Assembly: GCF_037042905.1 (NCBI RefSeq)
Contig: NC_087250.1
Location: 26,724,001-26,788,000, forward strand
Direction: 5' to 3'
Length of the DNA: 64,000 bases
Source: Lytechinus pictus
Taxonomy: Eukaryota
Part shown: piece after piece, positions 1 to 64,000 of the stretch
How the letters are laid out: every line of letters starts with the position of its first letter
How positions within the stretch are numbered: position 1 is the first letter of the stretch
Position numbers and translations under genes: made by a program
The notes under the pieces: model-generated
Told to the model about the DNA's origin: nothing
The model's input: the letters and a program-made list of their open reading frames with translations, nothing else
The model's database searches: none

Positions 1-1857
1 TTAACTTACCGATAGTAAATTCCGATAAAGTCACAAAGGCTATTAAAACTTTAAATACAAATTCGTCTTGTGGCCTTGATGGAATAAGTTGTAAAATGAT
101 TAAATTATGTGGTCACGTTTTGATTCCTTCTTTAGTATCTTTGATAAAAAATTCTTTTTCATCCTGCTCTTTTCCAAAGGAATGGAAGGAAGCTAAAAAT
201 TTTCCCCTTCATAAATAGGGTAGTACTGAAGAAATTAATAATTATAGGCCGATTTCAGTGTTAAGTATTGTTTCCAAGATTGTAGAATAGATTGTTAATA
301 CAGAACTAGATTCGTTTCTGAATGTTTCTGGATTATTATGTGAAAGCCAATTCGGGTTTAGAAAAAAACATTCAACTGAAACTGCATTAGTGTATATGGT
401 TAATGATTGGTATACAAGTATTAGTAATGGGAAAATGGTCGGTGTAATTTTAAAAGGCCTTCGATTTGGTAGATTTGGATTTGCTGTTATTAAAATTGCA
501 AAAATGTGGTTTCTCATCAGACTCAATCAAATGGTTTAATTCTTATCTATTTAATAGATCACAACGTGTTAATATAAATGGGGTACTTTCTGAAACTAAA
601 GAGATGCGGAAAGGAGTACCGCAGGGATCCATATTGGGCCCAAAATTATTTTCCATATTTATAAATGATATGCCTAATGTAATGAAACACTCTAAAATAG
701 TTACGTACGCAGACGATACATCTATTTATGCTGAAGGTGATAGTTTAACTGAAATACAAAATAAATTACAATTGGATTTAGAAAATGTAGCCTGCTGGTT
801 AGAAAAAAACCGTATGATGATGAATTATGAAAAAACAAAATGTATGATTATTGGTACACGTGTTCGACTTGCAAACTCTATTCATTCCAATGAATCTCAG
901 TTAAAAATAATTTGTAATGGTCACGAGATTATACAAGTTCAATCCTTTGAATGTTTAGGTATTCTTATTGATAATGAATTATCATGGAAAGAACATGTAT
1001 CTAAAGTAGCCAATAATGTTAGCAGGGAGTTAGGTATCCTACGAAGGTTAAAAGGTTGTGTCAATGAAAATACTTTACTCACTTTATATAATGCTATGGT
1101 TTTGCCATTTCTAGATTATTGTTGTATTGTCTGGGGGGATAAATTCAAAGAAGATACCGAAAGATTGAATAAGTTACAGAAAAGAGCTGCAAGGATAATT
1201 TTAAATGCCCATTTCTTGACCCCTTCGGAAAATTTATTTGCCCTCTTAGACTGGAAAAGATTTGAAGATAGAGTTCGCATATTTAGATTTATTTTAATGT
1301 TCAAATGTATGAAATGTATTTCTCCCACTTGTCTGTCCAAACTATTTACTTTTAGGAAAGAAATTCATTCACACTGTACAAGAAGTTCCTCACAAAATAA
1401 GTTACACTTCCCAAAATGTCATATTGAATCATTCAAACACTCATTTCATTATCAAGCCGTCTCATTATGGAATAGTCTTCAACCTGAACCTCAAAACATA
1501 AATTCCCTCACAATTTTTAAGAAATATTTAAACGGTAACCTTTAAATCCAGTTGCAGCTTCTTCTTTTTTCCAATAGTAGATATCTCCAATGTCAATTTC
1601 GATTATTATGTTCTATGTATGTATATTCCCTTCTTTCCAATGATGTGCGTAGTTAATAGTTATTTATAGTTTCATTTATATCTTACTTCAACTATTATGT
1701 TATATTACAATGTATGTATATTTTCTGTTAATTTTACTGTGTATAATAAGATATATTGTGATTGTTTTTTTATATGCAGGACCCCAAGGGAGAGCAATTT
1801 TTATGTTGATTGGGTATCCTGTTGAAATATTGTTAATAAATAAATAAATAAAATAAA
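1..1857 (+). mobile_element. CR1/L2-clade LINE, 3' portion (RT remnant, 3' UTR, (AATA)n tail)
   Basis: ORF 466-1545 has GVPQGSILGP and YADD RT motifs; the upstream part (NYRPIS, QFGFR...HST) has stops/frameshifts; ends in aataaataaataaataaa at ~1836-1857. Confidence 0.9.
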
Positions 1858-2589
1858 CTTATTTTATTAACTCGTCTTCCTCTTCTTATGTTTTACTTTT
1901 TTCTCCTCTCTTTTCCCTTTTTTGTCTCTTTTTGCTCCGCCTATAGGGGGGCCGGGCCCCTGGGGGCCCCCTGGATCCGCTTATAGATTCCATATGAATT
2001 TTGAGAGTGGTTTCGTTCTGGTATCTTTCTTGCTTGAATAATTTGATGTAGTTTATATATCTATCTTTGAATTTCCCCCCCCCCCTACAATCCTGAAGTA
2101 ATACTTCTCTTCGTTGCCATGTCGGATCTTCGCCTTGTATACCAGAGCCGTCTGAATACACTTTTCTTGTAATGGATATTGTTTTTTTTTTTGCCGACAG
2201 TTACATTTTGGCTTATCTTCTGCGCGTGGATTTGATTGTTTGATGACTTTTTGGTTGTGGTTTTTTGTTACGGTATCCAGGGGCCGTATTATGGAAATTA
2301 TCTTATTAAAAAGAGAATTTTTTGTATCTTTAGAGTTACAATAAAATCCGTAATCTAAAAACTCTTGTATCTCTTCTTGTATCTTTCACTTAGCGCTTAT
2401 GACGTCAGAATTACAATGATGCGTAAAGTTAACAAGTGGAACGCCTCTGGCAGTCTCGCCTGCATTACGCGATTTAATATAGCAGCAGTGCTAACTTTGA
2501 AAACTACTATAAAATAATCATTCACAAAAACACCATTCATATAATGACATAATACCACGTTCATTGACCATGAATGACATTTGAACGGT

Positions 2590-3618
2590 GACTTAAGACT
2601 TGTCAACTACACCCATGTCCACATTTCATTCACTCTACAGTATCTATAAACTTTCAAAGTTATGATGGCAATTCAACAATTACCCCAACATTGCCTAAGT
2701 TTATTGACCTTAACTGACCTTTGACCTTGGTTTTGTGACCTGAAACTCACAGGGGATGTTCAGTGATACTTGATTACTCTTATATCCGAAGTTTTATGAA
2801 CTAGATCCATAAACTTTCAGAGTTACGATGGTAATTCAACAAATACCCCCAACACGGCCAAAGTTCATTGACCTTTAATGACCTTTGACCATGGTCATGT
2901 GACCTGAAACTCGTACAGGATGTTCAGTGATACCTGATTACTCTTTTGTCCAAGTTTTATGAACTAGATCCGTAAACTTTCAGAGTTAGGATGGTAATTT
3001 AACAAATACCCCCAACACGGCCAAAGTTCATTGACCTTAAATGACCATTGACCATAGTCATGTGACCTGAAACTCGCACAGGATATTCAGTGGTACTTAA
3101 TTAACCTAATATCAGTTTCATGAACTAGATCCATAAATTTTCAAAGTTATGATGGTAATTCAACAAATACCCCCAACTTGACCAAAGTTCATTGACCCTA
3201 AATGACCTTTGACCTTGGTCACGTGACCTGAAACTCAAGCAGGATGTTTACTTTTACTTGATTAACCTTATGCCCAAGTTTCATGAACTAGGTCCATATA
3301 CTTTCTAAGTTATGATGTCATTTCAAAAACTTAACCTTCGGTTAAGATTTTGAAAATAATTCTCCCAACATGGTCAAAGTTCATTGACCCTAAATGACCT
3401 TTGACCTTGGTCATGTGACCTGAAACTCAGGCAGGATGTTCAGTAATACTTGATTAACCTTATGGCCAAGTTTCATGAACTAGGTCCATAGACATTCTAA
3501 GTTATGATGTCATTTCAAAAACTTAACCTTAGGTTAAGATTTGATGTTGACGCCGCCGCCGTCGCCGTCGGAAAAGCGGCGCCTATAGTCTCGCTCTGCT
3601 ATGCAGGCGAGACAAAAA
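2590..3618 (+). repeat. Non-autonomous Helentron/HINE-like element with ~140-bp tandem array
   Basis: Repeated unit (aaagttcattgacc...gtgacctgaaactc...gatgttcag) about 6 times, then a (gcc)n tract and a 3' hairpin gtctcgc...gcgagac followed by an A-run. Confidence 0.6.
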
Positions 3619-5477
3619 CGGCGCATATATCGCTGTGCGCAAGATAACACATCGAGATAGTAGGTAGTCTGAAAATTATATTGTATTTTTTTTTTTTAGT
3701 ATTTCAAAATATTTATTCAGGATAACAACATGTATCAGCACAATGGCTGTTTTACATCATGGTCCTGAAGGACAAAATACAATCAGTAGAATAATTCAAT
3801 ATTCATAAGATTGATATACAAGCAACAAAATAGATATAAGACAAACAAAATAGCAAAACTTAAGAGTACGACAAAAATTTTGAATCAAGAGAAATGTGAT
3901 AAGTCGAGTTTGAAAGTAGAAACAATTGTTTGAATGTCAGTGAAAATATTGTCTTTGCATTTTGTTAACTTCCTTGCAAAATACAAGAGAATTTAACAGA
4001 GGTAGGGGGCTATTGTAACTTAATGTTGAATGCGATGTTTTCTCGGTCAACAATAATAATTTCTTGCTGCACCCCGCAAGAACATCTTGTTTTACAAAAG
4101 GAGACATTCCCAAGACGTTATAACGACGGAATGGTAGACTTTTCAGCAATTGAAAATTTTCATTCGTGATGATGATTCTTTTCAGAAAAAATACCATAAT
4201 GGCGTACAGGCATAGTCGTCGGTGGCGCAGAGGAAATTGCGCCGCGTGTCAACAATGCGCTTAATTTTTTTAGAAGGGACGCTTCTATTGGTTGACCGAA
4301 ACATACAAATTTAATGATTGCTTGATGATAAAATATTAGGCGTGCAGAGATAAATTAGGGTACGTCCTTAGAGAAACGAAGCAATTTTCATAATACCGAT
4401 TTAAGAGAATTTTAGCCAGCTGTTATCTTGCCGAGTTACAAGAAAAATTTAAGACAATTTTCAAAATACCACCCCATGTTTTTCATGCAACTGTAGCTAC
4501 CTTTTATTGTGATCTTGTTAAATATTTGGTTCAATTTGTGTCCCTTGGGAAGTGCTTCATTATTAACTTAAGGAATCTCCTACGTTGGTTTTTACCAAAT
4601 TACCTCGACCAGGGAGTTGTTTAATGCCTCGAGCGTTATAGTCTACATAATTACATACAGCCGAGATACATCACTGTTTCTTTCCGACAGTTCAGAGTTT
4701 CTAAAAATGTGATTTCGGGGGCAAATAGTAACATGTTTGCCAGATAATGACTGATCTCGTTATTACCTTTAAAGCAAAGTTTGTTGTGTAAGTAAGCATT
4801 CTCTAATATCCCTCAAACGGCTGAATCATCCTAACACTAGCACTGCATTTATAAAATATATATAAGGATCGCCTTCTTGCCTGATAATAAATTTACCCCT
4901 AACTCCCCTTATATAAACACCTAACCATATTGGGGTAGTTGTTCTTGTTCACTAATACGTGGTCCGATATAAGGAGATGTTGACAGGCAGTGCAAAAAAA
5001 TAAGCCTTATGTGTTATGGCGACTGAAAAAACAAAGACTACGCACGGAGAAAACGTCCGCCCCTCGGCGGAGAATTCGTCCACTCAACACAGTTATTTTG
5101 CCCGCGGACCCTCAAAAAACTGATTTATACTCTTTTTTCTCGTCCGCGCGGACTGATTTAACTGACCGGATGCTTTCTCCTCCTTTTTGAGGGGGGGTGG
5201 GGATATTTTTTACGGCTTTTAAGTCGAATGTGACTATCAAAGCCGTGACTATTTAAGCTTTGATGCGTGCCAGTGCGGCACACTTTATGGTACGACTTGG
5301 CTGTATCAGTTTACGCATTGTCCTGACGAGTTCACACATAGTTGTAACATGTGTTCGCATTGATTGTGCATAGTTCACGCAGTGTTCACTCACTGTCCCG
5401 AAGTGCTTTCAGCAAATATTCTCGACACCTAGACTGTGGGATGGTCGCTAAAATTCCCCAAAGCTACCTTCCCTATC

Positions 5478-6024
5478 ACCAATTTTTCCAAAGGGTAGAT
5501 AGCTCTGGGGAACTTTGATTTAAGCTACGCCTACCATTGTTCTCTTCATCCATTTCTTTCACAAAATATTTAGATAAAAGTGTTGCCAATGCTGTTGTAC
5601 ATGTATAATTTCACACATTTGTATTCTTTCTCCCATACGTGTACTGTATAAAAGCAATAGCTTTGATCCAGCTGAGGCATGGTGGCTTGTTATTGTTCAA
5701 AACCCATCTACACCCGACAAAGGGTATTAATAATTGGTATAGTGTCGAAAATCTGTCTATCTGACGGTCAATCGGATCGGGGTCGCCTTAGCCTCTAACC
5801 CGTCTCTGTGGTCTAGTGGTTAAGGCACCGGCGTTCAAAGCTGGAGGCCCGGGTTCGATTCCCGACAGGGAAATTTTTTCGGCATCACCAATTTTTCCAA
5901 AGGGTAGATAGTACTGGGGAACCTTGATTAAAGCTACGCCTACCATTGTTCTCTTCAACCATACATGTATCTTTCACAAAATATTTAAATAAAAGAGTTG
6001 CCAAAGCTATTGTACATGTATAAT

Positions 6025-6026
<2 letters not shown>
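5478..6026 (+). mobile_element. tRNA-carrying ~400-bp repeat, copy 1 (partial tandem: X-Y-tRNA-X)
   Basis: Segment atcaccaatttttccaaagggtagatag...gtacatgtataatt occurs at ~5478 and ~5884; ends at a (TA)n tract. Confidence 0.75.
5802..5873 (+). tRNA. tRNA-like gene, anticodon TCA (degenerate acceptor stem)
   Basis: A box tggtctagtgg, anticodon arm ccggc-gttcaaa-gctgg, B box ggttcgattcc, followed by T6. Confidence 0.55.
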
Positions 6027-6049
<23 letters not shown>

Positions 6050-6055
<6 letters not shown>

Positions 6056-8555
6056 TTTATTGGTTGGATTGCTTAACTAAGCTAGTCGTACAGACTGTTT
6101 CACCCTAAGGCTCATCAGCGACTGATTAGTATGAAGAACACAATTTTGGGACAGAATAAAGTATACAGAGCATGTGCATTAGGGTATAACATTGGGTTGA
6201 CAGAGATGAAAGGGGTTACTGAAGGGATACATGTGTATTGTTTATTACATCAGGGGTACTTAGGGGTCATTACTACATGGTTACATGTGAGGGGGGGGGG
6301 GCTGGTGGGGCTATCCATATCCAGCAAGGAGGAACTTTTTCTTATGTCTACAGGTAGATATGAGTTCAGTTCGAGAGTTCAAATTGTTGTTTCTGTTTGC
6401 GGTGATGATGAAGTATTTCTCCCATAGGCAGAGGTTGCAGCGTTTTGTGAGTGGAGAGTAGGGTTGTGCATGGCGTACAATTCTCCAGGTTATCTTGTGG
6501 GGTGTGCCCTCATCTTTCAGTTTCCAGATATGCTTACTGAGCTCGGTGCTGTGCCTCTTCTCTTTATCTTTAAATGACGCTTTGTGAGATGCATGTCTGG
6601 TTTTGAATGTGGTGGCGGTCAGTCCGATGTAGGATTTTTCGTCGTGGGGGGTGGTAACTTTGGCTTCATAGATCACGTTTTTTGTTGTGCATTTTCCTGG
6701 TAGAGGGCAGTCTTCTGTTTTCCGGCAGTTGCACTTTTCGGTTTCTCGGTTTTTTTCTGTTGTCGATACTTTGTTGTTGTGTGCCTTTATGGATTTGCCC
6801 ATGTTATCCATACAGCTGTAGCTTATCTTTAGGGTGTTTCTGTTGCAGATTTTATGGAGTTCATGTTCCTTGGGGAAGTGTTGGTCCACCAGGGCCAGAA
6901 ATCTTTTCCCGATGTTTGTGTTGACATTTTGGCTATATGGCGGGTTGAACCAGGTTATCGTCCTTTTCCTTTTCTGTTGGCTTGGCCTTGTATCCGTGTT
7001 GTTCTTGGGGTTGTAGGTGAGGGTAGCATTGTGGCCGGCTTCGACGTCACCATGGGCTCATATGACGGAGCAGAAACATGCGAGATGGTGGGAACGTACA
7101 TCCTCGCCGAAATCAACAGCATCATACCCAAAGAAAACATCGGCCTCTACAGAGACGACGGATTAGCCGTGATCAGCAAACCACCAGCCATAGCTGAACG
7201 CATCAAAAAACGGCTCTGCGACAAATTTCAACAACTAGGCCTCCAAATAACAGCCACAGCTAATTCAACAGTCACCGACTTCCTCGATGTCACTTTCGAC
7301 TTGACCAAGATGGAATACAAGCCATACGCCAAACCAGGAAACACCCCTACGTACGTTCATGTTGAATCCAATCACCCACCCAGCATCACCAAAAGAATAC
7401 CCAAATCCATAGAAACCCGACTATCCAATATCTCAAGCAGCGAGGAAATATTCAACAATGCCAAACCGGAATACGAAAAAGCCCTGAACGAAGCCGGCCA
7501 CAATGCTACCCTCACCTACAACCCCAAGAACAACACGGATACAATTAGGCCAAGCCAACAGAAAAGGAAAAGGACGATAACCTGGTTCAACCCGCCATAT
7601 AGCCAAAATGTCAACACAAACATCGGGAAAAGATTTCTGGCCCTGGTGGACCAACACTTCCCCAAGGAACATGAACTCCATAAAATCTGCAACAGAAACA
7701 CCCTAAAGATAAGCTACAGCTGCATGGATAACATGGGCAAATCCATAAAGGCACACAACAACAAAGTATCGACAACAGAAAAAAACCGAGAAACCGAAAA
7801 GTGCAACTGCCGGAAAACAGAAGACTGCCCTCTACCAGGAAAATGCACAACAAAAAACGTGATCTACGAAGCCAAAGTTACCACCCCCCACGACGAAAAA
7901 TCCTACATCGGACTGACCGCCACCACATTCAAAACCAGACATGCATCTCACAAAGCGTCATTTAAAGATAAAGAGAAGAGGCACAGCACCGAGCTCAGTA
8001 AGCATATCTGGAAACTGAAAGATGAGGGCACACCCCACAAGATATAACCTGGAGAATTGTACGCCATGCACAACCCTACTCTCCACTCACAAAACGCTGC
8101 AACCTCTGCCTATGGGAGAAATACTTCATCATCACCGCAAACAGAAACAACAATTTGAACTCTCGAACTGAACTCATATCTACCTGTAGACATAAGAAAA
8201 AGTTCCTCCTTGCTGGATATGGATAGCCCCACCAGCCCCCCCCCCCCCTCACATGTAACCATGTAGTAATGACCCCTAAGTACCCCTGATGTAATAAACA
8301 ATACACATGTATCCCTTCAGTAACCCCTTTCATCTCTGTCAACCCAATGTTATACCCTAATGCACATGCTCTGTATACTTTATTCTGTCCCAAAATTGTG
8401 TTCTTCATACTAATCAGTCGCTGATGAGCCTTAGGGTGAAACAGTCTGTACGACTAGCTTAGTTAAGCAATCCAACCAATAAATTATTTATACTCAGCTC
8501 CTACACAGTCGAGCACTATTAGATATTGCAGTATATCACTATATACTTACCTACC
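6050..8555 (+). mobile_element. Penelope-like retroelement, 5'-truncated with ~1-kb inverted 3' copy
   Basis: Body from ~7041: FDVTMGSYDGAE, YRDDGL (RT) and NVIYEA...SYIGLT (GIY-YIG); 2-bp frameshift near 8043; 6050-7043 is the reverse complement of ~7489-8490; flanked by (TA)n. Confidence 0.93.
8416..8455 (+). ncRNA. Minimal hammerhead ribozyme in the Penelope pLTR (inverted copy at 6084-6123)
   Basis: agtcg-CTGATGA-gcc ttag ggt-GAAA-cag t ctg-TA-cgact: stems I, II and III pair, GUA cleavage triplet. Confidence 0.85.
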
Positions 8556-8579
8556 TATATATATATATATATATATATA

Positions 8580-9023
8580 TTGTAAGGAAATGGATAAAGA
8601 GAACAAAGGTAGGCGTAGCTTAAATCAAGGTTCCCCAGAGCTATCTACCCTTTGGAAAAATTGGTGATGCCGAAAAAATGGCTTGTCATTGTTCAAAACC
8701 CACCTTCACCCGACAAAGGAAATTATAATTGGCATGGTGTCAAAAATCTGTCTATCTGACGGTCAATCGGATCGGGGTCGCCCTAGCCACTAACCCGTCT
8801 CTGTGGTCTAGTGGTTAAGGCACCGGCGTTCAAAGCTGGGGGCCCGGGTTCGATTCCCGGCAGAGACATTTTTTCGGCATCACCAATTTTTCCAAAGGGT
8901 AGATAGCTCTGGGGAACCTTGATTTAAGCTACGCCTACCTTTGTTCTCTTTATCCATTTCCTTACAATATTTAAATAAAAAAGAGTTGCCTAAAGCTGTT
9001 GTACATGTATAACTTTACACATT
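8580..9023 (+). mobile_element. tRNA-carrying repeat, copy 2, with inverted 5' segment
   Basis: 8580-8680 is the reverse complement of ~8867-8968; (TA)n on both sides. Confidence 0.75.
8797..8868 (+). tRNA. Intact-looking 72-nt tRNA gene with TCA (opal-reading) anticodon
   Basis: Acceptor GTCTCTG/CAGAGAC+A, D arm GTCT/AGGC, anticodon stem CCGGC/GCTGG with loop GT-TCA-AA (8830-8832), short variable loop, T arm CCGGG-TTCGATT-CCCGG, T6 terminator at 8869-8874. Confidence 0.7.
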
Positions 9024-12000
9024 TATATATATATATATATTGTGAGCCATCCTGGGAAAATGGGTATTTATAGGTGAAATTTTGGATTTTGGTTTTTGTT
9101 ATGTCTCCTGGTACCTGGACACATGTACAATGTGTCTACAAAATATTAGAGTCTGATTCATATTTAAATTAGAGATATGGCCAATCGAATCATGGGTACC
9201 CTCCCCCCCCCCCCCCCCTTGGTTGCATGGGTAGTTGGGCTAATTTTTCATCTTTTCATGTTAGGGAAATATTGGTTCTTTTATAATACCCAACATAGGC
9301 GAGGTGATCTCGTGTAGCATGGTGTAGTGCAGACATAATTTCATACATACACATCTAGGCCAATACAATAAAAAAATTTTCAAAATATTCAACCACACCC
9401 ACATACTCACATTTCATGCAAAAAAACTTATGGAGACTATATTTCATACTATATATAGTTTGTCAGAGCGCGCAGTTTTAACATGGGAGGAGGTCACTAG
9501 ATCCAATGACCAGGGGCAGATGGGGGAGGATTACTTATCATATCTTTTTTGTTTTGGGGGGCAGCTTATCATTTTTTTGGGGGGGAGCAGCTTAACATTT
9601 TTGGGGGCAGAGTGCCCACCCCACATGATCCGCAAAACATTTTCGAAAATGGTAGGGGACTGTCAATGCAAAAAAAATCACAATCAAATGGCAATTTTGT
9701 ACATGTTTATACATGTGTTTTTGAAGTGGGGGCCAAAGCCCCTGTCCACCTCAATCCTAGATTTATCCCTGCCCATATCCCCCCCCCAAAAAAAAAAAAG
9801 AGACACCACCTAGCTCTTTGTCCATTCTTCACTTTCTCGCAAAGTAAAATCTATTTTTAAAAAATCATGCTTAAGCTTTGAAAAATAATAGACACAAACA
9901 AAAAATAAATTTTGCAAAAGCAAGTTTTTTCTGTGGCAATAAACATTAATGAAAAAAATTATGCGGGCTACATTTCATAAAAAGTTACCAAGAGAGCAAC
10001 TCTTGATGAAGCAGAAGTTTCACTGTTGTCATGGCAGCAAGGGATCAAATAACATTTTATGAAATGGGCCCCAGTTGGTTTCTTTTTAGGGATGGGGTAG
10101 TCATGGAAATATATTTCACACATTGCTGCCAAATTATCTGGATCACTGAAGGATTATGTTTTTTTTGTCACTTCGTTTAAAAAGAAGAAAAAAGAATGTG
10201 CCTAAAACTTGGTTCCACATATCAAAACGACAGGCATTATAACTAACAAATAATCACAAATACACAGGTTTCTGATCTTACTTTTTAAAAACTTTTTCCC
10301 CTGCTACACTCGATCTGTACACGTGTGTAGTGGAAATGCGTTGTAAACATCTTATGCTTCAGTAAAAAAATATCAGTTTAATTCTTGATATGGAAGTGAC
10401 TACATAATAGTAATAGCAAAGGTCAGAGATGTGCATCGCTCTCCACTGTCGAAATTGCACTAAAATGGATATAAAACACGATAATCTATCCTTAGTGTGT
10501 GTCTTTAACATTATCACACACTTCTTGATAAAGCAGCAAACTTTCCACAATTCAACTTTCTACAATGACATCCTTCTAATGGGTAAGCAAACGGTGCAAA
10601 TTAAGTTAAAGGTTTTTTTTTTTCGAAAAACTCATAGAGTTTCTTCATTCAAAGAGAAACATGTATGTATAGTTCCATTTCCTCCCCCACCAGGGAGGCT
10701 GAGGTGCCAAGAGATCTGCCTTGTACTCATCTAAGATCTTTCCATATGTCCTCTTCCTTCTCCTTGGAAAGTCCATTTGATAGCTAATAGCTGGGAGCAT
10801 CTGAGAGAGTATGTCAGCAGAGTTCACCAAAAGGCAGAATTTTTCTTCCTCTGCAACCGATGACTCGAATCTGCAAGTTTGATGAATGTAAATGAAAAGT
10901 TTACCGATATTAATGTGTTATAAAGAACAGTCACATTACTCTCTCATTTCTTCACGATTCATAGACATTATCAACAACATGATATTCAACATACATTAAC
11001 TTTTCTTTTTTTTTATTTGTGTAAATGTTACATGATTTATTATATGGAAGTACTCCCTGATTTCATATGTTTCTATTAAAAATAAATAAGATTAAACTAT
11101 TGCTGGGTTAAACAAAAATCCCGCAAAAAATCACACATTGTCAAGATGTTCATATTCAAATGTTTAATTTCGATATATCGCTTGCAAACAGCTTTCTCTG
11201 ATCCTTGGTCCAAATTCTGTATTTTTGTTTCAATTTGTATGGTGTTCATCATCATTTTATATTTGTTCTATTTTCCAATTTCTATGATTCTAGATTTCAT
11301 TTAAAATTGATTATAAAACAATATTTTATAAAACGGCAATTAACTGACTTCGTGGGGAAATCGGTCACAACTGACATGGCAAAGTCAAAACTGGCACACT
11401 CTTTCCATATAGAAAATAGATAAAGCATGGAAAGTTACCTGAAGCGGTGGTATTGGTGAATCCCATATCAGAGCCTTGAAGTACTACTTGAAGGGCTGCT
11501 GTCATATACCATGTATATGTTGTTCTGAGATGCCTTGTCCTCACTGCACTAATACAGTTGTTCTGTGGATCCATGATGAGCCTTTAACATAACAAAATAG
11601 AACGAGACCAATTAATAAACAAATATTCGAGGTTAAAAATTATTTGAAAAAACACTACGTAAGAAAAACACTTAAAAAAACATTTAAAACTACTAAATAA
11701 TCATTTTTTAATACTAAAAAATATTTTTTATTTTTTTCTGAAATATGAATAAATCAACAAAGTGCCCATTCTTATTTCAAGATTGAATGATTTTGTGTAA
11801 AAAGTTGGGGAACCTCAAGTAATGTAGCTCTACCAGATGGTAGAAAAAAAATAGCCCCCCCCCCCCCCCGCAAAACAAATATTGTAAATTTAAAAAAAAT
11901 TGTATAAATTTCTAGTTATGATTTCAATATCATTTGCACATTTTTGGTGAACCTCATACCAAATGGACCCGAACCCCCTCCGAAAAAAAATCAAATATGA

Positions 12001-13999
12001 AATCAGAAGACCGACAAATGAGCATTTGTTTGGAGGGGGATTTTTAAAATGTCCATAATTAACCCATTTAAATGGGTACTCCGAGCTGAAAATGATCTTA
12101 TTAAATAGATTAAAATACAACAAGCAAATGCTTAAAATTTCATCAAAATCTGATAACTAAAGGATTTTTTAGCAATATTTTGTAAAAAAACAGTTATATT
12201 CACGTCTTAATAAATATTCATTAGATGGGCTGATAATGTCATATCCCCACTTTACATTTTCTTATGTTAAAACATGAAATCATACTTATTTCAATTTTTT
12301 TTCATACATGTTTGAATGATATGTCACCCTTAGAAAAAAACAGAACATAATTTTATGTAATAAAATACAAAATAACAAGTTGAGACATCTTTGCATCAGT
12401 TTGCTAATTAAATTCATAAAGACATGCATAGAACTGTTTCACCGAAATAATTTACTTTTTTAAATTTTCATAACTTTTTTACTCCTTGTCCAATTTTGAT
12501 CATTAAAAAAAACAATTTTTTAACGAAATTGTTGCATGTGATAGATTTAACGTTAATGGTTACAAGTATGTAACGAAGGTCTATTTAAGTAGGCATAGAT
12601 CTAGATCTAGTTGATAGCCTAGGCAGACATAAGTTAGATCTAATTCTACTTAGGTAGATCGAGGCCTTGATATAGAGGTCCTATAAACTACAACATTACT
12701 TTTTGAAAATTGACTGATTTTTGTTTAATGAATCACTCTCATGACTAGCATAGACCTATCTCTATGTTTGGGGATCTAGGCTAGTACGTCATAACAGATC
12801 CAACGAATGTTGGCTAGAGTCTAACTTTAGGCTTTGTTACTAGATAATGATATGATTTTCAAAGATAAGAAAATAATTTGTCCGCCAAAAAGTTCAACAG
12901 AAAAAAATGTTGCAACTTAATCATAGAGGTCTACGTTAAGACGATTTCAGAAACGACCCATCGTTCTTGGTATGAATTACAATTGCTATCATAAGCTTTC
13001 CGATTTTCTAAGCTAAAAAAAACTAGGCCGTCAAAGGCCCGGACAAAAACCGCGAATCGCTGCAGCAGTCGCATGACATTTGGAGTTTGAAGTCGTTCTT
13101 AAAATAAAGTAAAAAGCTCTCGCTCGATCCACATTTGACACGCACACAAATTCACATTCACGTGTTTAGTTTTCATGCTCCTCACATCGCAATTATCAAT
13201 GAATTTCATTAAACAACTCAATCTGCAACATAATTTAACTCACCTTCATGGATTTGAGCCAGGGGAATTAGGTCCAAGAATTATAGTCAATCCGAATCCG
13301 CAGGCCACCAAATATATCGAGCCGATATCCACAGTTCTGAAAAATAAAAATGTGCCTTTCCCGCGGGATGTTTGTTTTGTTTGTCCTCGCGACGCGCGCC
13401 AGACGAAAGTTTGATGACACGCGTAATCAAATGACGTCCTAGCGCATTTATTGTACAACGCCTACTTAGCTTGTTGTACGCGAGCAAATGGGAGGCTGAA
13501 TGTCAAACATTCGTACCGTTGCACAAAAGACGTACCATCCAAAATGTACCGTTGCACGGCTTTAGGAGGTGACGTCACAATACGATTTAACTCATTGCGC
13601 TCGGTAAAAATGAACAATACGCTTATAAGCCAGCTGGCTAAATGCGCAAGGCTGCCCAAGGTCATGTGCGCTTGTGGAATTTTGCTTTCTGCTTTCGGTA
13701 TTTTTGCTCCCTTTTCATAGATTACTATAGGGATAAACTCTTTGTTTTTTCATATTTTCGCTAAATTCCGAGGCGTTGTACAACACAAATATCGAATATT
13801 CTTATTCGTGCAATGGTGCGAGATTTCGCATTCGGTGAAAGAAAGAAACGCTCTATTCAACTCGCTCACGCCTCATTGAATAGAGCATCTTTCTTTCACC
13901 TCATGCGAAATCTCGCACCATCGCACTCATGCCTATTCGCTATTTGTATATTGTCTCTCACCAATAGTCTGGTTTTCGCGCGACGCCACATATATATAT

Positions 14000-15920
14000 A
14001 GGCGTAAGATAATAAAGGCATCCACGCTTGTTCAGACGCTATAGACGTAGCTTTCAAGGTATCTCATTCAATGCTAGTTTTCGGCCAGCAGGGCCTTCAT
14101 CAGGTCTATATGTATTAAAACCAAAAAAAACAAAATATAACAAAACCATACAAATAATATCGTTATAACGACAAAGTAAATAAAAGGTAACAAAAGGTAC
14201 AGAACAGAAGGATAACAGTAAAATAACAAAAAAACAACAAAAGATGGGGGTAGTGAATTAAACGAGATGGTTGGGTACAATAGAAAAAGATTTGGTAACT
14301 TAAACTGTGAAGAAAGACAAGGTATTTACCGGCAAATGAGATTAACTTGGGTTTCTTGGCATCTGGAGGGTGGTTAGTCTGTGTAGTATGTGCTGTAAAT
14401 TTTAAAAAGGGATAACGTTTCGTGTAAAATTACAAATCCTTTCAGTATTACATAATTCTATATTTTATGTTTAAGTACATAACTATATAGATATATTCAT
14501 ACGTTTACATAATATTCAAGTAATGGAGGTTTTAGTGGTACATGTTATAGTATGAGAGCTTGACATTAAATGTTCTACTATATGTATAAATATATAAATA
14601 TGAAAATATAAAAAGTACATTGTTATGCGCAAGGAAATATATAGGGGGAAGTGGGGTAATGACGAACACCTTTCTGATCAGAGCGATAGCAAGAATCAAA
14701 GTGAGCCTTATTCCAAAACTAGTACATAATTTGATAAAAACACACCATATATTGACTGTAACAACGTCTTTATTCAACATCAAGCATTCCTTTAGAATTT
14801 ATAGTACAAAACGCAGCTTTTCTGGATTACCCCGCACTTCCGGGCCACAGGGTAATCGCGAACGCCATTCGTGGAAACATAAACAAGTAAAGATATGTTA
14901 TTTGGATTCTTTTCGATTATTCTTTAATCGGAAGAGACAAGTCAACAGATCACTGAATGGGAAGTCAGACAACATTCTGTGTTACGGCTATTATGTCGTG
15001 ACAGCAGAACCTCACCTCTCCTAGGAGATATTGAGATGTTCGGGATTACCCCGCGTTCGGGTTTACCCCACTCTTCATTCTTCAATGAAGGAAACGTAAA
15101 AAAGCGAAAATCTGTCATCTGCATTTTCTCGATTATTCTTTAATCGGAAGAGACCAGTCAACAGATCCGTGCATAGGAATTCAGACAGCATTCTGTGTTT
15201 CGGCTATTACTGCCGTGACAGCAAAACCTCACCTCTCCTAAAGATATTACGGTGTTCGGGATTACCCCGCGTTCGGGATTACCCCACTCTCCCCTACGTA
15301 TAATTGATATTTGATCGGTAAGCAACATAATAAACATACAGCCATAAAGAGCGAGGAAATCACAAACAATTAATCAAATTATCAGGTAATCAAGTAATCA
15401 AGATACTAAAGCATACTAAACTGTGGTGGGGTAAAGAGACGTAGCTATAATACTATATGGATGTTGTGGCCTGTTGGGACGAGTGAGACTGTAAACAACG
15501 AAATAAACAACGAAATGGGTCGAAGAGAGATATGTAAAGGGTTCAATAAATACCTAACACATTATACCTTCATATATATGTTATACAAAATCAGATAGTA
15601 TTAACTACAGAAATAGTTACCTAACATTCCAGTGCCAGAGAGAGTGTGTCGAAGGTGTGAATGTATGAGGTCAAGTGAAGTGAATGTGTGTGCATGTGTG
15701 TGCGTGTGTGGGGGCATGCAAAGGATCATTGGTTCTAATTATCAACATTGATTCCTATTGGGGCGAGGGTGCGTAGTGTGGTTATCCAGTATGATTCTTG
15801 GTGTAAGATAATTGAGCGGTATTTGTTGTCTATCTGTTCTATTGCCATGGTCAAAACATCGTTAATAGAATGGTCAGAGAGGTTAAAGTGGAGGACATAG
15901 TGAATGATCTTAGTGTTGTG
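14000..15920 (-). mobile_element. Penelope-like 3' fragment (GIY-YIG C-terminus, 3' region with degenerate hammerhead)
   Basis: 15890-15735 minus translates HFNLSDHSINDV...EQ...ESYWITTLRTLAPIGINVDN*; CTGATGA-aggcc..ggcc-GAAA core on the minus strand at 14040-14110; internal ~200-bp duplication at ~14900-15290. Confidence 0.7.
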
Positions 15921-15957
15921 TTGTGATATATATCATATATATATATATGTATATATA

Positions 15958-16783
15958 CAGTGCGTCCCACAAAAAACGAAACCGAGATTTATCGATGATT
16001 TATCATAACTTAATCACAAAAACAATAGACAAATGACCTACCATTGTAAAGCTTAGAATCTCCTCTTTCATCTGAAATTACTTAGATTATTTCTCATTCA
16101 CGCATGAGTGAGCAAAAACAATTTGAAGAGGGGATACCAAAAATTCATTTGGCGGGCTGTATCTGTGTTTCAAAAAGAAATCAAAATTTTTAAAAAGTTC
16201 AATACAATATCTGCTCTTTAATTTGATACCTCAATTACAGAAAATGGTCAAGAAATAAAAAAGTTCTGGTTATTTGAAATAAGGCTTGAATTTCAATAAT
16301 TTCATAAAATGAAGAGGTTTTACAGGCTAGCGTTCAAACTCACTCGACACTCCGTTTTGTTGACGATCAGCCATGCATTAAGTCTTTTGTTAACCATGTG
16401 ATAGCTTCTGTGGGAAACCGGTGAAAACACGTTTATTTAATGAAATTATGGAAATACTAAGCATTGTTTCGAGTGAACATAACTTTTTTACTTCTTGACC
16501 ATTTTTTGTGATTAAGGTGTCAAATAAAAGAGCAGATATTGAACGTTTTAGGCATGCGATTTTCTTTTTGAAATTCAGATACCCCCCGCCAAGTGACTTT
16601 TTGGTATCCCCTCTTCAAATTGTTTTTGCTCACTCATGCGTGAATAAGAAATAATCTAAGTAATATCAGATGAAAGAGGAGATTCTAAGCTTTACATTGG
16701 TAGGTCATTTGTCTATTGTATTTGTGATTAAGTTATGATAAATCGTCGCTTAATCTCGGTTTCGTTTTTTCTGGGACGCACTG
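15958..16783. mobile_element. Tc1/mariner-type MITE with long TIRs (truncated second copy ~37459-37990)
   Basis: cagtgcgtcccacaaaaaacgaaaccgag ... ctcggtttcgtttttctgggacgcactg; TA on both sides. Confidence 0.85.
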
Positions 16784-16813
16784 TATATATATATATATAC
16801 ATATGTATGTATA

Positions 16814-17787
16814 TAGTTGAGGTCAGAAGTTTACATACACCCAGGAAATTCAAAGAAAAGTTGATACTTGCTAAACATCATAAAATTTACTGTACCTTAT
16901 AAAATATTTGAGATATCATGACGTCCATGACAAATTAGTATATTACATAGGTTATGTAGATTCGAATCAGTAATAGGTCAATACGCCATCACGTGACCAT
17001 AGCTGCGAGGATCGCATTTGTTATATTCTAGGTTTTGACGTCACCTCAGGGAATATACTGCGTTGTATTGTCAATTGCGGCGTTATATTCACTAAGGTGA
17101 CGTCACTCGCTGCATACAAGTTGCGTAACAAGGCAGTTTATTTGATGTACGCGCTAATGTTAACGCGTCGATTGCATGAAGAACGCGCTTGATGTATTAA
17201 AAAAAAAAATCTATTATGACGTAGATGGATCAGAGCTGTAGCAAGAATTTCGGGTTTGAGCCAGATGATGAATGCAATTTCTGATGGCGAATCCACATAG
17301 ACTATATAATATAACAGATATTGCCTGGTCTATCGTTTTAATAAATAACATTTCATCTCCCCTCCGAAGCTATATTTTTCCCTCGGGATAATATTTTCCC
17401 TCAGCGCTGCGCGCTTCGGGCAAAACATAATCCCTTGGGAAAAATATAACTCCGTCGGGGAGAGGAAATGTTATATTCAAACTCTAGGTAGGCAATATCT
17501 GTATAATATCACGTCCCTTCATCACATTACTTTGTCATCAGGATCTGAAAAGTATCTAGTTTACATTTTTCCCATAGACATATCTGTGATAGTTTCTTCT
17601 CAAAACAAACATGGTGGCATATCATGATAGAAAATGTAATACAAATCATAGATTTTATATATTAAACGATGTTTGGCAAAATAATAACAATATAATACAT
17701 TTGGCACGAATATTACTTTTTTGCAATGTTCGGCAAGCAAACAAATTTTCACTGAATTCCATGGCTGTATACGTTTGGCCTCAACTG
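16814..17787. mobile_element. Tc1-like non-autonomous element with a nested small TIR element (~17310-17505)
   Basis: Ends tagttgaggtcagaagtttacatacac / gtatacgtttggcctcaactg in TA context. Confidence 0.6.
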
Positions 17788-17910
17788 TATATATACATAC
17801 ATATATATTGTGAAAGAGATGGATGAAGAGTACAATGGTAGGCGAAGCTTAAATCAAGGTTCCCCTGGCTGAGCTATCTTCCATTTGGAAAAATTGGTAA
17901 TGTTTAAAAA

Positions 17911-17982
17911 TGTCTTTGCCGGAAATCGAACCCCGGCCCCCAGCTTTGAACGCCGGTGCCTTAACCACTAGACCACAGAGAC
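17911..17982 (-). tRNA. tRNA-like gene, anticodon TCA, in copy 3 of the repeat (~17809-18133)
   Basis: Reverse complement reads gtctctgtggtctagtggttaaggcaccggcgttcaaagctgggggccggggttcgatttccggcaaagaca, then a T-run. Confidence 0.6.
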
Positions 17983-18441
17983 GGGTTAGTGGCTAGGGCT
18001 ACCCCGATCCGATTGACCGTCAGATAGACAGATTTTCGACACTATACCAATTATAATTTCCTTTGTCGGGTGTAGGTGGGTTTTGAACAATGACAAGCCG
18101 CCATGCCTCAGCTGGATCAAAGCAATTTCACACATGTATATACACACATATATGTGTGTGTGTATAAAAGGGTGTGTGTGGGTGTGTATACATCCCATTA
18201 GTGATTACATTAAAGTTTCATTGCTGTGTATCACAAGGTCCTGACTTTTTTTCTTCATTAATGAAGATGGGGCAACTAACCTTTTTTATTCAAAATAAGA
18301 TAAAATATTAGAGAGTGAAGACTAAAATTCTAGTTCAGGGAATCCACTATTTCCCTTCCTCTTGGAATTTAGTTTTTTTTACGATGAATGTACAATATCC
18401 GGGGAGGGGGTTTGACCTCATATGCAAATCTTACAGCTTAC

Positions 18442-18734
18442 CTTCGTTTATAATGTCTACGAGGAGCGGCTTATTCTTTACAGTAAATAAATCTATCAGT
18501 TTCTGAGCGTCTCGCCCATTTTCCAAGACAAATTTGTCAAGAATCTTCTTGTATCTCCTCTGCGGATCCATAGTTTGTGTTGACAGATGCTCTGCAGAAG
18601 TTGTGGTGCCACTACCAAATCCCAGATTGTTAGCAAACTCACTGACTGGATAAGTTGTGGAATTAATTTGCTTGGAAAGTTCAAGCAAAATGGCATCACT
18701 CAGTACATGTCCCGGCATATCTAACTGAGGAGAA
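18442..18734 (-). CDS. Death-domain-like exon, probably of the ankyrin gene
   Basis: Acceptor ttccttttgcag at 18735 and donor gtaagc at 18441; helical LSDAILLELSKQI...FANNLGF...ILDKF...LIDLF...LVDII pattern; phase matches the ankyrin exon donor. Confidence 0.6.
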
Positions 18735-19317
18735 CTGCAAAAGGAAAATTAATGTACTCTTGTTAATGTAAGAAATTTAATTTTCTGAACAAAACAATGT
18801 AATAAGTGAAATGACTATATTTTGGACGAGAATGGCCGAACATTTACAAGCTGACAGGTTGCAGGTTAGAATACAATAACGTTGATTTTTTAATCTACAT
18901 TCAGACCTTTAAAATAGTCTTGATTCGGTTATTTATTTTCAACCTAACCAGGACGCGATAATTTTTACCGATTATTTTTACTCTAATGCCTCAAAAAAGG
19001 TTGTTAATGTACCCATGTAAGTTGTTCGTTCTACAGTTACACATCGCCAGCTACTATTGCCATAATGATTCCTAAAGGTGTATTATGGACTCTTTTTTAC
19101 TTCAAGTTTACGTAGATCAACATCAATGATCATATTCTCAAAAATTAATATCCAAGTTTAAAAATATTACAGACTTAATCTTAGAATTCTTACATGTACA
19201 TGCACATGTAAACTTTGTCATCGTAACTTGTCTGAGATATTGATGTTACAATATATATTCATTCATTCATGTAAACACTTAATTACGGCTAACATTCAAT
19301 TACAAATGCTTCTATAA

Positions 19318-19892
19318 AGGGCAAGTCCACCTAAACTAAAAGTTTATTTGAATAAAAATAAATAAATCAAACAAGCGTAACACTGAAAATGTCTTCAAAA
19401 TCCGATGTAAAATAAGATATGAATTTAAGTTTCGATTAATTTAAAAAACAGTTATATTCACTTCCTTGTCTTAAGCAAATGAGGGGATCGATGGCATCAC
19501 TCACCATTTCTTTGCATTTTATCATATAAATTATCAAATATTCCGATTTCTCCCCCATTGTCCTGTTAAAGGCGTGTTCTCCCTTCCTGGAAATGTGGTA
19601 TTATTATCGTGTTAAAATACATGGTTCAGTCAAGTTGGTCCTTATTGTCATATCTATAAGAATTAATATATTGTATAATTTAAACAAAACCACGAAATAG
19701 TGAGTGAGGTACATGACCGACTTTCGCATATGTATGACACTGAGTTAGGCATGTAACTTTTTTGTGTGAGTAAACGAAGCTTTATTGTAACTTTCTTATA
19801 TCACTTCCGATTTTGAAATAATTTTCAGCGTTATGCTTGTTTGATTTTTCTCTATTGATTGAAACTAACATTTTTATCAGGGGACTTGACCT
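19318..19892. mobile_element. TTAA-type (Kolobok-like) MITE, older copy
   Basis: agggcaagtccac...ggacttgacct ends; same family as 24478-25080. Confidence 0.65.
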
Positions 19893-20147
19893 TTAAAACA
19901 TATAAACGTTTGCAGTATGAACAATTATGTATTTATTCACAGTGCATTAAAAAGAAAACGAATTATAATGTAAGCCCAATAGTCAAGTAGAACCCCAACA
20001 TAACCGTCAAGTTGGGTATGACTGCGAGTTTTTGCTGGAAGTTGTAGCACAGGGTGTCTACTTCAAGAATTCGACGGGTGCCACCTGAGCAGCCTTGGGC
20101 ATTTTGTTTGTTATTGATATATAGGCCATGCCCACTTTTTCGAGATC

Positions 20148-20452
20148 AGGACAACTACCCCCGGGCAATTACCCCCCGGACAATTACCCCCCGAGGACAA
20201 TTACCCCCCGGGCAATAACCCCCCGGAAAACTACCCATGGACAATTACCCCCGAGGACCCCCCGGGCAAATACCCCCGAGGACAATTAACCCCGAGGACA
20301 ATTCCCCCGAGGACAATTTCCCCCGGACAACTACCCCGAGGACCCCCCGGACAATTACCCACGAGGACAATTAACCCCGGAAAATTAACCCCGAGGACAA
20401 TTGCCACTGGGAACAATTACCCCCCCCCCCCCAAGACCATAACCCCCTAGAC
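20148..20452. repeat. ~16-18-bp minisatellite (ggacaattacccccga)
   Basis: Many consecutive variant units. Confidence 0.9.
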
Positions 20453-21229
20453 AAAGGGAGTCATACGTCGGCCGTACGTTTGACGTAAGAAGTACTCAAG
20501 GCATTCTCGAGTATCTTGGGAAACGAACGCCGTAAGAAAGCTGTAAAAGTGATCTCCATCCATAGATGGATCCAGGAGGCCCCCCACCCTATTCGCGGAG
20601 CAAAAAATGGAAAAAGGAGGAAGAAAGAAAATAGAAGGGGAAAGAAAGGAGGAAAATGAAGAGGTAAAATAAGAAAAGGGGGACGAGTGAAAAAAAGGTC
20701 AGAGGAAGACTTGGAAAATGATTTTAAAATATATTTCATGTCACTATATATTACATCGCATAGCCTCTTCGATGAGATACATATCTTGCTAGATAGGCTG
20801 ATATGTAGCTTAAAATATCATGTTTTGAAGTCGATATACAAAGTATATTTCAGCTCGGACGTTATTCATTATTTCGTTTGATTTACAAACTGATTTTTTA
20901 AGTGCTCTGTTTAATGTCCGTTTTATGGTGTGAATATAACTTGTAGCTTGCGCTGTGCGCTCGCATTATTTGATTTGCCAAATTAGATAACAAACTTTTT
21001 AAAAACCCCTTTTATGACAGTTTACGAAACATTTCGTCTCACGATTTGCGCTCGCATTTTTGTTAAAAATATATCAACTCACAAATCCTATTTATGATTA
21101 CAAAAGTGCTTAAAATATCAAGTTTTCAGGCCTCAGTTTCAACACATTTCACTCACTCATTAGGCTTATTACATTAATAAATATGATAATAATATTTTCA
21201 TGAATTCCTAAGCTAAGAATCTCGGCTAC

Positions 21230-24200
21230 AACATACTAAAAGCTCAGGGAAAACTGACAAGAAAAAATGGAGATATGGCTCACGAAATAGAGGAATGTAG
21301 AATCTAGTTTTGAGAAAAAGTCATGTCCCATAGAGATTACACGCAAAATGAGGAAAAATGACATTCCTCTTTTCATCGCAGTTTTACGCCATGATGCATT
21401 TCTCAAAATGAAAATTCATGTTAATAAGGAGAAAGAGTACATTCTAAACTACAACATATCGAAATCTGGGCGAAAAACGATCAACATTTACGGAGTTATG
21501 ATCAAATTTGCATAAATTTGATGACGTCATTTTCGAAAAAAATGAAATTTTCAGTTTAGGCGCAATTTTGATGACGTCATGATCAAATTGAGGGACAATG
21601 ATGACATGAAATCAGATCTACAACTCATACTCTTTCGATATATGAAAAAAAAAATTGGGGTCAACGGACTATTTAAAGAGCGACAGTGTATTTTCAATAG
21701 GCATGTTTTGCCCGTATATGGCCTGTAGTGAGAGCTCGTGCGCACACGTGCTGCAAACTTTAACGGGTGTTAATTTCGTTATTAATGGTTGTAGAAGGTT
21801 GATCAAGGTATCAAATTGCTCAGAATTATATTATCAATGCAATGGTAAAAAAAAAACGGTGTTTCTGCGTTGCGTTTTTGCGTTACGCGCGGAAACGCGC
21901 GCGCACATTTTTGAAATGCTTAAAATGACTTAAAACGTACCAAAAAAAATTTATAGGCCATTTAGAGAATTTTTTTGGCTTTGACGCGCGCGTACGCGTC
22001 CGTCATGACCTTTACATGACCTTTGATGACATTTACAGATGTCCTTTAACCTAAAGCTTATGTGATGTAAATATGGTTGATTATTGATGATCCGTTATGT
22101 TGATATGATCAAATTGAGAATTTTACAAAATGGCGCGTAGATGACGTCATCGTAATCAGATGATCTTGAAAAGCTTAGTATGTTGTCTCTATGATAGACT
22201 TTATATATGACATAAAAATCAGCCAAATTGATTTAGCCAATTCGGAGAAAAGTTGGCGACAAACATAGGTGCTAAAAATAAAAAATAAAGAAACTAGATT
22301 TTAATTCGTCATGCGGACGAATTAGGTGGTCTGTCCTTATTCTCGCCATCATGATCATTATTACCATGTTCATACAGATCAATATGATCTTCATGATGAC
22401 AACGGAGTGCTCATTATGGATGGAATACTTGTGAAAGACGGGAGATGATTAAAGCACTGTGAAAAGGGTCTCTTTGATATATGACAATACATGTGATATG
22501 AAAAAAGTAATTATAATCTGTTTAATCTTGCTAAATTTTAACTTTTATACCTTTTAATTATCCTAAAAGATCATGTACGAGGTGGTAAAAAGAAAAAAAA
22601 GAAAAAAAAATCATCTTGTTCACCCCAGGACTCGAACCTGCGCCCCCGAGAACGCAAGTCAAGTGCGTTATCCATTGAGCCACGATATTCCCCATAGAGA
22701 TTACATGTAAGCAAATTTGAGAATTACAATTCCAATTTTGCAAGTGAAAAACGGGCATGATCCCGGCATCTGATCAAAAAATGGAGGGCATATTCGCGAA
22801 AGCTTAGAATGTCAGCTACAACATACTGAAAGCTCAGGGAAAACTGACAAGAAGAAGTGGAGATATGGCTCACGAAATAGAGGAATGTCGAATCTAGTTT
22901 TGAGAAAAAGTCATGTCCCATAGAGATTACACGCAAAATGAGGAAAAATTACATGCCTTTATTATTTGCAATTTTTAAGGATGATCCGTTCATTAAAATG
23001 AAAAATAAAGGCAATAACTCAGAAAAAGTAAGACCTAAGCTACAACATATCGAAAATTAGATGAAAATTGACCAATATTCACGGAGTTAAAGCCTAATTT
23101 GCATAATTATTATGACGTCATAACAAGGAAAATTGATATTTTGACTTCCGACGCCATTTTGATGACGTCATATCACCAATGGTGATATAGCTCACGAATT
23201 AGAGGAATGTAGAATCTAGTTTTGAGAAAAAGTCATGTCCCATAGAGATTACACGCAAAATGAGGAAAAATGACATGCCTCTTTTCATTGCTGTTTTAAA
23301 CCATGATGCGTTTTTCAAAATGAAAATTTATGTAACTAACGAGAAAAAGTACATTCTAAACTACAACATATCGAAATCTGGGCGAAAAACGATCAATATT
23401 TACGGAGTTATGATCAAATTTGCATAAATTTGATGACGTCATTTTTGAAAAAAATGAAATTTTCAGTTTAGGCGCAATTTTGATGACGTCACGATCAAAT
23501 TAAGGGACAATAGTGACATGAAATCAAATTTACAACTCATACTCTATCAATATATGAAAAAAACAATGGGGTCAACGGACTATTTAAAGAGCTACAGTGA
23601 ATTTTCAATAGACATGTTTTTGCCCATATATGGCCTATAGTGAGAGCTCGCGCGCACACGTGCTGCAAAGTTTAACGGGTGTTAATTTCGCTATTAATGG
23701 TCGTAGAAGGTTGATCAAGGTATCAAATTGCTCGGAATTATATCATCAATGCAATGATATTTTTAAAAAACGGTGTTTCTGCGTTTCGTTAAGGCGTTAA
23801 GCGTGGAAACGCGCGCACATATGTGCGCGCGCGCAAATTTTTGAAATGCTTAAAATGACCTACAACGTACCCAAAAAATTGTATAGGCCATTTGGAGGAT
23901 TTTTTTAGCTTTGACACGCGGGTACGCGCGCGTCATGACCTTCACATGACCTTTGATGATATTGACAAATGACTTTTGACCTAAAGTTGATGTGTTGTAA
24001 ATATGGTTGATTATTGATTATTCGTTATGTTGATGTGATCAAATTAAGAATTTTACAAAATGTCATGTCCCATAGAGATTACACGCAAAATGAGGAAAAA
24101 TGACGTGCCTCTTTTCATCGCTGTTTTACACCATGATGCGTTTTTCAAAATGAAAAATTTTATGAAAAACGATCAATATATACAGAGTTATGATCAAATT

Positions 24201-27200
24201 TGCATAAATTTGATGACGTCATTTTTGAAAAAAATGAAATTTTCAGTTTAGGCGCAATTTTGATGACGTCACGATCAAATTGAGGGACAATGGTGACATG
24301 AAATCAAATTTACAACTCATACTCTATCGATATATGAAAAAAAAATTGGGGTCAATGGATTATTTAAAGAGCTACAGTGAATTTTCAATAGACATGTTTT
24401 TGCCGATATATAGCCTGTAGTGAGAGCTCGCGCGCACACGTGCTGCAAAGTTTAACGGGTGTTAATTTCGCTATTAAAGGACAAGTCCACCCCAATATAA
24501 AGTTGATTTGAATAAAAAGAGAAAAATCCAACAAACATAACACTGAAAATTTCATCAAAATCGGATGTAAAATAAGAAAGTTATGACATTTTAAAGTTTC
24601 GTTTGATTTCACAAAATAGTTATATGCACATCCTGTTCGGTATGCAAATGAGGAGACTGATGACGTCATCCACTCACTATTTCTTTTGTATTTTATTATA
24701 TGAAATTTGAAATATTCTAATTTTCTCCTCATTGTCAAGTGAAACAATGATTAATTCCTCCCTGAACATGTGGAATTAGCATTATTTAATACTATATGGT
24801 TCAGTCAAGTTGGTCCTTATTGTCAAAGCTGTAAAAAATGAAATATTGTATAATTCAAACAATAAAAAACAAAAGAAATAGTGAGTGGTGGACATCATCG
24901 ACTGTCTCATTTGCATGTCACTGAGTTGTGCACATAAATATTTTGTGAAAAATAAGCAAAATTTTAAAATGCCTGAACTTTCTTATTTTACATCCGATTT
25001 TGATGAAATTTTCAGTGTTATGCTAGTTTGATTTTTCTCTATTTATTCAAATCAACATTTTTCTGGGGTGGACTTGACCTTTAATGGTCGTAGAAGGTTG
25101 ATCAAGGTATCAAATTGCTCGGAATCAAATCATCAATGCAATGATATAAAAGAAACGGTGTTTCTGCGTTGCGTTAATGCGTTACGCGCGGAAACGCGCG
25201 CGCAAACGTGCGCGCGCGCAAATTTTTGAAATGCTTAAAATGACCTGAAAGGTACCCAAAAATTTTTAAAGGCCATTTGGGGGATTTTTTTAGCTTTGAC
25301 GCGCGGGTACGCGCGCGTCATGACCATCACATGACCTTTGATGATATTGACAAATGACTTTTGACCTAAAGTTGATGTGATGTAAATATGGTTGATTATT
25401 GATGATTCGTTATGTTGATATGATCAAATTAAGAATTTTACAAAATGGCACGTAGATGACGTCATCATGACCAGATAACCTTGAAAAGCTTAGTATGCCG
25501 TCTCTACGATAGATTCTATATATGACAGAAAAATCTGACAAATTGATTTAGTCAATTCAGAGAAAAGTTGGCGAGAAACATAGGTGCCAAAAATAAACTA
25601 GATTTTAATTCGTCATGCGGACGAATTAGGTGGTCTGTCGTAGACAGACAAATACTAGATAACATACTCCAAGCTCAAAGAAAACTGACAAATAGAAATG
25701 AAGATATGGCTCGCGAAATAGAGGAATGTAAACTCCAGTTTTGAGAAAAAGTCATTTCCCATAGAGATTGCACACAAAATGAGCGAAAATGACATGTCTC
25801 TATAACTTGCCATTTTTCAGGATGATCCGTTCCTTTAAATGAAAATATAGCCATCAAATTAGAAAGAGTATGTCCTCAGCTACAACATATTGAAAACTGA
25901 GCGAAAATTGGCCAATATTTACGGAGTTAAAGTCAAAATATGCATAATTATGATGACGTCATAAGTAGCAAAATGGGAATTTTGCGTTCCAACGCCATTT
26001 TGATGACGTCATGATAAAATTTCGGGTCAAATGTGACATGAAATCATATCTCCCATTCATACTCTATTCGAATATGAAAAAAAAATTGGGGGTCAACGGA
26101 ATACCTGAAGAGCTATAATGAATTTTGTATAGGCATGTTTTTGCACATATATATTGTCTATGGTTAGTGCGCGCGCGCGCGTGCTGTAAACTTTGATGGA
26201 GGCTAATTCCGTTATTACTTGTCGTAGAAGGTTGATCAAGGTATCAAATTGTTAAGAATTATATTATCGGTGCATTGATATGAAAAAAATGGCAATCCTA
26301 TGTTGCATAGTGCCGTTACGCGCGAGAACGCGCGCGTAACCTTGCGCGCGCGCAAATTTTTGAAATGCTTAAAATGGCCTGACTCGTACTCTATTTTGGT
26401 CAAAAAGTGATTTTGAGCATTGTAAAATTTTGACGCGCGCGTACGCGCACATCGTGACCTTTACATGACCTTTCATGACATGTACAGTTGACCCTTGATT
26501 TGAAGTTAATGTGATGTAGATCTGTCAAAGACAGACCACCTGATAATAAAGAAAATTCTGACGAAATTAAGAGGTGATCTTTCATAGACAGACCACCTAA
26601 TAAAGACGAAATTAAGAGGTGATCTGTCATAGACGGACCACCTAATAACAATTTTGAAAAATTGCAAGCCCTTATTTTGGAGTAAAGTCCAAATTAGTTT
26701 CAAATCGTAGCCAATTGTAAGGCTGCTATGACGTCATTACGACTAGATATTAAATTCGCTTTTATTCTAAGAATGATGATAGCATAGTCACAAATTTGAT
26801 CATAGGTATTCGTACGATGATTTCGAACATTACACAGTAACTTATTCCAAGTCTCAATATTAGCATCAAATTCTATTACATTTTATTCTGAAATCGGGTC
26901 GGAGACCAGTCGTAAGGTGTGCGGTGGCCTTTACGACCAATAATACGGGAATGCACGTCCATTTAAATTTGCATTGCTTGCGCGTGGAAACTCGCAAAAT
27001 GACTCATAAATGGGCAAAAATATGCCAATAAAAAATTCACTGTAGCTCTTCAGGGAGTCCGTTGACCCCCAACTTTTCCTCACTCTTGGATATTGTCAAT
27101 ATCTCATTTGGAGATTTTGTAATTACGTTAAAATTAAGTTATTAGTGAAAATTACATATTTTCATACATACGTCAACGTATTTGACCGTATCTTCGTTAT

Positions 27201-28525
27201 TACAGGTCAGTTTTCTCCCAAATTTTGATATGATGTAGTGAAGACAATTTTCTACATAAAACGTGGAATAATTTTCACTTTTGACAACAGCATCAATGTG
27301 TTATGACTTGTTAAATTTTTTTCAATTTTTTTCTGGACCTAATTCTTTAGAAATTTTTAAAGGACATTTTTTATTAATCAATTGTACGGTCTTGCTGAAA
27401 ATTTCAAGCCCCTTGCTTTGTGGTTCTTATGTACGATATTTTTTGTAATTTTGCTTTTTAAGGGGTAATTTTAACATTGTAAAACATCATTTATGCATTT
27501 TTTTAGGAAAAGCTGCGATATTGAGACGCTATTGGGTTGAAAAATTTTATTCCGGACTTTTTGCGGAAATTCCTGTATTTTTTCTATTTGGTCATTTTTA
27601 CTAACTTTTACGAATAACGAATTTTCAGGTACCTTCTGTGAAAGGAAAAATTGTGCAATTTAGTTAATTACACATTTTCCCGAAATTTTGCGGGAAAATC
27701 GCCGGTAATTGAATCGTTTACCCGACGTTTTTCACCAAAAATCATCAAGAAAGAATTTTCAAGTAAATGTCGAAGTCTTACACAATTAATATATTGATTT
27801 TGAAAAATTTGTGACGAAAAATATTATGTGAAATGTTTAGAAATTTGCAGAAATTTTTGCAAACATTTACCCCAAAAATTTTACTTAATTATTTTATCAA
27901 ATACATCACTGATGAGTATTGAAGTGAATGCTGTGAAATTGTAGCATTGTGAAACTTCTCATTAAAAAAATTGAAATTTAGCAGAAATTTTTAATGAAAA
28001 TATTAAAGATATTTTAGTTTTCAAAAAGTATCACCTATGAATTTTCAAATATTCTGTGAAATTCATACCCACTGATATTGAAAAAAATCTTTCTTGAAAT
28101 CTTTAAAAAAATTGCTGACAGCACAAAGAATTTTCAAAAGATTTTGCATAAAAACATTAAAGTACTGTCGATTAAGAATAAGCTGCTGTGAAAATTAAGG
28201 CACCTTTTATTGCGCAATTTTAGAAAACCAATTTTGGTAACATCGTCTGAAAATTTTGAGGAGTTTTTAAGGCGTTTTACGTGCTCCAAACTTCATTTCG
28301 TATTTACCGTTTTGCATTATCACCACCATCATTATAATCATCCGCGATTGTCATCACCACATTAATAATCACATTTAGCAATGGTCAAAATTTATTCCTA
28401 TGATGACTATGATCAAGATTATCAATCATATCTAATTGATTTATTCCATACAACATTAGCCGACACTGAATGATAAATCATGACAGACCACCTAATTCGC
28501 CCGCATGACGAATTAAAATCTAGTT
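21230..28525. repeat. Cluster of nested/tandem Helitron/Helentron-like non-autonomous repeats
   Basis: ~1-kb blocks recur (gtcatgtcccatagagattacacgc at ~21321, 22911, 23233, 24062); terminal motif gacagaccacct-aattcgtc..gacgaatt-aaaatctag (hairpin + CTAG) at ~22295(-), ~25598(-), ~28482(+); degenerate tRNA-like segment at ~22615-22690(-). Confidence 0.6.
24478..25080. mobile_element. Kolobok-like MITE with TTAA TSD
   Basis: TTAA|aggacaagtccacccca...tggggtggacttgacct|TTAA; the empty site ttcgctattaatggtcg is visible in the paralogous repeat at ~23690. Confidence 0.9.
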
Positions 28526-28894
28526 TTTTATGTGTTTGCTTGGGTAGAGGTGTGTTTGATTCCATGTTAATGTTGATGTTAAGGTGCATGAGAATAATTT
28601 AAAGAAACCGCTGAGAAATTCACTCATCACCACTGAAAAAAGAACAGTGACATTCAATATTGTGTCATTTTGCAAGTTTTGAATTTTGACCTAGCCCCAC
28701 ATTTCAAGGCACTGCACCTCCATGTGAACCATAATCATATCATGTAGGGTGTCATTTTAAAGAAAATGAAATGTTCTATGCAATAATATTAAATACACAT
28801 TGATATGAACTAAAATCGAGGAGGTATTATCGATCAAAGTCAGATTTCAAAACTTTTTCTGAGGAGTTTATATATATATATATATATATATATA

Positions 28895-29225
28895 CTTCGA
28901 GAATTCTATCCTTGTATAGAGTGCTCGATGTCCTTCACAGGAAGAGCTTTAAATAATAAACACAAGTTCACAAGGTTGACTGGAGGTTCATCAAATTTAA
29001 TTGCAACTCTGAGTTTCACGCAACCTACGTGAGATGCGATCTTCAGGCAACTGATAAAACTTTTCAATACCATTGAACAATGCATGTCGCGATCGCGCAA
29101 AGCGCGTTACACCAAACACGCACATAGTGGGCGCAGGAAGCTAGGTAACCAGTGCGCGCTGAGGTTTTTACAATTTGAATGTTTTTCAAATGTTTTTCAA
29201 ATAATCGATACTCCGCGATGGGTGT
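28895..29225 (-). mobile_element. Inverted pLTR of second Penelope family (hammerhead at 28999-29052)
   Basis: Reverse complement of ~37135-37405; next to (TA)n. Confidence 0.8.
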
Positions 29226-29670
29226 TTTTTGGGGGGGTTTTTTAGGATGTTTTATTGTATTCTCTCAAATCAAAATAAACATTCACATTCCATAAGCAAG
29301 TTGTACAAACTATTTGAAACTTGATTACAAATTATACAATAAATCCATAACAAATATAATTATACAAACTATACATCAAACTTCAAAGATACTAGAAATT
29401 AATACTAATGCGTTTCAGCAATTACAAAATGAAATATTAACAAGATGTATGAATGATAAGAGAGAAAAAAATGATAAAGTGTTGTTCTACCTCCCAACCC
29501 CCCATCCCCCCCCCCCCATCCCGTCACAAGGTTAGGAACACCCTCCCCTTTTTATGCCTATACTCTTCATGGAAGGGACTACAATTCTCCGTATTTATTT
29601 TATTGTTTTTGTATTTTTTTTGTGGTTTTGTCTCTCGTTGTATATATACCTTTGCCTCACTCTCCATATA

Positions 29671-30633
29671 CCGTGCGTATCAAAAAAAAGTTTACAATTA
29701 GAAAAAATCCTGTAAAATTATACAATTGTAAAATCCTGAAGATTTTTCCACATTTTAACATTGGTACAGATCAAATTAAGCAAATGACGATATAACTGTC
29801 GAAAAACATTTCCGCTTGAGTGAGCACCACTTAGGCCTACATTTGAAAAGTTCATGAAAAATGATTTGCGCAGAACTTTGAAATAGTTATGCGAATAAAA
29901 GTAGACCTTAATCATGAAGAACACGTGTGATTTAGCTAATAAAATTGATTTGAAGATATCTTTTACCCTTTTTAACTTGTTTCCTTGCCCAAAACACTTC
30001 GAAGAGTGCATTTTGCCCCACCCCACTCCCCCACACACTGAGAAGTCATTTACATGAAATTGCTTAGGCTTGATTTTCATTTTGTTAATCATTGTCAAGC
30101 TTGGAAAAAGTGTGGAGAAACAAGTATTAATGGAAAAATGAAATGTAAACCAACTTTAAATGATAAAAACTTAGTGAAACAATGCTGGAGATGTCTGATA
30201 TAAACTTTTATTCAGATTTAGTTATGTCCTCAGATCCAGCTGGCACAAAAAGGATAAAAGGTTGTGCTTACTAAGTGTTGAAATTTCAATTTGGATGGCA
30301 AAATTGTTACAAAATGCTTGAATGTATCCATTTTATTTCTATTGACTAAAAGTGCAAGGGAAATGTATGAGAAATGTTTCGCAGGGTAAGTTTGATTTCG
30401 CCCTTTCCCTTTGACACAGCGTGAAAACGAGCATTTCTGCGCAAACAGATTTCGGCGAGTTTTACAAAAATGGACAGTGCCCACTCTTGTGTAACATTCT
30501 GTCAAAACTTTTACTTTTATTGGATAGATGAGACCCAAACCCAAGATAATATGTGAAAAAATTACCCACATCTTGTATATTTTTTAATTCCCAGGGCTTT
30601 TTCAAAGTTTAAACTTTTTTTTGATACGCACTG
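29671..30633. mobile_element. Tc1/mariner-type MITE in the LINE 3' UTR
   Basis: TA|ccgtgcgtatcaaaaaaaagttt...aaactttttttgatacgcactg|TA. Confidence 0.8.
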
Positions 30634-31363
30634 TATATTCTTTTAATTCAGATTTTCCCATTTCCTTAAATGTAGAGACATCTTACCTCTACCTAGCGCC
30701 AGCCTTCTTTCTTCCCATTCTTCTTCTTTGAATTTCCTTTTAATTTCATCCATGGTTATAAGTGCACCCTTTTCCCTCCCTTTGAAGATTAAAAATTTAA
30801 CAAAGATTAGAAAATGATTGACTAAACGTTCCTTTCCTTCGTCCTTTAATTCTACACCTACAAGAATTTCCTCCCAGCTTAAATTGCCCGTCGAAATAAA
30901 ACCAAACATCTCCTTACAATTATCCCAAACAAGACAAGCATATTCACATTCCAAAAATAGATGGCGATATGTTTCCTCCTCTTTTTTACAATAACAACAA
31001 AGATTATTCTGTGAGATTTTAAAACGGAACAAGTGATGAGTTGTATAAGCAATGCCGTGTAACATTTTAAACTGAAACTATCTTAATCTACTGTTCAGAG
31101 TACATTGTCTTGGTCTCATAAAAATGTGTTCAATCTTTTCATAAGAAAAACTATATTTGTTTTTTAACCTTTCGAAAACATCAGGTATTGCGAGGTTACA
31201 TTTCATAAAATTTGCATAAACGTTTTTAGATACTAACTCCTCTATTGACAAAATTCTTTTTCCAGATATAAATGAAATTTCTTCCCTAAGAGAAGCCTCT
31301 TTGCTCTCTATTTTCATATTTCATATTTAAACCCTGTCTTTGGAAGTACGAAAATGACCTTAA

Positions 31364-32403
31364 AGGGGTGGTCCAGGCCAGGTTTAATTTATATCTACTA
31401 GATAGACAAAAACCTTCTCTTTCCTATACTATATTTTTTTTAAGAAATAAGAGGCACAGTTATTTTTTATTGAATTTTCAATTTTGCCAAAATCATATTC
31501 TGGCACGAGTCTGTACGATCCCAGAATGCAATGCGCAGCTTTTTCTGTGACGTAGCATCTCCACTTTGGCTTCGCTGGCTGCTGCTACGAGCGCGAGCGA
31601 GCTAGCTAGCTAGCTAGCTATCGCTCGCACGTATGCGTATAGATCATCAGCGCCGGCCGCATACGTACGGTATTAGCTACATGTAGTTTTCGACTTGCAT
31701 TGATTGCAGCCACCGTCGACCCTGTAATTCACAATTTGTTTGTTTCTCGCCGTTTATTTCATAATTTGAACAATTAATATGTCGGGTCCTGCGGGATATA
31801 CATTCCAACCAAGGTGGAATGCGGAAGAGTTGGAGAACCGTCGAAGAATAGAAGAAGAAGAGGTGGAGGAAGATCCGATCGTACCGCAGCCAGCGGCCGA
31901 TCGAGTGGGGAGAAATGACTGGTGTCGGTGCGGGAACTGCCCGGTGATGCCGACGGCCAGAGAGAGCATTTGGTCCTCGCAAACGACTCTACTCGCGTTA
32001 TATTTGTATGTTTTTATGTCAAACTTGTCAGTCCCAATATTGTGAAGCCACTGGGCACATCTCTCTCGATCTCGGATTGGATTTGGTATAGAAAACGCAC
32101 TTTTATGGTTATTTTCTCCCGGCCGAACCGAGCAGCCGTATGCCTGACACATAGGCATATTGCAGCTGTGAGACGTCGCGCGCTGGATTGTTGCGAAACC
32201 AAAGTGGAGATGGTACGTCACAGTCACGTGACCGATCTCGCTACATGTGCGCGAAATTTAATTCTTTTTGCCCCAAATAACCGTTACAAGAAATGCTCTT
32301 AAAAATCTCCAAAGTCGAGTAAGGAGATAATACTTTTTGAAATGGCTCCTGTAATTATTTACTACAGGCTAAATATTTTTTGGAGCTGGCCTGGACCACC
32401 CCT
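31364..32403. mobile_element. Internally deleted Kolobok transposon (THAP start and KolX/P2X7-C-like start, convergent)
   Basis: TTAA TSD; TIR aggggtggtccaggccag; minus strand MPMCQAYGC...FSIP...CAQW...VVCED (THAP); plus strand YTFQP...WCRCGNCPVMPTARESI. Confidence 0.85.
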
Positions 32404-35400
32404 TTAAGTTTCCATCATAATCCATAATATGTTTCAGTCTGTAAATATTTTTTTCATATAATTTTTGGTTAAATATGCATTTCCCTTCAATTCGTACAAA
32501 TTTATTATTAAAAAATATCTCATTTCCTTAATATGTTTCAGATTTTAATCAAAAATCCTTCGTCTCTATCCATACTTCAAACAAATCTATATAAAATTGC
32601 GGCAATGCTATCTCCAACAATCCAAGCAAGTAATCGCATGAAAATATAAAATTTCCTCCTAGATGTTTTGTGGCATAATTGAAATATTGTTTCCATTTCA
32701 TTGCATTATTTTCCTTTATTCTTTTAATCCACATAACTCTCTGTGCCTTTATTAACCATTGACAATTCATCATTTTCAAGCCACCTTGATGGTAATCTAA
32801 ATACATCGTTCTTTTGTTGATCTTATTTCTGCCACCCCACAAAAAAGTAAAAGCCAACTGATCAAGTTCAACATAAATCCATCCTGGGATTGGTGTGAGA
32901 GATGCCACATATATGAATTTTGAAAAGATAAATTGCTTTAATAATTGTATTTTGCCCATCAAGGTTAAATCTCTTTGCTTCCACCAGTTTAACAACTTCT
33001 TTATTTTACTTAATATTTCTTTATAATTCAATCTTTATTTTACTTCTACATCTAAAGAAAAAAATACACCGAGAATCTTTATAAAATCCACCTTTTGGCC
33101 AAAAGATGAATCATATGATTTTCCTTGAGAGGAACCTAGTAATAAAACCTTCATCTTATCGCTATTAACTCTATAAAGTCCTGATATTTTTCTGAATTTT
33201 TCTGAATTTTTCTAAAATTTCTATTACTTTTTTGACGAATCTAGATCTTGGACAAAAATAGACATATCATCTGCATACATAACCTGTTTTACTTCTTCCT
33301 TTTCAAAGGAAATTCATTTAACATCATTATTATATCTTACATTATGCGCTAATACTTCTATGCATAAAATGAAAAGATATGGTGAAAGCGGATCTCCCTG
33401 CCTTACCCCTCTTTCCACATGAAAATAGTTTGTAGAATCTCCTCCATTAAAATTACAACTTTGGCTATTTGTATACAATATTTTGACCCATTTGCGAAAT
33501 TGCTGGCCAAAACCGAATGAACCTAATGTTTGATGTAAAATGTGTGGGATATCGAATCAAAGGCTTTTTCTAAATCAATTGCTATCATATACCCAGGGAT
33601 ATTATTATATAACGTATGAAAAAGCATATCATCAATTAATCTGATAGCTTCTCCTATATTCCTGCTTTTAATAAATCCTATTTGATCCGCTAATACAACG
33701 CTTTCCAAAACCTCTTTAATTCGTTTTGCTAAAACTTTGGATATGATCTTGTAATCTGTATTCAATAACGAAATGGGTCTATAATTATTTACGTAATGTG
33801 GGTCCTTCCCTTCTTTAGCTATAAATAAAATAATAATTGCTTGTTTTTGTGATGCAGAAAGTTCTCCAAGAGCAAAAGCTTCATTGAATGCCCCAATCAA
33901 TACATCCTTTATTTCAGCCCAAAATGTACAATAAAATTCAACTGTTAACCCATCGTTTCCAGGGGATTTATTTTGCTTCATTTCTTTCAGTACCGAAATA
34001 CACTCCTCTTCTAATATATCCCCTTCACAGCTTTCAGAATCTTCAGATGTTAACGTTGGCACATTTTTAAAGAAATCCCTAAAATCTTCTGTGTATTCCC
34101 TAGCATAAAGATTGGTATAAAATGATTTAATTTCATTTAAAACTTCTTTCTCATTTTCAGTAATTTCTTCGTTAACCTTAACTAATTTTGTTATAGTACT
34201 TTTCTTCTTGTTAGATTGTAATAGTTGACTAAAATACCTTGTATCCCTTTCTCCACTTTCGTACCATGTTGCACGAGACCGAATTTTAATACCTTCATTA
34301 ATGTAATCGTAACTGTCTGCAAGTTCTTTCCTTTTCTTTTCTATCTTTTTAATCAATTCTTCATCTACTGAATTTACGCAACTACCTTCTAAAAATTTCA
34401 ATTCCTTTTCGAGAGATTCTTTTTTTTATTTTTTTTTCCTTAGCCAGTTTTTTCAAAAAAGTTATTGTGAAAGACATTATTTTCATTTTCAAATAATCCC
34501 ATACAACTCTTCTATCTTTAACTTCTGTCTTTATTTTCTCCTTTAATGTAAGTATTTCTATTTTCATCTTTTTCACATATTCTACATTACCACAAAGGCT
34601 ATTATTAAATTTCCAATAAGAACCATTCTTTTTACGCATTTCCTTATCAGTTTTATCATACAAGAACAAAAATATAGCTGAATGGTCAGGAGCTATAGAT
34701 GGTACAATTTTGCACCTAATAACAACATTCACCAATTCATCTGATATTAGCCAATGATCTAATCTGCTTTGCATAAACGGATTATTTTTAGTGAAGGTAA
34801 ATTGTCTTTTCAATAGATTTCTCTCCCTCCATATGTCTATCAATTGTAGTTCCTCTATAAAATTGTCTACTTCTTTACTAACCTTGTCATGTAATTTTTG
34901 TTTCACTGTTCCATTATAATCTAATTCAGAATTCATAATAATATTAAAATCTCCTCCCATTAAAACAGGTTTGTTACAACTATTTATTTTGTTTAATTTT
35001 ATAAGCATATATTTTATTTGATGATTTTCTTTATCCCTCGTCGGTAAGTATACATTACAAAGGACCATTTTATGTCCTTGGATTTCACAATCAATGAGTA
35101 TGTATCGCCCTTCGTCATCTTGTTTTATATTTATAAGTTTAAAGTCTAGCGAGGTTTTGATAAGAATGAGTACTCCTCTGCTGTGATTTGATCCATGACT
35201 ATAGTAACATGACCCATCCCACCCAGAACTCCATCTATCCTCTACATCTTTTGTACTATACGTCTCCTGTAAAATAATTACATCCCCTTTTTCTTTGCAC
35301 CATGAAAATATTCGTCCCCTTTTCGCGCATTCTCTCATTCCTCTAACATTTAAGGAAACAAAATTACAATTTAAACATCTATTCATAAAGAAAATCTAAA

Positions 35401-36024
35401 AAGATCATTCCAACATTTGTTTTTTATAAAAACTTTAAGATTTTCACTACGTTATTTATAGGGAGAGTGAGGATTAGACATACCAACATATTTCCTAGTG
35501 TAACTGCAGTACATAATCCAATGATAAACTCTAATTTATTGCGCCATTGTTCAAAACCAAAATGAATGTCGATCAATTCGAATATTGCTATCCCTTCCAT
35601 GTAGAACATTATCTCTAAGAATCCTAAATAAGGTGCACGTAAATCCTGCAAGTAAAAAAAGAAGGGAAGAAATCCCATCTATACGACCCTCTCCAAAGCA
35701 GCACTCCCTCACAGCTCACCCTTCTTTACAGGTTGCTGTAGTATTTCCAATAATAATAATCTACCCCTAATTCTTGTCTTTTTTCTTTGTTTTAATCTTA
35801 TCAAATTTAAACGAAATAGCTGTAAATAAAATCAATAATGAAAAAAAGAGAAAAACTGACATTCAATCAGCATATACCGCATTAATAAGTTAAATCTTAA
35901 ACTTACACATACTAAGCAAGTATATATTTTTTCTGTTACTAAGAACCTATCCCCAACAAAACAATACAAGTAAAATAATAATAAATATGTTTGAAACACA
36001 GCCAAAAAAAAAAAAAAAAAAAAA

Positions 36025-37405
36025 ATTCAAACAGTCCTGAGATTCAACTTCCTCGACATCACTCTCAACTTGAACAACGACAAGTTCTACCCGTACCGGA
36101 AGCAAATGACCAACCCATGTACGTCCACAAACAATCCAACCATCAATCATCAAGAACCTACCAGCTTCCGTAAGCAGACAAGTATCAAATATCTCCTGTG
36201 ATGAAGAGACGTTCAAGAAAGCAGCTCCAATGTATGACAACGCCCTGAGATCCAGTGGATACGCAAATAGTCTGTCCTACACGAATGACCAACCAAGACG
36301 GAAAAGAAAAACAGGCAGCGTAATATTATCTGGTTCAACCCACCATTCAGCAAGAACGTGTCAACCAATATCGGCTGCATCTCCTTAAAGCTGGTCGACA
36401 AACACTTCCCAAAGAAATCCAAACTCAATCACATCTTCAATAGAAACACGCTCAAAGTGAGTTACAGCTGCATGCCGAACGTCGCCAGCGTCATCAAAAC
36501 TCACAACAAGCAATCCATGAAGGTAGACAATAAGTCAAACAGCAAAACGTGCAATTGCCGGAAAAAAGACCTCTGCCCTCTCCAAGGGAATTGCTTGGCT
36601 ACCAATGTCATCTACACGCGGAAGTAACAACCCCAGACAAGAGGATGACCTACATTGGCCTCACGGAGCCTCCCTTCAAGTCCAGGTACTATAACCACCT
36701 CCAATCCTTCCGACACGAACGGTACCAGAACAGCACGGAACTGTCGAAGTTCATCTAGGACCTGAAACGATGCGACACGCCGTATACCATCAAGTGGTCC
36801 ATCGCCAGCCATGCGCAAGCATACTCCAACGAGACAAAGAGATGTGACCTGTGCCTCACCGAAAAACTTCTCATTATCTGATTATGAACGCTGATATTAA
36901 AGCAGTCACTGCTGAACAAACGCCCAGAACTCGTTTCGAAATTCCGCCACCTAAACAAGTTCAAGTTATGCAATTCCAAAGACAATCTTCCGTAATCACC
37001 ATGCACGCACATCGTATAATGCAGTGACATCACCAATACTAGTGATGCAGCCTTTATAGGCATAATTTTCATTTTCACTTTCATTATTATCAATTATATG
37101 GCATCTCCTCTTATTATCGATTAATCGATCAACCTCCCATCGCAGAGTATCGATTATTTGAAAAACATTTGAAAAACATTCAAATTATAAGAACCTCAGC
37201 GCGCTATGGTTACCTAGCTTCCTGCGCCCACTATGTGCGTGTTTGGTGTAACGCGCTTTGCGCGATCGCGACGTGCATTGTTCAATGGTATTGAAAAGTT
37301 TTATCAGTTGCCTGAAGATCGCACCTCACGTAGGTTGCGTGAAACTCAGAGTTGCAATTAAATTTGATGAACCTCCAGTCAACATTGTGAACTTATGTTT
37401 ATTAT
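36025..37405 (+). mobile_element. Penelope-like element (second family), degraded RT-thumb/GIY-YIG plus pLTR
   Basis: NFLDITL, IIWFNPPF, KVSYSCM, YIGLT motifs across frameshifts; hammerhead at 37306-37359 (agttgc-CTGAAGA-stem-GAAA-ctc a gag-TT-gcaatt). Confidence 0.88.
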
Positions 37406-37990
37406 ATATATATTTATATATATATATATATATATGTATATTTATATATATATATATACAGTGCGTCCCACAAAAACGAAACCGAGATATATTGATGATT
37501 TATCATAACTTAATCACAAATAAAATAGACAAATGACCTACCATTGTAAAGCTAGAATCTCCTCTTTCATCAGAAATTACTTATATATTTTCTTATTCAC
37601 GCATGAGTAAGCAAAAACAATTTGAAGAGGGGATACCAAAAAGTCACTTTGCGGGCTGTATCTGGGTTTCAAAAAGAAAACCACATTTTTAAAAAGTTCA
37701 ATATCTCCCCCTTAATTTGATACCTCAATTACAGAAAATGGTCAAGAAATAACAAAGTTCTGGTTATTTGAAATAAGGCTTAAATTTCAATAATTTCATA
37801 AAATGAAGAGGTTTTTAATACAGGCTAGCGATCAAACTCACAGTACTCACTCGACACTCCGTTTTGTTGACGATCAGCCATGCATTCAGTCTTTTGTTAA
37901 CCGTGCGATAGCTTATGTGGAAAACCGGTGAAAACCGTTTATTTAATGAAATTTTGGAAATACAAGCATTGTTTCGAGGGAACATAACTT

Positions 37991-39980
37991 TTGTCAGAAA
38001 TGTGGTTTTCCAACTGTACTCAACTATCCTTTTATACGCTGCCAGGTTATAATTTGGTCACAAATAATAGAATAGGGAAATCAGGTGGAGGCGTTGCTCT
38101 TTTTGTATCCCAACAATTAGATTACAGGCTAAGGCCTGATCTTACTTTAATGAATGATGCTATTGAAACGCTTTTTGTTGAAATTTTTATGCCCAATGAC
38201 AAAAATATTCTGGTTGGAACGATTTACAGGCCGCCTAACTCCTCCCATGATGACTTTTTAAAAACATTCCATGGGCTATTGGCACTCCACGAGATGGTGA
38301 ATAAACATGTTTTTTACTTGTCGATTTCAATATTAACTTACTAAAATACGATACTGATACTTTTGTGCAAACTTTTTTGGATGTAATAATGACAGCAGGT
38401 TTCCTTCCTTTGATAACCAAGCCAACTCGAATTACAGGTACATCGGCTACTCTCATCAACAATATATTTACAAATACCCGAAGTACTCTCTCTACGGGAA
38501 TAATTATTTCTGATTTGTCGGACAATTTTCCCATATTTTCACATTTCAAACTAGATACCAACGCCATTGGACACAAAGTTGATCATAATAGACCAGTTCG
38601 TAGTTACTTATGGACAATTTTAGTCAAATGACCTTTCATTTATTTCATTGTGATAGGCAGATTTCAAAGCAAGATATTACGTACGCATGCCTTACATAGC
38701 AGGATGAAGAAATTGAATAGACCAGGTGACTAGAATAGCACACCAGTAAACACTCCATGAAGGTATTTGTTGTATTTCTACTTTGAATGCATATTATTGC
38801 ATGCTGTGCAATGTACTTGACAAACTGTGAAATACCAGTCGTTCGTGGACTCATTGTTTGCTCTTTTTGTGGATGTGAATGAAAAACACAGTTCAAAAGA
38901 ATATATGAATAATCAGGACATCAAAGTTGGTGCTTATCTCGGTTACACTTCGTATTTCCGAAGGTTCGTAATTCCGAAGGTTCTTAATTCCGAAGGTTCG
39001 TAATTCCGAACCACGTAAATTGCCTATACCTCGATGTTCGTTAATCCAAAAACGAAAAAGGGTTCGTTAATCCGAACATTTGTGGCGTTATTCCGACGGT
39101 TCGTTATTCCGAAGGTTTGATAATCCGAAAACAAAATAAGATTCGTTGTTCCGAAAGTTCGTTAATCCGAAAAAGAAATAAGGTTCGTTGTTCCGAAGGT
39201 GCTTTAATCCGAAAACAAAATAAGGTTCGATGTTCCGAACGTTCGTAATTTCGTAACGAACCTTATTTTGTTTTCGGATTAACGAATCTTCGGAATTACG
39301 AACCTCAATTCGATTTCGGACTAACGAACCTTCGGAATTACGAACCTTATTTCGTTTTCGTATTAACGATCCTTCGGAATTACGAACCTTCGGAATTACG
39401 AACCTTCGGAAATACAAACCTTCGGAATAACCGAACCTTCGGAATTACGAATGTATGCGGCTTATCTCATTAGATTTTAAATCACCATGTCACTTTCGTA
39501 CAAATGACCTTTCTCTGATCATGCGCAGAATCTTCTGATCATGCGCAGAATGGAACTACGAACTGGCTTATACTCGACATGATTTTTCTGAAAATATGAA
39601 TCTGTTCAATGAAGAGTTTATAGGAATTGTTGACTGGTCAGGAAATTACAGTATTCAAATTGCCGAGGATGCATTTGACGCTTTTATGAATATAATGAAT
39701 CCATTAATGAATAACTCTTTTCCTGTAGTGCGATTCAAACGCTCTAATTACAAAAAAATTCCAAGGTCCCCATGAATCACACCTAGCATTTTGCGCTCAA
39801 TAAACAGAAAGAACAACCTTTACTTAAAAACTATTTCTAAAATATTGCGACAGAAATGCAAAAAAGGACACTGACTACAAAAATATTCTGGCAGGTATAC
39901 TAAGAAGATGTAAAAAGAATTATTTTCATAATCAATTAGACCTCTATAGAAACGATGTTAAAAATACATGGAAAGTTATA
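37991..39980 (+). pseudogene. CR1/L2-type LINE endonuclease-region fragment interrupted by insertions
   Basis: SEMW, GGGVAL, GTIYRPPN, KPTRIT...LSDNFPI motifs. Confidence 0.75.
38940..39459. mobile_element. Foldback MITE built from a ttcgtaattccgaagg minisatellite
   Basis: Units switch orientation near 39250; flanked by direct repeat gcttatct(c) (8-9-bp TSD). Confidence 0.75.
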
Positions 39981-40149
39981 GCTTTGTATTTTGCATTAAT
40001 ATGTCTTATTTATTGAAGGAAACCTTCAAAAACAAGCTTTGCTTTTAAGAAGGTTTCTATTTCATTTCATAACGTTATATTATATTTGGCTTTACTTTGT
40101 AACCTTGTTGAAGTTTTGGAATGAAATAAATTCATTATCAATCAATCAA

Positions 40150-40325
40150 TAATTTCCTTTGTCGGATGTTGGTGGGGTTTGAACAATGACAAGCCGCCAT
40201 GCCTCAGCTGGATCAAAGCTGTTGCTTTGATGCAGTACGCGTATAGGAGAAAGTGTACAAATGTGTGAAATTATTGATTTCAGCTACGCCTACCATTGTT
40301 CTCTTCATGAATTTCTTTCACAATA
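40150..40325. repeat. Fragment of the tRNA-carrying repeat (no tRNA), with internal inversion
   Basis: Y segment on the minus strand joined to X segment on the plus strand, ending in (TA)n. Confidence 0.65.
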
Positions 40326-40877
40326 TATATATATATATACGTCAAAATGCGTTGTAGTCTAGGCGAGGGTGTAGAAAATGTCCTGATTGTGCTAAAAGCA
40401 TGAAACTTGGCACACATGATCGAAATAACATCCATAATAAACCATAATATTTGATGGTTAAACTGCGCTATAGCTTTTGCAACTTTAAATTTCCTATAAA
40501 CACTATTTTGAAATTGTATTGAAATGGTAACGGCATATTACAACAATTAATGTACTATCATCTTGTTCCAGTGACAAAACTGGCAATTCGGAAGAGTTAG
40601 GGAACCTTACGTTTAAAAAATATCAAATAACGAGGACGATCTTTGGGGGTTGGGATGATCTTCTTGTTGAGTTGTCGTAGCCACTAGCGCGAGCACAGCG
40701 AAAATCTGCAAAAATGTAGTCTGTTATTTAATCAATAATTCCATGTGGCTGTGTTTCCCCGAAATAATTCAATTTTTTAAATAATTCTTCTAATTTGTGC
40801 ATAGATCATATTTTCGACCATAATTCGCAAGACGAAGTCCCTAGAATTATAGTTTTGGTGTAAATATTCATGGTAGC

Positions 40878-41831
40878 TGTTGTGATATATCCAAGATCTA
40901 TATTGTTACTACGCGCAAGATGTGATGCGGCGCGAACGAATAACAGGAGAGCAATAAATATCATGGCTACTAGTTCCTAAGACTGATTGTACTCTGACTA
41001 TTTATTATGTCTTCGAGCTCTTAATGAGTCTGGATCATCCCTACAATATGAGGACATAATACTTCATGGTGGCAGCGGTGGGATTTTTGATAATTTATTT
41101 TAATTTATTTTAATAATTTATTTTAATTTATTCATTTTTGATAATTTATTTTAATTTCAACATAGCAAAGACATTTGCAATAGCATGGAACTCAAAATTA
41201 TTACTGCACACTACAATCATCATAGTATGTTTACATAGATGCATTTTAATAATGTGTAAAGTGTTATTCAAAACTTTCAATTTTATATTGGATAGATAGT
41301 TCAATCTTAGAAATTAATATGTAATATATAAATGATACTATATGTTCAAACTTTACATAGATGCATTTTAATAATGTATAAAGTGTTATTCAAAACTTTC
41401 AATTTTATATTGGATAGATCAATCCTAGAAATTAATATGTAATATATAAATGATACTATATGTTCAAACTTGTTACAAACCAACAGCAAAAGTTGTCAGG
41501 AAATACTTTGCATTGTTAATGTTTATCAAAACTGTTCAATGGTTTTAGGCATCATTATTGATACAGGAGTTTCATTTTGAGGATGCACCTTGTTAGTGTT
41601 ATAGAAATAACTTTGATCATACTTGTGTTAAAAGGAGGGGGATGTTGTGATATGTCCAAGATCTATATTGTTACTACGCGCAAGATGTGATGCGGCGCGA
41701 ACGAATAACAGGAGAGCAATAAATATCATGGCTACTAGTTCCTAAGACTGATTGTACTCTGACTATTTATTATGTCTTCGAGCTCTTAATGAGTCTGGAT
41801 CATCCCTACAATATGAGGACATAATACTTCA
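40878..41831 (+). mobile_element. Complete TRIM / miniature LTR retrotransposon
   Basis: 189-bp LTRs 40878-41066 and 41643-41831 (TG...CA, one visible mismatch); PBS tggtggcagcggtgggat; PPT aaaaggaggggga; 5-bp TSD gtagc. Confidence 0.95.
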
Positions 41832-42307
41832 GTAGCTTTCCTTATAAAATGTGTTTAATGACAAAAGAGGTATTTTATTGTTTTACAAACTTCTCAAGTT
41901 TTCTCTTCTTCCACATTTTTTTCTTACATTTTTCCCCTGTGCCAAATCTATTTAGAAACTAAGCTGAACTACCCAATTAGTCAGATTGAAACTCTAGTAA
42001 GCATGTGACCCAGTAATGCGAGTTTGATAATTTCATTCATATTTCAAAAAAGAAGGCAAAATATAAATGACTAAATTGAAATAAAAATCTTAATTCCAAT
42101 ATATTTCACATAACATTGACCTGGTTTATAATAAAACTGTAAGATTTATGACCCTGGAACATACAATAATGCCTCTGACTGCCTCTTTCATCCAATACCA
42201 TTAACAATAATAATTCGGTAAATCATTGTTTTAGGAAGTATAAGGTATATCGTCCGGTGATACAAAAATTACAACATACAACATACAACGTAATTTGAAT
42301 TTGTTAC

Positions 42308-44469
42308 CTTGGAGAAATCAACTGTCTGACTGATTCATCCCTAGCATAGTGGATCGGTATATTGCCTGCTTTGTCTTCTGTGTCAGATCGTGCTCCATTT
42401 GTAAGAAGGACCTTTACAATGTCAATGTAGCTATTCTTAGCAGCAATGTGTAGAGCAGTCTGACCATCGTTATCACCCCTATTGACTTCAGCTCCGTGGC
42501 TGATCAGATATTTGATGACGTCAAGGCGGCCATTCTTAGCAGCAATGTGTAGAGCACTCTGACCATCGTTATCACTCAAATTGACTTTAGCTCCTAGGAT
42601 GATCAGAGAGCTGATGACGTCAAAAAGGTTATTCTTAGCAGCGATGTGTAGTGCAGTCTGACCATCAATACCACCCTTATTGACTTCGGCTCCTTGGCTG
42701 ATCAGATATTTGATGACGTCAAGATGGCCATTCTTAGCAGCGATGTGTAATGCGGTCTGACCATCATTACCACCCTTATTGATCTCGGCTCCTTGGCTGA
42801 TCAGATATTTGATGAAGTAAAGACGGCCATTCTTAGCAGCAATGTGTAGAGCAGTCTCACCATCGTTATCACCCCTATTGACATCAGCTCCTTGGCTGAT
42901 CAGATATTTGATGACGTCAAGATGGCCATTCTTAGCAGCAATGTGTAGAGCAGGCTGACCATCGTTACCACCCATATTGACATCAGCTCCTTGGCTGATC
43001 AGATATTTGATGACGTCAAGATGGCCATTCTTAGCAGCAATGTGTAGAGCAGGCTGACCATCGTTACCACCCATATTGACATCAGCTCCTTGGCTGATCA
43101 GATATTTGATGGCGTCAAGATAGCCATTCTTAGCAACAATGTGTAGAGCAGGCTGACCATCGTTACCACCCATATTGACATCAGCTCCTTGGCTGATCAG
43201 ATATTTGATGACGTCAAGATGGCCATTCTTAGCAGCGATGTGTAGTGCAGTCTGACCATCAATGTCACCCTTATTGAACCTAGCTCCTTGGCTGATCAGA
43301 TATTTGATGACGTCAAGATGGCCATTCTTAGCAGCGATGTGTACTGCGGTCTGACCATCAATACCACCCTTATTGACTTCGGCTCCTTGGCTGATCAGAT
43401 ATTTGATGACGTCAAGATGGCCATTCTTAGCAGCGATGTGTAGTGCAGTCTGACCATCAATACCACCCTTATTGACTTCGGCTCCTTGGCTGATCAGATA
43501 TTTGATGACGTCAAGATGGCCATTCTTAGCAGCGATGTGTAATGCGGTCTGACCATCATTACCACCCTTATTGATCTCGGCTCCTTGGCTGATCAGATAT
43601 TTGATGAAGTAAAGACGGCCATTCTTAGCAGCAATGTGTAGAGCAGTCTCACCATCGTTATCACCCCTATCGACATCAGCTCCTTGGCTGATCAGATATT
43701 TGATGACGTCAAGATAGCCATTCTTAGCAACAATGTGTAGAGCAGGCTGACCATCGTTACCACCCATATTGACATCAGCTCCTTGGCTGATCAGATATTT
43801 GATGACGTCAAGATGGCCATTCTTAGCAGCGATGTGTAGTGCAGTCTGACCATCAATATCACCCTTATTGAACCTAGCTCCTTGGCTGATCAGATATTTG
43901 ATGACGTCAAGATGGCCATTCTTAGCAGCGATGTGTACTGCGGTCTGACCATCATTACCACCCTTATTGATCTCGGCTCCTTGGCTGATCAGATATTTGA
44001 TGACGTCAAGATGGCCATTCTTAGCAGCAATGTGTAGAGCAGGCTGACCATCGTTACCACCCATATTGACATCAGCTCCTTGGCTGATCAGATATTTGAT
44101 GACGTCAAGATGGCCATTCTTAGCAGCGATGTGTAGTGCAGTCTGACCATCAATATCACCCTTATTGAACCTAGCTCCTTGGCTGATCAGATATTTGATG
44201 ACGTCAAGATGGCCATTCTTAGCAGCGATGTGTACTGCGGTCTGACCATCATTACCACCCTTATTGATCTCGGCTCCTTGTCTGATCAGATATTTGATGA
44301 CGTCAAGATGGCCATTCTTAGCAGCGACGTATAAAGCAGTGTATCCTTCCCTGGTCACTTTGTTCACATTTACTCCATGCCCAAGTATAGTTGTGATTTT
44401 CCCCAGAAAACCCAGCGATGCAGCTAAATGTAAATCTGTAGTATGTCCATCTCCATTCTCCATCTCCAC
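42308..44469 (-). CDS. Ankyrin-repeat protein exon (~21 repeats of 33 aa)
   Basis: Tandem 99-bp units encoding TALHIAAKNGHLDVIKYLISQGA; donor ccaag|gtaac at 42307; the upstream repeat at ~44470-44530 is out of frame, so the start is uncertain. Confidence 0.9.
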
Positions 44470-44654
44470 ATCAGCTCCGTGCTTTATACGAAATTTAATG
44501 AGATCCCCTTACCGCTTCGGTATGTAGAGCTAGGTAAAATAGCAATATCAAATCCGTGCGTGGTATACAAATGATGCATGCAGATGTGTTTATTATGCAT
44601 ACAGTTTCGATATCAATCCATTCCACGAAGCGAACAGGCCTTTGGTTGAATTGG

Positions 44655-45103
44655 GGGCGCATGTACCACTGATAGGATCCTGCAATTTCGGGAATCCCCT
44701 TTAGACCCGTACCTTAAAATGACGTAATGGTTGGAACGGTGCATATCTCAGCAATTTTTTTCATATGGGCATAGAGAGGGATTACTACTGGATCTGTTCA
44801 GTCCCATGGGAGAGCAGTAATTTGTCAATGCTAGATTTTATGGGACCTTAATTAGTTGCCCAAGAAACCCTGTGAGCACTGTGACTGCAACCAAGTTTGC
44901 ACGTAGTCTTGGTTTGAGCCGCTGTAGCGCGAAAAAATATTGAAAAACACCCTTTCATATCTTTAGCATTTGAAGGATATTGGATACACTACCAAATGAT
45001 AAAGGTGTGGATGATGTCATTTCTAAGACTTATTTTTGGCGATTTTTTCAAATCTCATTTTTAACACATGAGTCTATGGGGAAATAGTTAGTGGTGTGTG
45101 CCC
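44655..45103. repeat. 449-bp terminal unit (LTDR) with its own TIRs
   Basis: Begins gggcgcatgtaccactga, ends ttagtggtgtgtgccc, followed by tcaa; its first ~345 bp recur inverted at 56235-56597. Confidence 0.85.
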
Positions 45104-45418
45104 TCAACAGGTATTGTGCAGTAAACAGGGCTAGTTGGATGTAATTGCTGCTGGAAGGGAAACTGATTAAAAAGAAGGTGTGCAAACACTCTGAATAAAT
45201 GCCTGCCCTGTTGTTCTATCATGAAAACCCAATTGGCAGCTAACTAGGCACCATTTTCTTCAAAATACTCAAACAAATATAAAAATGCCACTTTTGCCAT
45301 TGACTTTGTATGTAATTTTGGCACTCTCCTACATTGGGGTCTTAAATGCAAGACTAGCACGCGCGTAGTAATCAGAAATACGTGTAGATCGTAGACCAAA
45401 ACATAAACAGGCCAGCAC

Positions 45419-48400
45419 CATAGAGATGTATACTAATAACGCTAGAGTGCGGAGTCGCCATAGGCGCGCGTACTTAACGTTTGTGATTGCGCGGAGAATG
45501 GTCGGCCATTGCTCGATAGGTCTCGATTTGCAAAAGTACCCGGATGTACGCATAGCTCGTGCGTTGTAATGCTGTGAAAAAGGGATGCCGTCTCCGGCCT
45601 TTTTCTTGAAGAAAAGAATCCAACCTAATTACAATCGAAAATATGAATGACAAATTGCATCTCAATAAACTATTAGAGTGATTACATGGGGATTCTGCTA
45701 TTAATTTGGCATTTTTAAACCTGATTTCTCGGGATGAAATTCTAAATAATTTGCATTTATACCTGTCCGTTTATAGGCCTTTAATAGATAACAATGTTGA
45801 TACTATCATATAAATAATTAGATAAAAATAAAAACATACAACGGACATTAATAGAAAGATTGACAATTGATTCAAAAGACAGTGAATTAGCCCATCCCCG
45901 GAGCCCATCTTCTCTGGATTTCCTTACCTTTAACTGCATCGTCCCCACGGCATATTTCCTTCAATCACGTCCTTTCATTCCATGTTCTCGTGACCAATTT
46001 GTTTATGTCGGATATAATTTTGTAATTTCTATATAGGCCTACAATATGTAACTTGCTTTAATTTGTATGAAATATAGGCCTATCATTTTTATATATTAAG
46101 TTGTACAATAATTTGTATAATGTTCTGATCTTTGATTACTATATATATAAAACATGCGCTATTATAATTTTAGTATAATTAAAGGGCATCTCATTGTTGT
46201 TCTTGGTGAGCCTCCCGTTACACCATCAATGTTAAAATTTGTGTTATTTGGTGAACGTCCTAATTTTGTTCTTATAGGAACATAATAAATTCCCCAAAAT
46301 CTGCAGGCCTATATGGCCCGAAAATGAAATATTGATAAAAAAATGTCGAGAATATAGCTTTTTATTGCAAACTTTTCACTTTTTAATTCCCTTCACTAAG
46401 TTCACTTTAAGTTAGATTTTTTTATTCGCTTTTTAGGGGGCCGTACACGTGTGTAATTAAAGTAACAAAGGTACCCTAGCAAATTCGCTTTAACATACTG
46501 ATCAAAATAAAATACAGGCTGCGCGACCGGATCCCTCCTTGAAATGAAAATGAACATTACACATAATAAATGATTTTGATTTTATGCACCCCATCACTTT
46601 CAAAATCATTCCGCGACGCCGTAGGTCTATAACATGATATAATAATTTTGTTCATCCATGGAAATCTTATTGTAAAAAAAAAAAGAATGATCCCCCGGAA
46701 ATAATCAAACTCAGGTCCATAGGCCAGCCAATGACATTAAAGGAAGAAAACTAGAAAATCAAATTCATATTATACTGTTAAAATGAAAAACAAAACTGAA
46801 TATTCAAAACGCGTGTTTATCTGTTTATAATTATGTATAGGCCGGTGCCTAAGAATATTTGCCATAAATTTCATTTATTCAAGCGACACAGACACAGTTA
46901 ATTAACACGATTTCAAGGCAGGTATCAAATTTGTAATATCTTACTCCAAGTATTTGTCAGTTTTGCAATATTATTGTTCCATAATTATGTTCATAGGCGG
47001 CGGAAGCGGGGGGGGGACAGGTCCCCCCTCCCCCTAAAATTGAGGTGGGGGACGGTCCCCCCTCCCTAAATTTGTTGTTGATAACCTTTTTTTTTTTTTT
47101 GCTTGTCAATTTTTTTTACCTGTGTCCATCACAATATTTCAGGTGGACTCCCCTAAATTTTGTGGCTTCCGCCGCCAGTGATTATGTTTGGTTTTAGTGC
47201 TCACAATATTTTGCAACCGTTTTCATATAATTATAATAAGTTTATTAAGTTTGCATTAATCTCTTTCATGATATTGTTATTGGTTTTATACACTCTTGCA
47301 GTAGTATTAATGTTCTTTATAGTATAATACAAATTATATATCCTAATCCCGCCCCTTTTCTTCTCCTCTCCTTCTCCCCCTTCTTCCTCTCCTTATTATT
47401 CTATCCTTGATTTGTTCACATAATATTGGTCCAATCATTATAGGATCAGAAACACCGGCGATAAACAGAAAATGTCAGTCAGTCTGCCGATCAGCATAGT
47501 ATTTCAGCCGGGGAGAATCAAGTCTAGACTTTCCAGAAAATCAAAGTGAAATTGTTTTATGTTGCGCATTGCGATTTGTTTACTTTCCGAAGTTTTGAAA
47601 TGTTTGCAAGGCAATTTAACACTGTAAACAGCATAAACTCCCCCCCCCCCACCCCCTTAGGCCTCCTGTACATTGCAAAATTGTACGACTGCAAGAGCGC
47701 ATTTGATATGCAAATTTTGCTGTCAACAAACTTTTCTACATTGATCGCAAGTACATGAAGTAAGAAAGTAAATATGATATGGGATGGCTGCCAGCAAAGG
47801 AAATCTAAATCATCAATTTTTAACTGAATCAATGCGTAAATCATTTTCAAATATCAATAAAAAGTCGGGTTTTTGTGATGTTGGTTAATTACATCAGCGT
47901 GTAAGACATGGGGAAAAGGGATCGAGTTAGGCCCTATTCTATGTATGATTTCTTTATGTAGATCTATATGGAAAATGAATTATAACAATGATCTAAAGTG
48001 AAGAAATAAATTATCAGCAATCAGTATAATAGTAATTAGGAAACTATACTTGAAAAAATACAATCGTGTTTTTTTTTCTCGATACCTTAGTGTCTCGGAT
48101 GCATCAGACACTGGCCTATGAATTTTCTTAGGTTAATTTCACCAAATCATATTAAGACATATTAAATTAGTTTATCAGGACCTAGGCCTAAATGTTATTT
48201 TTGATATTCATCTCTTCCAAATTATTAGAAAATAGAAGTCATATTAATGTATCGAAATTTTACCAAAGCAAAAGCAATTGGGACTGTAAATCGTTTGCCT
48301 TTATTATAGTTGTATAGGCCTATATTATGCGCTAGAGATAGGCCTATATAGGATTTTTGACCTCAGTTTTGCTAGATTTTTTTTGTTATTTGAACTTTAA

Positions 48401-48604
48401 TCCAGTGCAATATTTAAAATTTTGCTTTCGCGCTCAAATGTCATCAATTTGTCCTGTTCTGTGCTCATCCGTGTACATGCCCCATAGGTACTGTACGCGC
48501 ATGGCAGGCTGCGAAGACCTATCGAGCAATGGCGGCCGGTCTCCGCGTAATCACAGCGATTTGACGAAGTACGCCCTCTAGCGTTATTAGTATACATCTC
48601 TATG
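45419..48604. mobile_element. Non-autonomous P-element-like insertion in INT1
   Basis: 29-bp TIR catagagatgtatactaataacgctagag; 8-bp TSD gccagcac (45411-45418, 48605-48612); empty site in INT2 at ~52574. Confidence 0.9.
46992..47180. mobile_element. Small hAT-like MITE
   Basis: TIR cataggcggcggaagc / gcttccgccgccagtg; 8-bp TSD attatgtt. Confidence 0.8.
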
Positions 48605-48837
48605 GCCAGCACCGACACCGGCACCTAGTTTATTGTTAGTAATTCTCTTTCAACATCTTCCTAAGATAGGATTTTCAGTCAAGTTAAAAGGAATAACATG
48701 GCAAGGTAAAATTTGAAGTTTTTATATGGAATTTTATAGCAATGAATGTCTGGTTACTGAAATTCATTACAGAGGGCAAAACTTACTATTATTAATTAAT
48801 GTTATTTGGCTGTATAGGCCTAGTACCGTACACAATC

Positions 48838-49244
48838 ATGGCTGATCCACATCAGGAATGGTGTTCCAAATATTCAAAACTATTGGACAGTAAGACAGAA
48901 AAGAGGGGAAATGAGCCGTCGGCATGCTGGCCATTTAAAGGGCGAACAAAAAATGGGTATGGCTTAGTGGATGTGAACATCCCAGCCCCAGGCAGCCGTA
49001 AGACCACTAGGCATGCCCATCATCGGCTTGTGCTGATGACAAGGGTGGCGATGACTTGGGAGCTAGGTTTCGTCTGAGCTCCATGAGTCCATGCCTCTCA
49101 CCTTTGCGGTAATCGCATCTGTGTGAGGCCAAGGCCAAGCCATTTAGTGTTTGAGAGCCATATGAAGAGAAAAAACAGCGTCAAATTTGCCATAATTTGA
49201 AAACTTGCCAATCCCACGAGCCCCCTTGCATCATATCAGCCTGA
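48838..49244 (+). pseudogene. His-Me finger nuclease, disrupted copy
   Basis: Same sequence as 52797-53180 with several 2-8-bp insertions. Confidence 0.9.
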
Positions 49245-49371
49245 CTTAAGTATCACTGTGAGTGTGTGACTAACTGAGACTACAGTGAGTTTATTAACTA
49301 ATTTTAGGGAAATTAGGCATAGAGGTCTGGGCCTAGACTACATAATTATTAAACAAATAAAGTGATCCAAA

Positions 49372-51400
49372 GTCAAGATCTAGTTTCCCCTTTATCGCAG
49401 ATCTTTCTGTCATAGCTAGGAGTGATCACTTTGAATAGATATGTGAGTGTTTTCTAATTGTCCCTTCACATAAGAGTGGAAATTGCTGTCATCTTTCCAC
49501 CTTTTTACCTTTTGATACAGTTTGTATTTATACTCCCTATGTGTAGCTTTGGACTTAATTGCTGTCATCTTTTTACTTCTCTTTCTCCAGTAGTCCCTTC
49601 TCTGCTGCAGATGCAAGAGCTTGTGTCGAAGTCTTGATCCCCCTTTCACTGGAACCTGGGCAGCTAAGGCCTTGTCAAGGATCGATGCGGGGCCCCCGTT
49701 GGTAAGTTGTATTGCAGAATGCTCTCTGTTTGCTTGATTTCTGACATAGGTAGTGGAATGCTTTGGGTAGGTTACTCTGAAAGCAGAATTCATTGACTCT
49801 GCCTTTTGTGTTGACAAATTAAACCGTGTTCTCCTGAGGGTTTGAGTGGACAGTCTTTGACGTATTGTTCCCAAAATTTGTTGCTGATCTCTCATATTAA
49901 GCGTTATCCGCTGTCTAAACTCCAGAGGTAAAAAGGGAAATTTGAACCCTCCGTTACATGCTAGGCTCTGGTTCCAGCACAGTTCATGATTTCCAGTATA
50001 ACACAAAATCATTGCCTCCCCACATCTTTGCAACTGTTCTTCGTATACTAAAATGTCCCCTGATTGATTATGTGCTGAATTTAATTCAGCTTGAACCCTG
50101 TAAGCAATGTCGCCTGCCATTGCTCTCTGCTGCTTGTCTCTCAGTCTTGAAGTTTTACCTGGGAAAGAATTTTTGCTCAGAGTAAGTCTTTCCAATTTTT
50201 TACACGGAGACCGCTTCAGGTGATTGACACAAAGGTATGATGTTGGATCTACACCAGCTGCGCTCTTCATGACTTCTTGGACTCCCCTGTGAAAGTGTCC
50301 ATCACTATCGCTAACAACACCTTTGACAAGTAGCTGCGTTTTATCTCCAGTAAGTAATTTTTGTGCACATTTTTGTCCACCAAGCATTTCGTCCCCTATG
50401 TTATCACTCATCTTTATTGTGGCTGTACACTTAGGATGGTTAGGGCAGGCAGGTTCTTTTCCTTGACCAACTAATCTCTGGCCTACTCTACAAAGTCACA
50501 ACATCACGAGCTTGAGTCGCTGGTGCAAATGGTGTTCTCCCCTTTGCATGGCTGAGAGGTATGTTATATTGTCTGTCAATTTCTATGTTAATAGGTGTAT
50601 TTCTGTCCATCCCTCTGTACTCCAAAATGTCTTTCACCTTCCTGCGCTTTTCTGCCATATCCAATTCATTGGCAGCGGCCAAGATATCACCACATTTGTT
50701 AGCTGTCTTTTGGAAACCGCTAAGTGATCCAGTTGGAATACTCATTGCTGTTAGAATCCTGCTTGCAGCAGCATTTGCAATACTGCTTTGGTATAGCCCC
50801 ACCTGTAGAGCCATGTTTGGTACAGCAGTTTTTCTCCCTGATTCTGTTTTATCAATCTCTCTGAAAAACTTTAGAGCGGTTGATTCAAATTTACAAGTCC
50901 TGCACCTGAATACGACAGTAACTGCAATTCCTCTTATCTTTTCTTTTTCTTCAGGAATCATCCAGTCCATGTTTGAACACCCAGGGCTACAATGTGAATG
51001 CTGTTGGCAAGCTTCATTAATTGATGGCCATGGTGAGCTTCTCTACATCAACAATCCGATGACCGACAGCTGAACCATCAGTGGATGTCAACATTTTTGC
51101 CAGTGGTACAGAGTCTTCTGATGTCTTTGGCCTGAGAATCATGGTTGTAGAAGAGCGACTGACAGGTTGATCATGCTTGTGAAGAAAGTTGCCACGCTCA
51201 TCACGGGACATTGTGCGGTCCAAGTCCTCTCTTGTTAGACGTACATATTTGGTCTTGAGAATACTGTTGGAATTACCAGCTTCCCACTTCAGCCCCTTAT
51301 TCCATGCTCTATGGCCAGGTACAAAAAGGTTCTTTCGCTTGTCAGATAGTTTCTTGGGGCCCATTGTGATTGCTTTTGGTTTGGCAGGGAAAGTTTTCAC
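49372..51400 (-). pseudogene. DDE transposase, disrupted copy
   Basis: Near-identical to 53301-55373 but with a 53-bp deletion at ~50497 and 4-bp insertions at ~51017 and ~49415. Confidence 0.9.
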
Positions 51401-52796
51401 TTGTATTTATACACTTTTCTACTGTGCATCCTCCCCCCCCCCCCCCTCCTCCCCACAATAAGGAGAAGAAAAAAAAATCACAATTATGTCATGATTTCCT
51501 CCCTATTTTACAGGGAAATCATTTTCTTTTTAACCCAGAAGGGCAGCAGTGACGTATTTTGTAGCCAGAATTCCATGAGTACTTCCATGTCCTTCACCTA
51601 GTTTACATTACACAATTGTTATGGTGACAGATTCATATTCCACACTGGCCAGCAATAAATGTCCCTTTAGTATACTACTGAATCAATACTCTGGATCATG
51701 ATAATAATCACAATGTATTCAGCTATCATTCTCTGTCATTTGGCTCTTCTCAATAACCCCCTCCCGGCCCCTCTCTCTCTCTCTCCCCCCCCCTCTCTCC
51801 CTTTCCTCCTTCCATTTTTCATCCCTTTCTGTCAACATGTCACTCATTTTCTCTGCCTTCTGTAAAACTATGAATGTTATTACACACAAGGCACTTAGAT
51901 TTGCTTTTTCTTTTGTTTTTATTGTTTTTTCTCTTGAATTGTGATATTAATTTCAAGTGATAATGACTTAGAAAAATGAATCAAGTACTATTAAAACACA
52001 TTTACAACATTTCAAAGGTGATGATTATCATTAAATTTCAATTCATGAACATGGATTGAGCTTAAACATTACAAAATTTTCTTATAGGTGCATTGTTTCA
52101 ACATTGTGTATTCTGTCTGTATTATAACCCTGGAGAGACAATGTTTATTCCCTGATCAGAAGAGAACGGGGTCTCCAAAAAAAAAAAAAAATTAACATTA
52201 TGCATATGATACCCTAAGGTTGTGCCAAAAAAAAAAATTCCCAAGTTCAGTGAGAATCGCACCCTCTCAACAGGTATTGTGCAGTAAACAGGGCTAGTTG
52301 GATGTAATTGCTGCTGGAAGGGAAACTGATTAAAAAGAAGGTGTGCAAACACTCTGAATAAATGCCTGCCCTGTTGTTCTATCATGAAAACCCAATTGGC
52401 AGCTAACTAGGCACCATTTTCTTCAAAATACTCAAACAAATATAAAAATGCCACTTTTGCCATTGACTTTGTATGTAATTTTGGCACTCTCCTACATTGG
52501 GGTCTTAAATGCAAGACTAGCACGTGCGTAGTAATCAGAAATATGTGTAGATCGTAGACCAAAACATAAACAGGCCAGCACCGACACCGGCACCTAGTTT
52601 ATTGTTAGTAATTCTCTTTCAACATCTTCCTAAGATAGGATTTTGAGTCAAGTTAAAAGGAATAACATGGCAAGGTAAAATTTGAAGTTTTTATATGGAA
52701 TTTTATAGCAATGAATGTCTGGTTACTGAAATTCATTACAGAGGGCAAAACTTACTATTATTAATTAATGTTATTTGGCTGTAGGCCTACACAATC

Positions 52797-53180
52797 ATGG
52801 CTGATCCACATGAGGAATGGTGTTCCAAATATTCAAAACTATTGGACAGTAAGACAGAAAAGAGGGGAAATGAGCCGTCGGCATGCTGGCCATTTAAAGG
52901 GCGAACAAAAAATGGGTATGGCTTAGTGGATGTGAACATCCCAGCCCCAGGCAGCCGTAAGACCACTAGGCATGCCCATCGGCTTGTGCTGATGACAAGG
53001 GTGGCGATGACTTGGGAGGTTTCGTCTGAGCTCCATGCCTCTCACCTTTGCGGTAATCGCATCTGTGTGAGGCCAAGCCATTTAGTGTTTGAGAGCCATG
53101 AAGAGAACAAACAGCGTCAAATTTGCCATAATTTGAAAACTTGCCAATCCCACGAGCCCCCTTGCATCATATCAGCCTGA
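52797..53180 (+). CDS. His-Cys-box / His-Me finger homing-endonuclease-like protein (127 aa)
   Basis: CWPFKG..GYG...HAHRL...ASHLCGNRICVRPSHLVFESHEENKQRQIC...C..HEPPC motif pattern; aataaa at ~53284. Confidence 0.9.
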   Translation: MADPHEEWCSKYSKLLDSKTEKRGNEPSACWPFKGRTKNGYGLVDVNIPAPGSRKTTRHAHRLVLMTRVAMTWEVSSELHASHLCGNRICVRPSHLVFESHEENKQRQICHNLKTCQSHEPPCIISA

Positions 53181-53300
53181 CTTAAGTATCACTGTGACTA
53201 ACTGAGACTACAGTGAGTTTATTAACTAATTTTAGGGAAATTAGGCATAGAGGTCTGCGCCTAGACTACATAATTATTAAACAAATAAAGTGATCCAAAG

Positions 53301-55337
53301 TCAAGATCTAGTTTCCCCTTTATCGCAGATCTTTCTGTCATAGGAGTGATCACTTAGAATAGATATGTGAGTGTTTTCTAATTGTCCCTTCACATAAGAG
53401 TGGAAATTGCTGTCATCTTTCCACCTTTTTACCTTTTGATACAGTTTGTATTTATACTCCCTATGTGTAGCTTTGGACTTAATTGCTGTCATCTTTTTAC
53501 TTCTCTTTCTCCAGTAGTCCCTTCTCTGCTGCAGATGCAAGAGCTTGTATCGAAGTCTTGATCCCCCTTTCACTGGAACCTGGGCAGCTAAGGCCTTGTC
53601 AAGGATCGATGCGGGGCCCCCGTTGGTAAGTTGTATTGCAGAATGCTCTCTGTTTGCTTGATTTCTGACATAGGTAGTGGAATGCTTTGGGTAGGTTACT
53701 CTGAAAGCAGAATTCATTGACTCTGCCTTTTGTGTTGACAAATTAAACCGTGTTCTCCTGAGGGTTTGAGTGGACAGTCTTTGACGTATTGTTCCCAAAA
53801 TTTGTTGCTGATCTCTCATATTAAGCGTTATCCGCTGTCTAAACTCCAGAGGTAAAAAGGGAAATTTGAACCCTCCGTTACATGCTAGGCTCTGGTTCCA
53901 GCACAGTTCATGATTTCCAGTATAACACAAAATCATTGCCTCCCCACATCTTTGCAACTGTTCTTCGTATACTAAAATGTCCCCTGATTGATTATGTGCT
54001 GAATTTAATTCAGCTTGAACCCTGTAAGCAATGTCGCCTGCCATTGCTCTCTGCTGCTTGTCTCTCAGTCTTGAAGTTTTACCTGGGAAAGTATTTTTGC
54101 TCAGAGTAAGTCTTTCCAATTTTTTACACGGAGACCGCTTCAGGTGATTGACACAAAGGTATGATGTTGGATCTACACCAGCTGCGCTCTTCATGACTTC
54201 TTGGACTCCCCTGTGAAAGTGTCCATCACTATCGCTAACAACACCTTTGACAAGTAGCTGCGTTTCATCTCCAGTAAGTAATTTTTGTGCACATTTTTGT
54301 CCACCAAGCATTTCGTCCCCTATGTTATCACTCATCTTTATTGTGGCTGTACACTTAGGATGGTTAGGGCAGGCAGGTTCTTTTCCTTGACCAACTAATC
54401 TCTGGCCTACTCTACAAAGTTTGTTTGTTGAATTGTAAGTTACAATGTACTTCTCCGGGGTCACATTTTCTGTCACAACATCACGAGCTTGAGTCGCTGG
54501 TGCAAATGGTGTTCTCCCCTTTGCATGGCTGAGAGGTATGTTATATTGTCTGTCAATTTCTATGTTAATAGGTGTATTTCTGTCCATCCCTCTGTACTCC
54601 AAAATGTCTTTCACCTTCCTGCGCTTTTCTGCCATATCCAATTCATTGGCAGCGGCCAAGATATCACCACATTTGTTAGCTGTCTTTTGGAAACCGCTAA
54701 GTGATCCAGTTGGAATACTCATTGCTGTTAGAATCCTGCTTGCAGCAGCATTTGCAATACTGCTTTGGTATAGCCCCACCTGTAGAGCCATGTTTGGTAC
54801 AGCAGTTTTTCTCCCTGATTCTGTTTTATCAATCTCTCTGAAAAACTTTAGAGCGGTTGATTCAAATTTACAAGTCCTGCACCTGAATACGACAGTAACT
54901 GCAATTCCTCTTATCTTTTCTTTTTCTTCAGGAATCATCCAGTCCATGTTTGAACACCCAGGGCTACAATGTGAATGCTGTTGGCAAGCTTCATTGATGG
55001 CCATGGTGAGCTTCTCTACATCAACAATCCGAAGACCGACAGCTGGACCATCAGTGGATGTCAACATTTTTGCCAGTGGTACAGAGTCTTCTGATGTCTT
55101 TGGCCTGAGAATCATGGTTGTAGAAGAGCGACTGACAGGTTGATCATGCTTGTGAAGAAAGTTGCCACGCTCATCACGGGACATTGTGCGGTCCAAGTCC
55201 TCTCTTGTTAGACGTACATATTTGGTCTTGAGAATACTGTTGGAATTACCAGCTTCCCACTTCAGCCCCTTATTCCATGCTCTATGGCCAGGTACAAAAA
55301 GGTTCTTTCGCTTGTCAGATAGTTTCTTGGGGCCCAT
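53301..55337 (-). CDS. Kolobok/Mutator-like DDE transposase, intact (first ATG 55337; frame open to 55373)
   Basis: Candidate triad IEID / VSDSD / QKAES; CxxH (CVNH) after the second Asp; Cys/His clusters CRTC and CPNHPKC. Confidence 0.85.
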   Translation of the reverse strand: MGPKKLSDKRKNLFVPGHRAWNKGLKWEAGNSNSILKTKYVRLTREDLDRTMSRDERGNFLHKHDQPVSRSSTTMILRPKTSEDSVPLAKMLTSTDGPAVGLRIVDVEKLTMAINEACQQHSHCSPGCSNMDWMIPEEKEKIRGIAVTVVFRCRTCKFESTALKFFREIDKTESGRKTAVPNMALQVGLYQSSIANAAASRILTAMSIPTGSLSGFQKTANKCGDILAAANELDMAEKRRKVKDILEYRGMDRNTPINIEIDRQYNIPLSHAKGRTPFAPATQARDVVTENVTPEKYIVTYNSTNKLCRVGQRLVGQGKEPACPNHPKCTATIKMSDNIGDEMLGGQKCAQKLLTGDETQLLVKGVVSDSDGHFHRGVQEVMKSAAGVDPTSYLCVNHLKRSPCKKLERLTLSKNTFPGKTSRLRDKQQRAMAGDIAYRVQAELNSAHNQSGDILVYEEQLQRCGEAMILCYTGNHELCWNQSLACNGGFKFPFLPLEFRQRITLNMRDQQQILGTIRQRLSTQTLRRTRFNLSTQKAESMNSAFRVTYPKHSTTYVRNQANREHSAIQLTNGGPASILDKALAAQVPVKGGSRLRYKLLHLQQRRDYWRKRSKKMTAIKSKATHREYKYKLYQKVKRWKDDSNFHSYVKGQLENTHISILSDHSYDRKICDKGETRS

Positions 55338-56957
55338 TGTGACTGCTTTTGGTTTGGCAGGGAAAGTTTTCACTTGTATTTATACACTTTTCTACTGTGC
55401 ATCCTCCCCCCCCCCTCCCCACAATAAGGAGAAGAAAAAAAAATCACAATTATGTCATGATTTCCTCCCTATTTTACAGGGAAATCATTTTCTTTTTAAC
55501 CCAGAAGGGCAGCAGTGACGTATTTTGTAGCCAGAATTCCATGAGTACTTCCATGTCCTTCACCTAGTTTACATTACACAATTGTTATGGTGACAGATTC
55601 ATATTCCACACTGGCCAGCAATAAATGTCCCTTTAGTATACTACTGAATCAATACTCTGGATCATGATAATAATCACAATGTATTCAGCTATCATTCTCT
55701 GTCATTTGGCTCTTCTCAATAACCCCCTCCCGGCCCCTCTCTCTCTCTCCCCCCCCCCCCCTCTCTCCGGGCCCTTTCCTCCTTCCATTTTCCATCCCTT
55801 TCTGTCAACATGTCACTCATTTTCTCTGCCTTCTGTAAAACTATGAATGTTATTACACACAAGGCACTTAGATTTGCTTTTTCTTTTGTTTTTATTGTTT
55901 TTTCTCTTGAATTGTGATATTAATTTCAAGTGATAATGACTTAGAAAAATGAATCAAGTACTATTAAAACACATTTACAACATTTCAAAGGTGATGATTA
56001 TCATTAAATTTCAATTCATGAACATGGATTGAGCTTAAACATTACAAAATTATCTTATAGGTGCATTGTTTCAACATTGTGTATTCTGTCTGTATTATAA
56101 CCCTGGAGAGACAATGTTTATTCCCTGATCAGAAGAGAACGGGGTCTCCAAAAAAAAAAAAAAAATTAACATTATGCATATGATACCCTAAGGTTGTGCC
56201 AAAAAATAAAATTCCCAAGTTCAGTGAGAATCGCATCATTTGGTAGTGTATCCAATATCCTTCAAATGCTAAAGATATGAAAGGGTGTTTTTCAATATTT
56301 TTTCGCGCTACAGGGGCTCAAACCAAGACTACGTGCAAACTTGGTTGCAGTCACAGTGCTCACAGGGTTTCTTGGGCAACTAATTAAGGTCCCATAAAAT
56401 CTAGCATTGACAAATTACTGCTCTCCCATGGGACTGAACAGATCCAGTAGTAATCCCTCTCTATGCCCACATGAAAAAAATTGCTGAGATATGCACCGTT
56501 GATTTTATATTAATATTTTTCCAACCATTACGTCATTTTAGGTACGGGTCTAAAGGGGATTCCCGAAATTGCCGGATCCTATTAGTGGTGTGCGCCCTTC
56601 AGAGGGTGCGATTCTCACTGAACTTGGGAATTTTTTTTTTTGGCACAACCTTAGGGTATCATATGCATAATGTTAATTTTTTTTTTTTTGGAGACCCCGT
56701 TCTCTTCTGATCAGGGAATAAACATTGTCTCTCCAGGGTTATAATACAGACAGAATACACAATGTTGAAACAATGCACCTATAAGATAATTTTGTAATGT
56801 TTAAGCTCAATCCATGTTCATGAATTGAAATTTAATGATAATCATCACCTTTGAAATGTTGTAAATGTGTTTTAATAGTACTTGATTCATTTTTCTAAGT
56901 CATTATCACTTGAAATTAATATCACAATTCAAGAGAAAAAACAATAAAAACAAAAGA

Positions 56958-58875
56958 TAATTCTAGAGAAATTTAATATTGACATTTCAGAGGACACTTT
57001 AGATATAGGGGCCTACACCCAAACAAATTTTGCAGCACATGCTATTGCCATCTCACAATCAAGAAACCATTACATTGGACACCAAAAAACTGGGACACAC
57101 ATAGGAGAACATCACACTGTCATACATGTACACATTTTAAAGAAACACAAACACCAGGCAGACCAAAGAAAAGAAAAGCTGGTGGCCGCCCCCCTGCAAC
57201 AACAACACCCCAGTCTCACTTTTCTCAATTAGGAGTATCACTATCAGGAACAACAGACAATCAAAAATACAACATCAATCAAGACACATTTCACATTGAT
57301 AATTCACTACAATTCCTTTTGTGTTGTGTTTGTAGGTCTGTTGTGTCATGTCCTGTCGAGTCACCTTGTAACCACCTGTTTTGTCTTGACTGTATATCGT
57401 CTCTCTTTGTCAAAGTGTCTGTTAGCTGTCCTCTTTGTAACATTCAATTTCATTATTCTCAAACACACACACCAGCCGCATACATCATCACATTACTACA
57501 AAATCTTCATGTTCAGTGTTCACATTGTAAAACATCCCTTCACTACACCCAAACATCAGGCCATTCGTGTCATACTCGTGTAAACTGTGACCATACATAC
57601 GCAAAATGTACGCAAATGGACCTCAACACCCAACAACGCCGGCAGATAGCCTCTGAATACCTCAAATGTCAGATGGCCAAGTCACATGATGGTATGTCAG
57701 CCAGCATAGGTTTAGCAGGTCGTGGAAAGGTAAATGCAAAAGTCTTATCTCCTAGCTACCGGTAGTTTAAAGTAACAATCATCATCACATATTTCAAACT
57801 TGCAGAAGATTTTGTGGAAGACGAACAAGTTAGGGTCTCAAAATATATCATTCTCTTTATCATTGTCAGTCAAATTTATTTCAGAAGTTTCAACATTTAA
57901 AAAAGTTATTTCAATAGTCCCAGTAGATTTGAATTATGCAAGGTTGATCAGGTTGAATTCACATATAAAGGCAAATGATTGGGTATATATTACCCAAGTA
58001 ATATTAGTAAATATGTATTTTATTATATACATATTATATATATAATTTCAGTTTCATACATTTAAGTTTTCATACTGTAAAGAAATTAGCCATTAATGTA
58101 TTTTAGTTCACAGTATAAGAAACAAATAAAATAATCATAATGGTGCATATATCATGTAAGTATAACAACAAAACTTTGCCCCCCCCCCACCAAACAAAAC
58201 TAAAAATAACAAAAGAAAACATGGATTTCTAGAAAGTCATAGATATCATTTAATTGCTATAATTTAACTATTTTCTAGATACACAACCCTGTATGTTGAA
58301 TCCTCATTAGATATACATGTATTCTAAAAGATTTTAATAATTTTACACCATTATCTTGAATAATATAATGTTATTTTGAAAATGAAACTTCAGCGGTAAC
58401 TTGCCATCTATATATTCTTACAGCCTATGAGAGCTTTCAAAATTCCAAGCAGCATCGTACCAAGTACAACCTGTTCATCATCCACCCTCCGTAAAAGAAC
58501 GTCAATAATACATCATGTAAGGCAAGAGGTTTCTGGTGGGAGAGAGGCAGCCGATACTCAACAGCAACATGAAGTTTCCCAATCTGCAAGCATCACAGGG
58601 ATCTTGGGCCCACAACCCCTCCATATTCCATCAAGAGACATTATGGAGCTGAAAAGCTTCTTCAGCTTGAGTTGGAGAAAGCTACGACGTTTGAAGAGGT
58701 GACTTGAACAATCTTTGTTATGGACATTCATGTAATTACACCCCGGAAGAGGGTACTCAGATTTGGTTTGGACGGGGATCTGCAGCTGAAGAGTTCATAC
58801 CCATACTTATTAAGTTAATGGGTCATTTAGTCAGAAAGGAATAATAATAATAACAATAATAATAATAATAATAAC

Positions 58876-58922
<47 letters not shown>

Positions 58923-61900
58923 TAATAATAACCTGCTCAACATTTGCAGCACATGATACGTCTCTATGGACTTTTAAAGTACTTTGGATGTTCTTACCCC
59001 GGCTTTAGCCCCTGGAGCCTTTATACAGATCTCAGTGCATTCAAGGAATGAATCCTACCAGGTACCCACTTACAACACCTGGGTCGAGTGTGGCAAATGT
59101 AGATTAATATCTTGCTAAAGGACATTGGTACTGTGGTGGGATTTGAACCCCAGATCTCGTGGTTCACATTCCCTTGACTTATCCACAGCACCTTTACAGG
59201 GTACCAATTAAAAGGTATTTCATTTTTTTGTAAAGACCACTTTTGCATCTCGAATGATATTCTCAAACGACGAGAATATATACGGGCGAGAATATCATTC
59301 TTAACAATAAAGTTACCCATGTTTTGGAGGTTTTCTGGCACAAAACATTACCCCATGCTTTGGGATTTCTTTTAAAAAAGTGACCCATTAGAGTGGCACA
59401 TATCCCCATATACCTTATAAGATGAGTATTCCCCCCCCCCCCCCCACCCCACCAGGAATTACACCTCATACTAGATTAAGTCATTAATACAATAAAAATA
59501 CAATACCTAAATATATTTCTTAACAGCTGGCTAAAAGAACGGAGAATTTCTACAGGAAATGAGAGGGAAGTGAGGAGACTCCAAGATGATGTGGTAAAAA
59601 ACAACATTACCGGGGAACTGTTGCCTCTCCAACAAGGCTCAAGTGAGACTGGCATGGAAATTAAGGAGACCCCGGTAGTAACAGTAAGCAGCCTCAGTGC
59701 CCTTGTCAAGGACTTACTAGAGGAATATGATCGGTGAGTTCTACCTGTGATAATGTAAACAAAACCATTAAAGCAAATCATTAACATAACAAAAGAAGAA
59801 AGATATTTTAAATATCATTAAAAATGATTACTGAATGCACCAATTACAAAAAAAAATGATAGGGATGAATTCACAAGAGAGTTTTAAACCTCCTTTGTGA
59901 ATTTGGGCCATAGTGTTTCTGATATTGATATCTATTCCTTATCCTCAGAAGCATTATGATTTTATTCTGGTAATATAATTTTATTAATTAAACCCATTTA
60001 AATCAAATTAAATAGCCCTTTGAATAATGCAATAATATCCTATTTCTACATATCTACAGACTTGGAGAGCTCACCTGGCATGACGACCACATCCCCGAAG
60101 GAGAAATTTGGTTGAAAGGGGGAGGAACTTTCAAGCTAATGGTGCAATTGGCCAATGTGAAGCGACCCAATAGCCTCCACAACACCCGGGTGATCATGTT
60201 GTTCCCTGGATCTGACTCCACTTACAACCTCGATGTCTCTCTGGAGACCATTAGATGCCAAATTGCTGATTTGGAGTCAATGTCATGGCGGTGTGTTTTC
60301 TTCTTCTGTTGAATAAAATATTAATATCCATAAAAATCAAAAAGATTACCAGAACCTATAAAATTTCAATGAGTAAGATTTCTAATGTGAATGTAGTTAT
60401 TTGGTATGTGAATTTTATTGTGTCTATCTCATATTTTGTCTTTATACAGAGGGAAAACCATGAAAGTCTTTGCCTTCGGCGACTATGAATATCTGACCCG
60501 CATGTATGGACTCACTGGCCCCAATGGTAAGCCTTACTTTCATAAACATTATATATACATATATATTATTTTGATTGAATAGAGGTAATTAAAAAAAAAT
60601 AATAATTTCTCTTGACTTGTATCCCCATTTTTTTTTTTCTTCACCAGGCCGTCATTGCTGTCTCTACTGTGAGATGACCAAGAAGGAAATAGCTGACCCA
60701 CCAATGGCTGTCCCCTGTCAGCGAAGCCTGCAGACCCTCAAGGAATCCCTGAACCACTTCAAAACCTGTGGCATCCCAAAGGAATCTAATAACGTCATCA
60801 GATCCCCATTCTTTGACATTCCAATAAATAGGGTAAGATATTTAAGAAAAAAATGATTTCAATAGCCAAATGCTTAATCAGTAGCCAGAATATAACTCTC
60901 ACCAGGGGTGGGGTGGGTGTGTAATCGGATCTGTATCTTACCACAGACCTTTATGCTTATCGGGTTATAGCTACTTTAAACCCCTCAGGAAGACAAACAT
61001 TCAGAACATTCAAAAGTGAAATCTTAATTTCATCTGCAATGATGACAATGAAAATTGTTATTAATACCTCTGATATTATAAGCCCTTTTCTCTTATTTAT
61101 CAGGTCTGTCCTCCTGGGCTCCATATCTCCCTCGGGGTCTTCTTGAAGCACTTCAACTCGCTCTGCCAAGCATGTCACACTCTGGACCTGGAGATTGGCC
61201 AGTCCTTGGCAAAAAGTCCTACAGACCAACTGGAAGCAAAAGAGGCCTTCAAACAGCAGCTGAAGAAGCTGAGTCTCCAGTCAAGACTGAAGCTTGCTGA
61301 GGAAGAACTCCACGACCTCATGGACCAGCACATGATGGTTGGACTTCTTTACCCTGAAGCTGAACCGCCCACCCTCATCCTGGAAATGGCTGAAGAGAAG
61401 AAGAGAGAGAAAGTTACACTGGTTAGTATCTTGGATGTCACACTGGCAGTATTGTAAATACGAGTTGCATACGTTTTAATCTTAAATCATGTATAGATGT
61501 ACCAAATGCATCTTTAACTAAAATTAATATAAGATTTAACATATAAAATCTCTTTTTTATTTGTAGGAGAAGGAAATAGGCAAAATACCAGAAATGACAG
61601 TTCACTCTGGACCAACTAATGTTGGTCTAGAAGAAGCACTACAGCAGTTGAGAGTGAGCAGACAGGCGTACCATGGTCGTTCATTTGTAGGGAACCATGT
61701 ACATAAATGTTTACAGGTGAGTAGAGTATATCATGAAAAGTAAGAACATTCCTGAAATATACTACTATATTTACACAAATTATAGTAATTCACATTGTCT
61801 TTCTTTTGAATAATACAAGAAAATATAAATTCTAGATGTTTGCTTCTTGCCTAATGTCCACTTTATTCTAATAGTAAATGTCACTATCCTTTTACTTTGA

Positions 61901-62601
61901 ACCTATCTTCGTGTACCTTGTTCCAACAGCCTGAGAACACTGATCTGATCACTGCTGCTATATCAAAGAAGGTACAGTCACTCTGCCCCAACGACCGGGA
62001 CCTCATCCAGAAGGCAGAAGAGATAGCCAGCAAGTATAATACTTTGCTAAAGCTGTTCGGGGCATGCCACCGGGGTATAAACACGGGTACTTTCCTGGAC
62101 GACTCAGTCATCGACAAGCTGGGTAAGAGTCTAAGAGATCATGATCATAAAGGTCAGCTGCAAAAAAAAAATGAAATGCAAGTAATTTTCATATCAAATA
62201 AATAAAGAGTGACAGAGCAAGAAAATATCAATTGACACTGAAGAAGCAAAAATATTACTAGAAAATAACATTTATAGATCTCTATTTTTGTTTTTTCTAT
62301 CGTTTATTTACTGACAGACAAAGACATCAAAGAGTATATGTTGTTCTACCGTCAGAACTTCCCCACAGAGAGCGTGACCCCCAAACAGCATCTATTGCAG
62401 TATCATGTCATCCCCTGGTTCAGAGACTGGAGAGCAAGCCTTGGGATGATGGGTGAACAAGGGGGAGAGTCGGTCCACTGCCAACTCAACAACATTTCAA
62501 GAGATTTGAGGGGCTACAACGATGACCTCAAACTCAATATACAATGTGTAAAAAATCAGTGGATATTAAGTAGCCCCTCAAATTACAATAAGTTCAGTTA
62601 G
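56958..62601 (+). pseudogene. Chapaev/N-RAG-TP-like transposase with RAG1-like motifs, 10 exons, 5'-truncated
   Basis: Exons ~56958-57729, 58424-58698, 59527-59733, 60060-60290, 60450-60526, 60648-60832, 61104-61421, 61567-61716, 61930-62122, 62318-62601, all GT-AG and phase-consistent; motifs HPNKFCSTC, C3HC4 RING, FGDYEYL, CCLYC, PPGLHISLG, FVGNH, TPKQH...HV, EQGGESVH. Confidence 0.85.
58742..59456. mobile_element. MITE in intron 2 of the RAG1-like gene, containing an (AAT)n tract and a SINE-like fragment
   Basis: 8-bp TSD aattacac (58734-58741, 59457-59464); ends cccgg..gggtactc / gagtattcccc..ccagg. Confidence 0.65.
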
Positions 62602-64000
62602 ATCCACTCTAAATACCCTCTCAATCTCGGAGTAGAGAAGTAGAGAAGTGTACACTGAATTCTATGTATACAGAGCTTGTGGGGTCTTTAATTTTTTTTA
62701 TTCATCTTATTTTATTCTATTATTTTTTATATTTTTTATTTGCAATCTAAGAATATATTCTTGCCTTGGGAATTAAACTTAGAATTAAATAAGAGTGTAT
62801 ATAGCATTAAACAAAAAATTGATTCGAATGGCTTTACTGAAGTAGGTCACCTTTTTGTTCTCTGTAATAGACATGCAGTAGAGAATTATGTTGAAACTTT
62901 AATCTATGACTATATTTCAAAAACATTGTATAGAATAGAATGATTGATTAGAATGCATTATGTATTTACATATATAGTCTAATAAAGTCTGTTCTGCAAT
63001 ATCTGGAATCTGCAATATCAGCTAGATACCAGTATCCATTAGCGGATGAAGTACAGAGAATCAGAGATACATGTACTACTGCCAGTGTGTAGGATTTAGG
63101 ATCAGTGGACAAGTATCCAGACTTATTATTATTATTATCATCATTATTATCATCATTATTATTATCATCATTAATTATTATTACTTTTATTTGTATCAAT
63201 ACATTTAACTTCATCAGGCTGTAGACATTTGTTTATGAACAAAAATCAGAAACATTTACGTCTGGTCACAAAGAGTGTACCAATATTTATGTCTGGATAA
63301 CTTGTGCACTAGACTAATGTGCACATTATTGCATTTGACTTTGACAAGTTCGGTTGATATTGAGAATAGAGAGAGAATAAAAGAATAAATACATCAACTA
63401 TGACAGAATTTGAGAAAACAGTGGCTGGAATAAGGTCTGTGATGTTAATTGTCTTTGTTAATGCAGATTTCTAAACATGATGGGTGATCATAATCATATG
63501 GATGTGATAACTGACAAGCTGTTTGGAATCACTTCTGGGTACATTTTTGTAGAAAAAGTCACAGAATTTTGACAGACATATATACATGTATACACAGTTG
63601 TAAATTTAGGAAACACAAGAGCTAGAGCCAACAGCCCACAGAAACTCCCCAACAGAGTAATATTTTCCCAAGGGATTAAATTTTACAAAAAGCCTGCAGT
63701 GCTCAGCTGAGGGAAAATATAGTCCGAGGGAAAAAATAAAAAATAAAATAACATACATGTAGCATTTCCATTGGAGATCCGCATGCTCAAGTTGCTGCAG
63801 CTCTTATCCCCTCTAGGCTTTACTGTAGAAGATGTGATGGCATTTGGACGTTCATGTACCTCTACTCAGTATCTGTAATAGACCCAGGCGCGTAGCCAGG
63901 GGGGAGGGGGGGCGCTAGCCCCCCCCCCAAAAAAAAAAAACCGCCAGCCAAAAAGAGAGAGAGAGAGAGAGAAAAAAAAGTAAGAGGACGTAAAATTATA

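Follow-up and report, generated by a model that had tools for sequence, protein, structure and literature searches.

Organization of the locus

The window, by which we mean the whole 64,000-nucleotide stretch of Lytechinus pictus DNA analysed here, contains a complete LTDR, a broken internal region (INT1), an intact internal region (INT2), and an inverted part made up of a truncated LTDR and an INT end, in that order and with no clean LTDR-INT-LTDR arrangement (Table 1). INT2 carries a His-Me nuclease gene and a DDE transposase gene that converge over a 120-bp gap (53181-53300), with an AATAAA on both strands. A sequence-only reading of this DNA had proposed this convergent pair, with a 127-aa His-Cys-box nuclease and a transposase of ~680 aa, both uninterrupted, and our analysis recovered it in full. 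Among six family copies, INT2 is the only one in which both open reading frames are intact. The same reading had a unit at 52271..56235 bounded by a 449-bp module with its own TIRs. The module exists (44655-45103), but it does not bound INT2, which on its left side adjoins the broken INT1 with no LTDR between them and at its right end is joined to the inverted LTDR at 56235/56236. The sole complete LTDR lies to the left of INT1.

Table 1 Features of the transposon locus in the window
Feature	Position	Strand	Description
Complete LTDR	44655..45103	+	449 bp, GG...CC ends, own TIRs
CCCATAGACT box	45071..45080	-	Positions 24-33 from the LTDR terminus
INT1, broken internal region	45104..52266		Nuclease and transposase genes both damaged
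Nested non-coding element within INT1	45420..48603		3,184 bp
INT1-INT2 junction without LTDR	52262..52274		4 bases lost
INT2, both ORFs intact	52267..56235		Full INT less its final 9 bp
His-Me / His-Cys-box nuclease gene	52797..53180	+	127 aa; ORF and Pfam
AATAAA 3' of the transposase ORF (TTTATT on +)	53217..53222	-	
AATAAA 3' of the nuclease ORF	53284..53289	+	
DDE transposase gene	53301..55337	-	678 aa; ORF and Pfam
Inverted truncated LTDR	56236..56597	-	Consensus positions ~1-363, reads ~363 to 1
Inverted INT end	56598..56960	-	363 bp; junction to the inverted LTDR intact

In INT1, the nuclease gene has five small insertions, and the transposase gene has two 4-bp insertions and a 53-bp gap. 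The element nested in INT1 has perfect 28-bp TIRs and a 10-bp TSD (GGCCAGCACC). At the INT1-INT2 junction, where ...CCCTCTGAA followed by TCAACAGG... would be expected, we found CCCTCTCAACAGG. The locus is very probably a dimer, since rearranged, of a young DNA transposon from the KolobokP lineage, consisting of an LTDR, a decayed INT1 with a nested transposable element, INT2, and an inverted part. KolobokP is an animal DNA transposon with genes for a transposase and a small homing-endonuclease-like nuclease, as described by Kojima & Bao (Mob DNA 2022, PMC9587614). In principle, misassembly of repetitive DNA could have produced both the INT-INT junction and the inverted junctions. Since the window copy lacks a pair of direct LTDRs, its own mobility is doubtful, and without proper direct LTDR ends it could at most be a source of proteins in trans.

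The nuclease and the transposase

The nuclease matched Pfam PF05551 (zf-His_Me_endon) with an E-value of 4.8e-15 and 56.4 bits, the cut-off being 27, and had four database relatives. Its best PDB match by sequence was I-PpoI (query residues 80-113 against I-PpoI residues 95-128), over a stretch that takes in S97/H98, H110, E114, and N119 of I-PpoI. H83 and N104 of the nuclease align to H98 and N119 of I-PpoI, and both are invariant in all seven nuclease sequences compared, as are C30, S82, C85, C90, H95, E99, C110, C116, and C123. Seven of these residues (C30, C85, C90, H95, C110, C116, and C123) are possible zinc ligands, and H119, a further possible ligand, is replaced in one of the seven sequences. 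Presumably, this Cys/His set corresponds to the zinc ligands of I-PpoI, eight Cys/His residues in two sites. An AF2 model of the nuclease reached a pLDDT of 88, and a Foldseek search with it returned I-PpoI for the top four hits (probability 0.97-0.99), with I-HmuI next. The alignments show that the nuclease carries catalytic residues of the I-PpoI type, together with putative zinc-binding ones.

The nuclease and the His-Cys-box homing endonucleases such as I-PpoI have the His-Me (beta-beta-alpha-metal) core in common, and the window nuclease has equivalents of S97, H98, H110, E114, and N119 as well as putative Cys/His zinc ligands. However, I-PpoI has 162-163 aa whereas the window nuclease has 127 aa and lacks the long C-terminal part. 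His-Cys-box homing enzymes sit in group I introns, home to the intron-less allele, and act as homodimers on semi-palindromic sites, whereas the window nuclease gene sits in a transposon. Given this position, within the INT of a DNA transposon, we regard it as similar to an intron homing endonuclease in its working, without filing it as one.

The transposase matched PF20700 with an E-value of 1.8e-42. Pfam names this profile 'Mutator-like transposase', and the profile set compared was one without a Kolobok-specific profile; 13 database relatives were found, all 13 labelled PF20700. A literature search by the name PF20700 found no papers. In nine transposases, D262, C308/C323/H326/C329, D369/D371, C395-x2-H398, C471/H476/C479/C486, and E539 are invariant. 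This is the Kolobok-type signature in these nine sequences, namely a CCHC after the first D, a C/DxxH, and a Cys/His cluster before the last E. The residues were assigned to KolobokP motifs through the description in PMC9587614, and the motif order given there agrees with that of the window transposase. An AF2 model built from the nine sequences had a pLDDT of 47.5 and was unusable.

The Pfam labels would fit a Mutator-like element (MULE) that carries an HNH gene by chance, an explanation we consider extremely improbable. The TSDs of the family are 4 bp rather than 9-11 bp, and its TIRs are not long but are 16 bp and lie inside direct repeats. The invariant Cys/His cluster between CxxH and the last E is, according to the text of PMC9587614, a mark of Kolobok that is absent in MuDR, P, and hAT. 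Furthermore, one of the sister families in this genome encodes a protein that is, by eye, very close to a published one of KolobokP.

Family copies and LTDR structure

The sequence-only reading had the 449-bp unit flanking INT as a direct repeat, and this arrangement was found at four other loci, namely L002, L004, and L006, which are monomers of 4,894-4,933 bp, and the deleted copy L007. The LTDR of the family is 466 bp; the window copy is shorter through a 17-bp deletion, which alone makes up most of the departure behind its 94% identity. The LTDR starts with GGGCGCACACCACTAA, and its end, reverse-complemented, is GGGCACACACCACTAA, giving a 16-bp TIR with one mismatch and GG...CC termini. 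Perfect 4-bp TSDs (TGAA, TTTA, and CGCA) flank three of the four complete LTDR...LTDR copies. They also flank six of nine solo LTDRs examined, four of 13 candidates having been left out for incomplete LTDR ends. A multimer on contig C5 has three LTDRs with a spacing of ~1,663 bp. The idea that an older LTDR was captured by a younger INT was rejected, as the window LTDR groups in a young clade with the LTDRs of L002, L003, and L007.

The CCCATAGACT box occurs as an exact copy only once within the window. It is found at a fixed phase in the LTDR ends of several published families and is common to the window family, the KolobokP-1_LyPi-like family of this genome, and published mollusc LTDRs. It was absent from the C5-array family in a search at up to one mismatch, and neither a TIR search nor similarity gave limits for the LTDR of that family.

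A shared LTDR breakpoint was considered as a nuclease cut site and rejected, as the truncated LTDRs have no common breakpoint. Three LTDR matches spanning '81-448' proved to be copies with differing internal deletions or truncations, the right LTDR of L003 ends at 346, and the inverted LTDR of the window ends at ~363. Semi-palindromes with 7-bp arms and at most one mismatch were not in excess within the LTDR (two observed against 3.7 +/- 2.5 in 300 shuffles).

Affiliation with KolobokP

Every structural hallmark tested supports the element as a member of KolobokP, the affiliation suggested by the sequence-only reading from its layout, although the Pfam label of the transposase (PF20700) says 'Mutator'. 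These hallmarks are the size of the LTDR, its GG...CC termini and the TIRs inside it, TSDs of 4 bp, convergent genes for the transposase and the His-Me nuclease, an INT-INT junction that has lost 4 bp, and the occurrence of solo LTDRs and multimers. According to PMC9587614, KolobokP LTDRs have their own short TIRs of 11-18 bp with 5'-RR...YY-3' termini, the TSDs are 3-5 bp with no fixed sequence, and the lineage also forms solo LTDRs, multimers of the type (LTDR-INT)n, and INT-INT junctions losing 3-4 bp.

The nearest family by layout among those listed there is KolobokP-1_LyPi, with an LTDR of 466/467 bp (Table S1) against 466 bp here, and a monomer of 4,984 bp against 4,894-4,933 bp. From what is given there, the LTDR-INT-LTDR order, a TIR of ~16 bp, GG...CC termini, a 4-bp TSD, and a convergent downstream His-Me nuclease are common to KolobokP and the window family. 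The window family was not found in the accessible supplementary text of PMC9587614, and the terminal 16-mers of its LTDR were absent from the supplementary sequences. The form seen in the window, in which a dimer has been rearranged and carries a partial LTDR in inverted orientation, is missing from those listed in the accessible part of the paper. The family is thus an addition to an already published but little-studied lineage, its classification brings no new principle, and there are earlier reports of KolobokP from what appears to be the group of its host.

Bacterial composite and pseudo-compound transposons (IS-flanked elements and IS26 translocatable units) likewise have a central segment between two copies of a small TIR-bearing module that is mobile by itself, and likewise occur as solo modules and multimers, a comparison made in the Discussion of PMC9587614. 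In contrast to the bacterial elements, the flanking modules of KolobokP are non-coding, the enzymes come from the central segment, and the host is eukaryotic.

Sister families, selection, and the possible role of the nuclease

To our knowledge, KolobokP is the only eukaryotic cut-and-paste lineage with both a DDE transposase and a homing-endonuclease-type nuclease. The sequence-only reading called the role of this nuclease unknown, in agreement with a 2026 review, which states that the model of its role 'awaits experimental confirmation'. This model is the 'induced unequal crossover' of Kojima & Bao (PMC9587614). We infer that the DDE transposase binds the short TIRs of the LTDRs and can move an LTDR by itself as well as the complete LTDR-INT-LTDR. 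The INT1-INT2 junction is short of exactly one LTDR plus 4 bp, and we take it as the trace left when an LTDR was excised from a dimer of the form (LTDR-INT)2. With less certainty, the nuclease would introduce a site-specific double-strand break within an LTDR, at its end, or where the TIRs of a circle abut, and repair from a misaligned LTDR copy would multiply or restore LTDR-INT units. A nuclease break followed by misaligned LTDR repair is the reading we tentatively prefer, and we give it slightly less than an even chance.

All six family copies have the nuclease in linkage with the transposase, and two further families in the genome (L061 and L062) have the two genes in the same convergent order, so the linkage seen in the window extends to other copies. 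Across the three families, the nucleases are 45-60% identical with all frames open. The window transposase is ~50% identical to that of the KolobokP-1_LyPi-like family L061. By eye, the L061 transposase is in turn identical to KolobokP-1_LyPi_1p at about nine in ten residues of the part that the supplement prints. Such strict linkage, with convergence and open frames at this level of nuclease divergence, would also suit a nuclease that is a subunit of the transposition machinery, cutting the second strand or opening a circular or hairpin intermediate, and that does not induce recombination.

A precedent is offered by Tn7, in which the DDE protein TnsB is accompanied by a separate small endonuclease, TnsA, with a restriction-enzyme-like fold. 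One element with a DDE protein and a small endonuclease is what KolobokP also has, and the two pairs may be analogous, whereas the KolobokP nuclease is of the His-Me type. For a dimeric enzyme of the I-PpoI type, the only strong palindrome to act on would be the TIR-TIR junction of a circle, and other Kolobok lineages have other nucleases (DEDDh and PD-D/ExK) according to PMC9587614. However, the same paper indicates that a nuclease is apparently absent in most Kolobok lineages and in some KolobokP families, and L002 has an intact transposase beside a nuclease gene with a stop at codon 69. We regard a subunit role as unlikely, though a serious possibility.

When copies were paired with the older L004 and L006, dN/dS came to 0.11-0.26 in the nuclease gene and 0.17-0.36 in the transposase gene, which shows purifying selection on both. 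The nuclease values are compatible with a subunit role as well, and they speak against a selfish passenger, that is, a homing gene that would have entered an ancestor of the Kolobok elements and would now do no more than spread itself, by gene conversion, to copies without a nuclease, at no benefit to the element. The nearest solved relatives of the nuclease are intron homing enzymes, as a passenger would have it, and nuclease-less deleted derivatives that could be its targets do occur (L007 and copies on contigs C17 and C15). However, no empty nuclease-insertion site with a conserved target was identified, and the gene has been kept across seven animal phyla, as reported in PMC9587614. A passenger is highly unlikely in our judgement.

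The suggestion that the system is recent and possibly still functional agrees with the ~99% identity of the family copies to one another, the intact INT2 frames, and dN/dS well below 1. Thirteen reads in three RNA runs, with ~8-13 million records read per run, gave a trace of transcription; all but one are 95-99% alike to the window copy and may thus derive from sister copies.

The genome has (LTDR-INT)n arrays with periods of 4,461 and ~4,346 bp. In one sister family, arrays contain at least 76 intact units, whose 76 nuclease matches have equal scores and no stops, and neighbouring units are 99.98% alike. Within the preferred framework of break and misaligned repair, the nuclease may be an 'array builder' that recognises the terminal bases of the LTDR together with the CCCATAGACT box at 24-33, a proposal we rate as distinctly unlikely. 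If it is true, the arrays with their 76 or more near-identical intact units would be among the products of the nuclease, as would the LTDR-less INT1-INT2 junction and the inverted LTDR breakpoint of the window, and INT2 would be the only remaining source of both enzymes in the family.

For the question of the nuclease role, this genome is useful in that it holds a very young family, one copy of which has open frames for both genes. It also offers natural LTDR-less and inverted junctions and a sister family in long arrays of intact units. The deeply conserved short LTDR box is a candidate binding or cleavage site.

A rearranged dimer of a new KolobokP family

The KolobokP element in the window (G+C 30-45%, eukaryotic DNA) is a rearranged dimer and represents a new family, one not found in the supplementary text of Kojima & Bao (2022, PMC9587614), within a described lineage of Kolobok DNA transposons. 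Its order of long terminal direct repeats (LTDRs) and internal regions (INTs) was derived from self-comparison, other genomic copies and junction sequences.

Features of the window, in + strand order
Feature	Position	Strand
Non-LTR retrotransposon fragment, reverse transcriptase	454-1545	+
Non-LTR retrotransposon fragment, endonuclease/exonuclease/phosphatase domain and reverse transcriptase	33523-35395	-
Open frame with ankyrin repeats	42304-44508	-
LTDR, 449 bp (466-bp genomic unit less 17 deleted bp)	44655-45103	
CCCATAGACT box	45071-45080	-
INT1	45104-52266	
Nested element in INT1	45420-48603	
INT2	52267-56235	
Nuclease ORF, 127 aa, ATG-to-stop (ORF call)	52797-53180	+
AATAAA in spacer	53217-53222	-
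AATAAA in spacer	53284-53289	+
Transposase ORF, 678 aa (ORF call)	53301-55337	-
LTDR, inverted and truncated (consensus positions ~363 to 1)	56236-56597	
INT end, inverted, 363 bp	56598-56960	
Young repeat	56961-57960	

The sequence-only reading, in which a nuclease and transposase unit (52271-56235) was bounded by a 449-bp module with its own TIRs, was right in kind (the KolobokP lineage) and slightly wrong in local anatomy. The module exists as the LTDR, but it does not bound the unit, which adjoins INT1 directly on the left and an inverted, truncated LTDR on the right. INT1 and INT2 are in contact without an LTDR. A full INT ends in CCCTCTGAA and starts with TCAACAGG; since the INT1-INT2 junction reads CCCTCTCAACAGG rather than these two joined, four bases are missing. 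INT2 lacks its final 9 bp at the join with the inverted LTDR, where microhomology is at most one base. The young repeat adjoining the inverted INT end has four genomic copies at 99% identity, and from 56961 to the end of the window all ORFs are shorter than 120 aa.

INT1 and INT2 differ by 19 substitutions, yet by 14 indels. Ten of the latter are small INT1-only insertions (2-10 bp, within 48815-51447) that look like imperfect tandem duplications of adjoining bases, six of them inside or beside the nuclease gene. Excision footprints, templated repair and assembly error are possible origins of these insertions. The nested element in INT1 (3,184 bp) is non-coding, none of its ORFs reaching 100 aa. 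Its 28-bp TIRs are perfect, and its TSD of 10 bp has a size typical of Mutator-like elements. The ankyrin-repeat frame outside the dimer (734 aa, ~20 repeats), in which a 99-bp unit is repeated in tandem 19 times at 90% identity, ends 146 bp away from the KolobokP LTDR.

KolobokP is already reported from the host's group, and all structural features of the window family were described by Kojima & Bao (PMC9587614), including LTDR-(INT)2-LTDR with an INT-INT junction 3-4 bp short. The sole autonomous echinoid family in Table S1 of that paper is KolobokP-1_LyPi (4,984 bp, LTDR 466/467, TSD 4, TIR 16). The window-family transposase is only ~50% identical to that of L061, a locus of another KolobokP family, and the terminal 16-mers of the window-family LTDR are absent from the supplementary text of PMC9587614; therefore, the window family is a further family of the lineage.

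Copies of the window family in the genome

In the 812-Mb assembly (368 contigs), scoring of all 127 candidates gave six full-length or near-full-length INTs, two in the window and one on each of four other contigs. The 4-bp TSD was perfect on three of the four complete copies (TGAA, TTTA, CGCA) and imperfect on L002. TGAA is also the first and last tetranucleotide of INT in L004 and L006.

Copies of the window family and state of their two genes
Copy	Structure	Length	Nuclease	Transposase
INT1			broken	broken
INT2			open	open
L002	LTDR-INT-LTDR monomer	4,914 bp	TAG at codon 69	intact
L003	right LTDR truncated		open	11-bp deletion
L004	LTDR-INT-LTDR monomer	4,894 bp	open, in-frame 6-bp deletion	frameshifts
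L006	LTDR-INT-LTDR monomer	4,933 bp	open, in-frame 6-bp deletion	frameshift and two stops
L007	derivative with internal deletion	2,159 bp		

The LTDR starts with GGGCGCACACCACTAA; its end, read as the reverse complement, is GGGCACACACCACTAA. An LTDR search gave 254 first-look candidates, and all 40 that were scored matched. Thirteen loci had an LTDR with no INT nearby; among the nine with complete ends, which were examined, six solo LTDRs had perfect 4-bp TSDs of varied sequence. A multimer of deleted derivatives on contig C5 contains three LTDRs spaced ~1,663 bp apart. By eye, the four LTDR-bounded insertions that lack a perfect TSD (L002, L039, L046 and L055) have TCAA, TGAA or TGAG at one flank, resembling the tetranucleotides that border INT beside the LTDR, and these flanks may be bases brought along from a donor multimer.

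The nuclease and the transposase

The stop codons of the two INT2 genes face each other 120 bp apart, and transcripts ended at the AATAAA signals of this spacer would overlap tail to tail. The nuclease matched Pfam PF05551 (zinc-binding loop region of homing endonuclease) above the curated cut-off (E 4.8e-15) and HNH_3 weakly, below the cut-off. Its top PDB relative by sequence was I-PpoI (E 0.004), with residues 80-113 aligned to I-PpoI 95-128. The fold ranking of its AF2 model (pLDDT 88.2) placed I-PpoI chains first (probability 0.97-0.99), followed by I-HmuI and then SMAD MH1 and NFI domains; I-PpoI and I-HmuI were likewise obtained with HHpred by Kojima & Bao (PMC9587614). Residues C30, S82, H83, C85, C90, H95, E99, N104, C110, C116 and C123 were invariant in all seven aligned nucleases (three families of the Lytechinus pictus genome and four database proteins).

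In the nine aligned transposases, the invariant residues from N- to C-terminus were D262, C308/C323/H326/C329, D369/D371, C395-x2-H398, C471/H476/C479/C486 and E539. This is the motif order given for KolobokP in PMC9587614 (first D, CCHC finger, C/DxxH, finger, last E), where the last finger, before the final E, is stated to be absent from MuDR, P and hAT. The transposase matched Pfam PF20700 'Mutator-like transposase' (E 1.8e-42), as did all 13 database relatives strongly, so that automatic annotation will give KolobokP elements a Mutator label.

Only 0-8 substitutions in each gene separate the copies INT1, INT2, L002 and L003, and the burst was therefore recent. Measured against older copies, with small counts and a signal diluted by decayed copies, nuclease dN/dS was 0.13 for INT2-L006 (15 synonymous vs 8 non-synonymous differences) and 0.26 for INT2-L004, and transposase dN/dS was 0.23 and 0.36, respectively. 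Both ORFs are also open in two further families, at identities of 45-60% (nuclease) and 50-51% (transposase). Three raw RNA runs gave 6, 2 and 5 reads on INT2 in 8.7, 8.3 and 12.9 million records, nearly all 95-99% alike; this is trace transcription of the window family, not assignable to the INT2 copy.

A side locus, L063 (C19:5116000-5120500), holds three tandem nuclease-gene fragments without LTDR or transposase. Its sole open 127-aa frame has lost one zinc Cys and the catalytic-Asn stretch, and the locus is a decayed relic.

Sister-family arrays and a possible role of the nuclease

In the family of L061 (C8:21257000-21266500), (LTDR-INT)n arrays repeat every 4,461 bp, the C8 array having an LTDR as its first element. 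At least 76 stop-free nuclease ORFs of the same score were found, of which 9 lie on C8 and 67 are spread over eight small contigs (C109, C157, C174, C200, C214, C219, C273 and C361), several of which consist of the array only; neighbouring units are 99.98% alike. By eye, about nine in ten L061 transposase residues match the printed KolobokP-1_LyPi_1p in the supplement of PMC9587614, and the LTDR ends resemble those of KolobokP-1_LyPi. The proteins of a third family, L062 (C5:35947000-35956500), share 51% (transposase) and 60% (nuclease) identity with those of the window family. Its array comprises at least eight units with a period of ~4,346 bp and has both ORFs open in every unit among those listed; its LTDR boundaries were not found.

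Beyond the demonstrated architecture, mobility footprints (TSDs on monomers and solo LTDRs) and conservation of both enzymes, we propose that the DDE transposase would act on the LTDR TIRs, using either the two outer TIRs or both TIRs of a single LTDR. The INT1-INT2 junction would be the scar of an LTDR excised from a dimer, with one flanking tetranucleotide lost along with it. For the nuclease, the role that we tentatively place first follows the model of Kojima & Bao (PMC9587614), in which it may make a site-specific break in the LTDR or TIR, leading to unequal recombination or to re-integration of an LTDR-INT circle. The long arrays agree with break-induced recombination without proving it, and a 2026 review states that the model 'awaits experimental confirmation'. 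We would rank next, as rather unlikely, a processing subunit of transposition that acts at the second strand or the circle junction, and last, as improbable, a selfish passenger. The value of the window element is as material for this question.

A conserved box near the LTDR terminus

Conservation between LTDR families is confined to ~60 bp at one end. This end contains CCCATAGACT at positions 24-33 from the LTDR terminus, as counted by hand (L061 coordinates 718-731), and the box is shared by the window family, L061, four L. pictus records and the mollusc LTDRs of Corbicula (two), Haliotis rufescens and Steromphala, and is absent from the L062 family. In the main text of PMC9587614, neither CCCATAGACT nor the terms 'subterminal' and 'binding site' occur. 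The published records in its supplement contain eight exact matches, all within the first 35 nt, and the box is a candidate protein-binding site.

Follow-up and report, generated by a model that had tools for sequence, protein, structure and literature searches.

Self-comparison of the window, the whole 64-kb stretch of DNA analysed here, which is free of any N, brought out an array in which two tandem copies of a transposon's internal region (INT), termed INT1 and INT2, follow a left long terminal direct repeat (LTDR) and give way on the right to an inverted piece carrying part of an LTDR and a third INT end (Table 1). Only one LTDR in the window is whole, the second being inverted and truncated. 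From an INT of 3970 nt, simple arithmetic gives a monomer of the form LTDR-INT-LTDR a length of about 4910 nt. The left LTDR ends in GTGTGCCC at 45103 and is followed by TCAA and then by the INT start at 45108, just as a preliminary description of this DNA had reported. That description also gave a right boundary of the form INT end-TGAA-LTDR start (GGGCGC) on the minus strand; the order is there, but it belongs to the inverted piece and not to a terminal repeat in place. Both of the TTAA-like inner tetranucleotides that it listed, TCAA and TGAA, are real. The order of INT end, TGAA and LTDR in the inverted piece implies, on sequence grounds, a direct LTDR arrangement in the parent element.

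Table 1. Positions, strands and bases of assignment of the array's features in the 64-kb window
Feature	Positions	Strand	Basis
Left LTDR, 449 nt, GG..CC ends; 3' LTDR in the element's own orientation	44655-45103	-	Window comparison
TCAA, the inner tetranucleotide that separates the LTDR from the INT start	45104-45107	+	Window sequence
INT1, damaged: carries the 3.2-kb insert, lacks 53 nt at 50495 and has frameshifts in both transposase and nuclease	45108-52266	-	Self-comparison, reading frames
Non-coding DNA transposon, 3186 nt, 29-nt perfect TIR from CATAGAG	45419-48604	.	Window comparison
Nine of the ten 2-8 nt insertions of INT1, mostly adjacent-base duplications with or without filler	48813-49416	.	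INT1/INT2 alignment, X13 contig
INT-INT junction, single TCAA; one LTDR and TGAA absent	52267-52270	+	Boundary comparison
INT2, with open reading frames, without its last 5 nt	52271-56235	-	Self-comparison, reading frames
Predicted His-Me finger nuclease, 127 aa, I-PpoI-like	52797-53180	+	PF05551, E 5e-15
Predicted DDE transposase, about 678 aa from MGPKK	53301-55337	-	PF20700, E 1.9e-42
Inverted partial LTDR, 363 nt; meets INT2 via 1 common base	56235-56597	+	Self-comparison
TGAA, the inner tetranucleotide that separates the INT end from the LTDR; only in the inverted piece	56598-56601	-	Window sequence
Inverted third INT-end copy, about 355 nt, stops at 56960	56602-56960	+	Self-comparison

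A KolobokP element with a rearranged right end

KolobokP transposons, as characterized in the text of PMC9587614, consist of two direct LTDRs flanking an INT, with a target-site duplication of 3-5 nt. Their LTDRs are about 450 or about 660 nt long and bear their own TIRs of 11-18 nt with RR..YY ends; the DDE transposase has, besides a C/DxxH motif, a CCHC finger after the first D and a further finger ahead of the E, and an I-PpoI-like His-Me nuclease lies downstream on the opposite strand (PMC9587614). The left LTDR at our locus is 449 nt long, and a 16-nt TIR with GG..CC termini agrees at 15 of 16 letters between the end of the inverted copy and the inner end of the left copy. The predicted transposase contains D260, a finger formed by C306, C321, H324 and C327, D367/D369, a CxxH at 393-396, a second finger formed by C469, H474, C477 and C484, and E537. 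Nearly all of these residues are invariant in 13 aligned sequences (the query and 12 of its 20 homologs), and D260, D367/D369, H396 and E537 are so throughout; the 20 homologs, at 29-72% identity, came from 7999 scored candidates. The nuclease frame stands tail to tail with that of the transposase, plus against minus strand, the latter ending at 53301, and all five of its PDB matches are I-PpoI chains (best E 0.0037). Since LTDR, TIR, transposase and nuclease all match the features by which PMC9587614 defines the group, the element is, judged by its sequence, a KolobokP DNA transposon.

The listed KolobokP-1_LyPi, also from Lytechinus pictus, has LTDRs of 466/467 nt, a 16-nt TIR and a total length of 4984 nt, against an LTDR of 449 nt (466 without the private indels of the left copy), a 16-nt TIR and about 4910 nt in the present element. 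The LTDR starts of the element, of KolobokP-1_LyPi and of other echinoderm KolobokP have a short motif in common when compared by eye; the TIRs are unlike those of KolobokP-1_LyPi and the echinoderm families. An exact search of the four PMC9587614 supplements with four motifs of the element, three from its DNA and one peptide, gave no match, the text being line-wrapped so that misses are possible. Because these four motifs found no match and the TIRs differ from those of KolobokP-1_LyPi, the element apparently represents a KolobokP family absent from the lists of PMC9587614. Among metagenome contigs a 27-nt INT-end pattern had no match, and the transposase gave one weak match of 26 residues (L001) among 45 candidate stretches.

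Alignment of the left LTDR with the inverted copy shows a 20-nt gap. At the outer end of the left LTDR (44653-44681), three substitutions and a 2-nt insertion within 30 nt set it apart from the inverted copy, and two further G precede this end. Speculatively, a damaged outer TIR may have immobilised the left LTDR, which would be why it was retained. The left flank holds a 734-codon ankyrin frame on the minus strand (42304-44508) with about 20 tandem 99-nt repeats, which begins some 150 nt away from the LTDR and does not reach it.

At the other end INT2 halts 5 nt before the INT end and runs, through one common base, into inverted mid-LTDR sequence. The inverted piece as a whole (56235-56960) ends where it joins a reading frame that contains a RING finger; RAG1 is the best PDB match of this frame (E 1.4e-7), and its Atlas matches, at 0.95, are to RAG1 N-terminal clusters. 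The frame is part of a decayed, apparently intron-split gene at 56948-62600 with a RAG1-like N-terminal zinc region and the RING finger. Judging from its motifs, this neighbour is probably a decayed Chapaev-type transposase; in Chapaev transposases a Chapa domain is followed by a RING (PMC4411706). The left and right flanks of the array do not fit each other as halves of one target, and sequence has therefore been lost or rearranged: the array is not intact, its right end is rearranged and its original right terminus is lost. We infer a break at the INT2-LTDR boundary followed by faulty repair.

Repeats are also found elsewhere in the window. Two arms of about 940 nt (6047-6988 and 7547-8492) form a nearly perfect inverted repeat with a 558-nt spacer and a strong mirrored strand skew, which may be either a young fold-back element or an assembly fold-back; a 397-aa frame over this repeat has no Pfam match above cut-off. 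Fragments of non-LTR retrotransposons with reverse transcriptase and endonuclease occur at 466-1545 and 28950-37408, the latter lying between 278-nt inverted arms (28950-29227 and 37131-37408), and 21266-26400 contains several interleaved direct and inverted copies, 60-96% identical, of a unit of a few hundred nt.

The junction and the two INT copies

INT1 closes with GAATCGCACCCTC at 52254-52266, directly before the junction TCAA, and INT2 opens with CAGGTATTG directly after it, from 52271. The string noted in the preliminary description, an INT end, one tetranucleotide and an INT start, is thus present in the window, although its position had been put slightly off, at 52261-52275, the TCAA itself occupying 52267-52270. 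The sequence is that of the INT-end boundary as far as 52267 and that of the INT-start boundary back to 52266; the two sides overlap by only 2 nt (CT), and the piece missing between them is one LTDR plus 4 nt. The chance of such a placement is about 2.5e-7 (3 equivalent registers over about 12 million point pairs in a 4.9-kb unit), or 1e-5 with a tolerance of 5 nt at each end. The junction in the window is genuine and precise, and the unlike inner tetranucleotides make it visible that TGAA departed with the LTDR and TCAA remained. We also considered a deletion through the CCCTC common to the INT end and the LTDR end (C CCTC/CCCTCAA) and rejected it, the join that it predicts being 2 nt too short.

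The two INTs diverge by 0.46% (18 substitutions over 3920 aligned letters) and are distinguished by 14 indels in the main block, in addition to the 3.2-kb insert; these differences argue against an assembly duplicate. The insert in INT1, a putative P-like transposon, is bounded by an 8-nt target duplication (45411-45418 and 48605-48612). It has inner 19-nt inverted repeats and harbours a nested, very high-copy element of 190 nt with 17-nt TIRs at about 46991-47181. This insert, the 53-nt deletion and ten micro-insertions of 2-8 nt are confined to INT1, with none in INT2. Nine of the micro-insertions fall within about 600 nt right beside the insert, a clustering reached in 3 of 200000 random placements, the window having been picked post hoc, and the tenth is at 51016. 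Duplicates of adjacent bases make up 34 of the 49 inserted letters (control mean 6.5; none of 20000 random controls reaches 34). In several cases the filler is the reverse complement of bases beside it. Transposon excision scars show such reverse-complement fillers, and the micro-insertions accordingly look footprint-like in sequence; either local hopping or an open-chromatin hotspot may underlie the cluster.

A 1391-nt contig (X13 record 9) that leads from the LTDR end into the INT is free of the 3186-nt insert and shows 45 gap letters where the nine small insertions of INT1 sum to 45, and since it does not have them they are INT1's own gains. It differs from INT1 by 2 letters over stretches with 8 INT1/INT2 substitutions and therefore agrees with INT1 at no fewer than 6 of these 8 sites. 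That a contig only two substitutions away has none of the nine insertions means that here scars accrued faster than point changes. All 6 substitutions between the two transposase frames change the residue, as is expected under free decay after a local duplication. The homologs indicate the altered copy for three of the six residues. At residue 100 the H of INT1 recurs in 7 of the 12 homologs, against L in INT2; at residue 356 INT2 shares its E with the closest homolog, against K in INT1; at residue 96 INT2 is probably again the odd copy. Hence both copies carry derived changes and have altered since their separation, in keeping with a local duplication. That INT2 is a pristine recent arrival is not supported, because it has derived residues and X13 record 9 sides with INT1. 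At site 48676 the letters of both INT1 and INT2 are found in contigs of other samples, which could also fit two different donor copies.

Origin of the INT-INT join

We consider excision of a central LTDR from a tandem dimer by the transposase to be the best reading of the junction, and a probable one. A KolobokP monomer (LTDR-INT-LTDR, about 4.9 kb) would have given rise to a tandem dimer with a common central LTDR, and this LTDR, with its own TIRs, would have been a mini-transposon for the element's transposase. It would have been removed, presumably by that enzyme, along with 4 nt of one side (TGAA on the plus strand), whereupon the two INT ends would have been rejoined via the leftover TCAA, and INT1 and INT2 would then have decayed independently. 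Where INT2 ends on the right, a second break near another INT-LTDR boundary may have been badly repaired and so have fused the inverted fragment to the neighbouring gene. In support of excision, the missing piece is exactly an LTDR plus 4 nt, with 2 nt in common. The preliminary description had likewise proposed the precise loss of a central LTDR, which is also the published reading (PMC9587614), but the LTDR-INT-LTDR-INT-LTDR parent that it drew is a reconstruction: the evidence is one junction, and the dimer with its central LTDR was not itself observed. Its further view of the locus as a snapshot of the mechanism went too far, in that LTDR excision and re-entry of an INT circle yield identical letters, and the INT-INT join itself cannot separate the two.

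In the latter scheme the transposase, acting at the two inner LTDR ends, would release an INT-only circle carrying INT end-TCAA-INT start, which then recombines into the INT of a monomer. Besides predicting the same sequence, it can draw on circular intermediates being left open in PMC9587614, on the lopsided damage, with all micro-insertions, the 3.2-kb insert and the 53-nt deletion in INT1, and on the two letters of site 48676 in other samples. Yet the circle proposed in PMC9587614 comprises LTDR and INT and not INT alone, INT2 is no pristine newcomer, as the contig and its derived residues attest, and lopsided damage could equally arise after a duplication; we regard this route as improbable. 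We assign a similarly low probability to repair by the host, in which a break within the central LTDR, for instance by the His-Me nuclease, is resected and closed on the flanks of the missing LTDR, CTGAA and CTCAA, so that the LTDR and 4 nt are deleted. These flanks are alike at 4 of 5 letters, 2 of them at the true join, and the identical TATA or TTAA flanks of the three published families compared (PMC9587614) would permit the same route. Against it, a 449-nt LTDR offers many other short matches and still the join sits at the two TIR ends, and the one-sided LTDR losses beside unrelated flanks in PMC9587614 need no common tetranucleotide.

An assembly artefact, whether a joining of two alleles or loci or a chimeric read, appears very improbable. 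Part of the stretch is contained in 14 of 19 sequencing runs (best share 0.51), and contigs from four of them were compared with 44520-52380, where the matches are dominated by the high-copy repeat near 47000; among the matches listed, no piece or joint bridges 52267-52270 and no INT end is joined to an LTDR. The former, and the fold-back at the right end, a shape that chimeric reads can produce, would be in keeping with an artefact. However, a misjoin by overlap would pass through the LTDR rather than omit it, only 2 nt are in common in a window without N, the odds that a random chimera would hit these points are about 1e-5 at most, and INT1 and INT2 are not identical. The inverted INT end, moreover, differs from each forward copy by one inner substitution and in poly-A length, which is weak evidence against a read copy. 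The preliminary description had also raised the case of a junction internal to the consensus INT, which is contradicted by two normal boundaries in the window. In such a case the junction would be a normal inner part of a longer INT, and nothing was found in its favour: an LTDR end precedes the INT start both at 45104-45108 and in X13 record 9, in the inverted piece the INT end is followed by TGAA and the LTDR, and a 3970-nt INT gives a 4910-nt monomer, near the 4842-4984 nt of the listed echinoderm KolobokP families. We hold this to be exceedingly improbable.

Relation to known excision systems

LTDR-(INT)n-LTDR insertions that retain a single tetranucleotide were attributed to LTDR excision by Kojima and Bao (2022, PMC9587614), whose Table 2 gives six such insertions in three families. 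In the abutted INTs of KolobokP multimers 3-4 nt are lost at one tip (PMC9587614); at the present junction 4 nt are lost and one tetranucleotide is kept. In KolobokP-1_MeMe, KolobokP-7_MeMe and KolobokP-4_MyCo two INTs likewise abut at one tetranucleotide with the LTDR gone, but in the junctions of the PMC9587614 supplement their INT tips are identical (TATA or TTAA), as against TGAA and TCAA here, and our array, unlike those insertions, is incomplete with a rearranged right end. Other published junctions, including the clam multimers given as counts, may have unlike tips; the wording 'either tip' in PMC9587614 suggests that its authors saw such junctions. The junction type was thus already described in 2022, and the family is apparently uncatalogued within a known lineage; what is new here is that the unlike inner tetranucleotides reveal which side was lost.

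According to PMC9587614 an excised LTDR takes with it 1-5 flanking bp from one side only, a process likened there to IS3/IS256 circles. The lost TGAA would be compatible with a transposase event of this published type, in which a 4-nt spacer is taken from one side, and it would also be compatible with a piggyBac-like 4-nt stagger in which one mismatch was resolved. The seamless excision of piggyBac proceeds through complementary 4-nt overhangs and leaves one tetranucleotide, as here, and non-TTAA flanks are excised too (PMC7351741). However, piggyBac belongs to a different transposase superfamily, and the losses in KolobokP are variable (1-5 bp) and one-sided (PMC9587614). It appears unlikely that the KolobokP transposase, whose C/DxxH signature is of the hAT/P/MuDR type, nevertheless makes staggered 4-nt cuts in the flanks as piggyBac does, the TGAA and TCAA sticky ends annealing in spite of one mismatch and being resolved to one. 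If it did, families with unlike tetranucleotides would record the strand choice at every INT-INT junction, and the cleavage pattern could be read from genomes.

The significance of the locus is modest, a single junction settling nothing by itself. The mode of LTDR excision and the role of the nuclease in KolobokP are described as still untested in PMC9587614, and a 2026 review has the nuclease model awaiting confirmation (PMC13565253). An excision assay would have a convenient substrate in this family, whose inner tetranucleotides differ and which includes a copy with both frames open.

Follow-up and report, generated by a model that had tools for sequence, protein, structure and literature searches.

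A probable Chapaev-type DNA transposon copy, rich in introns and defective, in the sea urchin Lytechinus pictus

Chapaev DNA transposons with an N-terminus made of a Chapa finger and a RING were reportedly described by Kapitonov and Jurka in 2007; the group has been known since 2005-2007, and its RAG1-resembling front part has long been published. The Chapa finger is followed by a RING in two Chapaev subgroups, the core is distant from RAG1 and Transib (PMC4411706), and Chapaevs of the Chapa plus RING type are described (PMC4411706; PMC4079192; bioRxiv 10.64898/2026.01.24.700457). RAG1 N-terminal-like proteins of sea urchin and lancelet, such as the 305-aa SP_1226, were reported by Kapitonov and Jurka 2005 (PMC1131882, section 11). 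The cores of TransibSU and RAG1L share more than 30% identity with RAG1 (PMC4411706), RAGL elements make 5-bp duplications and carry two convergent genes (PMC7204232) and have RSS-heptamer-like ends, and Transib lacks any NZD-like domain (bioRxiv 10.64898/2026.01.24.700457, section 9). N-RAG-TP is described as consisting only of RAG1 N-terminal-like sequence (PMC8355894).

Here we analysed a gene near the end of a 64-kb window (the whole stretch of L. pictus DNA under analysis). With a probability that we put at roughly nine in ten, it is a defective copy of a Chapaev-type DNA transposon rich in introns, and the intact transposon would encode a single chain of about 935 residues.

Exon-intron structure of the gene

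The gene has ten exons, the first spanning 56957-57729 overall and the last ending at 62601. Its features and those of the adjoining DNA are as follows.

56604-56957, + strand: inverted copy of the end of a neighbouring Mutator-like element, replacing the first 37 codons and the Chapaev left end
56957-57007, + strand: exon 1, piece before the frameshift, corresponding to residues 38-54 of P0015 (XP_063958309), the protein of a sister copy
57008-57015, + strand: 8-bp insertion, shifting the frame relative to the sister copy
57016-57729, + strand: exon 1, main piece, with the second half of the Chapa/NZD zinc finger, a basic linker, a C3HC4 RING and a further zinc finger
58424-58698, + strand: exon 2, where the transposase core region begins
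59527-59733, + strand: exon 3
60060-60290, + strand: exon 4, where the predicted RNase H-like fold has its first strands (Pfam DUF1280, E 8.4e-10), carrying the 15-bp deletion
60450-60526, + strand: exon 5, FGDYEYL with the second conserved Asp
60648-60832, + strand: exon 6, zinc ligands CxxC
61104-61421, + strand: exon 7, PPGLHISLG, with the greater part of a predicted long helical hairpin
61567-61716, + strand: exon 8, FVGNH
61930-62122, + strand: exon 9
62318-62601, + strand: exon 10, zinc ligands HxxxxH, EQGGE with the final conserved Glu, and the stop codon
63077-63089, - strand: putative CAC-type right end, one of 15 after the stop, with neither a target duplication nor a partner end inside the window

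All nine introns are GT-AG, with a GC content of 0.22-0.36 as against 0.41-0.52 in the exons, and the exons joined from 57016 form a single open frame of 877 codons plus stop. Judged from its sequence, the ten-exon model is correct. Using our own spliced aligner and a profile of 19 homologues from which this copy, its sister copies and an 89% identical S. purpuratus protein were excluded, we independently recovered every intron at its hand-read coordinates (score 1681, compared with 40-62 in all eight controls). The original prediction of ten exons and nine frame-keeping introns is upheld by this result; the motifs that it quoted were all found in the sequence, and the break that it marked in DI/HPNK is a genuine frameshift, made by the 8-bp insertion relative to the sister copy.

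Twelve metagenome loci were also considered, all but L003, L005, L010 and L011 entering the spliced alignment. Intron 1, which separates the RING exon from the core, lies at the same residue and in the same phase in all five related loci that span it, and the nine intron positions recur in relatives whose identity to the crinoid reference is only about 30%. A limited literature search found no printed account of nine conserved Chapaev intron positions. Exons 4-10 of this locus are already modelled in RefSeq (Lytechinus pictus XP_063956581).

N-terminal region and transposase core

As read from the sequence, exon 1 encodes a Chapa/NZD finger, a RING and another zinc finger besides. The RAG1-like N-terminus and RING proposed earlier were borne out both by Pfam zf-C3HC4, which scored above its cut-off in exon 1 (E 1.2e-4), and by the N-terminal family profile, which matched mouse RAG1 101-405 (E 2.1e-40) and the RAG1 NZD structure 21WB (E 1.4e-18). 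Pfam RAG1_imp_bd matched 53 of the 64 aligned members, and P0015 itself gave no match at E 0.01. Five of the eight NZD finger ligands are left in this copy; all eight are present in P0015, whose ligand pattern is type I by alignment (His4; His83, Cys89, Cys92). The top match of the predicted P0015 model was the RAG1 RING domain 1RMD (Z 10.2, rmsd 4.7, 107 aligned), and 21WB was not among the matches listed in two fold searches with the N-terminal model, RING domains having filled the lists.

Both folds, N-terminal and core, were predicted on relatives of this copy, and on that basis the core is predicted to fold like RAG1. The core model (pLDDT 89.6) is that of the 89% identical S. purpuratus relative. 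It was closest to RAG1 (Z 24.1, rmsd 3.7, 458 aligned, 13% identity) and BbRAG1L (Z 22.5, rmsd 4.6, 458 aligned), followed by HzTransib (Z 15.4, rmsd 7.0, 376 aligned). Identity in the structural alignments was low throughout (10-14%), being 12-13% to RAG1 and 10-12% to Transib. By phmmer the core matched no solved chain at E 10, a six-sequence core profile matched no RAG chain, and the Pfam listing for the core at E 1 contained no RAG1 family. A 44-sequence core profile reached BbRAG1L only at E 0.0014, with the zinc ligands and the final Glu aligned; this alignment and the fold comparison support the proposal that these residues parallel those of RAG1.

A Chapa plus RING N-terminus followed by a RAG1-like core that is only 12-13% identical to RAG1 is the published Chapaev signature, not that of RAG1L/ProtoRAG or Transib; the N-terminal profile, the RING and the fold comparison all favour the Chapaev-type assignment, which was made from these defining features rather than from a tree containing named Repbase Chapaev members. 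The core features of Chapaev, the first Asp among them, all occur in the relative of 89% identity and show conservation across 57 homologues, and this copy keeps every one of them except that Asp. The locus had been called a Chapaev/N-RAG-TP relative. The first half of that name stands and the second falls: N-RAG-TP, as described in PMC8355894, is rejected because a full DDE-type core follows the N-terminal region.

Lesions, element ends and sister copies

A working transposase gene is not what we found, since three lesions disable it. Chapaev homology stops at 56957, and the 56604-56957 segment is 98.6% identical, in inverted orientation, to 51906-52270 and 55879-56235, the ORF of the neighbouring element matching Pfam Mutator (E 1.9e-42). 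Codons 1-37 are absent from this copy, and a search of the rest of the 64-kb window did not find the corresponding residues elsewhere. The 8-bp insertion resembles a TA-duplicating excision footprint and may be one. In exon 4, an in-frame 15-bp deletion near 60115 removes the conserved first Asp of the GGDKG motif, which is present in 55 of 57 homologues and, by analogy, is likely a catalytic residue. The original prediction had reported neither the missing codons nor this deletion. The intact frame, start codon and full DDE triad by which an autonomous element is recognised are thus lacking, and this copy is likely inactive, since it has lost its start, its frame and its first Asp.

The earlier observation that no terminal inverted repeat or RAG2-like ORF is visible in the window agrees with our results: the copy has lost its left end, its right end could not be placed in the window, and no RAG2-like ORF occurs in the 1.4 kb after the stop, which is all that remains of the window. 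As candidate termini, CACACTGGCAGTA at 61439 and its inverted match at 63077-63089 were rejected: the match stops after 13 bases, no duplication flanks it, the choice was post hoc, and 5 of 100 shuffles reached three matches at two mismatches. The complete relative L004 measures 4,445 bp and carries CACGGGTGTTTCA ends of the CAC...GTG type, a 4-bp target duplication (AGTG) and a single 967-codon gene, with no second gene and no room for RAG2L. An end of its CACGGGT type was not found downstream of our gene within the window, and no terminal repeats were found in L001 and L006.

Seven L. pictus sister proteins in RefSeq are 97-100% identical over their aligned parts, and near-identical sister copies lie on at least three large contigs. 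RefSeq splits these copies into two genes, a RAG1-like ORF of 303-305 aa and a separate core, and they might be two transcription units, one for a free-standing NZD-RING protein about 303 residues long, the other for a core that begins at a Met in exon 2, possibly kept by the host as regulators. XP_063958309 and XP_063956594 are separate single-ORF proteins numbered next to core models, the earliest start among the sea-urchin core models is in exon 2, and GGDKG is found in none of the six L. pictus core models of this cluster. However, the ORF stops 11 codons past the conserved GT donor, and 19 of the 53 finger-bearing matches (one probably by chance) end in G[QK]V and a short unrelated tail, many others ending in close variants of it. 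The conservation of intron 1 in five of five loci also tells against separate units, as do full-length homologues with finger and core in one chain, namely crinoid, starfish and amphioxus gene models and a 970-aa protein from a 3.8-kb contig. With the exon-1 query, a word-indexed search found no such longer protein among 194 candidates and an exhaustive search found them; one 864-aa candidate (P0011) was rejected as a gene-model fusion with an amine oxidase. Moreover, near-identical dispersed copies suit a young transposon better than a host gene, and we regard two units as quite improbable. Because none of the six RefSeq core models keeps the first Asp, and two sister exon-1 ORFs retain all eight finger ligands and the RING, we also considered that the young L. 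pictus family spreads in the form of catalytically dead passengers, and that what is selected is an intact NZD-RING product, free of the core and about 303 residues long, made when the intron-1 splice is skipped. This product would be a natural free-standing RAG1 N-terminal module that works either as a ubiquitin ligase or in regulating other Chapaev/RAG-like transposases, an idea that we hold to be a long shot.

The lesions themselves might be assembly errors in an element intact and active in the animal, for the gene lies against a tandem duplication of 3.7 kb and inverted segments of 92-99% identity, a type of region that can be misassembled. Yet all the other sister core models likewise lack the exon-4 motif, and sequencing errors do not typically take the form of an 8-bp non-homopolymer insertion or of a 15-bp in-frame deletion, which makes this reading very unlikely. 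Least probable is a RAG1L of the ProtoRAG/RAGL lineage with its RAG2L gene beyond the window end. The RAG1-like domain order agrees with it, as do the best structural matches, RAG1 and BbRAG1L ahead of HzTransib, but it is largely refuted by the 12-13% core identity, against more than 30% for TransibSU/RAG1L (PMC4411706), by the profile and phmmer results above, and by the 4-bp duplication and one gene of L004, as opposed to the 5-bp duplications and two convergent genes of RAGL elements (PMC7204232).

Under the preferred reading of a defective Chapaev-type copy, the intact form would likely be a chain of RAG1-like zinc finger, RING, zinc finger and DDE core, predicted to excise the element and paste it elsewhere. 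From RAG1 and Transib biochemistry, we infer that the enzyme would bind the element ends, that its three acidic residues would hold metal ions, and that a zinc-binding insertion domain would separate the second Asp from the Glu. The RING would likely serve as a dimerisation module or as a ubiquitin ligase regulating the enzyme. The family likely spread recently in the L. pictus genome with the help of an intact copy, and no such helper was found among the sequences examined.

Significance and comparison with known systems

By itself, this copy has little significance as a broken member of a known group. As for its originally suggested relevance to the origin of the RAG1 N-terminus, a claim to anything new is not supported: both Chapaevs of the Chapa plus RING type and RAG1-N-like proteins of sea urchins have already been published (PMC1131882; PMC4411706; bioRxiv 10.64898/2026.01.24.700457), and RefSeq models most of the locus. 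A search for literature on L. pictus with RAG1 and transposon found nothing. That such distant relatives have the nine intron positions in common indicates that the database 'RAG1-like' ORFs of about 300 aa are first exons of spliced Chapaev genes, and the shared positions support an early joining of finger, RING and core, the view of PMC4411706. Chapa domains have had no experimental tests so far (bioRxiv 10.64898/2026.01.24.700457), and the sister exon-1 protein and the apparently intact L004 offer ready material on RING ligase activity and on the effect of the finger on transposition.

Among individual proteins, the closest is S. purpuratus XP_794084.3 (LOC589347, uncharacterised), which is 89% identical over 633 residues, collinear with exons 2-10, and the sister row to this copy (SH-aLRT 100) in a quick tree of 34 of the 58 aligned rows (shorter and redundant rows left out), all of them unnamed or uncharacterised homologues. 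It differs in retaining GGDKG and in a gene model that begins in exon 2. The proteins of Kapitonov and Jurka 2005 share the motifs H-x3-L-x3-C-R-x-C-G, D-x3-I-h-P-x2-F-C-x2-C and W-x-p-h-x(3-6)-C-x2-C, the RING, an about equal ORF length and recently duplicated copies, but they were described apart from any core, whereas the ORF here is exon 1 of a spliced transposase gene. With vertebrate RAG1 and amphioxus ProtoRAG RAG1L, the gene shares the order NZD, RING, zinc finger and core, the core fold (Z 22-24), the zinc ligands and the final Glu. It differs from them in a core identity of 12-13%, below the roughly 30% or more to RAG1 that marks RAGL cores, in the lack of a visible RAG2-like partner, in its nine introns and, as judged from L004, in a 4-bp instead of a 5-bp duplication. 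With Transib (HzTransib) it shares a related core fold, and it carries both the NZD and the RING that a Transib core lacks. Chapaev matches best, with a Chapa/NZD finger and then a RING, a DDE core bearing the C(2)C and H(3-4)H motifs, distant kinship to RAG1 and Transib, and, in L004, CAC...GTG ends with a 4-bp duplication (3-4 bp in the family); our copy departs from it in being truncated, frameshifted and without the first Asp.

Structure and lesions of the RAG1-like gene

The original prediction of a ten-exon RAG1-like gene (56957-62601, plus strand), with nine GT-AG introns keeping frame, was borne out by hand reading and by an independent spliced aligner, and all of its quoted motifs were found in the window sequence. 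When the exons were joined from 57016, a single open frame of 877 codons was obtained. The independent test was our own protein-to-genome spliced aligner, with self-set parameters and a profile of 19 homologues partly built on database gene models; the window copy, its Lytechinus pictus sister copies and the Strongylocentrotus purpuratus relative were excluded from this profile. All nine introns were placed at the hand-read coordinates (score 1681), while the controls (the reverse strand, three shuffles and four other window stretches) scored 40-62.

The RefSeq annotation of the sister copies counts against this model, as it splits a 303-305 aa ORF from a separate core and would make two units of the gene. 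However, that ORF ends 11 codons past the donor of conserved position, and G[QK]V with a short tail terminates 19 of the 53 finger-bearing hits (one probably by chance). Moreover, intron 1 has the identical residue and phase in all five loci spanning it, and finger and core occur within a single chain in a crinoid, a starfish, amphioxus and one further short-contig protein. The aligner was applied to 8 of the 12 metagenome loci carrying relatives. Among these, L004, L001 and L006 have all nine introns in identical phase and at most three residues apart, L001 and L006 with one extra intron each and L006 additionally frameshifted; L007 has nine introns with one phase difference. Judged from sequence, the ten-exon model is correct.

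The window copy carries three lesions. At 56957 the gene abuts 354 bp from the end of the adjacent Mutator-like element, in inverted orientation; codons 1-37 are lost with the start, His4, Cys12 and Cys15, and the loss of these residues affects both of the finger's predicted zinc sites. An 8-bp insertion (57008-57015) shifts the frame, and the next in-frame Met is located past the RING. In exon 4, a 15-bp deletion takes out the first conserved Asp, which is present in 55 of 57 homologues (the others having one Asn and one gap). GGDKG, the motif containing this Asp, was found in none of the six L. pictus core models of the cluster: the deletion accounts for one (the window copy), exon 4 is skipped in two, and the remaining three begin downstream of the motif. 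The window copy is likely unable to make an active enzyme. The gene is real; it is a defective representative of an already known, Chapaev-like kind.

Features elsewhere in the window

45103-56597: Mutator-like (PF20700) nest
48604-52261 and 52573-56235: 3.7-kb tandem duplication in this nest, 96% identical
53301-55379, minus: 692-codon open frame in the second tandem unit
44655-45000 and 56235-56597: inverted 345-bp segments
45420-48603: insertion of 3.2 kb that has terminal inverted repeats (ATAGAGATGTATACTAATAACGCTAGAG) and is flanked by a perfect target duplication of 10 bp (GGCCAGCACC)
6047-8492: large inverted duplication whose two arms (6491-6988; 7547-8044) are 100% complementary
42304-44508, minus: single ORF of 734 codons, built of ~20 ankyrin repeats of 33 residues that are nearly identical to one another
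32549-35395 (minus) and 454-1545: fragments of broken non-LTR retrotransposons, with Pfam matches to endonuclease and reverse transcriptase
31754-32257, minus: partial THAP zinc finger (E 4e-6 in Pfam)

In the first tandem unit of the nest, the reading frame is broken into two. The insertion at 45420-48603, with no internal ORF of 100 codons, is likely a non-autonomous Mutator-type element. The ORFs at 6047-8492, which we take to resemble a Penelope-type retroelement, matched nothing in Pfam at the thresholds applied.

Relatives, N-terminus and core

RefSeq XP_063956581 (L. pictus), which models exons 4-10, was 100% identical to window exon 10 and has the window copy's deletion and two private residues. 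Sister models of the same protein clusters lie on contigs of 28.5, 31.3 and 49.7 Mb, and all seven L. pictus sister models compared were 97-100% identical to the window copy over aligned parts. A profile search, with 8,000 candidates scored, yielded 58 core relatives from echinoderms, amphioxus, a hemichordate, sponges and a cnidarian. A rapidly built 34-row tree placed the window copy as sister to the S. purpuratus protein XP_794084.3 (SH-aLRT 100); both fell within a group of 14 rows that comprised sea-urchin proteins and one other row (support 99). The S. purpuratus protein is 89% identical to window exons 2-10 over 633 residues, while the best L. variegatus match reaches 54%; such a contrast would be explained by horizontal transfer or else by loss from L. 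variegatus.

The missing start of the gene was supplied by XP_063958309, a sister protein of 303 aa that RefSeq calls 'V(D)J recombination-activating protein 1-like'. Of the solved structures, RAG1 was the one that this protein alone matched best (E 1.7e-7, in the RING region), and it also matched residues 146-363 of full-length mouse RAG1 (E 6.6e-5); it did not match Pfam RAG1_imp_bd at E 0.01, a family matched by 53 of the 64 members of the N-terminal profile. The similarity to RAG1 on which the original prediction depended was recovered with this profile, which gave E 2.1e-40 for mouse RAG1 101-405 and E 1.4e-18 for 21WB, the NZD (N-terminal zinc finger) structure; true RAG1L first exons, which may be present in the profile, would have raised these scores. 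The predicted RING region matched RAG1 1RMD best (Z 10.2, rmsd 4.7, 107 aligned).

As a single protein, the core matched none of the solved chains at E 10. A 44-sequence core profile matched amphioxus BbRAG1L (E 0.0014); the CxxC, the paired His residues and the final Glu lined up in this match, as had been proposed for the zinc ligands and this Glu. The fold predicted on the S. purpuratus protein (pLDDT 89.6) matched RAG1, BbRAG1L and HzTransib in Foldseek (E 1.8e-14, 4.8e-11 and 4.5e-7) and in VIA (Z 24.1, 22.5 and 15.4, respectively, at 12-13% identity). The predicted core clearly has the RAG1/Transib fold, and by sequence it is far from RAG1. Taking D600, D708 and E962 as the RAG1 catalytic residues, the first Asp would be the D600 equivalent, based on motif order and its location within residues 170-180, which form the first long strand in the predicted structure. 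Exon 7 (61104-61421; residues 361-444 of the S. purpuratus protein) is predicted to form a long helical hairpin, which aligned solely to unrelated coiled coils and is probably an insertion that sets this family apart from RAG1.

Element anatomy and known systems

The left end of the element is absent from the window, and its right end, sought there, could not be fixed. An apparently complete relative of 4,445 bp was found at L004 (contig WASV01062019.1, 285-4729), with matching 13-bp ends CACGGGTGTTTCA, a 4-bp AGTG duplication and one gene of 967 open codons and nine short introns, encoding the finger, all three acidic motifs and the zinc ligands. This element is a candidate for biochemistry. 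Considering the family and L004, cut-and-paste transposition is the likely mode of movement of an intact element: an RNase H-like DDE enzyme would bind the CAC...GTG ends, and insertion would leave a 4-bp duplication. By analogy with RAG1, a regulatory effect of the finger and RING on the enzyme is likely; the 2026 preprint knows of no test of such a role in a Chapaev (bioRxiv 10.64898/2026.01.24.700457).

A 2005 study described sea-urchin proteins of ~305 aa that have the same motifs together with a RING (PMC1131882). Chapaevs with the Chapa finger and RING, and their relevance to RAG1, were presented in 2015 (PMC4411706), and the structure of the NZD and a division of Chapa into two types followed in the 2026 preprint; related literature includes PMC12730594, PMC9885083 and PMC8355894. 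By alignment, the finger ligands of the sister protein fit the type I arrangement in the 2026 preprint (one N-terminal His plus His-Cys-Cys). A 1,239-aa Amphiura filiformis model (XP_072043951) has repeated Chapa-RING units among CxxC-rich repeats; none of the transposase core motifs searched for was present in it.

The Chapaev-like call was correct, as a RAG1-like N-terminus is joined to an only distantly related core, the arrangement that PMC4411706 and the 2026 preprint describe for Chapaev. In contrast, RAG1L and TransibSU cores are >30% identical to RAG1 (PMC4411706), compared with 12-13% here. The ends and duplication of L004 correspond to the Chapaev hallmarks in PMC4079192, whereas the RAG1L-RAG2L elements, with a 5-bp duplication and a convergent gene pair (PMC7204232), differ from L004 with its 4-bp duplication and one gene.
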